This document shows, piece by piece, positions 1 to 64,000 of a stretch of 64,000 nt of DNA. The notes beneath the pieces are model-generated. The model made no database searches and had not been told where the DNA came from. It worked only from the letters and a program-made list of their open reading frames with translations. The DNA is taken from positions 1-64,000 of the IMG/VR virus record IMGVR_UViG_3300009155_000044; one strand, written 5' to 3'. Made by a program: the position numbers and the translations under genes. How positions within the stretch are numbered: the stretch's first letter is position 1; every line of letters starts with the position of its first letter. The DNA comes from a virus.

Positions 1-60
1 TTCTCTTTTTGCGCTGAAGCTAGAGGATTTAAAGTTACGAAATCATCTTTTAATGATGAA

Positions 61-447
61 ATGAATCATATAGATTTTTACATTCAGTCCTCCGAAAACG
101 TTAAAGTTTCTGTAGATGTTAAAAGTAGAAAAAAAATTAATCGTGCAGATGATAAAGTCAACGATGATTTAATTTGGATTGAATTTAAAAACGTTCAAGG
201 TCGCAATGGATGGCTGTATGGCAAAGCTGATTTTATTTGTTTTGAGAGAGAAAATGATTTCATCATGGTGAATCGAAAATCTTTGGCTAAACTTTCTGAA
301 AAACTTGTTGACACTTCCCTGATCAACGTGCATCGTTCCGCTCCTCTCTATACTGGCTACCAACGAAAAAATCGCAAAGATCTTCTCTCTCTCATAAAAA
401 TAACTGACATAATAGACAACATAAAACACATCATATTCACAAAATGA
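61..447 (+). CDS. hypothetical protein, possibly PD-(D/E)XK-like nuclease; may start upstream of the window
   Basis: ORF track; motifs VDVKSRK and IWIEFKN..G..GWL; frame is open back to base 1. Confidence 0.55.
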   Translation: MNHIDFYIQSSENVKVSVDVKSRKKINRADDKVNDDLIWIEFKNVQGRNGWLYGKADFICFERENDFIMVNRKSLAKLSEKLVDTSLINVHRSAPLYTGYQRKNRKDLLSLIKITDIIDNIKHIIFTK

Positions 448-707
448 TTGCTAAACTCATCGAATCAAGCTTCAACTTCACGCAACTAGATCCACTCTCA
501 TCTTATCCAATACAATTAACTTGTTTGCTAAATAAATATTTGCCAAATATTGTTCTTCATAATGTTTTAATTAACAATATTGAATACAAGATGGAAATCA
601 AGAAAACCTATTTCATCTCTGATGAAATCATTTTAATTCATGGCTTCTTATCTTGTGAAAATGAACTTGGACTAGTAACTTTTGAACTCTCTCTTTCTAA
701 CAACTAA
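444..707 (+). CDS. hypothetical protein
   Basis: ORF overlapping the previous stop (ATGA), operon-like. Confidence 0.55.
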   Translation: MIAKLIESSFNFTQLDPLSSYPIQLTCLLNKYLPNIVLHNVLINNIEYKMEIKKTYFISDEIILIHGFLSCENELGLVTFELSLSNN

Positions 708-950
708 ATGAGATCTATGACATTAAAAAATCGAATTGATGAAATTGATGCTACTGGGCTTGATGCTTTGTGGGCAATTTTAAAATATAAAGAAATTGGC
801 ATTTTGCGAAAAGTAAAGTGCATGGCTTATGTTTTGAATGTTGACTCAGATGAATTAATCAGCCAACTGCCACAAGACGAAGGTCGCCTTCTAGACCAAC
901 CAACCAGAACTGAAATTCACAAACATCTACTCGCTCGCTCTAAAAACTAA
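708..950 (+). CDS. hypothetical protein
   Basis: ORF abutting its neighbours (TAAATG). Confidence 0.6.
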   Translation: MRSMTLKNRIDEIDATGLDALWAILKYKEIGILRKVKCMAYVLNVDSDELISQLPQDEGRLLDQPTRTEIHKHLLARSKN

Positions 951-1162
951 TGAATAGTTCATACTATATCTTTTCTCCAAATGGAGAATTCATTCAATCT
1001 TACAATGAAGCTCTTGAAGATTCTTTCAAGTGGGCTAAATGCTGCGCTAATCAGTGTAATGGATACATTATGAGAGTAGTGACACAAGGCAAAGATAGAA
1101 TTTCTTCTGAGTTTGTTTGGGGGCAAACTCCCGAAATGCCTTCCCCTCACGGGAATGATTAA
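950..1162 (+). CDS. hypothetical protein
   Basis: ORF coupled to the previous stop (TAATG). Confidence 0.55.
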   Translation: MNSSYYIFSPNGEFIQSYNEALEDSFKWAKCCANQCNGYIMRVVTQGKDRISSEFVWGQTPEMPSPHGND

Positions 1163-1241
1163 AGAGAAATGAAAATCTCTTTTTGCTAGTTACTTGCGCT
1201 CTCCTCATGGCTCCATGCCGTGAGGAGAGCATTCGTTACTA

Positions 1242-1820
1242 TTGATTGTTTATATGAATGCAGTAGATCCAAATGCTAAAGTTTCTTTACTTTTAAATAG
1301 CGCATGGCAACCAGTTTGTGCTGTCACTGCTCGCGCAGCTTTTTTACATATTTTAAAAGAGAGAGTGGGTGCTGTTGATGCTAATCAAAATATATTTTCC
1401 ACTTTTTCTCAGTGGATTAAAAATGGTTCATTTTTTGAGAATCAACCAGTTTTAAGAAGCTCTCAAAAGTCTTGGCCAATTCCCACAATCATTGTGGTTA
1501 CTCACAAGTTTTTTCGCCAATACAAAAAGACTAAGCTATCTCTTGGCGAATTAGCAAAAATTTATAATTATAGATGTCAGTATTGTTTAAATAAATTTAA
1601 ACTTTCAGAGTTGACAATTGATCATATAATTCCTAGAAGTGCTGGTGGAGCGGATGATCATAACAATAGAACTCTTGCTTGCACAAAATGTAATAATCGA
1701 AAAGGAAGTCAATTCCCATTTTTTAACATTAAAAATGAACAAGTGAATGCTCCACCTATTCCAGCTTTTGTTTTAAATGCTAATGCGCAAAGAGAAGAGT
1801 GGAAAGATTTTTTAATTTAA
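1242..1820 (+). CDS. HNH endonuclease (McrA-like, VLLLN...P N-terminal type)
   Basis: CQYC...LTIDHIIPRS.GG..DHNN...ACTKCNNRKG motif. Confidence 0.9.
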   Translation: MIVYMNAVDPNAKVSLLLNSAWQPVCAVTARAAFLHILKERVGAVDANQNIFSTFSQWIKNGSFFENQPVLRSSQKSWPIPTIIVVTHKFFRQYKKTKLSLGELAKIYNYRCQYCLNKFKLSELTIDHIIPRSAGGADDHNNRTLACTKCNNRKGSQFPFFNIKNEQVNAPPIPAFVLNANAQREEWKDFLI

Positions 1821-1826
1821 TTTATT

Positions 1827-1946
1827 ATGAATAAAGAAGCAGGTAAAGGATCAAAACTTCGCAAAGGTGCAAACTTAAAAGCTTATAGAGACAACTATGA
1901 TAAAATCTTTCGTAAAGTTGAAGATCCAAAAAATCTCAAAAAATAG
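1827..1946 (+). CDS. small basic phage peptide (39 aa, GKGSKLRKG...YRDNYDKIF)
   Basis: Translated by hand; below the ORF-track cutoff; AT-rich start context. Confidence 0.5.
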   Translation: MNKEAGKGSKLRKGANLKAYRDNYDKIFRKVEDPKNLKK

Positions 1947-1979
1947 TTGACGAGACATAAATCCTCGGCATATTAAAGC

Positions 1980-2891
1980 ATGAACTTATCCCTTTGCTGT
2001 ATCTCAAAAAGTCTCTCTGATGAAGGTCATCGTTTCAAAACAATGACTTACACTCAGTTTTGTAAAAAATCCCAAGATGAATCCATGAATGAATTGTGCG
2101 CTCGCATTTTGCACAATTTTAAAATTACTCATCGCACAATTAAATATTGCCAAGAAAACTACATTCAAGGATATCGACTCTCCTCATCTCTTGCTCCTGT
2201 TCTCACTCATAAAAATGTTAATTTAAAGATTAGCGATCTTCCAAATTATCCTTCAATTGTGCAAGAGTGCGAAAGTATTCAGCAAACATTGCAGAAACAG
2301 TATCTACGAATTTCTGCTCATCCTAGCGAGTATATCACGCTGAGTTCTTTGGATGAAAATTGCATCAAAAATAGCATTCTTGATTTAGAGCAACATGCTG
2401 AAATTTTTGAGTTACTTGGCTTGCCTAAAAGTTATCAGAATCCATTGAATATTCACATTCGACAAGATGGAGATCCAGTAGGCATCTCAAAAAGAGTGAT
2501 GAAAGTTTACGACTCTCTTCCCAACTCTGTTCGCAATCGACTAGTGATTGAAAACAACGATAATGCTAAAGGAGTTTGGAGCATTAAAAATCTTCTTAAA
2601 TACTTTCCCAATATTCCAATCACGTTCGATACTCTTCATCACAAACTATTAAGCGATGATTGGACTCATGACTACGCTTTTCACTCAGCAGCAGACTCTT
2701 GGACCTTTTTCACTCCATTGTTTCATTACTCAGAGGGCATTGTAGAGAAGGGTAAAGAAACTCGTAAACATGCTGACATGCCAACGAGTTATCCTACAAA
2801 TTATAATCGTCCAGTATTTTGGGATGTTGAATTAAAACACAAGTGCCACGCTATTTTTAAAATTCGTCAATTAGCAGCAAATAATTTGTAA
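1980..2891 (+). CDS. uvsE: UV-damage endonuclease (UvsE/UVDE family)
   Basis: LCC..., YRLSSSL.P, RISAHPSEYITLSS, IENND, FDTLHH, HYSEG, HAD, DVELKHK motifs. Confidence 0.9.
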   Translation: MNLSLCCISKSLSDEGHRFKTMTYTQFCKKSQDESMNELCARILHNFKITHRTIKYCQENYIQGYRLSSSLAPVLTHKNVNLKISDLPNYPSIVQECESIQQTLQKQYLRISAHPSEYITLSSLDENCIKNSILDLEQHAEIFELLGLPKSYQNPLNIHIRQDGDPVGISKRVMKVYDSLPNSVRNRLVIENNDNAKGVWSIKNLLKYFPNIPITFDTLHHKLLSDDWTHDYAFHSAADSWTFFTPLFHYSEGIVEKGKETRKHADMPTSYPTNYNRPVFWDVELKHKCHAIFKIRQLAANNL

Positions 2892-2972
2892 TTTCAGCTT
2901 GCATAATGACTCAGTCCTGCTATATTAGTTGCAGGTATAACTAATTGCTATTTCCAACACAACTACATTGCT

Positions 2973-3668
2973 ATGAAACTAATTAAATTGTTTATTTATT
3001 CTAATTTAGCCTTGATGGAACTCTGTTCTTGCTCGAACCCATTATTTAAATTGCGCAATTTCAAAGCTAATCTTGAAAAGGATGCTATTGCATATTCAGC
3101 TGACCCAGTGTCATACCCAACAGTAGTAGTTAATAATAGTTTTTTAAAAAAATCATCAAGCAAAAAGCCAGTTCAAGCTTCAAACAAACAAAAAATTTCA
3201 TCCTCTTATAATGTCACGAAACCTTATCCAATAACTGCGAAAGACTTGGATAAAATCCTACAAGGAAAACTTCGTAATAAGGGTCAAGACATTATTGATA
3301 TCAGTAAAAAATATAAAATTTGTCCATTATTTTTAACTGCAATTTGCTGTCATGAAAGTAGCAATGGATCATCTGTTTATGCTCAAAAATATAATAATGT
3401 GAGCGGTCAAATGAAACGCGATAAATCTTCTGGTAAATGGGGACCATTAAAATTTGCATCTGTGAATGAATGTTTAAATCGAACCGCATCAAACTTAAAA
3501 GAAAATTATATTGATGGTGGAAGAGTTACCATTTCTAAAATTCAAGCTAAGTACTGCCCAATTATCACTAATAAAAAAAGCAAAGACTATAATGATTCTC
3601 GCGGTGTAAATCAATATTGGGATAGTGGAATTCAAAAATGGATGACTAGAATACAGTGCGGAAAATAG
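2973..3668 (+). CDS. glucosaminidase/lysozyme-fold peptidoglycan hydrolase
   Basis: KY.ICP.FL.AI..HES..G.S......NNV.G...FASV.ECL pattern; N-terminal hydrophobic segment. Confidence 0.65.
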   Translation: MKLIKLFIYSNLALMELCSCSNPLFKLRNFKANLEKDAIAYSADPVSYPTVVVNNSFLKKSSSKKPVQASNKQKISSSYNVTKPYPITAKDLDKILQGKLRNKGQDIIDISKKYKICPLFLTAICCHESSNGSSVYAQKYNNVSGQMKRDKSSGKWGPLKFASVNECLNRTASNLKENYIDGGRVTISKIQAKYCPIITNKKSKDYNDSRGVNQYWDSGIQKWMTRIQCGK

Positions 3669-3909
3669 ACTTGGCTTTAATAATTTATAATTACAAAACT
3701 ACTCTCACTCTTTAAAATCATGAACACTCTATTAATATTTTTATACATCATTTTCTATACGATTATTGTTGTACCAATTTCTTTATTTTGCGACTGGAGA
3801 AAAAAAACTTTTCCAAAGTTTCTCGATAAATTTCTTAGCTTATTAGAGCGTAAAATGGGCTTGTAAGATTTATCTGGAAAAAATCTCTCATTGTAATACT
3901 ATATCTCAT

Positions 3910-3982
3910 GGGGATGTAACTCAGCTGGTAGAGTGGTAGCTTTGCAAGCTATTTGTCTGGGGTTCGAATCCCCACTTCTCCA
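3910..3982 (+). tRNA. tRNA-Ala(TGC)
   Basis: Cloverleaf GGGGATG...CTTCTCC A with G3-U70; anticodon loop TT TGC AA; T loop TTCGAAT. Confidence 0.9.
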
Positions 3983-3989
3983 CTCATTT

Positions 3990-4061
3990 GCCTTCGTAGC
4001 TTAATGGTGAAGCGCCTCATTTGTAATGAGGATATTGCGGGTTCAAGTCCTGCCGAAGGCC
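3990..4061 (+). tRNA. tRNA-Thr(TGT)
   Basis: GCCTTCG/CGAAGGC acceptor; CCTCA TT TGT AA TGAGG anticodon arm. Confidence 0.92.
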
Positions 4062-4083
4062 CACTTTTTTAATATTTTATTTC

Positions 4084-4171
4084 GGGTAGATGCCAGAGAG
4101 GCCAAATGGAGCAGACTGTAAATCTGTTAGCGTAATCGCTTTCGTAGGTTCAAATCCTACTCTACCCACCA
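4084..4171 (+). tRNA. tRNA-Tyr(GTA)
   Basis: GGGTAGA/TCTACCC ACCA; GCAGA CT GTA AA TCTGT; long variable arm. Confidence 0.93.
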
Positions 4172-4247
4172 ATTTTTATGTTTACTTTTTTTTTATGTAG
4201 TTTATTATTTTGTCTAGGATTTTTAGTTTATTCATTACTCACAATCA

Positions 4248-4838
4248 ATGAATAAATTTTCTCCTAATTTTAAAGTTTTTCATAGTTGGGCTTGTAAATA
4301 TGCTCGCAAGCACAATAAAAAAATAGACATTCGACCAACATTTTATGTTCGCAATGGCGGGAATTGTTTGGGATATTGCGATGGAGACACAATGGTTGTG
4401 GCTAGAAAAGATGAGCTTTTCGAGGATACTTTTGTTCATGAATTTTCTCATTTGATGCAAGCAGTTAATAGAATCCCTTTATGGAGAGATGGTCATGATG
4501 ATTCTTTTTATTGTGATTTAAAATCTAAATCAGTCTCTATGAATAGTTGGAGTTCTTTTTGGCAAATTTTAACTATTGAACATGATTGCGAATTTCGTGC
4601 AATTAAATTGGTCAAACGGTGGAATCTGGGATGTGATAAAAAATACGCTCAAAGAGCAAATGCTCATTTGTATTATTTATGCTATCTATTTATTAATAAT
4701 AGTGAAATTCCATATGATCAATCATTTCCAGACATCACTGACAAAATGCCAAAAACTCTTTGTAGTTTGCAGTCTTTTAAAAAGATAGATATGAACATCA
4801 TGGAATTCATTTTTGAAAAATGCAATCCTATTCAGTAA
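4248..4838 (+). CDS. hypothetical protein with HExxH motif (putative metallopeptidase)
   Basis: FVHEFSHLMQ motif; ORF lies inside the tRNA cluster. Confidence 0.6.
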   Translation: MNKFSPNFKVFHSWACKYARKHNKKIDIRPTFYVRNGGNCLGYCDGDTMVVARKDELFEDTFVHEFSHLMQAVNRIPLWRDGHDDSFYCDLKSKSVSMNSWSSFWQILTIEHDCEFRAIKLVKRWNLGCDKKYAQRANAHLYYLCYLFINNSEIPYDQSFPDITDKMPKTLCSLQSFKKIDMNIMEFIFEKCNPIQ

Positions 4839-4882
4839 TATATCTATATGGCTCTTCCAAAACCTAAAAACCATCTAAACAT

Positions 4883-4957
4883 TCCCATGTAGCTCAACGG
4901 CAGAGCGATTCCCTGTTAAGGAATAAGTTGTAGGTTCGAATCCTACTGTGGGAGCCA
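4883..4957 (+). tRNA. tRNA-Asn(GTT)
   Basis: TCCCATG/TGTGGGA GCCA; ATTCC CT GTT AA GGAAT. Confidence 0.92.
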
Positions 4958-4967
4958 CTTTAATAAC

Positions 4968-5041
4968 AGGCTTATAGCTCAATTGGCAGAGTGTGGTTCT
5001 CCAAAAACCATGGGTTGTAGGTTCGAATCCTGCTAAGCCTG
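4968..5041 (+). tRNA. tRNA-Trp(CCA)
   Basis: AGGCTTA/TAAGCCT G; TGGTT CT CCA AA AACCA. Confidence 0.92.
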
Positions 5042-5057
5042 CAATTTTTATAATAAT

Positions 5058-5252
5058 ATGATTGATACAAGCGATTTCACCTCTCTACAATCTGATCAAA
5101 ATCTCATTAAAAAACTAATGAATCTCTCCATTGAGAGTGAATCAGATCAAAAAACCCTCTATTTCATTTTGAAGAATGATAAATTCTCTCAAGCTCAAAG
5201 AGACTGGATGAATACTTTACTCTTTAGAAAAGGAAGTTCTTTCTCACTTTGA
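5058..5252 (+). CDS. hypothetical protein
   Basis: ORF track, 64 aa. Confidence 0.5.
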   Translation: MIDTSDFTSLQSDQNLIKKLMNLSIESESDQKTLYFILKNDKFSQAQRDWMNTLLFRKGSSFSL

Positions 5253-5313
5253 TTTTAAATAATTTTTGATACTAATGAGTAGTTATTATCAAGAAAACAA
5301 AACAACAACACAT

Positions 5314-5802
5314 ATGAAAAACACAATTAAAGCAATCGTATTTGCCCTCGTTTCCTCTATTTCTGCATTGCAAGCAGGAGAGCCGCCTCTTCCACAAGTT
5401 GTAGCTTATGAACCAAGCGTGAAAGTTAATGCATTTGCAGCATCTCTTTTGAATGAAGATGCTGATGCAACTTATGGTGGCGGAGTTTCCATTGAAACTT
5501 TGAGCATCGATAGTGTAGGCTTACGAGCATCTCTTCTCGCTCTTGAAGATGAGACATTTACACTTGGTTTGAGCGCTCTTTACACAGTGCCAGTTAGCCA
5601 AACCTTTGGAATTTATAGTTTAGCAGGAGTAGACTATGAAGTTGATCAAGCATTTTGGAGCGCTTCTCTTGGTGGTGGAGTTACTGTGGCTCTCTCTCAG
5701 CGAGTCGATTTGTTCGTTGAAACTTCTTACAGCTTTGCTCTGGATACAGACAACAAGGACAAAGCTTGGGGAGTATCTGCTGGCGTAGGAGTTAAGTTCT
5801 AA
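5314..5802 (+). CDS. outer-membrane beta-barrel protein (OmpA/porin-like) with signal peptide
   Basis: Signal peptide MKNTIKAIVFALVSSISALQA; alternating beta strands; C-terminal GVGVKF (terminal Phe typical of OMPs). Confidence 0.75.
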   Translation: MKNTIKAIVFALVSSISALQAGEPPLPQVVAYEPSVKVNAFAASLLNEDADATYGGGVSIETLSIDSVGLRASLLALEDETFTLGLSALYTVPVSQTFGIYSLAGVDYEVDQAFWSASLGGGVTVALSQRVDLFVETSYSFALDTDNKDKAWGVSAGVGVKF

Positions 5803-5807
5803 TTTAA

Positions 5808-5895
5808 GATGGGATGGCTGAGAGGTTTAAAGTAGCGCTTTGCTAAAGCGCCGTAGCCTTAAAAGCTACCGAGAGTTCGAATCTCTCTCTCATCG
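5808..5895 (+). tRNA. tRNA-Ser(GCT)
   Basis: GATGGGA/TCTCATC G; GCGCT TT GCT AA AGCGC; long variable arm. Confidence 0.9.
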
Positions 5896-5901
5896 CTCTT
5901 T

Positions 5902-5975
5902 GCGGGTATAGCTTAGTGGTAAAGTCCTAGTTTTCCAAACTAGCTATGCGGGTTCAATTCCCGCTGCCCGCTCCA
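5902..5975 (+). tRNA. tRNA-Gly(TCC)
   Basis: GCGGGTA/TGCCCGC TCCA; CTAGT TT TCC AA ACTAG. Confidence 0.93.
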
Positions 5976-5976
5976 A

Positions 5977-6050
5977 AGACTCATAGCTCAGCTGGTTAGA
6001 GCATCGCTTTGATAAAGCGAAGGTCATTGGTTCAAGTCCAATTGAGTCTA
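5977..6050 (+). tRNA. tRNA-Ile(GAT)
   Basis: AGACTCA/TGAGTCT A; TCGCT TT GAT AA AGCGA. Confidence 0.92.
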
Positions 6051-6056
6051 CTTTTA

Positions 6057-6141
6057 GGATGTGTGGTCGAGCGGTCTAAGTCAGCAGACTTGAAATCTGC
6101 CGTAGCGAGAGCTACCGAGAGTTCGAATCTCTCCGCATCCG
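6057..6141 (+). tRNA. tRNA-Ser(TGA)
   Basis: GGATGTG/CGCATCC G; GCAGA CT TGA AA TCTGC; long variable arm. Confidence 0.92.
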
Positions 6142-6150
6142 TTATTTATA

Positions 6151-6181
6151 AAAGTGCAATTCGCAAGGATTGCACTTTTTT
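6151..6181. terminator. bidirectional intrinsic terminator
   Basis: AAAAGTGCAAT TCGCAAGG ATTGCACTTTT hairpin between convergent units. Confidence 0.7.
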
Positions 6182-6184
6182 TAT

Positions 6185-6916
6185 TTATTCATGAACTGCT
6201 GATCCTCGTCTAATAATGTATTTTTTATCTACATTTTTTAATGTATTATTTTTTACAAATACTTGAGTTTTACCATCTATATTTAAAAAAGTTGGCACAT
6301 TTTCAATAAAGCAGTTTTCCACTTTAGCATCGCCATGTTTTCTGGACGTACTCTCACCTATTCTAATAGCAGTGATGCCTCCTGTTATATAGCAGTCTTT
6401 AATGATTAATCCTACCGCTCCATTAATTTGACAACTCTTATCTCCTTTTGAGTTGTTATAAAATTTACAATTTAAAATTTTAAAATTATAACTTTTATCT
6501 TTAATATTTGAAATATAATCTTCGCTAACTCCAGTAAACAATATATTTTCAATTGTTACATTAGGAACTTGAACAACGATTCCTCCAGGAATATTTACTA
6601 TATAGCCATTTTTTAAAGTATAATTAGAAAGGTATAATCTAATTGGAGTATTAGATTCATTTTGACTATTTGATGATTTTTTCAAATTGGAGCCGTCTAA
6701 ACATCCTCCTTGCAAATCAATTACGTTGCCTATAATTTTTACTTTATTATTAGTTGCTTCTTTAACATCATTGATGCTATTCCAAACTGGAGTTCCAGTT
6801 AGTTTGATAGTGTACTTTGGTGTAAAACTAAGCTGATTTCCACTATATTTTGGACTTAAACTAGTGGATAATCCAACTAATGTTGCACAGAAAATTGATA
6901 ATAATTGTTCGATCAT
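6185..6916 (-). CDS. secreted right-handed beta-helix protein, pectate-lyase (PL3)-like
   Basis: Signal-like N-terminus; repeated (I/V)xNxxF beta-helix rungs; SED and GDK motifs reminiscent of PL3. Confidence 0.6.
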   Translation of the reverse strand: MIEQLLSIFCATLVGLSTSLSPKYSGNQLSFTPKYTIKLTGTPVWNSINDVKEATNNKVKIIGNVIDLQGGCLDGSNLKKSSNSQNESNTPIRLYLSNYTLKNGYIVNIPGGIVVQVPNVTIENILFTGVSEDYISNIKDKSYNFKILNCKFYNNSKGDKSCQINGAVGLIIKDCYITGGITAIRIGESTSRKHGDAKVENCFIENVPTFLNIDGKTQVFVKNNTLKNVDKKYIIRRGSAVHE

Positions 6917-7027
6917 ATTAATTAATTTAAAAAAGACTAAATTTAATTTAAAAAGTTATACTTTACGCGTCATAAACAAGACTATCCGAACCATATACTA
7001 GAGCATCACCTCCACAAACTAAAGAAT

Positions 7028-7273
7028 TTAATTCAGCTGATTAACGGTGAGGCCAGCGAGTCTAAAGCCAGCATCATAAGGAGTAATGAGCAAACTAAAA
7101 AATCTTAAATTATAAACTCTACGATTAAATTCTCTAATTAAATGATCGTTAAAATCTACAAAAGAAGTTGCGCTCGCAAGTGCAGCTAAAACATTAGTTT
7201 GATAACTCTGCCAATCAGCAAGAACTGAAGATTTTTCAGAGTGAATCATAGACTGAAGAAAACGAGGATGCAT
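7028..7273 (-). CDS. hypothetical protein
   Basis: ORF with a GTGTAA motif just upstream on the minus strand. Confidence 0.55.
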   Translation of the reverse strand: MHPRFLQSMIHSEKSSVLADWQSYQTNVLAALASATSFVDFNDHLIREFNRRVYNLRFFSLLITPYDAGFRLAGLTVNQLN

Positions 7274-7344
7274 GAATATTTTTACACGTTTAAAATGATG
7301 AGTGTATAATATAATGAAACAATAATATAATAATAAAATAAATT

Positions 7345-7716
7345 ATGGCAATTCCAGCACAAAACCCAACAAATATTCCCGCAGTTCAAGAAAAATCATT
7401 CTTTGATCTGTGGCTTTATAACATTAATATTCATGCTCCAGCAGTTAATTCGGGGCGAATTTATATTGAAGCTCTTCCTTATAATCCAGACATTCAAGAA
7501 ATTGGTCCATCTTCAGGATTGGAAGTGATCTCTACTGATTCTTTGTTTCAAGCAGCTTACGATGTTCCAGAAGTGGGCATTGCTTATCAAGCAGTCATCA
7601 ATGCTATTGTTCCATTGAGAGAGTGGATAGCTATGCAAAATGCTCCTAAAGCTCCCCTTGTCATTGAGGAGATTCCAGAAGTTTTAACAGAAGTACCGAT
7701 AGAAGAAACAGTCTAA
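7345..7716 (+). CDS. hypothetical protein (late, possibly virion-associated)
   Basis: ORF track; AGTGTA motif upstream. Confidence 0.65.
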   Translation: MAIPAQNPTNIPAVQEKSFFDLWLYNINIHAPAVNSGRIYIEALPYNPDIQEIGPSSGLEVISTDSLFQAAYDVPEVGIAYQAVINAIVPLREWIAMQNAPKAPLVIEEIPEVLTEVPIEETV

Positions 7717-7717
7717 T

Positions 7718-9283
7718 ATGAATATTCAATCTTTAATCAAAAGAGTTCAAGCATCTTTAAATTTAGAAGTGGATGGAATTGCTGGTCCCGCTACTTGGCA
7801 AGCTATTGCTGATAAACTAACTCCCGCTCTCAAAGAATCAGTGAGTGTTTCAGTTGTTAAAACTAATTCCTTGGCTAAAAAACTTGTAGAGCTTGCAAGA
7901 GAAGAAGTGGGAGTTGAAGAAGTTGACGGAACAAATTGTGGTCCAAGAGTTAATGAATATAAATCAGCAACAACTTTAAGTCCAAATGCTAGCTGGCCTT
8001 GGTGTTTTGATGAATCAGTTGATATTTTAACTGAAAATGGCTGGCGCAGTTTAAAAAAAATCGTTTCTTCAAAAGAAAAAATCAAAATAGCTCAAGTAGA
8101 TCAAAGCAATTTAGACATTACTTTTGACTATCCAACTGATTATATTCATAAAACAACAGATAATGCCTCTCAAGTTAAAGCTAGGGGGCTAAATTTTATA
8201 TGCGACAAGAATCATGAATTTTTTGCTTCTAAAAATAAAAGAAATTCTTCTCCAGATTTAATCGCGCTGTCTGAAATTCAATCATTTGTAAGCATCCCAT
8301 CTTGTTTTATAGCTTCAAAATATAATCAAAAGTATTCTGAATTAGATTTGGATTTTATTGCAGCTTTTGTGGCAGACGGATCTTTTCATCAAAGAAGTGA
8401 AAATCATAAACAAAAAATTCGCATACAAGTTAGTAAAGATCGTAAAGTTGAAGTTTTAAAATGTCATAATGGTTCATTTTATGAAGCTAAAAAAGTTTAT
8501 GGAAATAGTAAAAAGCCATTAACAACATTTGAATTTCACATTCCAGAATACTTTGATGAAATTTTCTCTGATTATAAGGAATTTAAATGGGAATGGGTTT
8601 TTTCTTTATGTTCAGAACAAATGAAATTCTTTTTAGAGAGATATTCTTTTTGGGATGGATGTTATGAAAGAAAAAATATTAGTACGTGTCGAGAACAAAA
8701 TCATGATATTTTTGTAGCAATGGGCATTATGGCGGGTATGCATCCAAATAGCTCTCGTAGAACAGTTAAAAGTGGCAAAACATGTTTTGAAATTTCTCTT
8801 GGAAATAAAAAAACTAGAACGCTCCAAGCATCTAATATTCATGAATACAATGAAAAAATTGAATTATATTGCGTAACAATGCCCAAGGGTCTTATTATTG
8901 TTAGAGATAGCAAAGGCACTCCATTTTTAACTGGTAATTGCGCTGCCTTTATTTGTTGGTTATTCAGGGAGACTATGAAAAACTCTAAATATTCTTTTTC
9001 TAGACCAACAACTGCTAGCGCATGGGGTTTTGAAAAGTGGGCTAGAGAAGAAAATGATTCTATCAAACTGCAAAAACCACACAACAATGACATTCAATCT
9101 GGCGACATTGTAATCTTTACTTTTTCGCACATTGGATTAGCAATTTCGGGAGTGGATTCTTCTGGTTATGTTCAAACAATAGAGGGCAATACTGACGGTG
9201 AAGGTAGTCGAGAAGGAGGTGCTGTTTTGCGAAAGAAACGCCACATTTCACAAATTCGCAGTAGAATTCGTACTTTTGAATAA
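7718..9283 (+). CDS. endolysin-like PG-binding + CHAP amidase, interrupted by an intein
   Basis: VDGIAGPATW PG-binding motif; exteins rejoin as WPW|CAAF (CHAP Cys) with SHIG and TIEGNT motifs. Confidence 0.88.
   Translation: MNIQSLIKRVQASLNLEVDGIAGPATWQAIADKLTPALKESVSVSVVKTNSLAKKLVELAREEVGVEEVDGTNCGPRVNEYKSATTLSPNASWPWCFDESVDILTENGWRSLKKIVSSKEKIKIAQVDQSNLDITFDYPTDYIHKTTDNASQVKARGLNFICDKNHEFFASKNKRNSSPDLIALSEIQSFVSIPSCFIASKYNQKYSELDLDFIAAFVADGSFHQRSENHKQKIRIQVSKDRKVEVLKCHNGSFYEAKKVYGNSKKPLTTFEFHIPEYFDEIFSDYKEFKWEWVFSLCSEQMKFFLERYSFWDGCYERKNISTCREQNHDIFVAMGIMAGMHPNSSRRTVKSGKTCFEISLGNKKTRTLQASNIHEYNEKIELYCVTMPKGLIIVRDSKGTPFLTGNCAAFICWLFRETMKNSKYSFSRPTTASAWGFEKWAREENDSIKLQKPHNNDIQSGDIVIFTFSHIGLAISGVDSSGYVQTIEGNTDGEGSREGGAVLRKKRHISQIRSRIRTFE
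8003..8938 (+). mobile_element. intein (312 aa) with degenerate LAGLIDADG endonuclease
   Basis: Starts CFDESVDILTENGW; FIAAFVADG and FLERYSFWDG blocks; ends LYCVT...TGN before Cys+1. Confidence 0.88.
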
Positions 9284-9306
9284 ATATTAGTGTAATAAAT
9301 AGTATT

Positions 9307-9513
9307 ATGGACCTTCTTCTTCAAATCTTTAAAGCTCAGCCATGGTTTCCAGTTGTTACTGCTGTTGTTACAGCAGCATCAGCAGTGGCTGCAATCACTC
9401 CAACTCCTAAACCAGGATCTCGCTGGGCAAAACTCTATAAAATCATTGATTTTGCTGCACTTAATATTGGCAAAGCAAAAGACACTGGAATTGCTCCCGT
9501 TGTTAAAAAATAA
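9307..9513 (+). CDS. small membrane protein (holin-like)
   Basis: Hydrophobic helix, AITPTP motif, directly after the endolysin. Confidence 0.6.
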   Translation: MDLLLQIFKAQPWFPVVTAVVTAASAVAAITPTPKPGSRWAKLYKIIDFAALNIGKAKDTGIAPVVKK

Positions 9514-9541
9514 TTGACAACTGAGAAATTCTCTCTATACT
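9514..9541 (+). promoter_or_regulatory. sigma70-type promoter
   Basis: TTGACA-N16-TATACT. Confidence 0.65.
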
Positions 9542-9560
9542 TGCGGAACTAAAACATTTA

Positions 9561-9587
9561 GCAGTCCCATCTTGGGACTGCTTTTTC
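9561..9587 (+). terminator. intrinsic terminator
   Basis: GCAGTCCCA TCT TGGGACTGC followed by TTTTT. Confidence 0.7.
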
Positions 9588-9591
9588 ATTT

Positions 9592-9804
9592 ATGAATACT
9601 AAAACTAGATACGAAATCATTCACAGTGGCAATCGAATTGGCGCTTTTTCCACTTCAATTCGTCAAAAAGCTTTTGAAAGTTATGCATCAATATGCGAGG
9701 CTTTTCCAAAAGACGTTGTGATGATTAAAGAAATTATTAACATCACAAATATTATTGCTCAGTCTGACGATCATCGACAATGCTCTTTTAACTTTGATGA
9801 GTAA
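9592..9804 (+). CDS. hypothetical protein
   Basis: ORF track. Confidence 0.55.
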   Translation: MNTKTRYEIIHSGNRIGAFSTSIRQKAFESYASICEAFPKDVVMIKEIINITNIIAQSDDHRQCSFNFDE

Positions 9805-9912
9805 AAATCATCTCTTGCATCCTGATCAAGTATCAAATACTCTTGACAAATCATCATGATGGGCTACTATTGCACTAGATTGAAAACTTCATCTTTTCTA
9901 GATTAAAATAAT

Positions 9913-10587
9913 ATGGACATTTATATTCTTGGCGATAATCATGGTCAATACAGTGAATTATTAAAAATTATTAATAAATTTGACTTGCGCGACTCTTACA
10001 TACTTCATGTTGGCGATGGTGGAGAAGGATTTTTAGATAATTATAGATCTTTGGATTTGTATTGCGATTTAAATAGTGTATTCTTAAGCAGGAATATTCA
10101 ATACTTGAGCATTCGCGGCAATCATAGCAATCCTGATTTTTTTCATGGTAATTTTAAACTATCTAATTTTGAGCTTTTGGAAGATTATTCGTTTCGAGAA
10201 ATCGAAGGAATTAAATTCTTCTTCGTGGGTGGAGCAATATCCATCGACCGAAAAGTTAGACAAGAAGGAATAGACTGGTGGAGAGGAGAGGAGTTTGTTT
10301 TAATTCCTGAAAAAGCGCAAAAATGTGATGTTTTAATCACTCACTCCGCTCCAAATTGGAATGGTCCAACTACTAAAGGTCCAATTCGTAGCTGGGAAAT
10401 TGACGATGCAACTCTTTGGGCAGAGTGCTGCGAAGAGAGAAAAAATATTTCCGAATTAATTCGTTTATGTCAGCCCGATAAACATTTTTGCGGTCACTTT
10501 CACAGTGTTTTTCTTGCGCAAAATAATAATTGTAAAAGCCGCGTTTGCGCTGAACTTGAACTCTACAGACTAAACTATGAAAAATAA
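9913..10587 (+). CDS. calcineurin-like metallophosphoesterase
   Basis: GDNHG, HVGD, RGNH, LITHSAP, GHFH motifs. Confidence 0.9.
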   Translation: MDIYILGDNHGQYSELLKIINKFDLRDSYILHVGDGGEGFLDNYRSLDLYCDLNSVFLSRNIQYLSIRGNHSNPDFFHGNFKLSNFELLEDYSFREIEGIKFFFVGGAISIDRKVRQEGIDWWRGEEFVLIPEKAQKCDVLITHSAPNWNGPTTKGPIRSWEIDDATLWAECCEERKNISELIRLCQPDKHFCGHFHSVFLAQNNNCKSRVCAELELYRLNYEK

Positions 10588-10654
10588 AGTATCACTCATT
10601 AATAGATGCTGACATCATGTCTCACATTCATAAAATATATGTGTAATAAATTAT

Positions 10655-11446
10655 ATGGATAAAATAAGCGGGATATATAAAATCAAATGTTTAAAAAATG
10701 AAAAAATTTATATAGGTTCATCATTTAATATAATAAAAAGAATTGATAATCATTTTAAAAAATTAAAAAATAAAAATCATATAAATAGACATCTTCAAGC
10801 ATCTTACGATATATACGGTGAAGATAATTTTACTTGGGAAATTTTAGAGCAATGTGATGTTGAATTTTTGTTAGACAGGGAACAGTTTTGGATGGATAAA
10901 ACTAAGTGTTACGATAGAACACTTGGATTTAATAACTGTATGAAATCAGATAGACCTTCGGGGTATAAGCATACTGAAGAAGCAAAGCTTAAAATATCGG
11001 AATTAAAATCAGGAAGAAAGTTAAGTCAAGAACATATAGATAAAATTGCAAAATCCAACACTGGTAAAAAAAGAAGCGAAGAATATAAGCGTAAAATGTC
11101 AGAATCTAGATTAGGCGAAAAAAATCCAATGTTTGGAAAAAAACAAGATGAAAACCATAAAGCAGAGAGAATGAAAAATTTTCTAGCTACTCCAAGATGG
11201 AATAAAGGCTTGACGAAAGAAGAAGATCCTCGTCTACTAAAACTAGCTTGGTGGAAAGGTAAAATACCACCCAACGCTCTTAAATGTCAATTGATAAATA
11301 AAAAAACTGAAGAAATTTGGTTTGCTGATTCTTTAAGAAAATTAGCTGATAATTGTCCATTAAGTTTATCTACAATTAATAGATTAAAAAATAATACTTG
11401 TAGCGATATAATAAAACAAACTTACGAATTAAAATATGAATATTAA
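10655..11446 (+). CDS. GIY-YIG homing endonuclease with NUMOD3-like repeats
   Basis: SGIYKI...IYIGSS...RI..H; HTEEAKLKIS / HIDKIAKS repeats. Confidence 0.9.
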   Translation: MDKISGIYKIKCLKNEKIYIGSSFNIIKRIDNHFKKLKNKNHINRHLQASYDIYGEDNFTWEILEQCDVEFLLDREQFWMDKTKCYDRTLGFNNCMKSDRPSGYKHTEEAKLKISELKSGRKLSQEHIDKIAKSNTGKKRSEEYKRKMSESRLGEKNPMFGKKQDENHKAERMKNFLATPRWNKGLTKEEDPRLLKLAWWKGKIPPNALKCQLINKKTEEIWFADSLRKLADNCPLSLSTINRLKNNTCSDIIKQTYELKYEY

Positions 11447-12077
11447 ACTAATAGCTGCAACTTCACCAAGAGTCGAAGGATTGCATAATGCTGAAGATAT
11501 TGTTTCGTACTGTGCAAGAGTAAGTAATCCATCTAATCAGATGAATACTGAAACCGCACCAAGACTTCTCAAATATCTAATTAAACATCAACATTGGAGT
11601 CCATTTGAAATGGCAAGTGTTACTATTGAAATTACTACAAGTAGAGCTATTGCCGCACAAATTCTAAGACATAGATCTTTCGCATTTCAGGAATTCAGTC
11701 AAAGATACAGTGTAGCTACAAAGTTAGAGGATATTCAATGGCGAATGCAAGGCCAAACCAATAGACAAGTTGGTGATGCTAAAGTCGATTTATCGCCAGA
11801 AAAACTTGAATTAGTCAATAATGCGCTTGGCAGTAGTCTTAAAGCGTATGACGCATTAATTGAAGTTGGTGTTGCTAAAGAATGCGCTAGAATGGTGTTG
11901 CCATTAACTACGCAGACTACCATGTATATGACAGGCACACTTCGCAGCTGGATTCATTACATCGAATTGAGAGCAAAGGAAGATACGCAAAAGGAACACA
12001 GAGAAATTGTCGTAGGAATCAAGGATATATTTATACAAGAGTTCCCTGTCGTTAGTGAAGCTTTAGGTTGGACTTGA
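11436..12077 (+). CDS. thyX: FAD-dependent thymidylate synthase
   Basis: HWSPFE, QILRHRSFAFQEFSQRY, ECARMVLP, TQKEHRE motifs. Confidence 0.96.
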   Translation: MNIKLIAATSPRVEGLHNAEDIVSYCARVSNPSNQMNTETAPRLLKYLIKHQHWSPFEMASVTIEITTSRAIAAQILRHRSFAFQEFSQRYSVATKLEDIQWRMQGQTNRQVGDAKVDLSPEKLELVNNALGSSLKAYDALIEVGVAKECARMVLPLTTQTTMYMTGTLRSWIHYIELRAKEDTQKEHREIVVGIKDIFIQEFPVVSEALGWT

Positions 12078-12080
12078 AAC

Positions 12081-12323
12081 GTGACTGACAACATTTCAAT
12101 AGATACAATTCGAGCATCTGCATGAAAATCTACAAAAGATTCTATGTGGAGGACAGTATGTAGTACAATATTCCCATTATCAGATTATGAGATTTGGGAC
12201 TCTAGAAAAGATTATATAAGAACTATACATAACTCCATAAGAAATAATGTGAGTTCTTCTGTAAAAGATTACTTTACAACTGAAATATTAATACAATATT
12301 ACGAACAAAATGCTAGTATTTAA
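12081..12323 (+). pseudogene. diverged outlying member of the SVxx mini-ORF family with an internal TGA
   Basis: Hand translation: ...RASA*KSTKDSMWRTV...IWDS...NSIRNNVSSSVKDYFTTE...; shares the xDYF C-cap. Confidence 0.55.
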
Positions 12324-12356
12324 CCTCATTTTTTGTTATATACTGTAAAGATATAT

Positions 12357-12674
12357 ATGGAAACAGAAAAGTCATTATTAAAGGAATTCATAGAACATGG
12401 ATGGATTGTTCCTTTGATTGGGGCTGGAGCAATGTTGGCAAGATTATTATCATCCGACTCTAATTTAACCATAGCTAATCAAATCAAACGCATCATCACT
12501 GCTGCTATCAGCAGTGGTGTTGCATGGTTTGTTTTAGAGCAGACAGATATTTCTAGTCTTTACAAAGCAGTTACTTATGGCATTATAGGAGTCATCTCAC
12601 CAGAAGTGATTACTGGCATTGTGAACATTGGAATGAAATTTGCATCTGATCCATTTAAATTCTTTAAAAAATAA
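12357..12674 (+). CDS. membrane protein (holin-like)
   Basis: Three hydrophobic segments, basic C-terminus FFKK. Confidence 0.65.
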   Translation: METEKSLLKEFIEHGWIVPLIGAGAMLARLLSSDSNLTIANQIKRIITAAISSGVAWFVLEQTDISSLYKAVTYGIIGVISPEVITGIVNIGMKFASDPFKFFKK

Positions 12675-12675
12675 A

Positions 12676-12825
12676 ATGTATCAGTATAATTGTAAAATCA
12701 TTGAAATTATTGATGGAGATACTGTTAAAGTTGATATTGATGTTGGCTTTAATATTTGGATGAACAACATGGTCATTCGACTACTGGGAATATTAGAAGC
12801 TCTGGGAAAAATTCCCAAAAATTGA
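12676..12825 (+). pseudogene. truncated staphylococcal-nuclease (SNase)-like gene
   Basis: MYQYNCKIIEIIDGDTVKVDIDVGF...IRLLGI then early divergence and stop. Confidence 0.7.
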
Positions 12826-12870
12826 TTGAAAATCCTTGACTCTTTCTGAATGAGTGGTAAAATATAGGAC

Positions 12871-13296
12871 ATGAGTGCCTATTCTAATATTCAAGATAAG
12901 TCCGCAGAAATTGTTTATAAAAAGCGGGGTAAAAAATACGCGCCAGTCAATGATCCTTGGGGTTATCAAGGACTCTCTGCTGGTTGGTGGTTGGTAAAAG
13001 TATCTGACAAAGGAGGAGTCTCCATGCGCAGTACTATTTATCCTCGCAACGCTGAAATTATTGCTGCTGCTCGCGACAAGTGTCAGTCTTTGATTCAAAT
13101 CATTCGAGAAGCTAGTGAAGCTCGACCATCTAAAGTGCAAATTTCCCCAGAAGCATTAGCAGATTGGCAAGCTTTAATCGCTAAACATGGATCAGAATTT
13201 AGTCAACTTCAATACCCCAGCTTTAACGAGAATGCTGAAAAAATCATTGAAGCTTTAATGTCTGATAAAGTTCCACAAAATGAAAATCATTTTTAA
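12871..13296 (+). CDS. hypothetical protein
   Basis: ORF track, 141 aa. Confidence 0.7.
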   Translation: MSAYSNIQDKSAEIVYKKRGKKYAPVNDPWGYQGLSAGWWLVKVSDKGGVSMRSTIYPRNAEIIAAARDKCQSLIQIIREASEARPSKVQISPEALADWQALIAKHGSEFSQLQYPSFNENAEKIIEALMSDKVPQNENHF

Positions 13297-13434
13297 TAAA
13301 ATTAAAAAATCATTAATCTTAAATACGATTGAAGAATTTTGAAAAAACGTTGACAAGGAAACTCTTCCATGGTAATGTTCAACATAATAAAAATTGCATC
13401 AACAAAACAAAATACAAACCAACAAAACAAAACA

Positions 13435-14394
13435 ATGATTGAATCCCTTACTCCAGAACAAACTGCCAAAATGCCAGAATACACTAAAAAGTGGCTTGCA
13501 ATTGGCATTAACACTGATCGTCTTGACTACGATGAAACTGTGAGCATCATTCACAAAGTGCAAACTAATTTGCTCAAAACTGAGACTACTCCAGTTATTA
13601 TTGTTAATAATCCAGTAGAAGCTTGGGTTGCTTGTCACTTCCTTAAAGCTGGTGTTGAAGTGAAAGATGTTCCTGCGAAAGTTGAAGAATACTTTGTCAA
13701 AGGACTTAAAATGGAGATTGAGACTTATACCACTCCGTATCTCAACGGATCGTTCGACGCGAACGTTTGGAGCTTCTACGACTTCTTCAAAGATGAAGTA
13801 GGAATTGACTTCAAAGAAGCGAGTGAGAATTATGCTATCTGGCATTCGACTCATAAGCTTGGGCAGATTTATCCAATGCCGACGGCAGTGGTTGTGAGTC
13901 AAAAGCCTACTGTGATTCACCTCAATGAAGACAATGTGACTCACTGTGACGGTGGTCCAGCCATTGCTTACGATGGTTATGGACTAAACAGTATCTTCAT
14001 CCTCAACGGAACGAGAGTTCCTGAGTGGTTGGCAGTTACTCCAAGCAATGAACTCACTCTTGATCAGTACAATACTCTGGACAATGCAGACCACAAAATG
14101 GAGTTTGTTCGTAAATTCGGAGTTGAAAGAATGCTCTCTTTTGGCAAGAAGATTGACTCTTACGAAAACTATCCTGATCAAGAGTGGTGGACTAAGAGTG
14201 AGTATGAACTTTGGGACATGGCCGCTTTGTACTCAGGCATTGATTATGCTCCTCACCTGAAGATGCTTAATCAAACTGTTGGAGTGTGGCATGTCGAAAG
14301 TGTCTCTCCAGAGTGTAAGAATCTTAAACAGGCTATTGCAGAACGACTTGGAGGCATTGACTTATCAGATCATGAAATTGTGGGCATCGCTTAA
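13435..14394 (+). CDS. DUF6745-like phage protein
   Basis: LTPEQ...Y..KWLAIG N-terminus; W.FYDFF, VSQKPT.IH.....HC.GGPAI.Y.G, NG.RVP motifs (family recalled, not searched). Confidence 0.75.
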   Translation: MIESLTPEQTAKMPEYTKKWLAIGINTDRLDYDETVSIIHKVQTNLLKTETTPVIIVNNPVEAWVACHFLKAGVEVKDVPAKVEEYFVKGLKMEIETYTTPYLNGSFDANVWSFYDFFKDEVGIDFKEASENYAIWHSTHKLGQIYPMPTAVVVSQKPTVIHLNEDNVTHCDGGPAIAYDGYGLNSIFILNGTRVPEWLAVTPSNELTLDQYNTLDNADHKMEFVRKFGVERMLSFGKKIDSYENYPDQEWWTKSEYELWDMAALYSGIDYAPHLKMLNQTVGVWHVESVSPECKNLKQAIAERLGGIDLSDHEIVGIA

Positions 14395-14427
14395 TTAAAC
14401 ATCCAACAACAAACAATAAGCAAATAT

Positions 14428-14787
14428 ATGAAAAAGAAAATCACCAATATTAAAAAGAAAATTATTCTTCACGGCGAATGCATTGTGGCTCAGTGCTCTA
14501 GTCTTCCTGATGATGTCATTGCAGAGAGTCATGCAACTTCATCCGTTATCGTGGCTAATAGCGAAGTCACTGGAAATCATCACGTTATTGCTAATAAGCC
14601 TGGAGTTGTTTTTTATAACTCCAAGACTACTGGCAAGCGCTACATGAATAGCTCTGTTCCTACTAATATTAGTTGTGTAATGGCTGAGCGTCACACTACC
14701 ATTGACATTGTGCCTGGCACTTATGTAATTGGCATTCAACAAGAATACGATTACATCGCTCAAGCTAAGCGAAATGTAGCTGATTAA
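14428..14787 (+). CDS. small beta-barrel/cupin-like partner of DUF6745-like proteins
   Basis: HGE, SEVTGNHH, H..I....G.Y.I..QQEY......RNVAD motifs. Confidence 0.75.
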   Translation: MKKKITNIKKKIILHGECIVAQCSSLPDDVIAESHATSSVIVANSEVTGNHHVIANKPGVVFYNSKTTGKRYMNSSVPTNISCVMAERHTTIDIVPGTYVIGIQQEYDYIAQAKRNVAD

Positions 14788-14819
14788 TTAATTTCTAGGG
14801 AATTCTGTAGGGAATTTAA

Positions 14820-14855
14820 AGGCTCTCTGAAATACAACTTCAGAGAGCCTTTTTA
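14820..14855 (+). terminator. intrinsic terminator
   Basis: GGCTCTCTGAA ATACAAC TTCAGAGAGCC followed by TTTTT. Confidence 0.75.
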
Positions 14856-15061
14856 TTATAATAAAATGAATAACAACGATGTGGAAAATCTTTAAATTCT
14901 TCTAATCTTGAAGTTCGGAGGAATGTAGGATTTAAAATATGGATGTTGACAGATTATGCTGTATGGAATAATGACTCTTTTTATAATATGAGTATCATTA
15001 TAAAAAGACCTGTAGCAGATTCTGTAAGAGATCACTTCAAATAAAAATTAATAATAAAGCA

Positions 15062-15241
15062 ATGAACAATTTTAATATTCGTAAAGCTGTATGGGATTCT
15101 GTATGGGATTCTGTAGGATGTTTAGTATGGGATTCTGCATGGGATTCTATATGGAGTTCTGTATATAATTCTGTAGAGAGTTCTGTAGGAAGTTCTGTAC
15201 AAGCTTCTACAAAAGATTACTTTCAAAACGACCTCCGCTGA
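15062..15241 (+). CDS. SVxx-repeat mini-protein 1 (59 aa)
   Basis: Hand translation MNNFNIRKAVWDSV...KDYFQNDLR. Confidence 0.7.
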   Translation: MNNFNIRKAVWDSVWDSVGCLVWDSAWDSIWSSVYNSVESSVGSSVQASTKDYFQNDLR

Positions 15242-15250
15242 AATAAAGCA

Positions 15251-15490
15251 ATGAATGACATTAGCGTCTATAAAGCTGTATGGGATTCTGTAGAGGATTC
15301 TGTAGAGGACTCTGTAAGTAATTCTGTATCGAATTCTGTATGGAATTCTGTATCGAATTCTATAGCAGTTTCTGTAGCGGTTTCTGTAAGGAGTTATGTA
15401 AGGGATCTTGTAGAAGATTCTGTATGGAATTCTGTATTGGATTCTGTAGAGGATTCTACAAAAGATTACTTTCAAAACAAACTCCGCTAA
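15251..15490 (+). CDS. SVxx-repeat mini-protein 2
   Basis: ORF track. Confidence 0.75.
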   Translation: MNDISVYKAVWDSVEDSVEDSVSNSVSNSVWNSVSNSIAVSVAVSVRSYVRDLVEDSVWNSVLDSVEDSTKDYFQNKLR

Positions 15491-15499
15491 AATAAAGCA

Positions 15500-15724
15500 A
15501 TGAACAGTACTATCATTCGTAAAGCTGTATGGAATTCTGTAAAGGATTCTGTAAAGGATTCTGTAGAGGATCCTATATGGGTTTTTGTAGAGGTTTCTGT
15601 ATCGCGTTCTATAAGGATTTCTGTAGAGGCTTCTATATCGCGTTCTGTAGAGGTTTCTGTATCGCGTTCTGTAGAGTTTGATTCTGTAAGGAGTTCTGTA
15701 AGGGATCACTTCGAACAAAAATGA
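15500..15724 (+). CDS. SVxx-repeat mini-protein 3
   Basis: ORF track. Confidence 0.75.
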   Translation: MNSTIIRKAVWNSVKDSVKDSVEDPIWVFVEVSVSRSIRISVEASISRSVEVSVSRSVEFDSVRSSVRDHFEQK

Positions 15725-15930
15725 TTATGAACGACTCCACTATTCGTGAAGCTGCAAGCATAGGTAGTTCTATATGCACTTCTATAGAGAATGACGCATG
15801 GCATTCTATAATTAATGCTGTAGACGATTCTATATGGGAGCTTGTAATGAATTCTCTATTAGATTCTGGATGGGAGTCTATAAGGGATTTTGTAGGAAGT
15901 TCTGTAGGGGAATACTTCGAACAAAAATAA
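15721..15930 (+). CDS. SVxx-repeat mini-protein 4 (diverged)
   Basis: ORF track. Confidence 0.75.
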   Translation: MIMNDSTIREAASIGSSICTSIENDAWHSIINAVDDSIWELVMNSLLDSGWESIRDFVGSSVGEYFEQK

Positions 15931-15932
15931 TT

Positions 15933-16124
15933 ATGAATAAAATTAATGATTCTGTAGAGGGATCTGCAAGGGATTCTGTAAGGAGTTATGTAAGGAGGTC
16001 TGTAGAGGTTTCTGTATGGGATTCTGTAGCGAGTTCTGTAGCGAGTTCTGTAGCGAGTTCTGCATGGAGTTCTGTAGGGGATTCTGTAGATGATTCTGCA
16101 AGAGATTACTTCGAACAAAAATAA
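15933..16124 (+). CDS. SVxx-repeat mini-protein 5
   Basis: TAATTATG start; the track extends it spuriously upstream. Confidence 0.75.
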   Translation: MNKINDSVEGSARDSVRSYVRRSVEVSVWDSVASSVASSVASSAWSSVGDSVDDSARDYFEQK

Positions 16125-16130
16125 ATAATT

Positions 16131-16346
16131 ATGAATAAAATTAATAAATCTGTATGGAATTCTGTAGGGGATTCTGTAGGTAATTCTGTATGGAATTCTG
16201 TAAGTAATTCTGTATGGAATTCTGTAGGGGATTCTGTATGGCATTCTTTAATGAGTTCTGTAAGGAGTTCTGTAGGGGATTTTGTATTGGCTTCTATAAG
16301 AACTTCTATAGCAGATTCTGCAAGAGATTATTTTGAACAAAATTAA
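16131..16346 (+). CDS. SVxx-repeat mini-protein 6
   Basis: ORF track. Confidence 0.75.
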   Translation: MNKINKSVWNSVGDSVGNSVWNSVSNSVWNSVGDSVWHSLMSSVRSSVGDFVLASIRTSIADSARDYFEQN

Positions 16347-16584
16347 TATCAATAAAATTAATGACAATATGTGGAATTTAATGTGGAATTCTCCTAGAAC
16401 TTCTATAATAGAGTTTGTCGCGAATCCTATATATAATATTATATCACATTCTGTCGAGGATGATCTACGTTATTCTATAAGGATTTCTGTAGGGGATTCT
16501 GTAAGAGATTCTACAAGAGATTCTATAGGAGATTCTATAGAAGATTCTGTAAGAGATTATTTCAAACAAAATAATTATGAATAA
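16333..16584 (+). CDS. SVxx-repeat mini-protein 7 (diverged; start uncertain)
   Basis: ORF track. Confidence 0.6.
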   Translation: MNKININKINDNMWNLMWNSPRTSIIEFVANPIYNIISHSVEDDLRYSIRISVGDSVRDSTRDSIGDSIEDSVRDYFKQNNYE

Positions 16585-16864
16585 AATTAATGATTCTGTA
16601 GAGGGATCTGTAAGGAGTTCTGTAAGGGATTCTGTATGGAGTTCTGTATGGAATTCTGTAAATCATTCTGTATGGAGTTCTGTAGTGAGTTCTGTAGGTA
16701 ATTCTGTATGGAATTCTGTATATAATTCTGTAGGGAGTTCTGTAGTGAGTTCTGTTCGCGTAAGTCGTTCAAAATCAATGAGTTACGCAGTAGGGAGTTC
16801 TGTAGATGATTCTGTAGAGGATTTTGTCGTAGGTTTTGTAATCGATTACTTCGAACAAAAATAA
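16577..16864 (+). CDS. SVxx-repeat mini-protein 8
   Basis: ORF track. Confidence 0.75.
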   Translation: MNKINDSVEGSVRSSVRDSVWSSVWNSVNHSVWSSVVSSVGNSVWNSVYNSVGSSVVSSVRVSRSKSMSYAVGSSVDDSVEDFVVGFVIDYFEQK

Positions 16865-16870
16865 ATAATT

Positions 16871-17059
16871 ATGAATAAAATTAATGATTCTGTAGAGGGA
16901 TCTGTAAGGAGTTCTGTAAGGGATTCTGTAGGGAGTTCTGTATGGGTTTCTGTATGGGTTTCTGTAGCGAGTTCTGTATGGCATTCTGTAAAGGGTTCTG
17001 TAAGGAGTTCTGTCGGAGATTCTGCAAGAGATTATTTCGATTATTTCAAACAAAAATAA
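16871..17059 (+). CDS. SVxx-repeat mini-protein 9
   Basis: ORF track. Confidence 0.75.
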   Translation: MNKINDSVEGSVRSSVRDSVGSSVWVSVWVSVASSVWHSVKGSVRSSVGDSARDYFDYFKQK

Positions 17060-17061
17060 TT

Positions 17062-17238
17062 ATGAATGATGAAATTAATTATACTGAGATATTTAATATT
17101 AGAAGCTTTATAGGTTCTTTTATAAGCAATTCTGTAGAAATATCTGTATGGAGCGATATATGGGATACTATAGTGCATCCTATGAAAGATTCTGTACGGC
17201 GTTCTATACGCGATTTTGTAGATGATTACTTCGAATAA
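17062..17238 (+). CDS. SVxx-repeat mini-protein 10 (diverged)
   Basis: TAATTATG start, ends DDYFE. Confidence 0.7.
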   Translation: MNDEINYTEIFNIRSFIGSFISNSVEISVWSDIWDTIVHPMKDSVRRSIRDFVDDYFE

Positions 17239-17312
17239 AATCAACGATTAACTATTCAGCAAAATTCCCCGAAAACCTCTTGACTTCCATATCGATTGAA
17301 GTATGCTCAATC

Positions 17313-17807
17313 ATGCTCAAAATTCAAACTATTAAAATGCCTCAATTATCTTGCGAATTAGAAGAATTTCTTTCTGCAACAGATCAAGACTTGAATCTCG
17401 CCCAAGAAGTTTCTAATTGGACGCTTAAGAGGAGTGAAGGAATTTATTCTGACGGGGAATTTGCTTATTATTCAGTAATTATGGAAATTCCCATCAGAGG
17501 CATTATAGATCGCACTATGCATAAACCAGTTTGGATTCGATCTACTGTGAAGATGCATTCTGGTGGACGTTGGGAACCTGATGAGTATGATGAAGTTTTA
17601 GTAGATGCAGGCCAAGTTTTTTTATCTTTAGCGGATGCTGTGAAACAATCAAAACTAGATAACTATGAGAAAGAACTGATGGAAATAAACAACTCTTGCT
17701 CAATTTGTGATGGTTCTGGAATGGAAGATTATTTTGCAGAAATTTCTTGCAAAGCTTGTTTGGGCGCAGGTCATCATTTTTTCATTAAACCGCAAAAAAA
17801 TAAATAA
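17313..17807 (+). CDS. hypothetical protein with C-terminal CxxC...CxxC Zn-finger, inserted in the array
   Basis: CSICDGSG...CKACLGAG; own promoter TTGACT-N16-TATGCT at 17280-17307. Confidence 0.7.
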   Translation: MLKIQTIKMPQLSCELEEFLSATDQDLNLAQEVSNWTLKRSEGIYSDGEFAYYSVIMEIPIRGIIDRTMHKPVWIRSTVKMHSGGRWEPDEYDEVLVDAGQVFLSLADAVKQSKLDNYEKELMEINNSCSICDGSGMEDYFAEISCKACLGAGHHFFIKPQKNK

Positions 17808-17812
17808 CTTAT

Positions 17813-17884
17813 ATGAGATAATTAAAATTTAAAGTATATATTCCTGATTATGAGAAATCAAAAGATTACTTCCAACAAAAATAA
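17813..17884 (+). pseudogene. chimeric relic: YopX 5' end (CAA->TAA at codon 3) fused to a mini-ORF tail KDYFQQK
   Basis: ATGAGATAATTAAAATTTAAAGTATATATTCCTGAT matches 21499 ATGAGACAATTAAAATTTAGGGTATATATTCCTGAT. Confidence 0.75.
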
Positions 17885-17886
17885 TT

Positions 17887-18114
17887 ATGAATAAAATTGA
17901 AAATTCTACAAGGTATTCTGTAAGGGCTTCTGTAAGGGCTTCTGTAAGGGTTTCTGTAAGCAATTATGTAAGGGATTCTGCAAGGGATTCTGTAAGGGAT
18001 TCTGTATGGGATTCTGTGTGGGTTTCTGTGGGGGTTTCTGTGGGGGTTTCTGTGGGGAGTTCTGTATGGAATTCGGTAGGGGATTACTTTTCAAAACGAA
18101 CTCCACTAAAATAA
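17887..18114 (+). CDS. SVxx-repeat mini-protein 11
   Basis: ORF track. Confidence 0.75.
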   Translation: MNKIENSTRYSVRASVRASVRVSVSNYVRDSARDSVRDSVWDSVWVSVGVSVGVSVGSSVWNSVGDYFSKRTPLK

Positions 18115-18118
18115 AGGA

Positions 18119-18352
18119 ATGAACAACTTTAACATTCGTAATTCTGTAAGGAATTCTGTATGGGATTCTGTAGCGGGTTCCATATGGGATTCTGTAGGGG
18201 ATTCTGTATGGGATTCTACAAGGAGTTTTGTAAGTTATGCTGTATGGGATTCTGTAAGGGATTCTGTAAGGGATTCTGTATGGAATTCTGTAGAGGATCC
18301 TGTGTGGGATTCTGTGTGGAGTTCTGTAGAGAATTATTTCCAACAAAAATAA
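18119..18352 (+). CDS. SVxx-repeat mini-protein 12
   Basis: ORF track. Confidence 0.75.
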   Translation: MNNFNIRNSVRNSVWDSVAGSIWDSVGDSVWDSTRSFVSYAVWDSVRDSVRDSVWNSVEDPVWDSVWSSVENYFQQK

Positions 18353-18354
18353 TT

Positions 18355-18522
18355 ATGAATAAAATTAACGTTGCTGTAAGGAATTCTGTATGGAGTTCTG
18401 TATGGAGTTCTGTAGGGTTTTCTGTAAGGTGGTCTGTAGGGGATTCTGTAGGGGATTCTGTAGGGAGTTCTGTAAGGGATTCTGTATTGATTTCTGTAGA
18501 GAATTATTTCCAACAAAAATAA
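18355..18522 (+). CDS. SVxx-repeat mini-protein 13
   Basis: TAATTATG start. Confidence 0.75.
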   Translation: MNKINVAVRNSVWSSVWSSVGFSVRWSVGDSVGDSVGSSVRDSVLISVENYFQQK

Positions 18523-18524
18523 TT

Positions 18525-18752
18525 ATGAATAAAATTGAAAATTCTGTAAGGGATTCTGTAAGGGATTCTGTATGGAGTTCTGTAAGGTGGTCTGTAGGGG
18601 ATTCTGTAGGGGATTCTGTAGCGAGTTCTGTGGGGCGTTCTGTAAGAGATTCTGTATGGTGGTCTGTAATGAATCCTGTAGCAGATTCTGTAGGGAGTTC
18701 TGTAAGCGATTCTGTATGGAGTTCTGTAGAGAATTATTTCAAACAAAAATAA
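18525..18752 (+). CDS. SVxx-repeat mini-protein 14
   Basis: TAATTATG start. Confidence 0.75.
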   Translation: MNKIENSVRDSVRDSVWSSVRWSVGDSVGDSVASSVGRSVRDSVWWSVMNPVADSVGSSVSDSVWSSVENYFKQK

Positions 18753-18754
18753 TT

Positions 18755-18952
18755 ATGAATAAAATTAACGTTGCTGTAAGGAATTCTGTATGGGATTCTG
18801 TAGCGAGTTCTGTAAGGGTTTCTGTAAGGTGGTCTGTATGGAATTCTGTAGGGGATTCTGTAGGGAGTTCTGTATGGGATTCTGTAGGGCGTTTTGTAAG
18901 TGATTCTATCAAAGATTCTGTTAAAGATTACTTCAATAAAATAAAACAATGA
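18755..18952 (+). CDS. SVxx-repeat mini-protein 15
   Basis: TAATTATG start. Confidence 0.75.
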   Translation: MNKINVAVRNSVWDSVASSVRVSVRWSVWNSVGDSVGSSVWDSVGRFVSDSIKDSVKDYFNKIKQ

Positions 18953-19095
18953 CCTATTTTAACATTCGTAAAGCTGTAGTGAATTCTGTAGGGAGTTCTG
19001 TAGGGAGTTCTGTAGGAGACATTTCAGAACAAAAAGTAGACGTTTGGCTTCTTCGTTACTTTCGCCAATTAATAATTAATAATAATGAAAACTGA
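18949..19095 (+). CDS. SVxx-repeat mini-protein 16 (short, altered C-terminus)
   Basis: Hand translation MTYFNIRKAVVNSVGSSVGSSVGDISEQK... Confidence 0.5.
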   Translation: MTYFNIRKAVVNSVGSSVGSSVGDISEQKVDVWLLRYFRQLIINNNEN

Positions 19096-19366
19096 CACAC
19101 TAAATATTAGATATAATAGAATAAGAAAAGAGTGGTGCGTAAGCTATAAAAGATCTGATATTGAGCGCATTGATCATGTACCTAGACCATGTCACATGGG
19201 ATTCTATCACTTCCATCGAAAAATTGGACCAAAAAAAGCTTTTGCTGAACTCAAAAAGTTTTTGATAGACGAAACAAATAAAGAAATTTTATCGCTTCAA
19301 GAATATATAAATGAAATGAATGCTCTACAATTGCCCGATTGGATTACTAATAAAAAAAAGAACTGA
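19085..19366 (+). CDS. hypothetical protein inserted in the array
   Basis: ORF track; followed by a headless repeat remnant at 19364-19445. Confidence 0.65.
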   Translation: MKTDTLNIRYNRIRKEWCVSYKRSDIERIDHVPRPCHMGFYHFHRKIGPKKAFAELKKFLIDETNKEILSLQEYINEMNALQLPDWITNKKKN

Positions 19367-19441
19367 TTCTGTAGTGAGTTCTGTAGTGAGTTCTGTAGAG
19401 CGTTCTGTAGAGGATTCTGTAAAAGATTACTTTCAAATAAA

Positions 19442-19687
19442 ATGAACTTGAATAAAATTAGCAATACTGTAAGGGCTTCTGTAGTGAATTCTGTATGTGA
19501 TTCTGTAGGGAGTTCTGCATGGAATTCTGTAAATCATTCTGTATGGAGTTCTGTAGTGAGTTCTGTAGGGGATTCTGTATGGCATTCTGTATGGCATTCT
19601 GTATGGCATTCTGTATGGCATTCTGTAGGGGATTCTATATTGCGCTCTGTAGAGGATTCTGTAAAAGATTACTTTCAAATAAAATGA
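19442..19687 (+). CDS. SVxx-repeat mini-protein 17
   Basis: ORF track. Confidence 0.75.
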   Translation: MNLNKISNTVRASVVNSVCDSVGSSAWNSVNHSVWSSVVSSVGDSVWHSVWHSVWHSVWHSVGDSILRSVEDSVKDYFQIK

Positions 19688-19965
19688 ACTTGAATAAAAT
19701 TAACGATGCTGTAAGTAATTCTGTATGGAATTCTGTATGGAATTCTGTAAGTAATTCTGTATGGAATTCTGTATGGAATTCTGTAAGGGGTTCTGTATGG
19801 GGTTCTGTAGGACGTTCTATAAAGAGTTCTGTAAGAGTTGATGTAGGACGTTCTATAAAGAGTTCTGTAAGAGTTGATGTAGGACGTTTTATAAAGAGTT
19901 CTGTAAGAGTTGATGTAAGGGATTCTGTAGAGAGTTCTGTAAAAGATTGCTTTCAAATAAAATGA
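19684..19965 (+). CDS. SVxx-repeat mini-protein 18
   Basis: ATGA overlap start MNLNKINDAV. Confidence 0.75.
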   Translation: MNLNKINDAVSNSVWNSVWNSVSNSVWNSVWNSVRGSVWGSVGRSIKSSVRVDVGRSIKSSVRVDVGRFIKSSVRVDVRDSVESSVKDCFQIK

Positions 19966-20300
19966 ACTTGAATAAAATTAGCAATACTATAAGGGTTTCT
20001 GTAGATGATTCTGCATGGGCTTCTGTAGCGAGTTCTGTGGGGCGTTCTGTAAGAGATTCTGTATGGTGGTCTGTAATGAATCCTGTAAATGATTCTGTAA
20101 GTAATTCTGTAAGTAATTTTGTATGGAATTCTGTATATAATTCTATAGCAGTTTCTGTAGGGCGTTCTGTAGGGGATTCTGTAGGGGATTCTGTATGGCA
20201 TTCTGTAGGGGATTCTATATTGCGCTCTGTAGGGGATTCTGTATGGGATTTTGTACAGGCTTCTGTAAGGGATTATTTTAAACAAAATGATTATGAATAA
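19962..20300 (+). CDS. SVxx-repeat mini-protein 19
   Basis: ATGA overlap start MNLNKISNTI. Confidence 0.75.
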   Translation: MNLNKISNTIRVSVDDSAWASVASSVGRSVRDSVWWSVMNPVNDSVSNSVSNFVWNSVYNSIAVSVGRSVGDSVGDSVWHSVGDSILRSVGDSVWDFVQASVRDYFKQNDYE

Positions 20301-20496
20301 AATTAACGATGCTGTAAGTAATTCTGTAAGGAATTCTGTAAGGAATTCTGTATGGAGTTTTGTATGGAGTTCTGTAAGGGATTCTGTAAGGTGGTCTGTA
20401 TGGAATTCTGTAGGGGATTCTGTAGCAGATTCTGTATGGGATTCTGTAGGGAGTTCTGTAGGGGATTCTGCAAGAGATTATTTCAAACAAAAATAA
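20293..20496 (+). CDS. SVxx-repeat mini-protein 20
   Basis: ORF track. Confidence 0.75.
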   Translation: MNKINDAVSNSVRNSVRNSVWSFVWSSVRDSVRWSVWNSVGDSVADSVWDSVGSSVGDSARDYFKQK

Positions 20497-20498
20497 TT

Positions 20499-20738
20499 AT
20501 GAATAAAATTAACGATTCTGTAAGGGATTCTGTAAGGTGGTCTGTATGGAATTCTGTAGGGGATTCTGTAGCAGATTCTGTATGGGATTCTGTAGCGAGT
20601 TCTGTAGAGGATTCTGTAGAGGATTCTGTATGGAATTCTGTATGGAATTCTGTATTGAGTTCTGTATGGGATTCTGTAAGGAATTCTGTAGGGGATTCTG
20701 TAAGAGATTCTGCAAGAGATTATTTCAAACAAAAATAA
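20499..20738 (+). CDS. SVxx-repeat mini-protein 21
   Basis: TAATTATG start. Confidence 0.75.
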   Translation: MNKINDSVRDSVRWSVWNSVGDSVADSVWDSVASSVEDSVEDSVWNSVWNSVLSSVWDSVRNSVGDSVRDSARDYFKQK

Positions 20739-20740
20739 TT

Positions 20741-20932
20741 ATGAATAAAATTAACGATGCTATAAGGAAGTCTATATTGAGTTCTGTATGGAATTCTGTA
20801 GGGAATTCTATAGGGAATTCTGTAGGGAGTTCTGTAAGGAGTTTTGTAAGGGATTCTGTAGAGGATTCTGTATTGGCTTCTATAAGAACTTCTATAGCAG
20901 ATTCTGTAAGAGATTATTTCAAACAAAAATAA
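20741..20932 (+). CDS. SVxx-repeat mini-protein 22
   Basis: TAATTATG start. Confidence 0.75.
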   Translation: MNKINDAIRKSILSSVWNSVGNSIGNSVGSSVRSFVRDSVEDSVLASIRTSIADSVRDYFKQK

Positions 20933-20934
20933 TT

Positions 20935-21177
20935 ATGAATAAAATTAATGATTCTGTAGAGGGATCTGTAAGGAGTTTTGTAAGGAGTTCTGTAGGGAGT
21001 TCTGTAGGGAGTTCTGCATGGGATTCTGTATGGATTTCTGTAGCGAGTTCTGTATGGGTTTCTGTAAGGGTTTCTGTAGGGGATTCTGTATTGGATTCTG
21101 TATGGGATTCTGTAGGGAGTTCTGTATGGCATTCTGTAAGGAATTCTGTAAGGGATTACTTCGCAAATGAACTCTAA
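20935..21177 (+). CDS. SVxx-repeat mini-protein 23
   Basis: TAATTATG start. Confidence 0.75.
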   Translation: MNKINDSVEGSVRSFVRSSVGSSVGSSAWDSVWISVASSVWVSVRVSVGDSVLDSVWDSVGSSVWHSVRNSVRDYFANEL

Positions 21178-21189
21178 TAAAATAAAGCA

Positions 21190-21273
21190 ATGAATAACTC
21201 TGATATTCGTAATTCTGTAAGGAATTCTGTAAGGGGTTCTGTATGGGATTCTGTAAAAAATTACTTCGAATAA
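21190..21273 (+). CDS. SVxx-repeat mini-protein 24 (27 aa)
   Basis: Hand translation MNNSDIRNSVRNSVRGSVWDSVKNYFE. Confidence 0.55.
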   Translation: MNNSDIRNSVRNSVRGSVWDSVKNYFE

Positions 21274-21498
21274 AAAATGATCAAAAAATATTTTACAGAA
21301 ACATCTTGATTTCCGCTCAAATCTCAGTACTCTAAACTATGTTTGAACTTCAAGCTAAAATCAACAATCATTAGCAACGCATTTTACAACATTCGAATGA
21401 ATCTTATCTGAAGATTATAGGAGAGCGCCAATTCTCCCGTTATGAAAAACGCCGAATAGTTAAACTTCGGTAGAATAAACTATAAGAAAATAAACTAT

Positions 21499-21870
21499 AT
21501 GAGACAATTAAAATTTAGGGTATATATTCCTGATCATCAGAAGTTTTGTTACTTTTGGTTAAATAATTTTGATTACTCTGATCGTTACTTACATCAATAT
21601 TTGCATCCCGTCCAACAATGGACAGGATTGACAGATTCAAAAGGCGTTGAAATTTACGAGGGAGACATTGTTAAAACTATTTATGAAAATGATCCTGATT
21701 TTAATATTGGAACTATTATTTATGATGTTTTAACTGGAGCTTATAGAATTAAAGCTTTAAAAAATTTATTGCCTATTATAACTTATAGATTTGTAGATGG
21801 CAAACCACAAGAATTATTACAAGTAGTTAATGAAGTTATTGGAAATGAGCACGAATTACCTTTAAATTAA
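21499..21870 (+). CDS. YopX family protein
   Basis: MRQLKFR...QQWTGLTDSKGVEIYEGDIV...VIGN. Confidence 0.9.
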   Translation: MRQLKFRVYIPDHQKFCYFWLNNFDYSDRYLHQYLHPVQQWTGLTDSKGVEIYEGDIVKTIYENDPDFNIGTIIYDVLTGAYRIKALKNLLPIITYRFVDGKPQELLQVVNEVIGNEHELPLN

Positions 21871-21873
21871 ATT

Positions 21874-22119
21874 ATGAAACAAATTGGAGACTACAAATAC
21901 ACTGACGAACAAATGATTAAAATTGATGAGTATAAAACGCTTATTAATAAAATGCAAAAATATGAAGATGAAATGTACAAAGAATTATTGCAAAAAGAAT
22001 TGACATTACAATCTAGCGATGATAATGGGGAATTCTCAAAAAAAGATGAAGAATTCTTATTTGAGTACATTTTTAACGATTATGAAATTACTAATGACGA
22101 AAAAACTCCAAATGAGTAA
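21874..22119 (+). CDS. hypothetical protein
   Basis: ORF track, acidic. Confidence 0.6.
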   Translation: MKQIGDYKYTDEQMIKIDEYKTLINKMQKYEDEMYKELLQKELTLQSSDDNGEFSKKDEEFLFEYIFNDYEITNDEKTPNE

Positions 22120-22126
22120 TTACAAA

Positions 22127-22268
22127 TAGTTTTCGGGGCAAGAGAGTTGTTTTTAATTATATTAATAGCTTTGTGTAAATACTCTGGAAAGATTCTGTGA
22201 GTTTAAACAAGGATCTTTACGCAATTATTATAAGAGATTAATCTTTGCCCTGAAAACTACTCTTTTTT
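22127..22268 (+). ncRNA. candidate structured RNA (rod with internal loops)
   Basis: TAGTTTTCGGGGCAAGAGA pairs with TCTTTGCCCTGAAAACTA; inner TAATAG/TTATTA and TTGTGTAAA/TTTACGCAA stems with G-U pairs; ends in a T run. Confidence 0.45.
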
Positions 22269-22613
22269 ATACTAAAAATTCGCCTCTAAAACTATTGCTT
22301 CAATCATCAATTTTATGAAAGATTTTATGGCGTTTCCCGCTATCTTTCTCAACCCCTTTTCTCCCTTAAAATAACCCCCCTAAACATCTCCCTTTCCCTT
22401 CTAGAACATCTTCTCCTATAAGAACAAAAAGAAACTCTCTTTCTTTACAATTAAAACAACTCTCTTATATAGAAATGATACTAGAGAAAGAGAAGAAAAA
22501 AAGATTCTTTGAGAGAAGAAGAGAGAGGTTGGTGGGAGAGAGTGGAGAAGTCCACCAATTAAAATTCTTTTTAACCTTTTTATGTTAGGATGCCGCATTT
22601 TGCACGATTTAAG

Positions 22614-22659
22614 TGACATTTTGTCACATTTAGAGCAATTTGTGCGACATTTTGTCACA
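22614..22659. repeat. two palindromes G(T/C)GACA-TTT-TGTCAC
   Basis: GTGACATTTTGTCAC and GCGACATTTTGTCAC about 31 bp apart. Confidence 0.6.
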
Positions 22660-22670
22660 CTTTTAATTTT

Positions 22671-22895
22671 ATGAACATCTTTTTTAAATTCTTAACGCTA
22701 GCAATAGCCATCATCATCTCTCCCATCGTGGGTTTAGCCATCGCCACGATAACATTTTTCATGAGCATCGTGGGTTTCATCAATGGAACGGTAGATGCGC
22801 TAACCAAAAAGCCAGCGTTAGAAGAGCCAGAAGAGGAGCTTGGCGTGTGGGAAAAGTATGTAAAAGAACTAGAAAAAAAATCAAAAGACAATTAA
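22671..22895 (+). CDS. small membrane protein
   Basis: Long hydrophobic N-terminus, charged tail. Confidence 0.6.
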   Translation: MNIFFKFLTLAIAIIISPIVGLAIATITFFMSIVGFINGTVDALTKKPALEEPEEELGVWEKYVKELEKKSKDN

Positions 22896-22902
22896 AGTGT
22901 CC

Positions 22903-23105
22903 TTTTTACCCCCCTAAAATACAACTTTTTGAGCTTTGGTGCACTTTTTACCCCCCTAAAACAAGAAAAACTAATACTAAAACAACATTTGACCCATTTC
23001 GCGCCAGATCCAAGCTCTCCAGCCCCCCTTTTTTGCGTTTAAAGTACCAGTTTGGAGCCTTAAAGTACGTTTTGTATGCTTTTTACCCCCCTAAAATACA
23101 ACTTT
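22903..23105 (+). repeat. three direct repeats TTTTTACCCCCCTAAAA
   Basis: Copies at 22903, 22945 and 23080; two extend as TAAAATACAACTTT. Confidence 0.8.
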
Positions 23106-23194
23106 AATGGCAAAAGTGTTTTTTTTCTCTAGGCAAAACACAACTTTTATCAAAAAACTAGTTGACTCTGCTTTGATTCTCGGTAGCATATAGT

Positions 23195-23440
23195 ATGCCA
23201 GCGCAAAAACACATCATTTACAGTCAAATAGGAACGAAAAACTTCTCTACCAAAGTTTTTGATTTGATTGATGAGCATCTTCTTTCTGGAACTGATGAAG
23301 TTCGACACTCCACATTTAAAATGATGGAAAACTTAGTGTTCGAATTACAAATGACAAACCCCGAAATATACAACAGTCAATACAGCGTCAATAACGACAC
23401 AAAGACAAGCTCGACAAGCGGCGAGTATAGTGTAAAATAA
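23195..23440 (+). CDS. hypothetical protein
   Basis: ORF directly after a TTGACT...TAGCAT promoter. Confidence 0.6.
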   Translation: MPAQKHIIYSQIGTKNFSTKVFDLIDEHLLSGTDEVRHSTFKMMENLVFELQMTNPEIYNSQYSVNNDTKTSSTSGEYSVK

Positions 23441-23543
23441 TGCATGGTAAAACTTTTTAAAAAAATAAAAAAACTTTTTAAAAAAAGAGAAACTCTTAGT
23501 GCTACACAATATTTACAAGATAGAGAAAGAGAACTTTTTTAAC

Positions 23544-23619
23544 GAATAAGTAGCTCAGTTGGTAGAGCAATTGGCTTTTAACCAGTCGGTCCTGGGTTCA
23601 AGTCCCAGCTTATTCACCA
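23544..23619 (+). tRNA. tRNA-Lys(TTT)
   Basis: GAATAAG/CTTATTC ACCA; ATTGG CT TTT AA CCAGT. Confidence 0.93.
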
Positions 23620-23628
23620 AATAATTTT

Positions 23629-23700
23629 TGCAGAGTGGAGCAGTGGTAGCTCAGCAGGCTCATAACCTGATGGTCGTTGGTTCGAATCCAACCTCTGCAA
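23629..23700 (+). tRNA. tRNA-Met(CAT), initiator-like D arm
   Basis: TGCAGAG/CTCTGCA A; GGAGCAG.GGTAGCTC D arm; CAGG CT CAT AA CCTG. Confidence 0.88.
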
Positions 23701-23705
23701 CGAAT

Positions 23706-23779
23706 AGACGTATAGCTCAGTTGGTTAGAGCACAAAACTCATAATTTTATGGTCCTGGGTTCGAGTCCCAGTGCGTCTA
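23706..23779 (+). tRNA. tRNA with CAT anticodon (elongator Met or lysidine Ile2)
   Basis: AGACGTA/TGCGTCT A; AAAA CT CAT AA TTTT. Confidence 0.88.
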
Positions 23780-23873
23780 CTAAATTACGAAAAACATTTT
23801 GCCAAATAAGAAAAAACTCATTGACATTATTCGAGACTCCTATATTATAAGCATATAGAATATTACTTTTAAT

Positions 23874-23959
23874 GGGGATGTGGTGAAATGGCAACCACAA
23901 CAGACTTAAAATCTGTCGCCCGTAAAGGCTTGAGGGTTCGAGTCCCTCCATCCCCACCA
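23874..23959 (+). tRNA. tRNA-Leu(TAA)
   Basis: GGGGATG/CATCCCC ACCA; ACAGA CT TAA AA TCTGT; long variable arm. Confidence 0.93.
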
Positions 23960-24016
23960 TTTTTGATGCACCAAATTACGAACGTGATTTCTCCAAATAA
24001 ACAAACTTTGCAACTT

Positions 24017-24081
24017 TTGCCGCTAAGGGTGGAACGGATGAGTGAGGCGCAACGTAGCTCGCCCTCTGCCCTTGGTGGCAA
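24017..24081 (+). ncRNA. candidate 65-nt rod-like structured RNA
   Basis: 17 contiguous pairs TTGCCGCTAAGGGTGGA/TCTGCCCTTGGTGGCAA, 4 of them G-U; inner TGAGT/GCTCG and GCG/CGT stems. Confidence 0.6.
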
Positions 24082-24112
24082 TCTCGCATTAATAAAATCG
24101 TAAATTACGAAC

Positions 24113-24796
24113 GTGATTTTGCCAAATAAACACAATCAAGATTATATTTCTAATTTCATCTCGCAACCCAACCAAAGATGGATACTGCACGTTTTGTTTC
24201 TTAGAATTCCCAAGAACGCAAGCTCTTCAATGATGCAGTTGCTTGGCAATTATAATCTGATTAAAAAGCATGAACAAAAATTCATTTCTCAAGCAGATAA
24301 GAAAGTTTACAAAGGATTGTTTGATCCTACTCATGCCACGCAAGAGGAAGTTTACAAAGTGTTGCGCGAAGATGCAAGAAAGAGTTTCTCGTTTTGCATT
24401 GTGAGAAATCCTTGGAGTCGAGCAGTGTCCATGTATCATTTCGCCAAAAAAATGAACTTGGCAAAACTATACGGCATAGATGAAAATGTGAGCTTCGAAG
24501 AGTTCTTGGAAATTACGAACGAGTTCGCGGCAAATAAACAGTTCATTGCTGCGTTTCCACAAACTCGATGGACGCGAGGACCAATTCAATTGGACGAGAT
24601 TTTAAAATTTGAAACTCTTTCTAGCGATTACGAACAGATGAGAGCTAAATATAGCTTGACTCATTTACCCGCACAAATTCCGCACGTTAATAGTACAGTG
24701 CATGATGCTTATCAAAGCTACTATTCTAGTAGCTCAAAAAAGATTGTGGAACTAATTTTCGGCGAGGACATTGAAGAATTTAAATATCAATTTTAA
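24113..24796 (+). CDS. sulfotransferase family 2 protein
   Basis: FLRIPKNASSSM (5'-PSB) and CIVRNPWSRAVSMY (3'-PB) motifs. Confidence 0.85.
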   Translation: MILPNKHNQDYISNFISQPNQRWILHVLFLRIPKNASSSMMQLLGNYNLIKKHEQKFISQADKKVYKGLFDPTHATQEEVYKVLREDARKSFSFCIVRNPWSRAVSMYHFAKKMNLAKLYGIDENVSFEEFLEITNEFAANKQFIAAFPQTRWTRGPIQLDEILKFETLSSDYEQMRAKYSLTHLPAQIPHVNSTVHDAYQSYYSSSSKKIVELIFGEDIEEFKYQF

Positions 24797-24930
24797 AAAT
24801 GTTGATTGCAGAGAATTTTTTGATTCTCCAAGAAAAATTTAAACTTGAAAAAACCCCTTGACCTCATTCCACTCTAGTGTACTGTGCCCCCATCAACGAG
24901 ACAGTCTCTTGATTAACCCATACTAAAATA

Positions 24931-25206
24931 ATGAACTCAACATCTCCTAAACGTCGCGGTCGTCCTCCTGGTAGCAACAGCTTTGCAAAAGTTAAACTGC
25001 AAGACTTGATTTCTATGGTTGGCGAAAATGCAGTCATCAAAGTGTCCACTCTATGGTTGCGTGAAAACGACATCTCTATTGAGCAAAAAGCGACTCTCAT
25101 TAAAACAATCGTAGAACCAAGTGAGCCAGAAAACAAAATCGCTTTTAGCATGACCAGCTTCGATGAGCAAGACTCTGCTAATGAGTGGTCAGCAGAAGAT
25201 GCTTGA
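24931..25206 (+). CDS. small DNA-binding protein (AT-hook-like KRRGRPPGS)
   Basis: GRP motif; TTGACC promoter at 24858. Confidence 0.6.
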   Translation: MNSTSPKRRGRPPGSNSFAKVKLQDLISMVGENAVIKVSTLWLRENDISIEQKATLIKTIVEPSEPENKIAFSMTSFDEQDSANEWSAEDA

Positions 25207-25267
25207 CACGTTTTGATTCTCACCTACTCTACCACTCCACTTCACTCCACTCTACTACTACACTAAA

Positions 25268-34642: not shown

Positions 34643-34655
34643 GAGCTACAGGTGT
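34618..34655 (-). pseudogene. 38-nt tRNA minihelix (acceptor + T arm; D loop and anticodon arm deleted)
   Basis: Minus strand ACACCTG TAGCTC ATGGG TTCGATC CCCAG CAGGTGT A. Confidence 0.65.
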
Positions 34656-34893
34656 AAAGTGTTTATTCCAGCCGAAAAGCTTTTTTTCGCAAGCTCTCAT
34701 CAACTTGCTTTTCCAGCCATGACTTTTGTTCAAAAACTTTTGAACCATAAACTGGATTGGACTGTGCGGCAGTGAACCACTGCTCCATTTGCTTGTCGCT
34801 TGGAAACAGAATTTGCTGAAGGAAGTAGAAGATTTTTTTCATAGTAGTATAGTGGAGATTTAAAATGACAGGTTTTGCGCGAGAGTCAAGAAA

Positions 34894-35166
34894 TTATTCT
34901 TCATCGTAATTTTCTTCATTCTCTTCTTCATCCACTTCTGATTCGATGAGATCAATCAAGTCATCAAAAGTGGGACCGTTGCGAAATGCTGCTTCATATC
35001 CCTTGCCCATTCCGACAGAGGCAGACAGCGCTCCAAGGAACTCTGGACACAAGAATCGTCTCTGATCATCTGGGAATGATTGCAGCATGTGTTCGATGCT
35101 ATTAACAATTTCGCCAATCTGATTAGCGCTGTCACTAATCTGCTCCAGCATTTCTTTTTTATTCAT
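34894..35166 (-). CDS. hypothetical acidic protein
   Basis: ORF track; start reassigned to MNKKEM. Confidence 0.6.
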   Translation of the reverse strand: MNKKEMLEQISDSANQIGEIVNSIEHMLQSFPDDQRRFLCPEFLGALSASVGMGKGYEAAFRNGPTFDDLIDLIESEVDEEENEENYDEE

Positions 35167-35249
35167 GATGTTAATGGGTTGGAATGTTGTTGAACCGTCC
35201 AGAATGATACCACAGGTTTGAAGGACTGCAACTTTTATTTTCAATTAAA

Positions 35250-35447
35250 TTATTCGTTCAGCGCTGTGAAACAGCGGGATCCAATCAGGTCGTCAACATA
35301 ATCTGGTTCCAGCAGAAATTCGTGCGCGAGAATGCGCTCTGGAGACTCACCATCCCACACGCGAGCGCGAGCCTCATTAACACATTGGCGAGCTTCATCA
35401 GGGAGAACTCCATCGCGGCGAATAATAATTTCTTCTATAATGTTCAT
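35250..35447 (-). CDS. hypothetical protein (RRDG...EA...LEPDY..DL motif)
   Basis: ORF with TTGACA...TACTAT promoter immediately upstream. Confidence 0.7.
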   Translation of the reverse strand: MNIIEEIIIRRDGVLPDEARQCVNEARARVWDGESPERILAHEFLLEPDYVDDLIGSRCFTALNE

Positions 35448-35486
35448 GAGGCTATAGTAATGCGATGAAAGATCTTGTCAAGAGAG

Positions 35487-35573
35487 AGTTGCAAGCGAGT
35501 GAGTTGCAAATAGAGGAGTTGCAAATAGCGAAGTTGCAAATAGCGAAGTTGCAAATAGCGAAGTTGCAAATAG
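35487..35573 (+). repeat. iteron-like tandem repeat, period 15 bp, core AGTTGCAAATAG
   Basis: Cores at 35502, 35517, 35532, 35547, 35562; variant at 35487. Confidence 0.85.
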
Positions 35574-35613
35574 CAGTGTGTTAAATAGGAGTAGCAAAAA
35601 AATACAAAGCAAT

Positions 35614-35785
35614 CTTGTAACTCGTTGATTTTCAACGTACTAGCAATTTGCGCCCCAAGATTGCGTAACTCATTGATTTTGAACGACTTACGCGAACGCG
35701 GGGCGCGAACTCGTAACTCGTTGATTTTCAACGACTTAGCAATTCCTATTCCTTGATAGAAAAAAACCCACCCTTTCGGGTGGGC
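35614..35785. repeat. twin-palindrome element, copy 8 (inverted half plus forward copy)
   Basis: Same arrangement as copy 1. Confidence 0.85.
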
Positions 35786-35799
35786 CAAGTTTGATTGAT

Positions 35800-36087
35800 T
35801 CAGATTTTTTCCCAGAGGTCGCCTAGCAATTCCATCGTTTTTTCAAAGTGCAGGTCTTCCCTTTCAATAGCAGAGGTCAGGTCGCCGTAAGCTTTAACCC
35901 GCTTAGAATAAGCTTCCTCCAATTCCGCGTCCAATTTGTCGAGTACGGAATTAATGGTAGTTTGATTGTGAGCCAATGTAGACGCACTCCTTGCAAGGAG
36001 CACTTGAGCGTAGCTGAGTCGCCATTGCGCGTAGAAAAAGCGCAGGGTGAGGGACTTGTGACTAGAGATGAGATCGAATGAATTCAT
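35800..36087 (-). CDS. hypothetical coiled-coil protein
   Basis: ORF between promoter and terminator. Confidence 0.65.
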   Translation of the reverse strand: MNSFDLISSHKSLTLRFFYAQWRLSYAQVLLARSASTLAHNQTTINSVLDKLDAELEEAYSKRVKAYGDLTSAIEREDLHFEKTMELLGDLWEKI

Positions 36088-36167
36088 GATTCTCTACTAT
36101 AAACTAGAAAGGGAGTGGCGCAAGATCTTTTTTTGAATTTAAAGTATTTTTTTTCTGAAATTCGCTG

Positions 36168-36334
36168 TTGACAAGGGCGGAGGCGTGAGATGGTAGATGA
36201 GAGAGCGAATTGATAACCTGTTGATTTTCAACGACTTACGCGGGCGCGGGGCGCGAATTGCTAGTGCGTTGATTTTCAACGACTTACAGCGATGCATTCT
36301 CTAGCAACAAAAAAACCCACCCTTTCGGGTGGGT
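36168..36334. repeat. twin-palindrome element, copy 9
   Basis: Palindromes at 36220 and 36268. Confidence 0.9.
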
Positions 36335-36348
36335 CGAGTTTGCTAGTG

Positions 36349-36774
36349 CTAGTGATTAACTATCATGTTCAATTTCCCACAGATGAACCGAATATTTTTT
36401 GCTTTTTTAAGCTGTACCCAAGATTCACGATTCCTATCAATAAACCATGAGAACTTGCTTTTTTGTGAGAGAAGGGAGCGGTAAAAGTTTTTGCCATTGA
36501 TAACTTTCTTTTCACCGTTTGGCAGAGTGAAGCTGATGCTAAAGAACTTTCCCTTACTGGCTTGAACTAGCGCTTCCAAGTGCGCGAACATTTTTTTCTG
36601 CTTTGCCATGCGGCAGAAGTGAGAGTTCAGCAGCATGAATGCTAGGGCTGCGCCCGTCACGATCCAAAGGACGAGGAAAAAGTAAAAGATGTTATGGCGC
36701 GAGATGTGAACGCCAAGGGCATTCATTTCGAGAGAGACAGCAATAAGTGAGGTGGTGGGCAAGAAGAATTTCAT
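36349..36774 (-). CDS. membrane-anchored paralog of the 30843 protein
   Basis: N-terminal TM segment; SKGKFFSISF...INGKNFY...FIDRNRESWV. Confidence 0.65.
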   Translation of the reverse strand: MKFFLPTTSLIAVSLEMNALGVHISRHNIFYFFLVLWIVTGAALAFMLLNSHFCRMAKQKKMFAHLEALVQASKGKFFSISFTLPNGEKKVINGKNFYRSLLSQKSKFSWFIDRNRESWVQLKKAKNIRFICGKLNMIVNH

Positions 36775-36855
36775 GATTCCCTACTATACATGAGAGAGAG
36801 TAACGCGCAAGTCTTTTTTTTTGAATTTAAAGTATTTTTTTTCTGAAATTCGCTG

Positions 36856-37023
36856 TTGACAAGGGCGGAGGCGTGAGATGTTAGATGAGAGAGCGAATTG
36901 ATAACTCGTTGATTTTCAACGACTTACGCGGGCGCGGGGCGCAAATTGCTAGTGCGTTGATTTTCAACGACTTACAACAGCGCATTTTCTAGCAACAAAA
37001 AAACCCACCCTTTCGGGTGGGTC
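36856..37023. repeat. twin-palindrome element, copy 10
   Basis: Palindromes at 36908 and 36956. Confidence 0.9.
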
Positions 37024-37081
37024 GAGTTTGCCAGCACTAGTGATTAACCATCATGTTCAATTTTCCACAGATGAACCGACG

Positions 37082-37282
37082 TCAGTCGGGAAGATTGTGC
37101 CAACCAAAGTACTCATCTTCCTGACCATGTAGCCTATCCTTTTCGCGCTGAGATTGAATAGTGCGATTGCTCTTACAGTATTCGCAGCTGCCATGGTTGC
37201 GGCAAGTGCGGTCAAAGGCTAAACTGCGGCGATACTGAACGCGCTTTTCTTTACCGTATTTGATTGCTTTTTCTAGGCTCAT
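37082..37282 (-). pseudogene. truncated duplicate of the 29184 gene, joined to a copy of the 3' end of the 36349 gene
   Basis: MSLEKAIKYGKEKRVQYRRS... near-identical to 29588; 37025-37079 repeats 36336-36390. Confidence 0.75.
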
Positions 37283-37368
37283 ATTTTGATTCCCTACTAT
37301 ACATGAGAGAGAGCAACGCGCAAGATCTTTTTATATGATTTATTATTTTTTTTTCTTGAATTTCGCGG

Positions 37369-37534
37369 TTGACAAGGGCGGAGGCGTGAGATGTTAGATG
37401 AGAGAGCGAATTGATAACTCGTTGATTTTCAACGACTTACGCGAACGCGGGGCGCGAATTGCTAGCGCGTTGAAAGTCAACGAGTTACAGCGCTGCATTC
37501 GCGAGCAGCAAAAAAACCCACCCTTTCGGGTGGG
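37369..37534. repeat. twin-palindrome element, copy 11
   Basis: Same architecture. Confidence 0.9.
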
Positions 37535-37549
37535 TCGAGTTTGCTAGTA

Positions 37550-37687
37550 TTAGTCTTCGACTGGATCTTCCACTTGAGCGTAGAACTCATCTAGGAAAGC
37601 GTCGTATTCCGCCACCTCACCCGCATCAGCGGGCCAATGTGGGGAAATGTTATCGAATAGGTTGTGGAAGGTAGTGGTATCGTTCAT
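37550..37687 (-). CDS. small acidic protein (45 aa)
   Basis: Hand translation MNDTTTFHNLFDNISPHWPADAGEVAEYDAFLDEFYAQVEDPVED; promoter and terminator flank it. Confidence 0.55.
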   Translation of the reverse strand: MNDTTTFHNLFDNISPHWPADAGEVAEYDAFLDEFYAQVEDPVED

Positions 37688-37768
37688 GATCCCCTAGTAT
37701 ACCAGACTGCGGGAAAGGCGCAAGACATTTTATTCATTTAAAAGATTTTCTTTTCTTGAATTTCGCCC

Positions 37769-37984
37769 TTGACAATGGCGCGGGGCGTATTTGTTATACG
37801 GAGGGGCGAATTGATAACTCGTTGATTTTCAAGGGGTTACGCGAACGGGGGGCGCGAATTGCTAGCGCGTTGATTTTCAACGAGTTACAACGACGTATTT
37901 TGCTAGTGCTAGTATAACAGAAGCCCACCCTTTCGGGTGGGCCGACTTGCTAGCGTTAGGAGTGCCCACCCTTTCGGGTGGGCT
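37769..37984. repeat. twin-palindrome element, copy 12, followed by two tandem terminators
   Basis: Palindromes at 37821 and 37869; CCCACCCTTTCGGGTGGG twice. Confidence 0.9.
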
Positions 37985-37996
37985 AGTTTACTAATG

Positions 37997-38179
37997 TCAG
38001 ACATCGCATCCTTGACTCTGAAGGGACTTTTTAATTTCCTCCCATCGGCAAGCAGCTTGTTCAGCAAGCAGAGATGCTTCAACGTAAGCGTTAAGCGCTT
38101 CGCTCAATCTCTTTTCAAGACTGAGGATGATGATTTCATCGGTGAGGTGGAGGGATTCGGTTGCAGTGGTTTTTTCCAT
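37997..38179 (-). CDS. hypothetical protein
   Basis: ORF track; start reassigned to MEKTT. Confidence 0.5.
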   Translation of the reverse strand: MEKTTATESLHLTDEIIILSLEKRLSEALNAYVEASLLAEQAACRWEEIKKSLQSQGCDV

Positions 38180-38290
38180 GTTTTTACTATACGCGATGGA
38201 TGCGGGAACGCAAGTTTTATTTTTTCTTTTCAGAACTTTTTTCAAGGCACGAAAAAGCCCACTCTTTCGAGTGGGTTAAAGTTGATAGCG

Positions 38291-38482
38291 CTAGAGGCTT
38301 GTGATCCAATAGACTTTCGCGTTGTCAATGGCGTACATAGTTGCGCGATACAAGCGGCACTGCACTGATCGACCGCCATGCTGTTTCCAAAGCGCAATCG
38401 TTTCCGCGTGGAAAGCATCTGTCCAGCCATTGCTGTAACCTAAGTTTTTGTAACCTGCTTCAATCATTTCTTGCTCATTCAT
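38291..38482 (-). CDS. hypothetical protein
   Basis: ORF with TTGCGT...TATAGT promoter. Confidence 0.55.
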   Translation of the reverse strand: MNEQEMIEAGYKNLGYSNGWTDAFHAETIALWKQHGGRSVQCRLYRATMYAIDNAKVYWITSL

Positions 38483-38618
38483 AGTCCCCTACTATAGGCG
38501 AGGGATGGCAGAACGCAAGTTTTATTTTGAACTTTTAGACGTTTTTTTCACGGCGGAAAAAGTTCCCAACGGAAGAAAAAAAGCTTGCGTTTCTTTCTCC
38601 ATGGGGTAAAGTGAAGGC

Positions 38619-38786
38619 ATGAACGAAATCACTAAAGCACAGAAATTGGCCATAGCTAAAATCACCGCATGGGAAAAAAAGATGTCAGAACTTGACACCT
38701 ACGATGAAATTGCCGATGCGTTAGAGCATGAACGGGATGCGCTAGAGTTCGGACGGGACAGCGCAAAGTATAACGGCGCACACTAA
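38619..38786 (+). CDS. hypothetical protein (55 aa)
   Basis: Hand translation MNEITKAQKLAIAK...; TTGCGT...TAAAGT promoter; terminator at 38793-38811. Confidence 0.55.
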   Translation: MNEITKAQKLAIAKITAWEKKMSELDTYDEIADALEHERDALEFGRDSAKYNGAH

Positions 38787-38838
38787 CCAAACAGCCCGCC
38801 CGAAAGGGCGGGCATCTAAACCTTAACACAAAATCAAA

Positions 38839-39033
38839 ATGACAAATCCGAATCCTAACTCTAACTCAATTTACAACATCCAAGAACTGGCGGATGTGTT
38901 ATTCAACACTAAAAATTTTAGCGGCAGTCAGATGAGAGCCATTAAAGAATGGGAGGATGAAAACGGCATCCTAACGCTGGACGAAAAGGTTGCCGCAATT
39001 CAGTTAGCGAATAAGATGTGGGACAACGCCTAA
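38839..39033 (+). CDS. hypothetical protein
   Basis: ORF track; terminator at 39047-39072. Confidence 0.6.
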   Translation: MTNPNPNSNSIYNIQELADVLFNTKNFSGSQMRAIKEWEDENGILTLDEKVAAIQLANKMWDNA

Positions 39034-39334
39034 CGCTAGCAAGTCGGCCCACCCTTCGGGGTGGGCTTTTTTGTTAGACTAGCGCTAGCAAGTACCCCCC
39101 CCATTTCTCAAAAAGATGTTAGAGCTATCCTAACAGAAGCGGCGGGGGGGACATTCTCCTCAATCTACGACTAGTCTCCAAACCAAAAGAACCAAACAGC
39201 GCTCTCCAGACCACCCCCCCCAATTAAAAAAAACCAAACCTAAAAAACACTAAAATCCCCGAACAAAAACAGAAAAAAAACCAAACGCCCAAAACTAGAA
39301 ATCAAAAAAAACAGAAAAAAGTGTAAAAAAAAAA

Positions 39335-40132
39335 GTGAGCACTCTTTACAGCAATCTTCCCTCTAGCATCATCTTTTCTGGAATTGAAACAAATTTCGCA
39401 TCGCTCTCTTCTAGCATCAGTTTCTCCTCTAAACTAGAAGAGAATAAGAATCTCTCTCTTGCCCCGAATCAAAATTTTAAAATTGGCGGCAGTTTAGAGT
39501 CTAAAATTAGTCTCAACTTTTTTGCCGCGCAAAACTCAAATTTCTCAGGAGCATCACTAGTTTTGTCCTCACTCACTGGAGATGTTTTTAGCAGCATCAA
39601 AATTGGAAGTGTAGTTTTTAGTGGTTGCTACTTGGAAAACTTGTCTGTTGAAATTGTTCCCTTCTCGCCAGTCATCATGACCGCAGATTTTATTTGTTTA
39701 AAAACTATAGATAGTAATGGATTATCCCCGTCCACTGCACTAGCTTCCTCTCCAGAGAGTGGCAGTGGAATTTGCTATGGTCATAACATCACATCTTTTA
39801 ATGACACTCTTTTAACAAACACAAAAGAGAGTTTATCGTACAAAGTTTCCTGCAATCGCACTCCAGTATACACTCTTGGAAATGTTGATGCCACATCTTG
39901 CTTCTTAGACTCTGTAGTGAAAGAAATATCCATCAAGTCAGACAACATTAAACAATTCATAAACTATCAGAGCTACGGCGATATTTTATCAGTAAATTTA
40001 AACACTGAACTGCCCCAAACTTTAGGCACCATTTCTTTTTCTAGCGCATCAAAAATAGTTTCACAAAATCTCTCAATAAGTTCCGAAGATGTGCTCGCTG
40101 GCCAAGTTACTTTGCGCGAAATAGTTTTGTAA
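39335..40132 (+). CDS. hypothetical late/structural protein (Ser-rich, beta-rich)
   Basis: GTG start after a GTGTAA motif. Confidence 0.65.
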   Translation: MSTLYSNLPSSIIFSGIETNFASLSSSISFSSKLEENKNLSLAPNQNFKIGGSLESKISLNFFAAQNSNFSGASLVLSSLTGDVFSSIKIGSVVFSGCYLENLSVEIVPFSPVIMTADFICLKTIDSNGLSPSTALASSPESGSGICYGHNITSFNDTLLTNTKESLSYKVSCNRTPVYTLGNVDATSCFLDSVVKEISIKSDNIKQFINYQSYGDILSVNLNTELPQTLGTISFSSASKIVSQNLSISSEDVLAGQVTLREIVL

Positions 40133-40148
40133 GTGTAATTTATTTTAG

Positions 40149-40880
40149 ATGTCCAAGAAAAAAATTGAAAAACCAGTCGCTCAATTACAAATTCATTCTC
40201 AAATTGAGCATTCCATAAAATTAAAACAAAGAAAATTTAAATTCACAGACAAACAAAGAAAATTCTTAGAAATTGCTCTTGAACCTCAAAACTCTATCAT
40301 TTTTGTAGCTGGACCAGCAGGTTCTGCAAAAAGCTATTCTAGCATTTATGTTGCTTTGCAGCTTTTAATGTCGGATCGAGACAAGCAATTGCTCTACGTT
40401 CGCAGCATCATCGAGAGTGCTGACAAAGGACTAGGAAGTTTGCCAGGAGACATGGCTGAAAAATTTGATCCATTTCTCATGCCGCTATACGATAAACTAG
40501 ATGAGATGGTGGAAACTCCAGACATAGTTTGGTTAAAAACGCAAGAAAAAATTGCAGCTATTCCAGTAAACTTTTTGAGAGGAGCAAATTGGAGCAACAA
40601 AGTCATTGTTGTGGATGAAGCTCAAAACTTCACTTTCAAAGAACTAACAACAGTGATTACTCGCATTGCCGAAGGCTCTAAACTCATGATTTGCGGCGAC
40701 TACATGCAAAGTGACATTGGCTCACGCTCTGGTTTTCGTGAAATGTTTGAACTGTTCAATGATGAAGCTAGCCGCGAGCGAGGAGTGCAGTGTTTTGGCT
40801 TCGATAATTCCGACATTGTGAGAAGTGAAATTCTCAAGTTTTTAGTTTCTAAGTTAGAAACTCGATCAGCAAAAGTGTAA
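40149..40880 (+). CDS. phoH: PhoH family ATPase
   Basis: GPAGSAKS, LGSLPGD..EK..P, FLRG, VDEAQN, GD..QSD. Confidence 0.93.
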   Translation: MSKKKIEKPVAQLQIHSQIEHSIKLKQRKFKFTDKQRKFLEIALEPQNSIIFVAGPAGSAKSYSSIYVALQLLMSDRDKQLLYVRSIIESADKGLGSLPGDMAEKFDPFLMPLYDKLDEMVETPDIVWLKTQEKIAAIPVNFLRGANWSNKVIVVDEAQNFTFKELTTVITRIAEGSKLMICGDYMQSDIGSRSGFREMFELFNDEASRERGVQCFGFDNSDIVRSEILKFLVSKLETRSAKV

Positions 40881-40989
40881 AAGGAATTGGGGCCGCTGCA
40901 ACACTTAGCCGTGTAGGCTACTAGTATTCGAAAATGCAGCGAGTCCCCATTTAAAATAATAGAATTATAATTTTATACACTTATAATAA

Positions 40990-41355
40990 GTGTATATGAA
41001 TAATATTTTTTGTTTTGAGTGCGGAAATAAACACTCTTACACTTACTCGAAACCAAAGTTTTGCTCAAATTGTGGGTCAGGGTTCAGCCTAGTTAAAACT
41101 GCTCTTAAAACAGCGTTAGCTCATGCTATTCAAGAAGATGAAGAAGATGAAGAAGATCTTGATTCTTCTGATTTTTCAGATGCTGTGCGCGTTCCCAAGC
41201 TTCGCAGCCTAGCAGTAGATGTAGAGTCAGACTACGAGGGTACTTCCAGTTTTAAACTAGGATCTTTATTTGGATCTAATTCTGACGACTCTCCTAGACG
41301 CAAAAAATCAACCCAAAATTTTGAAGATTTTATTGAAAAAAAGCGTGTCCAATAA
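40990..41355 (+). CDS. Zn-ribbon hypothetical protein
   Basis: FCFECG...KPKFCSNCG; acidic tract. Confidence 0.75.
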   Translation: MYMNNIFCFECGNKHSYTYSKPKFCSNCGSGFSLVKTALKTALAHAIQEDEEDEEDLDSSDFSDAVRVPKLRSLAVDVESDYEGTSSFKLGSLFGSNSDDSPRRKKSTQNFEDFIEKKRVQ

Positions 41356-42028
41356 AACCTCATACACTGAACACTATGCAACAATTGATGCTGTAGTTCA
41401 AAAGTTTCAAAAAAAATGGCAACTCAAAGCTATTGCTTGGTTTGATTTTGAAGATGTATCTCAAATGGTCAAGCTGCACATTTATAAAAAGTGGCACATG
41501 TGGGACGAGTCGAAACCTCTTGAACCATGGATTGCTCGAATTACTAGCAATCAAATCAAAAACATTATTCGAAACAACTACACAAACTATGTGCGTCCAT
41601 GCATGAATTGCGAGTTTAACATGGGCGGCACACTATGTGCTAAAAATTCATCTGGAAATCAAGAAGAATCTTGCAGCGACTATGCTAAATGGTCAAAATT
41701 AAAAAAAATTGGCTACGGAATAAAAATGCCTCTATCCATTGAGAATCATACTGTAGAAGTTGATCAAAAACAAGACTCTTACATTCATTTTGATTCATCA
41801 CTAGAAGAGTTGAACAAAATGATGAAAAACTCTTTATCGGCAGAGTATTACACAGTTTATGTTATGCTTTTTTTAGACAAAAAATCAGAAGAAGATGTTG
41901 CAGAGTTTATGGGTTATAAAACAAATGAGAAAAACCGCAAAGCTGGCTATAAGCAAATCAAAAATTTAAAGAATATGCTGAAAAATAAAGCTAAAGAAAT
42001 CATTTATCAAAACGATATCATCAAATGA
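41270..42028 (+). CDS. phage-encoded RNA polymerase sigma factor (ECF/late-type); true start probably ~41346
   Basis: DFEDVSQMVKLHIYKKW..WD...PLEPWIARI..NQIKN (region 2-like); C-terminal HTH with SEEDVAEFMGY. Confidence 0.75.
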   Translation: MDLILTTLLDAKNQPKILKILLKKSVSNKTSYTEHYATIDAVVQKFQKKWQLKAIAWFDFEDVSQMVKLHIYKKWHMWDESKPLEPWIARITSNQIKNIIRNNYTNYVRPCMNCEFNMGGTLCAKNSSGNQEESCSDYAKWSKLKKIGYGIKMPLSIENHTVEVDQKQDSYIHFDSSLEELNKMMKNSLSAEYYTVYVMLFLDKKSEEDVAEFMGYKTNEKNRKAGYKQIKNLKNMLKNKAKEIIYQNDIIK

Positions 42029-43077
42029 CTCTACTCCCAGAACAAGAAGCTGCTATTCAAGAGATTGTTAAATCAACAACTGATTTAAATGAAATTGTAC
42101 GCCTTGTGTTTAACAACTCTAGCCTCGACGGCAGAAGCAGAGAGGGCCGATTAGTTAGATCTTATCTTATTAGCAGCAAAGTTAAATTCAAAACAACAAA
42201 AAGAGAGAAAGTAGATCCTTTAGACTTTTCTCCAGAGCAAAGAAAATTCATCATTGCAAATGCTAATGCTGGACTATCATCTTTAGCCATTGCTCGCTTG
42301 ATATTTCCACTACAAGATGTGGGAGCGCTCTCAATTGAGCAGAGATCAGTCTTAGATGTGATTAGAGAAGAGAATCCAGACTTTACCCCAAGCTCTGATG
42401 TGGACACTCCCTTGGGCAATTATATTGCGCCAAAATCACCAGGAAGAATTGTAAAAAAAATCAATGATGCAACTGGCAGTTCATTAGAAGATGAAAAACT
42501 CAATCGACAGCATAAAATCTGCATAGATCGTTTGGGAATTAATTTAAATAATTCTCGCTTTTTAACAATTGTTAATAATTACACTTCAAAAGAAGATAGA
42601 GTCTTATTTGAAGAAGAATTTGTTCGTTTAACATGGGACAAGCCAGATTTAACATCTGATGAGTTGAACTTGTACATGAATGTGTGCAAAGAAATTATTA
42701 GTTTAGAAATTGTTAGCAAACATTTAAACAAACTAAACGATGCTTTTGATGTTGCTAGCGATAATGATGAAATGACGGTTCGATTAGCAGAAATCATCAA
42801 AGCAAAAAGCTCAGAATATCATCAGTGTGAGAGTCGCATTGAAAACTTAACAAAAAAACTACAAGGAGATCGATCTGAGCGAATGAAGAGCCGCCATAAA
42901 GAGAATTCTTCTATATTATCACTAGTTCAATTTTTTCAAGATGAGGAAGAGAGAGTCAACATGGTTCGCATTGCGGAAATGCAGCGGCAACTAGTAAAAG
43001 ATGAGGCTGAAAAGATTGAAGGAATGGCTGACTGGAAAGCTAGAGTTTTAGGAATTTCAATTGAAGATGTGCTTTAA
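42025..43077 (+). CDS. conserved hypothetical protein upstream of terminase (possible packaging partner)
   Basis: Long ORF, coiled-coil C-terminus; position only. Confidence 0.7.
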   Translation: MTLLPEQEAAIQEIVKSTTDLNEIVRLVFNNSSLDGRSREGRLVRSYLISSKVKFKTTKREKVDPLDFSPEQRKFIIANANAGLSSLAIARLIFPLQDVGALSIEQRSVLDVIREENPDFTPSSDVDTPLGNYIAPKSPGRIVKKINDATGSSLEDEKLNRQHKICIDRLGINLNNSRFLTIVNNYTSKEDRVLFEEEFVRLTWDKPDLTSDELNLYMNVCKEIISLEIVSKHLNKLNDAFDVASDNDEMTVRLAEIIKAKSSEYHQCESRIENLTKKLQGDRSERMKSRHKENSSILSLVQFFQDEEERVNMVRIAEMQRQLVKDEAEKIEGMADWKARVLGISIEDVL

Positions 43078-43987
43078 ATGCCAAGAATGCAATTCAGAGT
43101 TTGATGCTTTAAAAAGCTTGCACGCTCACGTTAAAAAGCACAACATGCTTTTGGGAGATTATTACGTCAAGCACTATAGGCGCAGAAACAAATTAACTGA
43201 CGAACTTATTCCTTTTAAAAATTATAGTGAATATTTTGAAAAAGATTTTTCTAATTACGAGCAATTATTAAAGTGGTGTGAAATTTCTCCCGAAAAAGAA
43301 GTGTCCGATTATATATTGCTTCTTTTAAAAAATAGAATAGATAAAAAACAATTAAAATATGGACCCAGTACTATTGAATTGTATTCTGCCAATCTCCCAC
43401 CTATTAGTTTATACAAAAAACATTTCGGAAGCTATTCTGCTGCATGTGAAAAATGCGGCGTTAAACCTATGTTCGCGAGTTCAATTGCACGTAGTTTTCA
43501 TAATGATTTCTCAAGCGTCAAAATTTTTATAGACACTAGAGAACAGAAACCACTAGAGTTTAAAAATTCTGAAAAGTTAAAATTAGACGCTGGAGACTAT
43601 GCTGTTTCTGGAAGCGACTATAAATATTGCTATGTTGACCGAAAATCTATTGAAGACTTGGCTGGAACCTTATCTTCTGGAAATGCTCGCTTTAGAAAAG
43701 AACTTGAGCGTTGCAGAAGTGCGGGATGCTTTTTATTTATTGTAATTGAAGAAGATTTATATAAATTAGAGAGCTTAACCATCTTTAAACGCAGGCAAAT
43801 AAATTTACAATTTATTTTACACGCTCTTAGAGATGTTCAGCAAGAGTATGGCGACTGCTGTCAGTTCATTTTTAGTGGCAGCAGAAAACGCAGTGAATTT
43901 TTAATTCCTAAACTGTTAGTTTTAGGGGATGTTATGAAAAATGTTGATGTGCAATATTATTTGAACATTGGACTATTAGATTATTAA
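43061..43987 (+). CDS. C2H2 Zn-finger + ERCC4-domain nuclease
   Basis: C..C...F....SL..H.K.H; IDTREQKPL...GDY...VDRKS..DL. Confidence 0.85.
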   Translation: MKMCFKCQECNSEFDALKSLHAHVKKHNMLLGDYYVKHYRRRNKLTDELIPFKNYSEYFEKDFSNYEQLLKWCEISPEKEVSDYILLLLKNRIDKKQLKYGPSTIELYSANLPPISLYKKHFGSYSAACEKCGVKPMFASSIARSFHNDFSSVKIFIDTREQKPLEFKNSEKLKLDAGDYAVSGSDYKYCYVDRKSIEDLAGTLSSGNARFRKELERCRSAGCFLFIVIEEDLYKLESLTIFKRRQINLQFILHALRDVQQEYGDCCQFIFSGSRKRSEFLIPKLLVLGDVMKNVDVQYYLNIGLLDY

Positions 43988-43993
43988 AATATT

Positions 43994-46900
43994 ATGAGTT
44001 GGGAAGCTGGACATCAAAAACTACACAATAAATTCAGAGGTATTAATGAAGAAATTCTCAATACCAAAGGATTTATTGATGAGAGAAAATCTAAAATTTT
44101 ATTATATAAATTTTTAAAAGAAAATCCCTCGTTCACTTCTGAATTCATGACAGGAGTCTCTTTGTTTCCTTTTCAACACATGGCTATTAAAGCGATGATG
44201 GACTCTGATTACTTTTTGGGAATATGGTGTTTAGATGAAAATGAATACGTTTTAACAGAAAGTGGTTTCAAGAAAATTAAAGATGTGAGTGTTGGAGAAC
44301 GAGTAAGATCTAGAAATAAATTAAATCTAGTTACTGATAAAAAATTCAACTCTCCCAATGAAAAAGGATTATATATCAAAACATTTTCAGGAGATTCTTT
44401 CAAGGCAAAACTTGGCCATAAAACTTTAATTTACAATAGCTCAACTTTAGATTTAGAATTTAAAGAGATTGAAACTTTAACAACTGAAGATTTCTTGCCA
44501 ATTAAACTTGGCATGAACTGTTGGGGAGATGTTCAATTGGTAGAGAACTCTCCAAAGATGAACATCGAAGATTGTGATTATTGGTATTTTTTATTAGGAT
44601 ACATGATTGGAGATGGATATTTTGACGACTACACTATGCACTGGTGTTCTGAAGATTCCAAGGTTATTGATATGACAATGGCTAAAGCTAAAGAGTATTT
44701 TCCTAAAAATAAAATTATTTGCCGCTCAAGAGCTAATAATGGATTTTTAGAAATGGGAATTTCTAGCAAAGATTTAATTGACTGGTTAAAATCTATTGGA
44801 TTTGATAGATCTTTAAAAGCAAAAAATAAAATCATACCAGACTCTATCCTCCAAATTAATGAGCAAAAAATGGCAGCTTTAATTAGCGGAATTTTTAGTG
44901 CAGATGGATATTGCAGCGTTCTAAAAGATAAAAGACACTCTAATTCAAAAACAGTTAAATTAGGATTAAAGAATACATCTATTGAATTGCTGAGACAGGT
45001 GAAAATGCTGCTTAATAATTTTGGAGTAGAATCTTCTATTAGATATAGTGGATCTCATAAAGATGTTCCATACTATGATTTAAAAATACTTAAAAGTGGA
45101 CATCAAAAATTTAGCGATAGAATTGGATTCGTTTCAGATCATAAACAAAATAATTTATTAGAGGTTTTAAATCTTCCAAGTAGAAAATATCAAATAAATT
45201 TAGTGCCAAATTTAGGAACTTATCTAAAGAAAAAATATAAAACGTGGCAAAAGTTATTTGGAGTAGCGGGAAACTTTGGTAAAGACATGCGTTTGGATTC
45301 TGCCTTATCAGCAAAGTTTTTAGATGAAAAAGATAAGGAGAGTCTTTTGCTTTTACAAAATGAAAATGTTTATTTTTCAAAAATTGAAACTATAACCTCC
45401 ATCGAAACTTCCACAGTAGACATTACAGTTGATTCTGAAGAGAATTACGTGGGTAATGGTATTGTGCATCATAATTCCCGTGGGATGTCCAAGTGCAGTC
45501 ATTACGATTCATTAGTGTGGACAGATAGAGGACTTATTAAAATTGGAGATATTAAAATTGGAGATAAAGTTCAAAGCCTTATAGGATTCAATGAAGTTGA
45601 AAATAAAGTTATAAATAATAAGCAGCAATCTTATAAGATTACTACTCAATCAGGATTAGTTTCTAATGGTTTGGATTATCATAAATTATTAGTCTTTAAT
45701 AAAGATTTAGAATTCGAATGGAAATTTTCTAAAGATATCATTATTGATGATATTTTGGTTATTAAAAAATTCAAAACTCTAGAACTTTTGCAAAAAGATA
45801 TTTTTGCAGATTTTAAATTTGAAAATAACGTAGTTAATTTTAATAAACCAAAAGTTGTTAAATTTGATAATGCACCTTTAAAGGATTGGTACTATTTCTT
45901 TGGTTTGCTTATTGGAGATGGGTGTATTTTAAATAGGGGAATATCTATCACTTCTGAAGATTTTGAAATTAAAGATTTTTTAGAAGCTTTTTCTTTAAAA
46001 CTGGGCCTTAATTTAACCGTTGTAAATAAACCAGGAAAAACCAAAGATTTTAGAATTTATTCAAAGGAATTAATTTCATTTTTATATCATTTAGGATTTG
46101 ATCAAAAAAAAGCTTGCGAAAAAAATATCCCAAGTATTTTAACACAAGCTTCATCAGAAAATATTCAATTTTTAATGAGAGGATTATTTGATACAGATGG
46201 ATATTGCGCCACTCAAAGAAAAGAAAAAAAAGGAACTCGTGTAAGGGTCGGATTTACTTCAACTAGCGAAGTACTAATCCATCAAATACTTAATCTATGT
46301 TTACAAGAAGGTTTTCTTTTTAAGAAAAAATTAACATTTAAAGGTGGTGCATCTAATTTTCCTAATGGAAAAATTTACAACTGCAATAAAGCTTGGAGTT
46401 TAATTTTAAGCGATGGCAAATCTGTAAAAGAATTTGGTGAAAAAATTGGTTTTAATATCAAAAGAAAACAATCTAAAATTCTTGATTTACAAGAACAAAC
46501 TTCACAAGATGGTAGTTTTTGTGAATTCATACCATATGTCGGAGATTTTTTAAAGAAAAAACTCAATAAGAAATCTATTTGTTTCATTAAAGACGAAAAA
46601 AAAATAAAATTAAATTTTAGAGAAAAAACTAGCAGAGTTCTTTTGAATAAAATTTTAAATTTTGAAAACTTACCAGATGATATTCGGGAAAAACTTAATT
46701 TTTTAAATAAAAATGATGTATATTTTGAAAAAGTTAAATCAGTAGAAATGGACGAATGCGTCACTGTTGATATTCAGGTTGCTAATGAACATTGTTATAT
46801 AGCAGATGGGATAGTTAATCACAACTCCTTTTCTACAGCAGTGTTTGCCATCTTAGATGCGACGTTAAATCAAGGAGTTCACATTGGAATTATTAGTAAA

Positions 46901-48433
46901 TCATTTCGTCAGTCAAAAATGATTTTTAGAAAAATTGAAGAAATTTCTAGAAGTCCAAAAGCTGGATTTTTAGCTCAGTGCATCACTAGAATTTCCAAAA
47001 CAAATGATGAGTGGATCATTGAAATTGGTAGAAGTCGAATCACTGCTCTTCCATTAGGAGATGGTGAAAAATTAAGAGGTTTTCGCTTTCAAAGAATGAT
47101 TATTGACGAACTTCTTTTGATGCCAGAAAAGATTTTAAATGAAGTTATTCTTCCATTCTTATCTGTGGTGGAAAATCCTACAGAAAGACAGCAGCTTCAC
47201 GATTTAGAGAGTAAATTAATAGCCAAGGGAGAAATGATAGAAGAGGATCGCTATCGCTGGCCAAGTAATAAGATTATTGGTTTATCATCAGCAAGTTACA
47301 AGTTTGAATACTTGTACAAATTGTATCAAGAGTATGAACGACTCATTATGCATCCAGATAAGCAAGATGGCGCTCACAGAGTCATCATGCACTTTAGCTA
47401 CGACTGCGCTCCACAGCAATTATACGATCAGAACTTGCTCAGCCAAGCAAAAGCTACAATGAGTCAATCTCAATTTGAAAGAGAATTTGGAAGCGTATTT
47501 ACAGATGATAGCTCAGGCTATTTTAAAGTTAGCAAAATGGCTCTCTGCACAGTAGTTGATGGAGAGGGACAAAGTGTGGAAATCGTGGGAGAATCAAAGG
47601 CTGAATATATTGCTAGTTTTGACCCTTCATGGTCAGAGAGTGATGGATCAGATGATTTTGCTATTCAATTAATCAAATTAAATCCATCCAAGAAAGGAGG
47701 AACTGTGGTTCACTCTTATGCTATGCCAGGAACTAATTTGAAAAAGCACATCGAGTATTTTCACTATTTATTAAGTAATTTTAATATTATAGCTGTTGTG
47801 GGAGACTACAATGGAGGCGTTCAATTTTTAAGCGCATGTAATGAGAGCGAACTTTTTAAAAGAGATGGTTTAAAACTTGAAACTTTTGATTTTGATTTTG
47901 ACAACATAGCAGATTATGACAAATCTTTACGCGAGGCTAGAAGTCAATACAATTTAACAACTAAAAGAATAGTTCATTTGAGAAAGCCTAGTTCTTTTTG
48001 GATTAGATATGCTAATGAATTGCTTCAAGGATCTTTTGATCATCGAAGAATCTGGTTTGCGGGCATGGCAATTGATGATGATTACTCTAAGCAAAAAACT
48101 GCCAAGATTAGCATTGATGATATCAAGTATAGTAAAATAGAAGAGGATCTTTCTTCTGGGGCAAAGTTGATTGATTTTATTGAGCATCAGAAAGACATGA
48201 TTGAATTAATTAAAGTTCAATGCGCTCTTGTGCAAGTAACAACATCCACTCAAGGAACTCAAAGTTTTGATTTGCCCTCAAATCTCAAAAAACAAAAGGG
48301 TGCAAACAGAGCTAGAAAAGATTCTTACTCAGCTTTAGTGTTGGGAAACTGGATGATGCACATGTATTATGACATGATGGCAGTGGAAGCAACTGCTGCT
48401 CCGATTGGATTCACTCCAATGTTTATTTGTTGA
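43994..48433 (+). CDS. terL: terminase large subunit with two inteins (about 619 aa after splicing)
   Basis: Spliced Walker A GIW|SRGMSK|SFS; Walker B MIIDELL; nuclease SFDPS, D..SAL..GNW. Confidence 0.92.
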   Translation: MSWEAGHQKLHNKFRGINEEILNTKGFIDERKSKILLYKFLKENPSFTSEFMTGVSLFPFQHMAIKAMMDSDYFLGIWCLDENEYVLTESGFKKIKDVSVGERVRSRNKLNLVTDKKFNSPNEKGLYIKTFSGDSFKAKLGHKTLIYNSSTLDLEFKEIETLTTEDFLPIKLGMNCWGDVQLVENSPKMNIEDCDYWYFLLGYMIGDGYFDDYTMHWCSEDSKVIDMTMAKAKEYFPKNKIICRSRANNGFLEMGISSKDLIDWLKSIGFDRSLKAKNKIIPDSILQINEQKMAALISGIFSADGYCSVLKDKRHSNSKTVKLGLKNTSIELLRQVKMLLNNFGVESSIRYSGSHKDVPYYDLKILKSGHQKFSDRIGFVSDHKQNNLLEVLNLPSRKYQINLVPNLGTYLKKKYKTWQKLFGVAGNFGKDMRLDSALSAKFLDEKDKESLLLLQNENVYFSKIETITSIETSTVDITVDSEENYVGNGIVHHNSRGMSKCSHYDSLVWTDRGLIKIGDIKIGDKVQSLIGFNEVENKVINNKQQSYKITTQSGLVSNGLDYHKLLVFNKDLEFEWKFSKDIIIDDILVIKKFKTLELLQKDIFADFKFENNVVNFNKPKVVKFDNAPLKDWYYFFGLLIGDGCILNRGISITSEDFEIKDFLEAFSLKLGLNLTVVNKPGKTKDFRIYSKELISFLYHLGFDQKKACEKNIPSILTQASSENIQFLMRGLFDTDGYCATQRKEKKGTRVRVGFTSTSEVLIHQILNLCLQEGFLFKKKLTFKGGASNFPNGKIYNCNKAWSLILSDGKSVKEFGEKIGFNIKRKQSKILDLQEQTSQDGSFCEFIPYVGDFLKKKLNKKSICFIKDEKKIKLNFREKTSRVLLNKILNFENLPDDIREKLNFLNKNDVYFEKVKSVEMDECVTVDIQVANEHCYIADGIVNHNSFSTAVFAILDATLNQGVHIGIISKSFRQSKMIFRKIEEISRSPKAGFLAQCITRISKTNDEWIIEIGRSRITALPLGDGEKLRGFRFQRMIIDELLLMPEKILNEVILPFLSVVENPTERQQLHDLESKLIAKGEMIEEDRYRWPSNKIIGLSSASYKFEYLYKLYQEYERLIMHPDKQDGAHRVIMHFSYDCAPQQLYDQNLLSQAKATMSQSQFEREFGSVFTDDSSGYFKVSKMALCTVVDGEGQSVEIVGESKAEYIASFDPSWSESDGSDDFAIQLIKLNPSKKGGTVVHSYAMPGTNLKKHIEYFHYLLSNFNIIAVVGDYNGGVQFLSACNESELFKRDGLKLETFDFDFDNIADYDKSLREARSQYNLTTKRIVHLRKPSSFWIRYANELLQGSFDHRRIWFAGMAIDDDYSKQKTAKISIDDIKYSKIEEDLSSGAKLIDFIEHQKDMIELIKVQCALVQVTTSTQGTQSFDLPSNLKKQKGANRARKDSYSALVLGNWMMHMYYDMMAVEATAAPIGFTPMFIC
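44228..45475 (+). mobile_element. intein 1 (416 aa) with LAGLIDADG endonuclease
   Basis: CLDENEYV... LLGYMIGDG ... ISGIFSADG ... VDITV...NGIVHHN|S. Confidence 0.92.
45494..46825 (+). mobile_element. intein 2 (444 aa) with LAGLIDADG endonuclease
   Basis: CSHYDSLV... FGLLIGDG ... MRGLFDTDG ... VDIQV...DGIVNHN|S. Confidence 0.92.
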
Positions 48434-48487
48434 CTTTAAACTTTTAAAGTTGACTTTTACTATTTCAGTGTAAATCAAAATGAAATC

Positions 48488-50473
48488 ATGGAAAAAAGAG
48501 CGTATACTAAAAAGTCTGATTATTGGTCTAATTTTACTAAAGCATCTGTAGAAGGAACTGCTGCACAAAATGGAGAGTTCGTTCCAGAATTATCTGGTGA
48601 TCCTTTTTACGTCTCACAGTCTTCATTCAAATCAACATCAAATGCAGCTTATTCTCGCAAAGCATCGTCAACAACTTATAATAGAAAAAATGTAGGAGCT
48701 TTTGTTCCAGTAATTGATCGATATGGCAGCATTCGCAATGGACTTTTGCCTTATGATTATGCAATGGATGGAGTTAATGTTAGAGAGGCTATTGAACTGT
48801 GTCAAAAAGCTTATGCTAATGTGTCTGTTTTTCGCAATGCTATTGATGTTATGTCTGAGTTTGCCAATACTGAACTTTACTTAGAGGGTGGAACAAAAAA
48901 AAGTCGTGATTTTTTCAATGAGTGGTTTAAAAGAATTAAAATTTGGAACTTGAAAGATCAGTACTTTAGAGAGTACTACAGAGGAGGAAACATTTTCTTG
49001 TACAGAGTTGATGGTAAATTTAAAGCTGATGATTTTGCTCTTTTAGTAAAACAGCTTGGCGGAGTGTCTAAAATTAATAATTCTATTCCTGTTAAGTATA
49101 TTTTGCTCAATCCTTTTGACGTTGTCGCTAGGAGAAGCTCTAGTTTTGCAACTGGATTGTACGAAAAAATTCTTTCAGAATACGAACTCTCTCGCCTTCA
49201 AACTCCTGTTACAGAAGAGGACAAAGATATTTTAAATGGTCTGCCACCAAAGGTGAGAGAGCAGATTAAAATAGGAACTTACTTTAAAGATGGCTTGAAA
49301 ATTGAACTTGATCCATCTAAATTAAGTTATTCCTTTTATAAAAAGCAAGACTACGAACCGTTTGCAGTTCCATTTGGATTTTCAGTTTTAGAAGATATCA
49401 ATGCTAAATTAGAGTTGAAAAAAATGGATCAAGCGATTACTCGCACTGTAGAGAACGTTATTCTTCTCATCACAATGGGAACGGATCCAGACAAGGGCGG
49501 CATTAATGCTAATAATTTGCAAGCTATGCAAGGCTTGTTCCGAAATGAGAGCGTGGGCAGAGTTTTAGTTTCAGACTATACAACAAAAGCTGATTTTGTC
49601 ATTCCAGATCTTAACAAAGTTCTTGGTTCTGAAAAATATAAAGTGTTAAATGAGGACATCAAACAAGGATTACAAAACATCATTGTTGGAGAAGAGAAAT
49701 ATAGCGCTACAGAAGTTAAAGCTCAGATTTTTGTTGATCGTTTAAAAGAGTCTCGCAATGCTTTCTTGAATGACTTTTTGCAAGTTGAGATTAAACGCAT
49801 AGCTAAAAATCTTGGCTTTAGATCTTATCCTACAGCATGTTTTAGAGACATTGACATGAGAGATCAAACTCAACTCATGAGAGTTTCTAGTCGTTTAATG
49901 GAGCTAGGCATTCTCACTCCTCAACAAGGCATGGAAATGTTCCAAACTGGCAAATTTCCAAAACCAGAAGACATCTCTCCAGCACAATCAGTTTATATTG
50001 ATGAGAGAAAAGATGGATACTATAATCCTATTGTTGGGGGAATTCCTTTCATCTCTCCTCCAACTCCAGTTGCTGGCAAAATCAATGCTACTAATAAAGT
50101 ACCTGGACGACCAGAGGGAACAACTGGTATTCCAATCGTGAAAGCTGAATATTCTGTTAAAAATATTCATTCTACCATTAAAAAAATGGAGCAAATGAGA
50201 GCTTTAGCAGATGCTTCTCTTAAAAAGAAATTTAAAATTAAAACTCTCTCAGAACAGCAGTCTAGTATTTTAGATCAACTGTGCGAGAAAGTTATTGTTT
50301 CTAAAGATGCAGAAAATTGGGCATCTTGTGCTAGTTCTTGTGTAAACGACTTTGAACAAATTTCTCTTTTGCAACCAAAAGAGGAAATCTTATCCATTTT
50401 AGCGGAGCATCAACTCGAAGATGACTTGTCAGCAGCAATCCTTTACCACTCAAACCAAATCAATGAAAATTAA
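48488..50473 (+). CDS. portal protein
   Basis: Position after terL; size; CQKAY.N...FRNAID.M.EF and ELGIL motifs of this phage group. Confidence 0.75.
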   Translation: MEKRAYTKKSDYWSNFTKASVEGTAAQNGEFVPELSGDPFYVSQSSFKSTSNAAYSRKASSTTYNRKNVGAFVPVIDRYGSIRNGLLPYDYAMDGVNVREAIELCQKAYANVSVFRNAIDVMSEFANTELYLEGGTKKSRDFFNEWFKRIKIWNLKDQYFREYYRGGNIFLYRVDGKFKADDFALLVKQLGGVSKINNSIPVKYILLNPFDVVARRSSSFATGLYEKILSEYELSRLQTPVTEEDKDILNGLPPKVREQIKIGTYFKDGLKIELDPSKLSYSFYKKQDYEPFAVPFGFSVLEDINAKLELKKMDQAITRTVENVILLITMGTDPDKGGINANNLQAMQGLFRNESVGRVLVSDYTTKADFVIPDLNKVLGSEKYKVLNEDIKQGLQNIIVGEEKYSATEVKAQIFVDRLKESRNAFLNDFLQVEIKRIAKNLGFRSYPTACFRDIDMRDQTQLMRVSSRLMELGILTPQQGMEMFQTGKFPKPEDISPAQSVYIDERKDGYYNPIVGGIPFISPPTPVAGKINATNKVPGRPEGTTGIPIVKAEYSVKNIHSTIKKMEQMRALADASLKKKFKIKTLSEQQSSILDQLCEKVIVSKDAENWASCASSCVNDFEQISLLQPKEEILSILAEHQLEDDLSAAILYHSNQINEN

Positions 50474-50855
50474 CTTAGGCGATATTAAAGCTCCATTAGA
50501 AAAAACAGTAACATTACAAAATGGAGAATATGAAATTTCTCTTTCTAAAATGGGGCCAAAGCAAGAGCATCTTTACAAGCAGTTTATGAATCACTGCGCT
50601 ATGAATGAAGAGGATCTTGTCAACACTGCTGGAATGAGCAAAGAGGCTACCATGTCTACATGCGCTATGCAATTTGACAAGATGAAAGCGATGATGATGG
50701 AAAAGAGCACTTCTGGAGAACTCACTCCCGCTCAAAAGAAACTTCCTCTTCCACTCCAAAAAGCTATTTTAAAAAAAATGGATAGTCCCAATGATTCTGC
50801 TAAGCATGAAAATAAAGAGAGCACTCAAATGGAAAATACTGAAGAAGGAAAATAA
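50463..50855 (+). CDS. hypothetical head-region protein
   Basis: ORF track; LTPAQKKLP..LQKAIL motif. Confidence 0.65.
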   Translation: MKINLGDIKAPLEKTVTLQNGEYEISLSKMGPKQEHLYKQFMNHCAMNEEDLVNTAGMSKEATMSTCAMQFDKMKAMMMEKSTSGELTPAQKKLPLPLQKAILKKMDSPNDSAKHENKESTQMENTEEGK

Positions 50856-50861
50856 TTATTA

Positions 50862-52445
50862 ATGAAGCAATATAAATATACTAGCTCATTTTTCTCGCCA
50901 ATTCGCTTTTGCGCATTGGGAGATGAGTCTTTTATTTCTAAAGCTTCACTTGAAAATTTAAAACCTCTTATTCCTCAAGAAATTAACTTTTCTGAGAATA
51001 TTGATTTGTTGGGAGTAGCATTTAATGCTGCTGTTGTGAATAAATTTAATAAGAATGATGATGGAATGGATGCAGTTACAGCATCTCAAATTGTTAAAAA
51101 CTTTATTCACAAACCAACGAACATTGAGCATGATAAGAATCAAATTGTTGGACACATTGTTTCTGCTGGCTTTAGCGAATATGGAGAAGACAGCGCTTTA
51201 ATCTCTTTAGACGCTGTAGCATCTAGAACTGATGCTTTTAATATTTCTCTTGGGGCTGTGGTTTATAAATATGTTAACAAAGATTTTGCTAGCATGATTC
51301 AAAGATCAGTAGATCCAACTGACACTATTTATCAGCATATTTCTACTAGTTGGGAGATTGGTTTTAATGATTTTACCATTGCAGTTGGCGGCGAGGATTT
51401 CTCAGACTGCGAACTAATCACTAATCCAAAACACTTTGAAGAGATGAAAGCTAAATTAAAAGCTTATGGTGGTCCAGGTAGATTGAGCGATGGCTCTAAA
51501 GTTTATCGCATTTTGAAAGGAGAAGTTTTTCCACTAGGAATTGGATTCACAACAAATCCAGCAGCAGATGTTAAAGGTTTATTCTCAGATCAATCAGAAT
51601 TCAAGCAATTTCCAGTTCAAGAAAAAAAATCAATTTTTAGCATTAAGCACCCCCTCTTTAGTGAAAAAAATAAATCTAAAATTTCACAAGATAAAATTCT
51701 TGCTGTAAATAACACAAAAATCAAGACTATGGATGTAGAAAAAATTCTCTTAGAGTTAAAAGACGTTCTTTTGGAAAAGAAATTTTCCGAAGAAGCCGTG
51801 GCTAATATGACCAACACATTTGCTGATGCTATCAAGCAGAAAGATGCTGAATACAAAGCTTCTTTAGTAGCAGCTGCAAAAGAAAAAGAAGCATTAGCTG
51901 CTGAGCGCGAAGCTCTTCAAGCTTCCATGGCTGAAATTCGCGAACAGCTTGCAACTTCCAGTCAAAAGCTTGCAGAATTTGAAGCTTTCAAGAAAATTGA
52001 AGAGGGTTTGGCCCGATTCAATTCTCGCATGGACACTGTTGATCAAAGCTACGAATTAGATGCTGAAGATCGACAATTTTTAGTTCAAGAACTCAAGTCT
52101 TTGGATGAAACAGAAGAAAGCTTCGCTTCCTTCCAAGGCAAATTAGCAGTTGTGTGGAAACACAAAAACAAAGAAGCTAAAGCTTCTATTGACAAGAGCA
52201 TTCAAGACAAAATTGATGCTGAAGTTGAAAAGAAAATCGCTAAACTCAAATTATCAAAAGCTTCTGAAGAAAAAGAAGCTGAAAAAGAACTAGAAGAGTC
52301 TGATTCAATTCCTGATGCTATTGAAAATGCTGAAGCTTCCGAAGCTGGCATTAGTAGCTCAAATGAAACATCTTCTCGTTCTGAACCATCTCTGCGCGAT
52401 AAATTCGCCGCAGCTTTTAACCGTAACAATATTATCATTTCCTAA
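50862..52445 (+). CDS. prohead protease / scaffold fusion
   Basis: NKNDDG, KPTNIEH, STSWEIGF, GIGFT.NPAA N-terminal domain; long acidic coiled-coil C-terminus. Confidence 0.75.
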   Translation: MKQYKYTSSFFSPIRFCALGDESFISKASLENLKPLIPQEINFSENIDLLGVAFNAAVVNKFNKNDDGMDAVTASQIVKNFIHKPTNIEHDKNQIVGHIVSAGFSEYGEDSALISLDAVASRTDAFNISLGAVVYKYVNKDFASMIQRSVDPTDTIYQHISTSWEIGFNDFTIAVGGEDFSDCELITNPKHFEEMKAKLKAYGGPGRLSDGSKVYRILKGEVFPLGIGFTTNPAADVKGLFSDQSEFKQFPVQEKKSIFSIKHPLFSEKNKSKISQDKILAVNNTKIKTMDVEKILLELKDVLLEKKFSEEAVANMTNTFADAIKQKDAEYKASLVAAAKEKEALAAEREALQASMAEIREQLATSSQKLAEFEAFKKIEEGLARFNSRMDTVDQSYELDAEDRQFLVQELKSLDETEESFASFQGKLAVVWKHKNKEAKASIDKSIQDKIDAEVEKKIAKLKLSKASEEKEAEKELEESDSIPDAIENAEASEAGISSSNETSSRSEPSLRDKFAAAFNRNNIIIS

Positions 52446-52455
52446 TTAAAAAAAT

Positions 52456-53094
52456 ATGGCACTTCGAATCTTACCATTCAGACAATATTCCGAAACTGAT
52501 GTTATCAACATGTTTGCACTTGATGTGGCGCATGTTGGTGATAGCACAACTGGAACTACTAACGGAGACGCTGGCGTTTTCGTCACAACTAGCTCGGGCA
52601 ACTTGAACCTTGATACTATCACTTATGATAACGCTTATGGCACGTATTTAGGTAAAACAGATTATGCTTTTGTTGGTGGAAATTCTTATCCAAGAGTTTC
52701 GCTTTCTGTCAAACCAGCAACATCTGGAGATGGTCTTCTTGGAATGACTCTCTATCAAACAGCAAAGACTGATGAAAATGGAGAAAAACTTCTCTATTAT
52801 CCTCAGAAAGCCGCTGAACTTCAAGCTGTTCTTCCTGGACAAGCTGTTCCAATTGCTACTCGCGGATTGTTCACTATCACTAGCACAGCTTATAATGGCG
52901 CTATTGGTATTGGAAGTGGATTAAAGCTTCCATCTGGAACTTCTGGAACTCTCACTGGTTGTGCAATGACTGATCCTACTCGCGTGGCTATGGTCATTGC
53001 TACAGGATCTCGCACAGTTAGCACATCCATTCCCGATCAATTCGCAGGAACAGGCTCTAGCAATTACGCTATCATTGCTCTTGGAATCGCTTAA
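52456..53094 (+). CDS. capsid decoration/auxiliary protein
   Basis: Position between scaffold and MCP; Gly/Thr-rich. Confidence 0.65.
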   Translation: MALRILPFRQYSETDVINMFALDVAHVGDSTTGTTNGDAGVFVTTSSGNLNLDTITYDNAYGTYLGKTDYAFVGGNSYPRVSLSVKPATSGDGLLGMTLYQTAKTDENGEKLLYYPQKAAELQAVLPGQAVPIATRGLFTITSTAYNGAIGIGSGLKLPSGTSGTLTGCAMTDPTRVAMVIATGSRTVSTSIPDQFAGTGSSNYAIIALGIA

Positions 53095-53116
53095 TTTTAA
53101 CCCTTTTAAAATATAA

Positions 53117-54259
53117 ATGAAAATTACACTCAAAAGAACTCCTGAGCAAATCGAGTTGATCAAGGCTATGGCCTCGAAAAATCGCGCTGTTGCATCAGAA
53201 GCACAAACAGCTCTCGCTGAATTTATTGGTCCAGTTTTAGCTGAAGTGATTAACAACGCTCCAACACTCAGTAACTTGTTTACAGTGTTTCAGTTCAACA
53301 AGGATGATAATCCTAGCATTCCTCTTGATCTCTACTACGATGTAACTGCTGAAGATTACATCACTGTTTACAGTCAGAGCGTTGCTGGTGGTCTTCCCCA
53401 GAACCAAGTGATCCCAACTGTGAGCGAAATGAAAATCGCTACTTATTCTCTCGACTCTGCACTCAGCTTTGATAAGCGCTATGCAGCTAAGAGCCGCATG
53501 GATGTGATTAGCAAAACTTTCACTCGCATGGCTCAAGAGATTCTCTTCAAACAAGAGAAAACTTCTGCAAACTTGATTCTCGCAGCTTTAGCTAATGCAA
53601 CTACTAATACTAAAAGTCACGTTCAACGATCTTCAGTTGCTGGGCGCTTCCTCTTAGCTGACCTCAACGAACTGTTCACTCTCGCCAAGAGAATCAACAC
53701 ATCATGGCTTAGAGGCACTCCAGAGAGTCGTTCTAGTCGTGGCATCACTGACATCATTGTTTCTCCAGAAGTTGTTCAAGAGCTTCGCGCAATGGCTTAT
53801 AATCCTATCAATACAAAAGGAAGTCCTGTTGGCGGACAAGCTGCTGATGGTCTTGCTGCTCCAGAAGAAATGAGAACTTCAATCTATAATAGTGCTGGTA
53901 TTCCAGAGTTTTATGGAGTTTCAATCATGGAAATCAATGAGCTTGGCAAGGGTCAGCGCTTTAATACCATTTTTGGTAACGTTGCTGGAAGTAAAACCTT
54001 CTCTAATGCTGCTAATACAACTACCGCAGCATTCACAGCTGCTAGTGAAGAAATTCTTATTGGTATTGATCGTACTCGCGAATCCTTGATTCGCGCAGTT
54101 GCTACTGATGCTGATACAGGATCCGAATTCAATCTCGTCGCTGATGACCAGTACTCTATTCGTCAGAATAAAATTGGATACTTTGGTGGTCTTGAAGAAG
54201 GTCGCATGGTGCTTGACACTCGCGCTCTTGTTGGCAAAATCGTCTCTGGATTATCATAA
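53117..54259 (+). CDS. major capsid protein
   Basis: 380 aa; position in the head module; followed by a strong terminator. Confidence 0.8.
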   Translation: MKITLKRTPEQIELIKAMASKNRAVASEAQTALAEFIGPVLAEVINNAPTLSNLFTVFQFNKDDNPSIPLDLYYDVTAEDYITVYSQSVAGGLPQNQVIPTVSEMKIATYSLDSALSFDKRYAAKSRMDVISKTFTRMAQEILFKQEKTSANLILAALANATTNTKSHVQRSSVAGRFLLADLNELFTLAKRINTSWLRGTPESRSSRGITDIIVSPEVVQELRAMAYNPINTKGSPVGGQAADGLAAPEEMRTSIYNSAGIPEFYGVSIMEINELGKGQRFNTIFGNVAGSKTFSNAANTTTAAFTAASEEILIGIDRTRESLIRAVATDADTGSEFNLVADDQYSIRQNKIGYFGGLEEGRMVLDTRALVGKIVSGLS

Positions 54260-54278
54260 GATAATCTTTCTTAAACTG

Positions 54279-54307
54279 AGCCGCCCTGAAAGGGGCGGCT
54301 CTTTTTA
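54279..54307 (+). terminator. intrinsic terminator after MCP
   Basis: GAGCCGCCCT GAA AGGGGCGGCTC followed by a T run. Confidence 0.8.
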
Positions 54308-54340
54308 TTTAAAAACGCTGTATTTAATTTATAATATAGT

Positions 54341-54781
54341 ATGACTAAAACAAATCAAATGGAAACTGCTAATGGAGTTGCTAACGGTTCAGATCAATAT
54401 TCTAGCAACACATTGATTCAAGAAATCAATGAAATGCGAGCTTCAAATTCTACAAACACTCCAGAATTTGTATCAAAAATGAGACAGCTTGAAGTTCTTT
54501 TGGGAGTGTCTGAAATTAGTCCATTTGGAACTAATGAACTAGAAGTCTTTCAAGAAATGCTGTCTGACATGAGCGTATCAGAAATGCAAAAACTTGCTCA
54601 AAAGGTTGGAATCAATCCTTTTTACGACTATCCAAACTTAAAGAAAAACTTAGTAAAAGAATTCACTGCTTCTACTCGCAATAGTCGCAGAAACATTATG
54701 CCAACTTCTATGAATAGTTTTGTCATGGATCCTAATAATCCTGAACATAAACACTTAATGAAGCTTATTAATGATATTTAG
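54341..54781 (+). CDS. hypothetical protein
   Basis: ORF track. Confidence 0.7.
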   Translation: MTKTNQMETANGVANGSDQYSSNTLIQEINEMRASNSTNTPEFVSKMRQLEVLLGVSEISPFGTNELEVFQEMLSDMSVSEMQKLAQKVGINPFYDYPNLKKNLVKEFTASTRNSRRNIMPTSMNSFVMDPNNPEHKHLMKLINDI

Positions 54782-54795
54782 TGTAAAATGCTTAT

Positions 54796-55254
54796 ATGAG
54801 CGCTATTAGTGATTTAAGTTCTGGTATTTTTCAAACTGAATTTGATGGAGATTCTGGAATCGTTCCAGAGTCTTACATCTCCTCTTGGTTGAATGCTAAT
54901 CTTGGCCAATTAAACTCACTAATTAACACATCTTATAGTGGTAGTGGAGCAGCTTTAGATTTGGAATCTAGCGCTATTTACAAAGAAATGTATCTGTGCA
55001 GTTACTATAATAAACAGTCTCGTAATGCTCTTAGAGGAATACTATCAACATCTAGTGGAGGAGACGTTTTGAGTTTGCGAGATGGTAATAGTTCAGTATC
55101 GTTCACTAATAAAAATGAAGTGGCAAAAGTATACAAGTCTATGGCAACAGACTGTCAAGCTAAAATTGACGTTATGAGTCACAAATATAACATGTATCAA
55201 TCTGAGCCATTACAAGTGGGAGGAATTGAAACGTCCATCAACTTGAGCTACTAG
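54796..55254 (+). CDS. putative head-tail adaptor
   Basis: Position after MCP; helical, about 150 aa. Confidence 0.55.
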   Translation: MSAISDLSSGIFQTEFDGDSGIVPESYISSWLNANLGQLNSLINTSYSGSGAALDLESSAIYKEMYLCSYYNKQSRNALRGILSTSSGGDVLSLRDGNSSVSFTNKNEVAKVYKSMATDCQAKIDVMSHKYNMYQSEPLQVGGIETSINLSY

Positions 55255-55267
55255 ATTTTAAAACATA

Positions 55268-55302
55268 AAAAAAGGAGCATGGATGACCATGCTCCTTTTT
55301 TA
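55268..55302. terminator. bidirectional terminator
   Basis: AAAAAAGGAGCATGG ATGA CCATGCTCCTTTTTT between convergent genes. Confidence 0.85.
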
Positions 55303-55311
55303 TTAGCGTTA

Positions 55312-56649
55312 TTAGTATGAGAATATTGCTGCTCCACTTGGAGCGCCATTGCTTCCAGTAGTAGAGAGTAAAAATCCATTAGCTCCTGTACCAAAAATAG
55401 TTCCAGCGCAAACTCCGCTCATATAAACTCCTCGCGTAGTATCATTTAAACTAGCATATTGAGTGGAGAAGACAAGATCAACAGTTTTATTTCCACCAAT
55501 GCTGCTAGAGAATGATTCACTATCTAAGCGGCATTTTTTAAGAGTATAAATTACTGCTGGAGTGGAAGTTGCAATTGTTGGATTTTTAATAGTTAAAGTG
55601 ATATTTTTCTCATAAGTTAAATCAATAATTCCTGCAAGATTTTCAGCAGTTATTTCATTCACTATAGCAGAAACTGAAAGCGTTGCAGTTCCTGGCAAAT
55701 CTAATGGTCTAGCAAATGCGAACCTGCTTCCAAGACGTTGAATTGGAGTTCTGGCAAGAGGAATAGCTAATGATGCGCTCTGAATGTGAAGAGCGTTTGA
55801 TCCAGTTAATTCTACAAAAACTCCACTTCCAACATCATTAAAAGCAGACAAATCTAATGTAATATCTCCAGGGCGCAAAGCAACGATTCCGCTTGCACCT
55901 AAACTAGATTTACCAAATGGAAGAAATGCATTTCCAGGGGTAAATCCACTTCCAGTTAAAGCTGTAACGCCACTAATAGCAACTCCGTTGGTTGGATTAA
56001 CAGATGCTAAACTAATTCCATAAAAACCAGAAAAAGCTCCAGAACCAACACCTCCAGTTGGAACTAAACCAGTCATAGCGTAAATGCTAGTACCAGCGTT
56101 TATATTAGCACCTTCAAAAGATACTGAAACTGTTGGCAAACTCCCCACTGCCGCATCAAGAGTATAGTTTGTGATGTAAGCGTTTCCAATGCCAATAAAG
56201 TTTTTAATAAATGCTGCTGAAGCTCCATAACCAGTTTGCCCAGTTACTGTTGCTGCCGCAGGAGCTACATTATTAACGTCATCTCCTTCAGCAGTGGTCA
56301 AAATATAAAAATTCTGACCACTAAAATCAGAAACCATGTGACCAGAAAGAAAAGTCTTTTCTCCGCTCAATCCAACTCCACTGTTTTGTACATAAAAACT
56401 CAAAGCTCTCTCATTGCTTCCATCTGTTAAATAGTAGGAGAAGTCAAGATTCACTGTTGGAGGTTCTAAAGCTACATAACCAATGCGCCCAAGTTCACCA
56501 AACTGATTGATGTCTTGGCGATTAATAGTGAAGCTATAGTTTGCGCTTTGAACTCTGTCGAGTTCAACATGTTGTCCATTGCCCGTGGAAGAGATGTCTT
56601 TGCTAATATATAAGGCATCTGATTGATAAATTACTCGATTTCTAGCCAT
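55312..56649 (-). CDS. major tail (tube)-like protein, paralog A
   Basis: MARNRVIYQSDALY..., RVQSANY.F, QSASLAIPL.RTPIQRLGSRF; tail module. Confidence 0.65.
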   Translation of the reverse strand: MARNRVIYQSDALYISKDISSTGNGQHVELDRVQSANYSFTINRQDINQFGELGRIGYVALEPPTVNLDFSYYLTDGSNERALSFYVQNSGVGLSGEKTFLSGHMVSDFSGQNFYILTTAEGDDVNNVAPAAATVTGQTGYGASAAFIKNFIGIGNAYITNYTLDAAVGSLPTVSVSFEGANINAGTSIYAMTGLVPTGGVGSGAFSGFYGISLASVNPTNGVAISGVTALTGSGFTPGNAFLPFGKSSLGASGIVALRPGDITLDLSAFNDVGSGVFVELTGSNALHIQSASLAIPLARTPIQRLGSRFAFARPLDLPGTATLSVSAIVNEITAENLAGIIDLTYEKNITLTIKNPTIATSTPAVIYTLKKCRLDSESFSSSIGGNKTVDLVFSTQYASLNDTTRGVYMSGVCAGTIFGTGANGFLLSTTGSNGAPSGAAIFSY

Positions 56650-56687
56650 GATAGTTAAATAGGTTTGTGTTTATTTTATTAATATTA

Positions 56688-57836
56688 TTAAGAGTAGATG
56701 ACATTTGAGCCAACTCCGCTCATGAAAATTCCTCTTCCAGTTTCATTCAAGCTAGAGTATTGAGCGGAGAATACGAGATCAACAGTTTTATTTCCACCAA
56801 CACTGCTAGAGAATGATTCGCTATCTAAGCGGCACTTTTTAAGAGTATACGTTACTGCTGGAATGGCAGTTGTTGGATTGTTAATAGTTAAAGTAACATC
56901 TTTTTCAACAGTTAAATCAATAATTCCTGCAAGATTTTCCGCAGTCATTTCATTAACAATAGCAGATACTGAAAGTGTTGCAGCTGCTGGCAAATCTAAT
57001 GGCCTAGCAAATGCGAACCTGCTTCCAATGCGTTGAATTGGAGTTCTGGCAAGAGGAATAGCTAATGATGCGCTCTGAATGTGAATAGCGTTTGTGCTAG
57101 ATAATGCTACGAAAGCTCCTTGAAAATCAACATCAAAAGCTGTTAAATTTAACGTGATATCTCCAGGTCGAAGAGCAGTTATGTTGCTGTTTCCTAAAGA
57201 AGTTTTACCTGTTCCAAGAGTTACTCCAGTTCCAGAATATGAGAGTCCACTTTCTGGCTGAATTGATGCTAATTGCAATCCGCTCCATCCACCAGGACTA
57301 GACGTTACACCTGTAACAGCATTCATATTAGCAGCTTCGAATGAAACTGAAACTGTTGGAAGATTACCAACTGCCGCATCAAGAGTGTAGTTTGTGATGT
57401 AAGCATTACCAATGCCGATAGCATTTTTAATGTAGTTTCCAGCGCCAGCTACGTCTCCAGAAGTGTTATTAACATCGTTTCCTTCTGTAGAGGTTAAGAT
57501 GTAAAAATTTTGTCCGCTAAAGTCGGAAATCATGTGTCCAGAAAGAAATGTTTTCTCAACAGCAGTTCCAGTTTTTACATAAAAATTCAAAGCTCTTTCA
57601 TTGCTTCCATCTGTTAAGTAGTAAGTTAAATCAAGATTAACTGTGGGAGGTTCTAAAGCTACATAACCAATGCGTCCCAGTTCGCCAAATTGATTGACAT
57701 CTTGGCGATTAATAGTGAAGCTGTAGTTTGCGCTTTGAACGCGATCAAGTTGAGCGTGAGCGCCACTCACTGATCCAGTGATATTTTTACTAACGTATAA
57801 TGCGTCTGATTGATAAATTACTCGATTTCTAGCCAT
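56688..57836 (-). CDS. major tail (tube)-like protein, paralog B
   Basis: Same motifs as paralog A. Confidence 0.65.
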   Translation of the reverse strand: MARNRVIYQSDALYVSKNITGSVSGAHAQLDRVQSANYSFTINRQDVNQFGELGRIGYVALEPPTVNLDLTYYLTDGSNERALNFYVKTGTAVEKTFLSGHMISDFSGQNFYILTSTEGNDVNNTSGDVAGAGNYIKNAIGIGNAYITNYTLDAAVGNLPTVSVSFEAANMNAVTGVTSSPGGWSGLQLASIQPESGLSYSGTGVTLGTGKTSLGNSNITALRPGDITLNLTAFDVDFQGAFVALSSTNAIHIQSASLAIPLARTPIQRIGSRFAFARPLDLPAAATLSVSAIVNEMTAENLAGIIDLTVEKDVTLTINNPTTAIPAVTYTLKKCRLDSESFSSSVGGNKTVDLVFSAQYSSLNETGRGIFMSGVGSNVIYS

Positions 57837-57900
57837 GGTAGTTAAATAGGTTTAATTGGGTTCGTTTCATTTACAGTTTTTCCCTATAAAAGAGAATTTT

Positions 57901-58749
57901 TTATTGTCTTGGATATCTTTGTTGGTGTATTTCAAAGTCTAAAAATCCAACATATAAGTTGTCTGTTAAAGTTGTTCTAGCTTTATCAGTTAATTTGGAA
58001 GCATTTACACTATTAATAAAAAATGAAGTATTAGAGCTATAAGTTGACTTTAAAGTTGAATAAGAATAAGATCCATTTTTTAAATCTCCATATTCTGTTT
58101 GAGGATGTCCAGAAAATGGAATGTTACAAAAGTTCTCGTTGTATGAATCTGCAAAAATAGATAAAACTCCATCAAGTTGATAAGCATTTTCAGCTAAAAT
58201 TACAGCTTTCATATTTATTTTAGTAGTGTCCATACCACCAAATGCGAATCCATCATTTTTCATAGAATCGCTAGACAAGAAAATAGCAGGCACCACTTGA
58301 TCATATGGAGATATATAATTTTCATCAGGGCTAGAAATTCTAGAGTTTTGAATATACTTTCTCTCTACAATCAAATCGTCCTCAGACTCATTAGTAAAAT
58401 AAACGTTAAAATCTTTGACTGAAAATGATCCTGTGATTGGAGCGGAAGTCGAGACTCCACTAGCTAAAACTCTTCCATTTTCAAAATCAATAATCAAAGA
58501 GTCGCTTCTTGGAACGAAAGATCCGCTAATATAAATTCCACTAGGAACTATTGCATTTGTGATGGAAGAATCTGTGACCCATTGTTTATAAGCGCTGCCA
58601 TAAGCTTTGTATCTAGCGTCTAATCGATCATCAGAATAATTGAAAAAATTTCCAGTTTGATTGGAAAATGCTTCTCCTTTGCGCAACAAGTAATTGTCAA
58701 ACCATAATAAAAAAGAAGTCGTGGCTCTGTGTTGGAATTGTTCTATCAT
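57901..58749 (-). CDS. putative tail completion/terminator protein
   Basis: Position upstream of the tail-tube genes. Confidence 0.55.
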   Translation of the reverse strand: MIEQFQHRATTSFLLWFDNYLLRKGEAFSNQTGNFFNYSDDRLDARYKAYGSAYKQWVTDSSITNAIVPSGIYISGSFVPRSDSLIIDFENGRVLASGVSTSAPITGSFSVKDFNVYFTNESEDDLIVERKYIQNSRISSPDENYISPYDQVVPAIFLSSDSMKNDGFAFGGMDTTKINMKAVILAENAYQLDGVLSIFADSYNENFCNIPFSGHPQTEYGDLKNGSYSYSTLKSTYSSNTSFFINSVNASKLTDKARTTLTDNLYVGFLDFEIHQQRYPRQ

Positions 58750-59327
58750 TTTAATTGAGCGAATAAGTTAGAGTATTTATTAATCAAAAGAGATATGTAT
58801 TGTTGATTTTTAAATGTTTTACTACTAGTTTTTACACTAGTTTGGATTCCCGCGCCAGATCTACTATTTTTACTTTTTAAATTTAAATAAAATCCTAGTC
58901 CAGAAATGCCAGTTTCGATTCCTTGCGCCCAGCTTCTGCCAGATGCCCATGGCATAGGAGTAACTTCAAAAATTTCCTTGGCTGTTGGAAGAAGTATCGA
59001 AAATTTAACTCCAGAAGCAACATCTCCAGAGTATTTAAAATTTGTTGCTTGTAGTTTTTCTAAAATTGGCTTGATGGGTTCATCTCCATCTTCAAATCCA
59101 ATAAATGAAAATAAATTGCCATATCCGCCAAGAGAACCACTAGAATTTGATGCTTGTGGACCATTTGAAATTTCTTGAGAGATTGGATGATTTAAAAACT
59201 CTTCAATCATTTTATCTTTTAAAGTTTCAAATTTTTCTTGAAAAGTTTTTTCAAAAGCTACTCGCAAGAGTTTTGGAGCTTGAGCATCTATTATGCTTTG
59301 TACATCTTTTGGAAGTTTCATAATCAA
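58746..59327 (-). CDS. putative neck/tail completion protein
   Basis: Position; PW..GRSWA.GIE.GISG motif. Confidence 0.55.
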   Translation of the reverse strand: MIMKLPKDVQSIIDAQAPKLLRVAFEKTFQEKFETLKDKMIEEFLNHPISQEISNGPQASNSSGSLGGYGNLFSFIGFEDGDEPIKPILEKLQATNFKYSGDVASGVKFSILLPTAKEIFEVTPMPWASGRSWAQGIETGISGLGFYLNLKSKNSRSGAGIQTSVKTSSKTFKNQQYISLLINKYSNLFAQLK

Positions 59328-59773
59328 GCATCAATTGGACTCAAGTAAAACTCGTAATATAAATTATCAAATAAACGAATTGGACTCCATTCACTAATGA
59401 TAGCGAATATTTTACCATCAACTTCTACTCGACGAGCTTCTTTTATAAAATCAGCACTTGCTAAATCCACAACAATTTTAACAGATCCTTGTGGTAGTAT
59501 GATTTTACTAGCTGGAGAGTTTGGATCTGACAAAATTTCTTCTTTTAAATTTGTATAATAAATTCTTGCTTGAATAGTTTGACTAACTTCTTGATTCACA
59601 ATGCTAGTAGTTTTGCCAGCATTGCCATAAATACCGTTAAATTTAGCATTAGCTGTTGGCGCTAATTTTTGAGCATTTTTATAAACAACAATGGTTCTTG
59701 AAAAAGTATCATGAAGATTATTATAAATATTATTTATTGCTGCTTGTTTTGATGCATTAATGAAACTTGCCAT
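59324..59773 (-). CDS. putative head-closure protein
   Basis: Position; beta-rich, about 150 aa. Confidence 0.5.
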   Translation of the reverse strand: MASFINASKQAAINNIYNNLHDTFSRTIVVYKNAQKLAPTANAKFNGIYGNAGKTTSIVNQEVSQTIQARIYYTNLKEEILSDPNSPASKIILPQGSVKIVVDLASADFIKEARRVEVDGKIFAIISEWSPIRLFDNLYYEFYLSPIDA

Positions 59774-59818
59774 ATTGAAATTTACACTTTAAAAAGTATT
59801 ATATATAAAGGTATCAGG

Positions 59819-60109
59819 ATGAATGCTAAAAATTCTTTAGAGGATAGGTGTAAAAGGTCAATGTCTAGCTTATTTAAAGATATGCTAGTCATCATTGAAG
59901 ATTTAAAGTTTGAACATGACTTGCAATTTAGAAAAATATTAGATGTTCTACCAATTGAGCATCATAATGTAATTTATGCGGCAAATTATTTAACAGATGA
60001 TAAATCTACTCGATTGCGCAAAAGAGTTTTAGACATTGGAAATGAAGCTATTAGAGATTTTTCTGACGAATATGAAAAATATACTGTAACTTTTGTATTT
60101 AAAAATTAA
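59819..60109 (+). CDS. hypothetical protein
   Basis: ORF track. Confidence 0.65.
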   Translation: MNAKNSLEDRCKRSMSSLFKDMLVIIEDLKFEHDLQFRKILDVLPIEHHNVIYAANYLTDDKSTRLRKRVLDIGNEAIRDFSDEYEKYTVTFVFKN

Positions 60110-60124
60110 AATATATTAAGGCAT

Positions 60125-60880
60125 ATGGATTTTAAAGAACTATACAATTTTACAGTAGATAAAGAAGTGGAAAAAGTAATCGAGTCTTCCAAGAAGGACA
60201 AGAAAACTGGTGAAGAAACTATCACTAAAAAAACAGTCAAGGAAAAAGTTCCAGTGATTATTAAACTAAAGCGTCCTTCTCGTAGAGAATTGGAAGAAGC
60301 CGAGTTGGAGTTTAGTGTTGAAATGAGTCGATGCGTTAAGAAGGGCATCTTAACAAAAGCTATGTTGGCTAAGAAGTATAGCGACACTGGCGGTTTGATG
60401 AGCGAAGATGACGCTCAATCATTGGTAGACTCTTATAAAAAGATTTTTGATTTGCAAAATGAATACTCTCGCTTAGAGATTGTTCAAAATAAAACTGACA
60501 AACAAAAAGAAAGAGTAGAAGAAATTTCCACTGAGCTTGTGAAAGTTCGCCGTCAAATTGTAGAGTTTGAAAGCAACTATCAATCTTTGTTTGATCATAC
60601 AGCAGATGTTAGAGCGCAGAATCGACTCATTCTCTGGTATGTAATCATGTTGACTCACATTCAAGAAGAGACTGATGAAAATCCTAAACCATTTTTTGGA
60701 AAAGGATCATTTGAGGACAAGATGGAAGAGTATTACAAGAGAGAAGAGGGCGAAGATCCTCTATATTTCTTAATTACTAAAAAGGCTGCAACAGTTTTAG
60801 CTTTCTGGTTCTTCAACCAAACCTCTGATAAAGACTCTTTTGATGGATTGATGAAACGACTCGAAACTAATGAACTGTGA
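60125..60880 (+). CDS. putative tail assembly chaperone
   Basis: Position upstream of the tape measure; acidic, helical. Confidence 0.55.
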   Translation: MDFKELYNFTVDKEVEKVIESSKKDKKTGEETITKKTVKEKVPVIIKLKRPSRRELEEAELEFSVEMSRCVKKGILTKAMLAKKYSDTGGLMSEDDAQSLVDSYKKIFDLQNEYSRLEIVQNKTDKQKERVEEISTELVKVRRQIVEFESNYQSLFDHTADVRAQNRLILWYVIMLTHIQEETDENPKPFFGKGSFEDKMEEYYKREEGEDPLYFLITKKAATVLAFWFFNQTSDKDSFDGLMKRLETNEL

Positions 60881-61857
60881 GTGAAGAAGAGTATATCTCT
60901 ATAGTTGGAGAAATCTTTGATGGTTGTACTGAATTTGAGTACGCTGGGAAACCAGCGTACTTGAAGCATTTCTCTATTAGAGATCAAAGGTATATTCATC
61001 GTTATTATGATAAATACAAATCCATCGCTTTAAAAAAAGGAATTCCCGACGAAAAAACAATTTTAGCTAGACTAAAAAATGACAACTTATGGTCTGATGA
61101 TGATGATTTAAAAATTGCTAATTTAGAAGTTGACATTAGCGCTTTAAAAGAGACTCAAAAAAATCTTTATTTGCAGTCTCAAAAAGATAAAGTTGGCAAA
61201 AATATAGCTTCAAAAACTAACGAATTAAATAAATTACAATCTACAAAACGAGAGGTTGCTGGAACTACTGCCGAATCTTACGCTTCTAATCGCACAAATG
61301 AAGAATTTATAAGATACATTTTATTTAAAGATGAGAGTTTAAAAGAGCATTTGTTTTCTCAAGAGGAATTTGATGAATTAGAAGACTATAACATCAACTA
61401 TTTAATCAAAGTATACTCATCTTCAAATCATCGTTTAAACGAAGATAATATTCAACACTGTGTTTTAAGAGATTTCTTTAACATGTATCTCTCTCAGACT
61501 GAAGATTTGTCAGCATTTTATGGCAAACCAATTATTCAACTATCAATTTTTCAATTAAAACTAGCATTGTATGCTAGAGTGTTTTTTAACATATTTCAAT
61601 ATAATGAAGACATTCCAGACACTATTAAAAAAGATCCATCTGCAATTTTAAGATTTTCAGAGAGCAAAAAAGGCGGCAATAAACAGTCAACAAAACGACA
61701 AGCTAAAGAATCTGAATCCACAGTAATTTTTGGCGCTACTAAAGAAGATTTAAAACAAATAGATCCTAATGCTCGCACCATTTCTTTAGAAGACGCAATC
61801 AAGAACAATGGAGGAAGTCTTAATATGGAACAAATGATGAAATTGATGGATGGTTAG
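60877..61857 (+). CDS. putative tail assembly chaperone 2
   Basis: GTG start overlapping the previous stop. Confidence 0.55.
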   Translation: MSEEEYISIVGEIFDGCTEFEYAGKPAYLKHFSIRDQRYIHRYYDKYKSIALKKGIPDEKTILARLKNDNLWSDDDDLKIANLEVDISALKETQKNLYLQSQKDKVGKNIASKTNELNKLQSTKREVAGTTAESYASNRTNEEFIRYILFKDESLKEHLFSQEEFDELEDYNINYLIKVYSSSNHRLNEDNIQHCVLRDFFNMYLSQTEDLSAFYGKPIIQLSIFQLKLALYARVFFNIFQYNEDIPDTIKKDPSAILRFSESKKGGNKQSTKRQAKESESTVIFGATKEDLKQIDPNARTISLEDAIKNNGGSLNMEQMMKLMDG

Positions 61858-61894
61858 GATTTTTTAGTGTAAAGCTCTTAAAGGAGCAAGGACA

Positions 61895-64000
61895 ATGGCA
61901 TTACAACTTCCAGTAGTACAAACAGGTTTAGAAGCGAGCATTCAAGCGGCAATGAGAAATGCTGGCAAAGGCGCTGTGATTAATTTGGGAACTAGCGGCA
62001 AACAAATTGCCTCACTATCTCAACCACTAGGAAGAATCACTGGTCAAGCTGATCAATTCACAAAATCAATGGAAGCTGCGAATGCTCGCGTTTTCGCATT
62101 CGGAGCATCTGTTGGCATTATTAATAATGTTGCTAAAGCATTTAAAGGGATTATTACTAGCACAATAGAAGTTGAGACTTCTTTAGCAAATATTTATAGC
62201 GTTTTAGATAAAGCTGGATTAAGTGCTAAAGAGTTTGAAAGTGGACTATTTGAAGCTGCAAAAAATGCTGGGCAATCATTCAAAGTTGCTGCCGATGCAG
62301 CTTTAGAATTATCTCGTCAAGGTTTAAATTCACAAGATGTTTTAAAAAGATTAAATGATACTTTAATTTTAACTCGTTTATCTGGATTAGATTCTGCTGC
62401 TGCTGTAGAAGGCTTGAGCGCAGCATACAACTCTTTTGCTGGAACTGGTATTACAACTACAGAAATTCTTAATAAATTAGTTGCTGTTTCTCAAAAATAT
62501 GCAGTTTCTGAAAAAGATCTTATTGAAGGCATTAAAAGAGCAGGATCTACGGCTCAACAAGCTGGAGTTTCTTTTGATGAACTTGCAGCTTTGATTACTG
62601 CTGTACAAGAAAAGACTGCTAGAGGTGGTGCAGTTATTGGTAACTCTTTCAAAACTATTTTTGCTAGACTTCAAGATAAAACAACTCTTGAGTATTTAAG
62701 CGATTTAGGCATTGGAGTTACTGATTTAGAGGGAAAGGTTCTTCCAGCTACTGCAATCATGGAGGGATTAGCTGCAAAATTTAACGATTTTTCAAAAATT
62801 GGACAAGCTGACATTGCTGAAAAGCTGGGTGGTATTTATCAATTGGGAAATTTGCTTGCGGCACTTCAAGATTTATCTAGTGAACAGTCTAAGTATACAG
62901 GAGCTATTAAAGTATCAGCAGAAGCAGCTGATCAAGCTTATCAAAAAAATGCAGCTTTAAATAACACTCTAGAGAGCATCTTGAATAGAGTTTCAGTGAG
63001 TGCTGAACAGTTAGGAGCTACTCTTGGCTCGCTAGGAGTAACTGATAATTTAAAAAATATTTTAAATTTCTTTACTTGGCTTTTAGATGGTATTCAAAAA
63101 GTTTTACAAGAGGATAGTGGAATTGGTAAATTTTTTAAAGGATTAGTTGCTGGTATTGGTAATTTAATCTCTGGGCCAGGACTAGCACTATTTGGAGCTA
63201 TCATTCTTAAACTATCAAGAGATCTTGTTCAGTTTGGATTTTCTAGTTTAAAAAGTTTTTTTGGCATTGGTCAAGCTGCCAAGCAAATTGCAGATGTTGA
63301 AAAATCTGTTGCTCAAGCATTGTCTACAAATGTTTCTTTACAACAACGCTTGTTAGCTGTTGAGGGAGATCGAGCAGCACAGTTAAGAATTATCAGCGCT
63401 GAGATTATTGCTCAAGAAGCGATGCTTAGAAGAATTGCGAGCACATCAGCAGCAATTGCTCCTGGTTTATATGGAGGTGGCGTAAGATCAACAGGACAAG
63501 GCTTGCGCGTTCCAAAAGCTGCTGATGGATACATGCCAGCAGTTGCGGAAGAAGCCTCTAGCGTGAAGCGTGGAGTTGGTGGGGCTAAGCCTTCAGACAA
63601 GCCAGTAGTCATTCCAAACTTCAACTTTGGAGGGGGCAAGCGTGGAACCATGGTTGCAAACTCTGGAGAACACATTGTCCCAAACTTTAATGGAAGCGGC
63701 GGGAGCGCTATCTTCAATAGAGACATGGTGAGAAAAATGGGAATGCCTGTTGGAGCGCAAAAAATTAATTCTGCTGGAGGTTTTGTTCCAAATTTTGCTA
63801 ACGAAATTATTGAAAGTAAAACATTTGAAGTGCAACAATTACCTAAGTTTAAAAATATGGGTAAAGCAGATTTAAATGATGATTTTCAAACTTCTATAGA
63901 AATTATTAGACAAAAAAAATCCATTGGTCATTATAATGCTGCTGCTCAATCAATGGCTCAATCAATGGCTCAATCAATTTTGCCTGTATATGGAAAAAGT
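61895..64000 (+). CDS. tape measure protein (TP901-like), runs off the window end
   Basis: Hand translation MALQLPVVQTGLEASIQAA...FAFGASVG...GNSFKTIFARLQD; absent from the track because there is no stop in the window. Confidence 0.88.
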   Translation, partial: MALQLPVVQTGLEASIQAAMRNAGKGAVINLGTSGKQIASLSQPLGRITGQADQFTKSMEAANARVFAFGASVGIINNVAKAFKGIITSTIEVETSLANIYSVLDKAGLSAKEFESGLFEAAKNAGQSFKVAADAALELSRQGLNSQDVLKRLNDTLILTRLSGLDSAAAVEGLSAAYNSFAGTGITTTEILNKLVAVSQKYAVSEKDLIEGIKRAGSTAQQAGVSFDELAALITAVQEKTARGGAVIGNSFKTIFARLQDKTTLEYLSDLGIGVTDLEGKVLPATAIMEGLAAKFNDFSKIGQADIAEKLGGIYQLGNLLAALQDLSSEQSKYTGAIKVSAEAADQAYQKNAALNNTLESILNRVSVSAEQLGATLGSLGVTDNLKNILNFFTWLLDGIQKVLQEDSGIGKFFKGLVAGIGNLISGPGLALFGAIILKLSRDLVQFGFSSLKSFFGIGQAAKQIADVEKSVAQALSTNVSLQQRLLAVEGDRAAQLRIISAEIIAQEAMLRRIASTSAAIAPGLYGGGVRSTGQGLRVPKAADGYMPAVAEEASSVKRGVGGAKPSDKPVVIPNFNFGGGKRGTMVANSGEHIVPNFNGSGGSAIFNRDMVRKMGMPVGAQKINSAGGFVPNFANEIIESKTFEVQQLPKFKNMGKADLNDDFQTSIEIIRQKKSIGHYNAAAQSMAQSMAQSILPVYGKS

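Follow-up and report, generated by a model that had tools for sequence, protein, structure and literature searches.

The window analysed here, positions 1 to 64,000 of the viral record IMGVR_UViG_3300009155_000044, belongs to the 120-kb genome of an uncultured phage. Sequence analysis of the region identified a two-gene unit, formed by a DUF6745-family protein and a conserved partner, followed by a terminator-like hairpin and by 25 tandem mini-genes (27-112 aa) located between 15062 and 21273, all on the + strand (Table 1).

Each mini-gene has the form of an M-N-K-I-N-type cap, (x-S-V-x)n repeats and a [RKE][DN]YF[KEQ]QK ending, and successive units are joined as TAA-TT-ATG. As a degenerate copy precedes the first mini-gene, the array starts 156-275 bp after the partner gene. 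A sigma-70 promoter scan was not above shuffles. Two unrelated genes lie inside the array: one is lodged between mini-genes, and has a homolog in the array of a relative (L010), and the other interrupts a mini-gene, leaving its two parts on either side.

Table 1. Features identified in the mini-gene array region (window coordinates)
Position	Strand	Feature	Size and remarks
13432-14394	+	DUF6745-family core protein without repeat tract	320 aa; an upstream ATG at 13369 is also open
14428-14787	+	Conserved partner (HGE...SEVTGNHH)	119 aa
14818-14852	+	Terminator-like hairpin between the two-gene unit and the array	14-bp stem, T-rich tail
14943-15044	+	Degenerate mini-gene	ends ...ADSVRDHFK
15062-17238	+	Mini-genes 1-10, x-S-V-x repeats with N- and C-caps	58-95 aa
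17280-17807	+	Unrelated gene lodged inside the array	175 aa; CxxCxGxG zinc-finger-like end
17861-17884	+	Orphan C-cap remnant (KDYFQQK, stop), directly before the next mini-gene	no repeat body
17887-18952	+	Mini-genes 11-15	55-77 aa
18949-19095	+	Broken mini-gene, N-terminal part	cap plus three repeats, then unrelated tail
19085-19366	+	Unrelated gene that interrupts a mini-gene	93 aa
19320-19445	+	Broken mini-gene, C-terminal part	repeats plus KDYFQIK cap
19442-21177	+	Mini-genes 18-24	63-112 aa
21190-21273	+	Last, short mini-gene	27 aa

The start of the core protein (MIESLT...) was assigned by homolog alignment. Its match to the Pfam model PF20530 was borderline: 26.8 bits against a cut-off of 27 by hmmscan, and 27.4 bits, over the cut-off, in a six-frame search of the genome. 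Family membership was supported by a match to phrog_31813 (E=8.5e-8), by 219 homologs of about 320 aa, most of the close ones carrying a precomputed PF20530 hit, and by full-length homology to family members, including the N-terminal part and the FYDF helix, in an alignment with 42 invariant columns. Linked relatives scored 29.7-47.9 bits. The partner matched phrog_27831 (E=3.7e-4) but no Pfam or NCBIfam family; tblastn located it next to DUF6745 in most loci.

An AF2 model of the core protein had a pLDDT of 89.8. No fold could be assigned using Foldseek or VIA-align (best E = 0.43 and Z = 4.0), and a profile search of PDB sequences, an NCBIfam search and a search of the ESM Atlas leaving out PF20530 gave no usable match.

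Internal tracts of DUF6745 proteins and distribution of the arrays

No repeat was found in the core protein between NNPVEAW and GSFDANVWSFYDFF. The preliminary description, which had proposed that many phage homologs carry SV- or QV-type tracts at this position, was correct on this point: 48 of 150 distant DUF6745 representatives (50% identity) carry a period-4 tract of the QV, SV, KV or NL type at exactly that site, between the NPxEAW helix and PYxxGSF, starting at residue 59-96. None of the 120 closest homologs does. A search for longer fused forms of 561-2000 aa gave none that scored; the fused forms, of 300-700 aa, were obtained by an exhaustive phmmer search, which gave 2864 hits (representative clusters at 50% identity) at E<=0.001 and 158 at E<=1e-30.

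The preliminary description also noted that the YDFFKD motif of the core protein echoes the RDYFKQ ending of the mini-genes. The echo is real as letters, although it is probably not the homologous site. A better counterpart of the mini-gene C-cap is the conserved tract exit of the fused homologs (QV-[KRG]-D-[FY]-[VI]-x-PY, with V-[KR]-D-[FY]-[VI] matching the cap), a remnant of which is kept in the window protein as KVEEYF.

In order to test whether tracts and arrays are associated, 66 non-redundant phage loci were compared. Arrays were found near 21 of 31 tract-less genes and near 0 of 33 tract-bearing genes (Fisher p = 1e-9, not corrected for phylogeny). The conserved partner occurs in both kinds of loci. 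The repeat types of the arrays (SV, NV, QV, EV/KV) span those seen in internal tracts.

Ten of the 31 tract-less loci showed no array within 10 kb. A search of three of their whole records (14-77% complete) gave one doubtful match (E = 0.008, with two stop codons inside) and otherwise none, using a profile built from SV-type copies only. Conversely, a 48-kb contig with at least 5 mini-genes has no DUF6745, although it is only 23% complete.

In the phylogenetic tree, which is rooted at the midpoint, the tract-bearing forms are deep and paraphyletic and the tract-less clade has 99% support. A second, independent tract-less lineage (locus L205), which has a QV array, is sister to the tract-bearing locus L184 with 96% support.

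A scan of viral contigs for the DNA pattern (TCTGT-N7)x5 retrieved mostly microsatellites and was not usable as a test of independence. It did yield three fused SV-type DUF6745 proteins (L055, L085 and L107), one array (L056) and another tract-bearing family (L065/L118).

DUF6745 is widespread in uncultured phages but almost absent from cultured ones (1 of 50,697 GenBank phage records). A tblastn search of the same number of phage records with the window protein itself gave no match. The single example is gp38 of Mycobacterium phage prophiGD102-1 (MW584211), which matches PF20530 at 101 bits. No member of the family has a known function or a solved structure, and no mention of DUF6745, or of the arrangement described here, was found in the literature searched.

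Repeat DNA and comparison with other variable phage repeats

Tandem Repeats Finder detected period-12 arrays throughout. The pattern TCTGTA-N6-TCTGTA-N6-TCTGTA occurs 119 times on the + strand of the 120-kb genome, 0 times on the - strand and 0 times for the reversed control; the 100 listed places all lie between 15158 and 20606.

The analysis of 180 repeat units showed that the repeat DNA is homogenised as TCTGTA-NNG-NNT. Positions 1-5 are invariant and position 6 is nearly so (173 of 180), position 9 is G in 161 units and position 12 is T in 168, while positions 7, 8, 10 and 11 are variable. Ser is encoded by TCT in 243 of 245 codons, against 34% in background genes, and Val by GTA in 233 of 245, against 20%. 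Homogenisation is seen within each genome, and the fixed hexamer differs between phages by synonymous changes. In the closest relatives the flanks are 79-89% identical but the arrays are not collinear. Fixed synonymous sites with variable replacement sites across 25 separate genes are of interest as a case of concerted evolution combined with diversifying selection.

The same nucleotide signature, with invariant third codon positions and variable first and second positions, has been described for gp54 of mycobacteriophage Tweety (with Che8 gp57 and PMC gp51), in which unique N- and C-terminal parts flank 15-48 tetrapeptide repeats (PMC2884959). Two repeat residues are fixed and two vary in both cases (W/G/Q and S/Y in gp54; W/G/R/E and D/S/N here). 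In gp54 the repeat number differs between relatives, the gene is non-essential, and genetics showed that changes in repeat number tune escape from the Phrann gp29/gp30 defence (PMC9262239). No sequence relationship was found: gp54 has no Pfam hit, and hhalign gave a probability of 0.1 against the DUF6745 profile. The gp54 repeat is A-A-x-x, not polar-V-x-x, and is part of a single fused gene with no mini-gene array.

The VR2 repeat region of bbp36 in Bordetella phage BMP-1, as cited in PMC2884959, is also a variable-number in-frame repeat inside a non-essential phage gene, with a 24-bp unit in another protein and no free-standing copies. Diversity-generating retroelements likewise focus variation on first and second codon positions of a phage protein region. 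However, a PF00078 search of the 120-kb record found no reverse transcriptase, while the control genomes did match, there is no template/variable repeat pair, and variation is not restricted to adenine-derived positions. The diversity-generating retroelement reading was thus rejected.

Predicted complex and interpretation of the locus

In the AF2 model of a fused homolog (P0131) the tract forms two long helices, 84-119 and 122-160, suggesting a helical hairpin. A complex model of the core with a mini-protein gave an ipSAE of 0.85 (runs 0.87, 0.85 and 0.83) against a best control of 0.01, with a partner pLDDT of at least 77. This mark was reached by 58 of 80 solved complexes and by 2 of 110 mismatched pairs, although the calibration holds only roughly with our own alignments. 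Contacts include core residues 60-72 and 96-105, which flank the insertion site, and the mini-protein C-cap (residues 68-77) touches core residues 61-65 and 99. The three runs do not share contacts (agreement of at least 0%), so the register or pose is not fixed.

We favour, with moderate confidence, the interpretation that the locus is a split form of a phage DUF6745 protein. In many phages DUF6745 is one polypeptide, with an N-terminal helical part, an internal tetrapeptide-repeat tract of very variable length (polar residue, V/L/I, x, x) and a C-terminal domain. In the lineage of this phage the tract has been lost from the core gene, leaving only its exit motif, and lives on as about 25 tandem free-standing mini-genes, kept uniform at the DNA level by recombination or slippage and diversified at the two variable residues of each repeat.

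We infer that the mini-genes are translated and that each mini-protein binds the core in trans beside the old insertion site, so that one core, with its partner, could carry many alternative repeat surfaces. The most likely use may be the binding of variable host or competitor targets early in infection, for example in counter-defence; this is inferred by analogy with Tweety gp54, the only functional precedent for such tracts. If the analogy holds, these arrays are a large unexplored reservoir of anti-defence specificity. The preliminary description, which had inferred that the repeat domain was excised and amplified as interchangeable in-trans modules of a constant scaffold, is supported by these results, although excision rather than capture rests on the midpoint root, action in trans on a complex model whose three runs share no contacts, and the scaffold-and-cassette function remains an inference.

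A more far-reaching possibility, which we regard as tentative, is that the phage expresses the mini-genes as a library of about 25 exchangeable helical modules that clip onto the core, giving a combinatorial set of binding surfaces that neutralises variable host defence proteins. This would be a protein-level way of generating recognition diversity, without DNA rearrangement or a diversity-generating retroelement.

Alternatively, the mini-proteins could descend from the DUF6745 tract but now act on their own, for example as small helical binders of host proteins, their nearness to DUF6745 reflecting only where they were born. This is less likely but possible: there are tract-less genes without arrays and an array on a contig without DUF6745, a terminator-like hairpin separates the core unit from the array, and period-4 tracts also occur in unrelated phage proteins (L065, L118, Tweety gp54), so the repeat could act without DUF6745. 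The strictly complementary distribution, the second independent tract-less lineage with an array and the complex model, which passed its controls, argue against it.

The direction could also be the reverse, with fused proteins arising by capture of a mini-gene into the core. The tree is only midpoint-rooted and some tract-bearing members (loci L159/L160, L185 and L036) sit inside the mainly tract-less clade. This seems unlikely, since tract-bearing forms are far more diverse, occupy all deep branches and include the Mycobacterium prophage protein, and the tract-less protein keeps a vestigial exit motif.

It is very unlikely that the array is only a DNA-level feature, such as a non-translated 12-bp satellite or a set of recombination junctions. 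Several frames on both strands are open across the array, synonymous positions are nearly invariant, which is unusual for coding sequence, no Shine-Dalgarno motif precedes the starts, and cap junctions flank the unrelated inserted genes. However, every unit has an ATG, conserved N- and C-caps and a stop in the one frame that matches the coding frame of the fused homologs, variation is restricted to the first and second codon positions of that frame, and the same architecture recurs with different repeat codons in many phages.

Finally, many small genes with conserved ends beside two conserved proteins, one with invariant H, C, D and E residues and the other with a His-rich motif, could suggest RiPP-like precursors served by one enzyme, but this is the least likely reading, as neither protein matched an enzyme family or fold and in most phages the tract is an internal part of the DUF6745 polypeptide itself, which does not fit a substrate.

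Organization of the DUF6745 locus and the mini-gene array

The features identified in the window are listed in the table; the phage record to which it belongs is 120,073 bp long and was estimated to be 93% complete. The 320-aa product of the first gene of the locus matched Pfam DUF6745 at the threshold only: 26.8 bits by hmmscan and 27.4 bits in the six-frame genome search, against a cut-off of 27. It also matched phrog_31813. An upstream ATG at 13369 is also open, but the alignment with homologs starts at MIESLT. The 119-aa protein encoded next carries the HGE...SEVTGNHH motifs and has no Pfam or NCBIfam family.

Features of the window described in the text
Position	Strand	Feature	Size
1980-2891; 25268-26179; 43061-43987		UvdE UV-endonuclease (E=2.9e-37), RuvB-like AAA protein and ERCC4-domain nuclease	
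7718-9283		ORF beginning like a peptidoglycan-binding or lysin protein	521 aa
10655-12077		GIY-YIG-type homing-endonuclease-like ORF overlapping the start of a ThyX-type thymidylate synthase	
13432-14394	+	DUF6745-family protein	320 aa
14428-14787		Partner protein	119 aa
14818-14852		Terminator-like hairpin	14-bp stem
14943-15044		Degenerate mini-gene copy	
15062-21273	+	Array of 25 mini-ORFs	27-112 aa
17280-17807		Unrelated gene, CxxCxGxG end	175 aa
17861-17884		Orphan C-cap (KDYFQQK-stop)	
18949-19095		N-part of split mini-gene	
19085-19366		Unrelated gene	93 aa
19320-19445		C-part of split mini-gene	
20499-20735		First row of the mini-protein alignment used for the complex model	

Each mini-ORF consists of an MNKIN-type N-cap, a run of x-S-V-x units and a [RKE][DN]YF[KEQ]QK C-cap, and neighbours are typically joined as TAA-TT-ATG. 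The array is far beyond chance: Tandem Repeats Finder reported period-12 arrays throughout, and the pattern TCTGTA-N6-TCTGTA-N6-TCTGTA was found 119 times on the + strand of the genome, 0 times on the - strand and 0 times for the reversed control. These results confirm the array and the adjacent two-gene unit noted in the preliminary description.

Two unrelated genes interrupt the array: the first is followed by an orphan C-cap and the second splits a mini-gene into two parts. The conserved cap junction (...GATTAYTTCMAACAAAAATAATTATG...) may act as a recombination site through which other genes enter the array. A homolog of the 175-aa gene lies in the array of the relative L010.

Elsewhere in the window, inspection by eye suggested that the 521-aa ORF holds an intein-like insert, running from about CFDESVDIL to ...LTGN followed by C. 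The homing-endonuclease-like ORF (GIYKIKC...YIGSS) and the thymidylate synthase (RHRSFAFQEFSQRY motif) were likewise recognized by eye only. The UvdE, RuvB-like and ERCC4-domain proteins make up an unusual set of repair genes for a phage.

Internal tracts of DUF6745 homologs and their distribution relative to arrays

The preliminary description had proposed that many phage homologs carry SV- or QV-type repeats at the position where the window protein has none. The 120 best hits of a word-indexed search were all 283-354 aa long and had no tract. An exhaustive phmmer search, however, found 2864 representative clusters at E<=0.001, and of the 150 best, 48 carry a period-4 tract that begins at residue 59-96, in the same place, between the NPxEAW helix and PYxxGSF...FYDF. 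The tracts are mostly of the QVxx type, with SV, KV, NV, NL, NI, AV, EV and others, and their lengths run from 24 to about 290 residues.

The tract ends in a conserved exit, V-[KRG]-D-[FY]-[VI]-x-PY, which is matched by the mini-gene C-cap (SV-R-D-Y-F). The window protein keeps KVEEYF at the corresponding place. This is a better counterpart of the C-cap than the YDFFKD motif named in the preliminary description, which lies one helix further on and is present in fused proteins as well.

In order to compare the distribution of tracts and arrays, phage loci with up to 10 kb of flank were collected from two scans of IMG/VR and three look-ups, scored for an internal tract and for free-standing period-4 mini-ORFs on the same strand, and collapsed at 90% identity into 66 clusters. 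Among the tract-less clusters, 21 had at least two mini-ORFs and 10 did not; among the tract-bearing clusters, 0 had mini-ORFs and 33 did not (Fisher p = 1e-9, not corrected for relatedness). Two N-terminally truncated cases were set aside. As counter-evidence, for these ten tract-less clusters no array was found within the flanks examined; three of their whole records gave one doubtful match (E = 0.008, with two stops inside) and otherwise none, although these records are 14-77% complete and the search profile was SV-specific. In addition, one 48-kb contig with at least five mini-genes has no DUF6745, but it is only 23% complete. The types of array repeat differ between phages: SV in the window and in loci L001, L019 and L033; NV in L003 and L020; QV in L029, L164 and L205; EV/KV in L183. 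They span the types seen in internal tracts.

A quick maximum-likelihood tree of the proteins with tracts removed placed tract-bearing forms on all deep branches and most tract-less forms in one clade (99% SH-aLRT). At least four changes of the tract state are forced by well-supported branches. The tract-less L205, which has about six QV-type mini-genes 3-5 kb downstream, is sister to the tract-bearing L184 (96%), giving a second, independent pairing of tract loss with an array.

The interpretation made in the preliminary description, that the repeat domain was excised and amplified as free-standing modules acting in trans, was to be refuted if homologs lacked internal tracts or if arrays occurred independently of tract-less DUF6745 genes, and it passed both tests. 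That the mini-genes are detached, amplified copies of the DUF6745 tract is well supported.

Predicted structures and modelled complex

AlphaFold2 on the window protein with 23 homologs gave a confident model (pLDDT 89.8, pTM 0.75). No convincing match for this model was found in the PDB, the best being E = 0.43 by Foldseek and Z = 4.0 over 36 residues by VIA-align, and no fold was assigned. A fused homolog, P0131, was modelled with the same two domains; its tract forms two long helices, 84-119 and 122-160, at low to moderate confidence (block pLDDT 41-78). The Atlas model of the partner protein aligned by structure with part of a 366-aa DUF6745 cluster (TM 0.68 by query over 99 residues). The partner may resemble a beta-rich piece of DUF6745 itself, or fused forms may exist.

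The complex was modelled, as suggested in the preliminary description, from the core alignment plus the mini-protein alignment. The ipSAE was 0.85 (runs 0.87, 0.85 and 0.83), a mark reached by 58 of 80 solved complexes and 2 of 110 mismatched pairs, against a best control of 0.01; partner pLDDT was at least 77. The runs agree in at least 0% of their contacts, so pose or register is not reproducible, which is to be expected for a repeat but weakens the result. The named contacts include core residues 60-72 and 96-105, the two flanks of the insertion site, and the mini-protein C-cap (residues 68-77) lies against core residues 61-65 and 99. The model supports binding but does not show it, and action of the mini-proteins on the core in trans is plausible on the basis of this model only.

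Variation of the repeat units and comparison with other repeat proteins

In 180 complete units the 12-nt repeat reads TCT GTA NNG NNT. Positions 1-5 are invariant, position 6 is A in 173 units, position 9 is G in 161 units and position 12 is T in 168, whereas positions 7, 8, 10 and 11 are highly variable and give W/G/R/E/A at the third residue and D/S/N at the fourth. Ser is TCT in 243 of 245 SV units, against 34% in long genes of the window, and Val is GTA in 233 of 245, against 20%. Gly, Arg, Glu, Ala and Val at the third residue use G-ending codons in a 33% G+C genome and therefore look like one-step derivatives of a common unit.

Other phages fix other synonymous hexamers: TCTGTT, TCTGTC, AATGTC, CAAGTG and CAAGTA. 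Synonymous change thus does happen between phages but is swept through all units and all gene copies within a genome, which is concerted evolution, while replacement variation at two residues is retained. In the closest relatives, with DUF6745 proteins 92-94% identical, the flanks are 79-89% identical in DNA, but the arrays have different copy numbers and no collinear alignment. No reverse transcriptase is present in the genome, excluding a DGR.

No mention of DUF6745 was found in the literature searched. The codon signature measured here is, however, the same as that described for mycobacteriophage Tweety gp54, in which 48 A-A-x-x tetrapeptide repeats lie between unique N- and C-terminal parts and third codon positions are invariant, with variation at first and second positions (Pham et al. 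2007, PMC2884959). Defence-escape mutants of Tweety gain or lose repeats in gene 54 and thereby overcome the Phrann gp29/gp30 system (PMC9262239). A role of the mini-proteins in variable target binding, such as counter-defence, is a guess by analogy with this protein: gp54 is not a DUF6745 protein, has no Pfam family and gave an hhalign probability of 0.1 against the DUF6745 profile. It is therefore a functional analogy and not a relative.

DUF6745 is abundant in metagenomic phages, but only 1 of 50,697 GenBank phage records matched. The cultured-phage collection is almost blind to this family. The only cultured-phage member found was prophiGD102-1 gp38 of a Mycobacterium abscessus prophage, which carries an x-Q-L-x tract and matches PF20530 at 101 bits.

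A second, unrelated phage protein family, found in phage sequences L065 (6144-6836, - strand) and L118 (10621-11481, + strand), also carries an internal x-S-V-x tract, which lies between an N-terminal domain and a C-terminal LWxxGLVPSxDGKIWRLH domain. These proteins have no Pfam family and their genomes, one of which is a complete 42.6-kb genome with terminal repeats, have no DUF6745. The tetrapeptide tract therefore looks like a module used by several phage protein families.

What the first reader, a model, noticed from the sequence alone, without database searches (positions are those of the whole stretch)
14988..21273. Array of 24 hypervariable Ser-Val-x-x mini-proteins with fixed N- and C-caps
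Seen in sequence: 24 co-directional ORFs of 27-112 aa. Most begin MNKIN(D/E/V), MNLNKI or MNNFNIR, continue as a variable number of tetrapeptide units S-V-x-x (x1 mostly W/R/G/E/A/V, x2 mostly D/N/S/H/V), and end (R/K)DYFxQK. They are linked by TAATTATG, AATAAAGCAATG or ATGA overlaps, i.e. arranged for coupled translation. No two are identical, and nearly all keep frame and both caps even though slippage on a 12-bp unit could scramble them. Inference: a phage-encoded combinatorial library of small repeat proteins (candidate roles: decoys or inhibitors of host defence sensors, variable binding partners, or a self-assembling polymer). I know of no described system of this form.
Basis: partly seen in the sequence, partly recalled or inferred. 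Interest (0 to 1): 0.92.

Follow-up and report, generated by a model that had tools for sequence, protein, structure and literature searches.

The report
Detached DUF6745 tetrapeptide-repeat mini-gene array
An uncultured freshwater phage carries 24 tiny tandem genes, each a free-standing, fast-changing copy of a four-amino-acid repeat (Ser-Val-x-x) that over a thousand other phage proteins, mostly DUF6745, carry as an internal tract; the nearest studied protein of this build tunes escape from a bacterial defence, but what these genes do is not known.

Summary
Window 15062-21273 (+) holds 25 ORF pieces, which make 24 mini-genes of 27-112 aa. They are built from 339 copies of a 12-nt unit, TCT GTA xGG yzT (S-V-x1-x2), with MN... 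starts and (D/N)YF... ends.

The S-V frame is the coding frame. The same dipeptide repeat is written with four different codon pairs in four lineages, and only this frame stays open in all relatives.

The repeat is not an orphan. 1308 longer proteins match a mini-protein, and most of the top 120 carry PF20530 (DUF6745), with the tract sitting between an N- and a C-domain. This phage's own DUF6745 (13432-14394) lacks the tract. It lies directly upstream of the array, together with a conserved partner gene (phrog_27831). Three other phage records (G002, G003, G005) show the same three-part layout.

Variation sits at first and second codon positions of x1/x2, while silent sites are frozen. That fits slippage and recombination plus selection, not a retroelement. 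AF2 predicts one long helix.

The function is inferred only. The closest studied analogue is mycobacteriophage Tweety gp54, a tetrapeptide-repeat protein whose repeat number tunes counter-defence.

This scan has already found the same arrangement in at least 7 other genomes, and I found no paper that describes it. I class it as a new variant of a known kind, of moderately high interest.

The parts
13432..14394 (+). Repeat-less DUF6745 gene. The ORF is open from 13369; relatives start at MIESLT, which is 13432.
   Evidence: PF20530 at 27.4 bits against a cut-off of 27; phrog_31813. It is 35% identical to the C-domain of repeat-bearing P0001, starting at SFYDFF. Orthologues of 318-319 aa sit at the same place in G002 and G003.
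14428..14787 (+). Conserved partner gene (phrog_27831, 119 aa)
   Evidence: phrog_27831 E 3.7e-4 here and 1.3e-17 in G005. A homologue follows DUF6745 in L106 and L107, and a gene of like size (112-124 aa) follows it in G002, G003, G005, L114 and L115.
14818..14852 (+). Intrinsic terminator between the DUF6745 pair and the array
   Evidence: 14-bp stem with 6 GC pairs and a T run (sequence).
14943..15044 (+). Decayed mini-gene remnant (ends ..PVADSVRDHFK)
15062..15241 (+). mini-gene 1, 59 aa
15251..15490 (+). mini-gene 2, 79 aa
15500..15724 (+). mini-gene 3, 74 aa
15727..15930 (+). mini-gene 4, 67 aa, with a degenerate repeat. The first 54 codons are nearly identical to a G001 copy, but the tail is swapped.
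15933..16124 (+). mini-gene 5, 63 aa
16131..16346 (+). mini-gene 6, 71 aa
16333..16584 (+). mini-gene 7, up to 83 aa. The cap ATG is lost (TTG or an internal ATG would have to serve), so it may be decaying.
16577..16864 (+). mini-gene 8, 95 aa
16871..17059 (+). mini-gene 9, 62 aa
17062..17238 (+). mini-gene 10, 58 aa, degenerate
17313..17807 (+). Unrelated ORF that interrupts the array (164-175 aa, C-terminal CxxCxGxG zinc-finger-like motif)
   Evidence: Weak DnaJ_CXXCXGXG match, E 0.009.
17887..18114 (+). mini-gene 11, 75 aa
18119..18352 (+). mini-gene 12, 77 aa
18355..18522 (+). mini-gene 13, 55 aa
18525..18752 (+). mini-gene 14, 75 aa
18755..18952 (+). mini-gene 15, 65 aa
18949..19095 (+). 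mini-gene 16, N-half (cap plus 3 units, then unrelated tail), split by an insertion
19085..19366 (+). 93-aa ORF of unknown function inserted into mini-gene 16. The same insertion is present in G001.
19367..19445 (+). mini-gene 16, C-half (..DSVVSSVVSSVERSVEDSVKDYFQIK). One 12-nt unit is absent in run X4.
19442..19687 (+). mini-gene 17, 81 aa
19684..19965 (+). mini-gene 18, 93 aa
19962..20300 (+). mini-gene 19, 112 aa
20293..20496 (+). mini-gene 20, 67 aa
20499..20738 (+). mini-gene 21, 79 aa. This was the query for the homology searches and for AF2.
20741..20932 (+). mini-gene 22, 63 aa
20935..21177 (+). mini-gene 23, 80 aa
21190..21273 (+). mini-gene 24, 27 aa, the shortest

Best explanation
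The region is a protein-coding, polycistronic + strand array of 24 paralogous mini-genes. Each encodes a short N-cap (MN...), 4-25 tetrapeptide units S-V-x1-x2 and a C-cap ((D/N)YF...). These are detached, free-standing copies of the inter-domain tetrapeptide tract that most DUF6745 (PF20530) phage and prophage early-region proteins carry internally. In this phage the DUF6745 gene has no tract. It sits with its conserved partner (phrog_27831) directly upstream of the array, so the three parts look like one accessory module.

The array changes in three ways: 12-nt slippage changes unit number, unequal or mosaic recombination between copies changes gene number and produces chimeras, and point changes are kept almost only at x1/x2. 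The result is a set of different long helical surfaces.

Inferred, not shown: the products are single long alpha-helices. By analogy with Tweety gp54, they act in phage-host conflict (counter-defence or another host-protein interaction), either alone or together with the repeat-less DUF6745 and partner pair. I put about 0.85 on the identity and coding part, and about 0.3 on the counter-defence part; the confidence given for the whole statement is a compromise between the two.
For: Coding frame. S-V is encoded by TCT GTA here, AGC GTT in L106/P0112, TCG GTC in L107/P0084 and TCG GTG in L108/P0100. The antisense frames carry stops in the relatives; in L085, 0 of 14 genes are open in the codon-aligned antisense frame. 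The DYF cap shows synonymous TAC/TAT and TTC/TTT variation. The AT-rich start contexts without a Shine-Dalgarno sequence match those of the phage's other genes.

Homology. 1308 longer proteins match mini-gene 21 at E down to 5e-52, and most of the top 120 carry PF20530. Their architecture is N-domain, tract, then C-domain. The mini C-cap matches the residues just after the tract in those proteins (RDYQSF, NEYSSY).

Module. A repeat-less DUF6745 of 318-341 aa, then a phrog_27831 gene, then an array, is found in the window, G002, G003 and G005. G005 has different caps (MES...SILEE).

Conservation. Arrays with intact ATG, stop and caps occur in G001 (at least 18 genes), G002 (10), G003 (21, strongly diverged) and L021. 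In alignment A2, F76 is invariant and M1 and Y75 are at least 90% conserved.

Dynamics. The arrays are not colinear even though the flank is 79% identical. One copy is a mosaic. Run X4 lacks one 12-nt unit and joins array parts in another order. Entropy is 1.4-1.7 bits at unit nt 7, 8, 10 and 11, against 0.65-0.77 at nt 3, 6 and 12. The array uses codons that are rare in this phage, namely GTA, GGG and AGG.

Structure. AF2 with A2 gives one helix, residues 2-78, pLDDT 88.

Context and analogue. DUF6745 genes lie in phage early or accessory regions with NinB, NinG, VapE, an S24 repressor and DnaB. Tweety gp54 has 48 A-A-x-x units, frozen silent sites, and escape mutants that change repeat number (PMC2884959, PMC9262239).
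Against: There is no expression data. No function is known for DUF6745 or phrog_27831, and no solved fold matches DUF6745 (best Z 4.7). Tweety gp54 is not detectably homologous: it is phrog_3416, has no Pfam match, and hhalign gives probability 0.1. So the counter-defence role rests on likeness of build only. Two other repeat-less DUF6745-plus-partner loci (L114, L115) have no array within 7-10 kb, so the core does not always need mini-genes nearby. In the full-length model the tract is helical but has low confidence, pLDDT 35-70. A 4.0-residue period gives no fixed hydrophobic face on an ordinary alpha-helix, so the true assembly state is unclear. Gene count and order rest on a short-read assembly.
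Confidence: 0.6

Rival explanations
1. Split-protein model. The mini-proteins are exchangeable inserts that bind in trans to the repeat-less DUF6745 protein (with or without the phrog_27831 partner). This would restore the tract that other phages have in cis, so that one core can carry many alternative helices. It is a more specific version of the best explanation.
For: The tract is missing from exactly those DUF6745 genes that sit next to arrays, in 4 of 4 records. The mini caps resemble the residues that flank the tract in cis forms. Earlier notes of this scan report docking models in other genomes; these are leads, not tested here.
Against: L114 and L115 have the repeat-less pair without an array within the fetched flanks.
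Confidence: 0.25
2. Selfish or neutral expansion. The array is run-away satellite-like amplification of a slippery gene fragment. It stays open only because the unit has no stop codon in that frame and because the caps are copied along with it. The products would have no function.
For: Codon use is extremely uniform and relies on rare codons. Turnover is fast and the arrays are not colinear. There are a decayed copy, a copy without its ATG and a split copy. Repeat-less DUF6745 loci exist without arrays.
Against: Paralogues have diverged to a median of 43% identity, yet 22 of 24 keep ATG, both caps and the stop. G003's 21 strongly diverged copies are all intact, and only this frame is always open. 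The arrangement recurs in lineages with different caps and a different DUF6745 sequence. It takes up about 5% of a size-limited phage genome.
Confidence: 0.12
3. The true reading is on the minus strand, as (I/T)-P-Y-R repeats, or both strands code. On the codon-aligned antisense frame the commonest variants (TGG/AGG/GGG, GAT/AAT, GTA/ATA) are silent Pro, Ile and Tyr third-position changes.
For: The variation pattern inside the unit. The antisense frame is open in 17 of 25 window genes.
Against: In other lineages S-V is kept while the antisense reading changes completely: N-A in L106, H-R in L108. The antisense frame has stops in every gene of L085 and in most genes of G003. There are no ATG starts on the minus strand, and the ORF borders there depend on a silent TAT/TAC choice. 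All flanking genes and the terminator are on the + strand.
Confidence: 0.02
4. Targeted hypermutation (a diversity-generating retroelement), or a RiPP-type library of precursor peptides processed by a phage enzyme.
For: Variation is confined to a few unit positions. There are many small tandem genes with a conserved leader-like N-cap and a variable body.
Against: The 120-kb genome has no reverse transcriptase and no radical SAM enzyme. The A at unit position 6 is nearly invariant, which is unlike adenine mutagenesis. The same repeat is an internal part of ordinary 300-600 aa proteins.
Confidence: 0.03

Closest known systems
Internal tetrapeptide tract of DUF6745 (Pfam PF20530, phrog_31813) phage and prophage proteins, e.g. 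P0001, P0071, P0112
   Same: Same S-V-x-x unit, with 53-74% identity over whole mini-proteins. Same hypervariable x1/x2 with frozen silent sites. Same phage early-region setting and the same downstream phrog_27831 partner.
   Different: In those proteins the tract has 25-60 units inside one 350-600 aa protein, between an N- and a C-domain. Here it stands alone as 24 separate genes with 6-10-residue caps, and the neighbouring DUF6745 has no tract. The function of the family is unknown.
Mycobacteriophage Tweety gp54 (also Che8 gp57, PMC gp51), the 'tetrapeptide repeat protein' (PMC2884959; PMC9262239, citing Dedrick et al. 2017)
   Same: A 12-nt unit encoding two invariant small residues plus two variable ones (A-A-[G/W/Q]-[S/Y]). 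Third codon positions are invariant while positions 7, 8, 10 and 11 vary. Unit number differs between relatives (48, 26, 15). The gene is a non-essential early gene. This is the only protein of this build with a tested role: defence-escape mutants against Phrann gp29/gp30 change the repeat number.
   Different: No detectable sequence homology: phrog_3416, no Pfam match, hhalign probability 0.1 against the DUF6745 alignment. The units are A-A rather than S-V. It is one gene with sizeable end domains whose spacing is thought to matter, and the mini-proteins have no end domains to space.
VR2 of Bordetella phage BMP-1 gene bbp36 (as cited in PMC2884959)
   Same: A variable-number in-frame short repeat in a non-essential phage gene.
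   Different: It is a 24-bp element in a single gene, and I did not examine it here.
Other free-standing S-V-x-x mini-proteins in metagenomes (P0135-P0157)
   Same: Small proteins (52-74 aa) made of the same units. P0141 has the same caps as the window's genes.
   Different: Most have other caps (for example ..IKLKSYDF). Only 37 were found against 1308 long forms, and I did not examine their genomic arrangement.

Membership tests
DUF6745 (PF20530) proteins, tested on the mini-proteins | C-terminal DUF6745 domain | tested here: not met
   No Pfam match for five mini-proteins. They end 1-7 residues after the (D/N)YF cap.
DUF6745 (PF20530) proteins, tested on the mini-proteins | Homology to the family's inter-domain S-V-x-x tract | tested here: met
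   1308 longer hits at E down to 5e-52, most of the top 120 with PF20530. The alignments run through the whole tract.
DUF6745 (PF20530) proteins, tested on the upstream gene 13432-14394 | Pfam score over the curated cut-off | tested here: met
   27.4 bits against a cut-off of 27. 35% identity over 210 aa to P0001. 2864 related clusters.
DUF6745 (PF20530) proteins, tested on the upstream gene 13432-14394 | Internal tetrapeptide tract (common in the family but not part of the Pfam model) | tested here: not met
   No S-V-x-x run in the sequence. N- and C-domains are joined by about 45 non-repeat residues. Orthologues in G002 and G003 are the same.
Tweety gp54-type tetrapeptide-repeat counter-defence proteins | 12-nt unit with two fixed and two variable residues; silent positions fixed | tested here: met
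   compared with PMC2884959 section 16
Tweety gp54-type tetrapeptide-repeat counter-defence proteins | Unique N- and C-terminal domains flanking the repeat | tested here: not met
   The mini-proteins have only short caps. gp54 has about 140 aa before and 45 aa after the repeat.
Tweety gp54-type tetrapeptide-repeat counter-defence proteins | Sequence homology to gp54 | tested here: not met
   gp54 is phrog_3416 and has no Pfam family. hhalign against the DUF6745 alignment gives probability 0.1.
Tweety gp54-type tetrapeptide-repeat counter-defence proteins | Counter-defence activity tuned by repeat number | not testable with these tools
   This needs a host and a defence system; the phage is uncultured.
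Diversity-generating retroelement target | Reverse transcriptase and adenine-specific variation | tested here: not met
   No RVT_1 in the 120-kb record. The unit-position-6 A is nearly invariant.
RiPP precursor arrays | A nearby modifying enzyme (only radical SAM was tested) | tested here: not met
   No Radical_SAM match in the genome. Other enzyme classes were not searched.

The most novel reading that the evidence does not exclude
The DUF6745 core, its phrog_27831 partner and the 24 mini-genes form a modular counter-defence machine. The constant core takes any one of a library of exchangeable, fast-evolving helical inserts supplied in trans. A single phage would then carry many specificities at once, where other phages must tune one internal tract by slippage as Tweety gp54 does.
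Probability: 0.15. Interest if true: 0.85.

Novelty: new variant of a known kind. Interest (0 to 1): 0.62.

Why it matters
Tetrapeptide-repeat tracts are among the fastest-changing parts of phage accessory proteins. The one studied case, Tweety gp54, shows that repeat number can switch a counter-defence on. This locus shows that the tract can exist without the domains it was thought merely to space apart, and that it can be multiplied into two dozen diversified genes. That argues the tract itself is an active, probably binding, element.

The locus gives a compact test system: one core gene, one partner and a natural library of inserts. It bears on a protein family of about 2900 sequence clusters that has no assigned function.

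It is also a clean example of silent sites frozen while coding sites vary, which can mislead frame calling. The antisense frame looks as if it were under purifying selection.

Tried and rejected
- Antisense (YRIP) or dual coding. I took this seriously because unit variation is silent on the antisense frame. Cross-lineage codon comparison and antisense stops rejected it.
- Pfam, PHROGs and PADLOC on the mini-proteins gave nothing meaningful. The weak PADLOC hits of the long forms fall in the repeat and look compositional.
- A megablast of the locus against GenBank phages found no match.
- The first 'near' protein search found nothing. A second found only 37 short proteins.
- Literature searches for DUF6745 and for the repeat strings returned 0 papers.
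- Fold searches with the DUF6745 model: Foldseek gave nothing at E <= 0.001, and VIA-align's best Z was 4.7, to toxin-immunity proteins, which is not significant. ESM Atlas returned only 'hypothetical protein' clusters from viruses.
- Complex prediction with four copies of mini-gene 21 gave no verdict (score 0.01). This says nothing either way.
- RNA evidence: no RNA holder is listed among the public runs, so expression and strand could not be checked.
- DGR and RiPP readings: no reverse transcriptase and no radical SAM enzyme.
- DNA mimicry: net charge ranges from -9 to +7 across copies, so a uniform acidic DNA mimic is unlikely.
- Freshwater 'TLP-4' glycofibrils with tetrapeptide-repeat cores (bioRxiv 10.1101/2025.09.30.679562) need a conserved dihydroxyproline. 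These units lack Pro, so I dropped this.
- dN/dS on the one clear orthologous pair was uninformative. 54 codons are nearly identical and the tail has been swapped by recombination.
- The primary paper on gp54 counter-defence (Dedrick 2017) is not held. I cite it through the review PMC9262239.

Full report
**1. What is there**

The window is the first 64 kb of a single 120,073-bp IMG/VR virus record, about 93% complete. It is a tailed phage:
- a tape-measure gene from 61895;
- a 1479-aa terminase-like ORF with extra inserts;
- an endolysin-like domain;
- 13 tRNAs.

Its genes generally lack Shine-Dalgarno sequences. Only 8 of 78 long ORFs have one, and AT-rich leaders are the rule. Public runs that hold the stretch are freshwater metagenomes.

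Between 15062 and 21273, all on the + strand, lie 25 ORF pieces of 27-112 aa. They are built from 339 copies of a 12-nt unit, T C T G T A N n G N N T. This reads Ser-Val-x1-x2, with x1 mostly W, R or G and x2 mostly D, S or N.
- 24 of the 25 start with ATG in an MN... cap.
- 23 end in (D/N/E)(Y/H)F followed by 1-7 residues.
- The junctions are tight: a 2-nt spacer nine times, an ATGA overlap four times, and others of 4-12 nt or short overlaps.
- No two products are identical. The highest pairwise identity is 70% and the median 43%.

Signs of wear:
- a decayed copy at 14943-15044;
- a copy whose cap ATG is lost (16333);
- a copy split by an inserted 93-aa ORF (19085-19366), an insertion also present in relative G001;
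- an unrelated 164-175-aa ORF with a CxxCxGxG motif, which separates blocks 1 and 2.

**2. Which frame codes**

Four of the six frames are largely open inside the repeat, so the frame had to be argued.

One result pointed the other way. Variation is concentrated at first and second codon positions of x1 and x2 (entropy 1.4-1.7 bits), while third positions are nearly fixed (0.65-0.77 bits). TCT makes up 253 of 256 Ser codons, GTA 245 of 264 Val codons, and GAT 103 of 104 Asp codons. On the codon-aligned antisense frame the unit reads (I/T)-P-Y-R, and the commonest variants are silent there. That looks like purifying selection on the minus strand.

Other lineages settle the question. The same S-V-x-x repeat is written with different codon pairs:

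| Lineage | Codons for S-V | Note |
|---|---|---|
| This window | TCT GTA | |
| L106 / P0112 | AGC GTT | 25 of 25 units, in a 56%-GC prophage-like contig |
| L107 / P0084 | TCG GTC | |
| L108 / P0100 | TCG GTG | |

- S-V is conserved across these lineages, while the antisense reading changes completely.
- In relatives the antisense frame carries stops. In L085, 0 of 14 genes are open; in G003, 9 of 21.
- The DYF cap shows silent TAC/TAT and TTC/TTT variation.
- All starts are ATG on the + strand, whereas the minus strand offers only incidental TTGs.
- All neighbouring genes, and the strong terminator at 14818-14852, are on the + strand.

The S-V frame is therefore the coding frame. The uniformity of codons within each array, with different codons between arrays, is the signature of concerted evolution by slippage and recombination.

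The array also uses codons that are rare in this phage: GTA 23%, GGG 5% and AGG 6% genome-wide. Codon choice therefore reflects repeat ancestry (the NGG neighbours of TGG) and not translational optimisation.

**3. What the repeat belongs to**

The mini-proteins hit no Pfam or PHROG family. A search restricted to longer proteins found 1308 hits (E down to 5e-52, 53-74% identity), and most of the best 120 carry PF20530, DUF6745.

Those proteins have three parts:
- an N-domain of about 75 aa;
- 25-60 S-V-x-x units;
- a C-terminal domain that begins ..W(L/I)AFYDYF.

A second, smaller architecture (P0100, P0008, L096) places the same tract between other domains.

The gene contexts are phage or prophage early regions, with NinB, NinG, VapE, an S24 repressor and DnaB.

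The mini C-cap (RDYF.QK) matches the residues that directly follow the tract in the long proteins (RDYQSF, NEYSSY). The N-cap resembles the residues before it. A mini-gene thus looks like an excised tract with its immediate flanks.

Only 37 short proteins were found in the same database. Some have other caps, and one has the same caps.

**4. The locus as a module**

The gene at 13432-14394 is a DUF6745 protein. It scores 27.4 bits against a cut-off of 27 and is 35% identical to P0001's C-domain. It has no tract. It is followed by a 119-aa gene of phrog_27831, then the terminator, then the array.

The same order (a tract-less DUF6745 of 318-324 aa, a phrog_27831 gene, then mini-genes) occurs in three other records:
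- G002, whose flank is 79% identical in nucleotides and whose array has about 10 genes;
- G003, a complete 173-kb phage with 21 more diverged mini-genes;
- G005, a distant DUF6745 with mini-genes carrying different caps, MES...SILEE.

G001 and G004 are cut by contig ends at their arrays.

The partner gene also follows tract-bearing DUF6745 genes, so DUF6745 plus phrog_27831 is the constant pair.

The link to arrays is not obligatory. Two other tract-less pairs, L114 and L115, have no tetrapeptide mini-genes within 7-10 kb. The DUF6745 family is large, at 2864 clusters with E <= 1e-3, and many of its close members are tract-less.

**5. Dynamics**

- The arrays of the window, G001 and G002 are not colinear, although their flanks are.
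- One copy is a mosaic: 54 codons are nearly identical to a G001 copy, and the tail is different.
- Contigs from another freshwater sample (X4) lack one 12-nt unit at 19367 and join array parts in a different order. Mapping inside repeats is error-prone, so this is weak evidence.
- The phage has no reverse transcriptase and no radical SAM enzyme. The A at unit position 6 is fixed, which argues against a diversity-generating retroelement.

The pattern of frozen silent sites and varying x1/x2 was reported for Tweety gp54 in 2007 and read there as selection for variation (PMC2884959).

**6. Structure**

- AF2 with a 65-sequence alignment predicts mini-gene 21 as one helix, residues 2-78, pLDDT 88.
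- In a full-length DUF6745 model (P0112, pLDDT 79) the end domains are confident, while the tract is helical at pLDDT 35-70.
- No solved fold matches DUF6745.
- A 4.0-residue period makes the Val stripe wind around an ordinary alpha-helix, about one turn per 36 residues. That follows from helix geometry and is my inference. How the helices bury Val and Trp is therefore open.
- My one complex job, on four copies, gave no verdict.

**7. Function**

Nothing here shows function. The closest studied protein of this build is Tweety gp54.
- It has a unique N-domain, 40-48 A-A-x-x units and a C-domain.
- The authors propose that the spacing of the end domains tunes it (PMC9262239, citing Dedrick et al. 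2017, which is not held here).
- gp54 is not detectably homologous to DUF6745 or to the mini-proteins, so this is an analogy and not membership.

Because the mini-proteins have no end domains to space, the tract must do something in its own right if they are functional. The most economical reading is a variable helical binding surface used in phage-host conflict, either alone or on the DUF6745 and partner core. I put about 0.3 on a counter-defence role, about 0.25 on trans-docking to the core, and about 0.12 on functionless expansion.

**8. Novelty**

Earlier notes of this scan describe the same 'detached DUF6745 repeat mini-genes' in at least seven other genomes, with other unit types (QVxD, xSAV, xNQV). 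They also pointed me to gp54. I checked the homology, codon, synteny and literature parts myself. I did not test their docking claim.

I found no paper on DUF6745 or on such arrays. I class the finding as a new variant of a known kind: a known kind of phage tetrapeptide-repeat tract in a new, detached, multi-gene form. With 24 genes, this window holds one of the larger arrays noted so far.

Noticed in passing
window 27000-39000: A block with clearly higher G+C (0.42-0.50, against about 0.33 elsewhere). It is made of short minus-strand ORFs, several of which match PHROGs of unknown function (phrog_11575, phrog_586, phrog_1617). Reading TAG or TGA as sense does not merge them. It looks like a module of foreign origin on the opposite strand.
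   Followed up: partly
whole genome (G000), e.g. window 7718, 9913, 43994, 50862: Long ORFs almost never have a Shine-Dalgarno sequence (8 of 78). They have AT-rich leaders instead, as is typical of phages of Bacteroidota-like hosts. The host was not identified.
   Followed up: partly
window 43994-48433: A 1479-aa ORF combines terminase-large-subunit matches (residues 945-1367) with helicase-like and ribonucleotide-reductase-like matches. This suggests a terminase carrying inteins or fused domains.
   Followed up: no
window 3910-6141 and 23544-23959: Two tRNA clusters with 13 genes. Five of them (Trp-CCA, Ser-TGA, Ser-GCT, Gly-TCC, Asn-GTT) by standard codon-anticodon pairing (my inference, not tested) read codons that are abundant in the array. 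There is no tRNA for Val GTA, Asp GAT or Arg AGG. This may be coincidence.
   Followed up: partly
window 19085-19366 and L104 about 1650-1900: A 93-aa ORF of unknown function sits inside a mini-gene and splits it. The same insertion is conserved in relative G001, so it is old and may be a small mobile gene.
   Followed up: partly
window 14428-14787: In the ESM Atlas the phrog_27831 partner's predicted structure aligns to part of a DUF6745 cluster model (TM 0.68 by query, 99 residues). The partner may resemble a sub-domain of DUF6745, or may be fused to it in some phages.
   Followed up: no
P0100, P0008, P0126, P0138, P0139; L096:5884-6432: A second protein family carries the same S-V-x-x tract between an N-domain (MC..FS...DSH..) and a short C-domain (..SFDG..WRLH.G..A). 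It has no Pfam family, and in the one locus examined (P0100, L108) it lies in a phage early region.
   Followed up: partly
window 21499-21870: A YopX-family gene (PF09643, phrog_98) lies directly downstream of the array.
   Followed up: no
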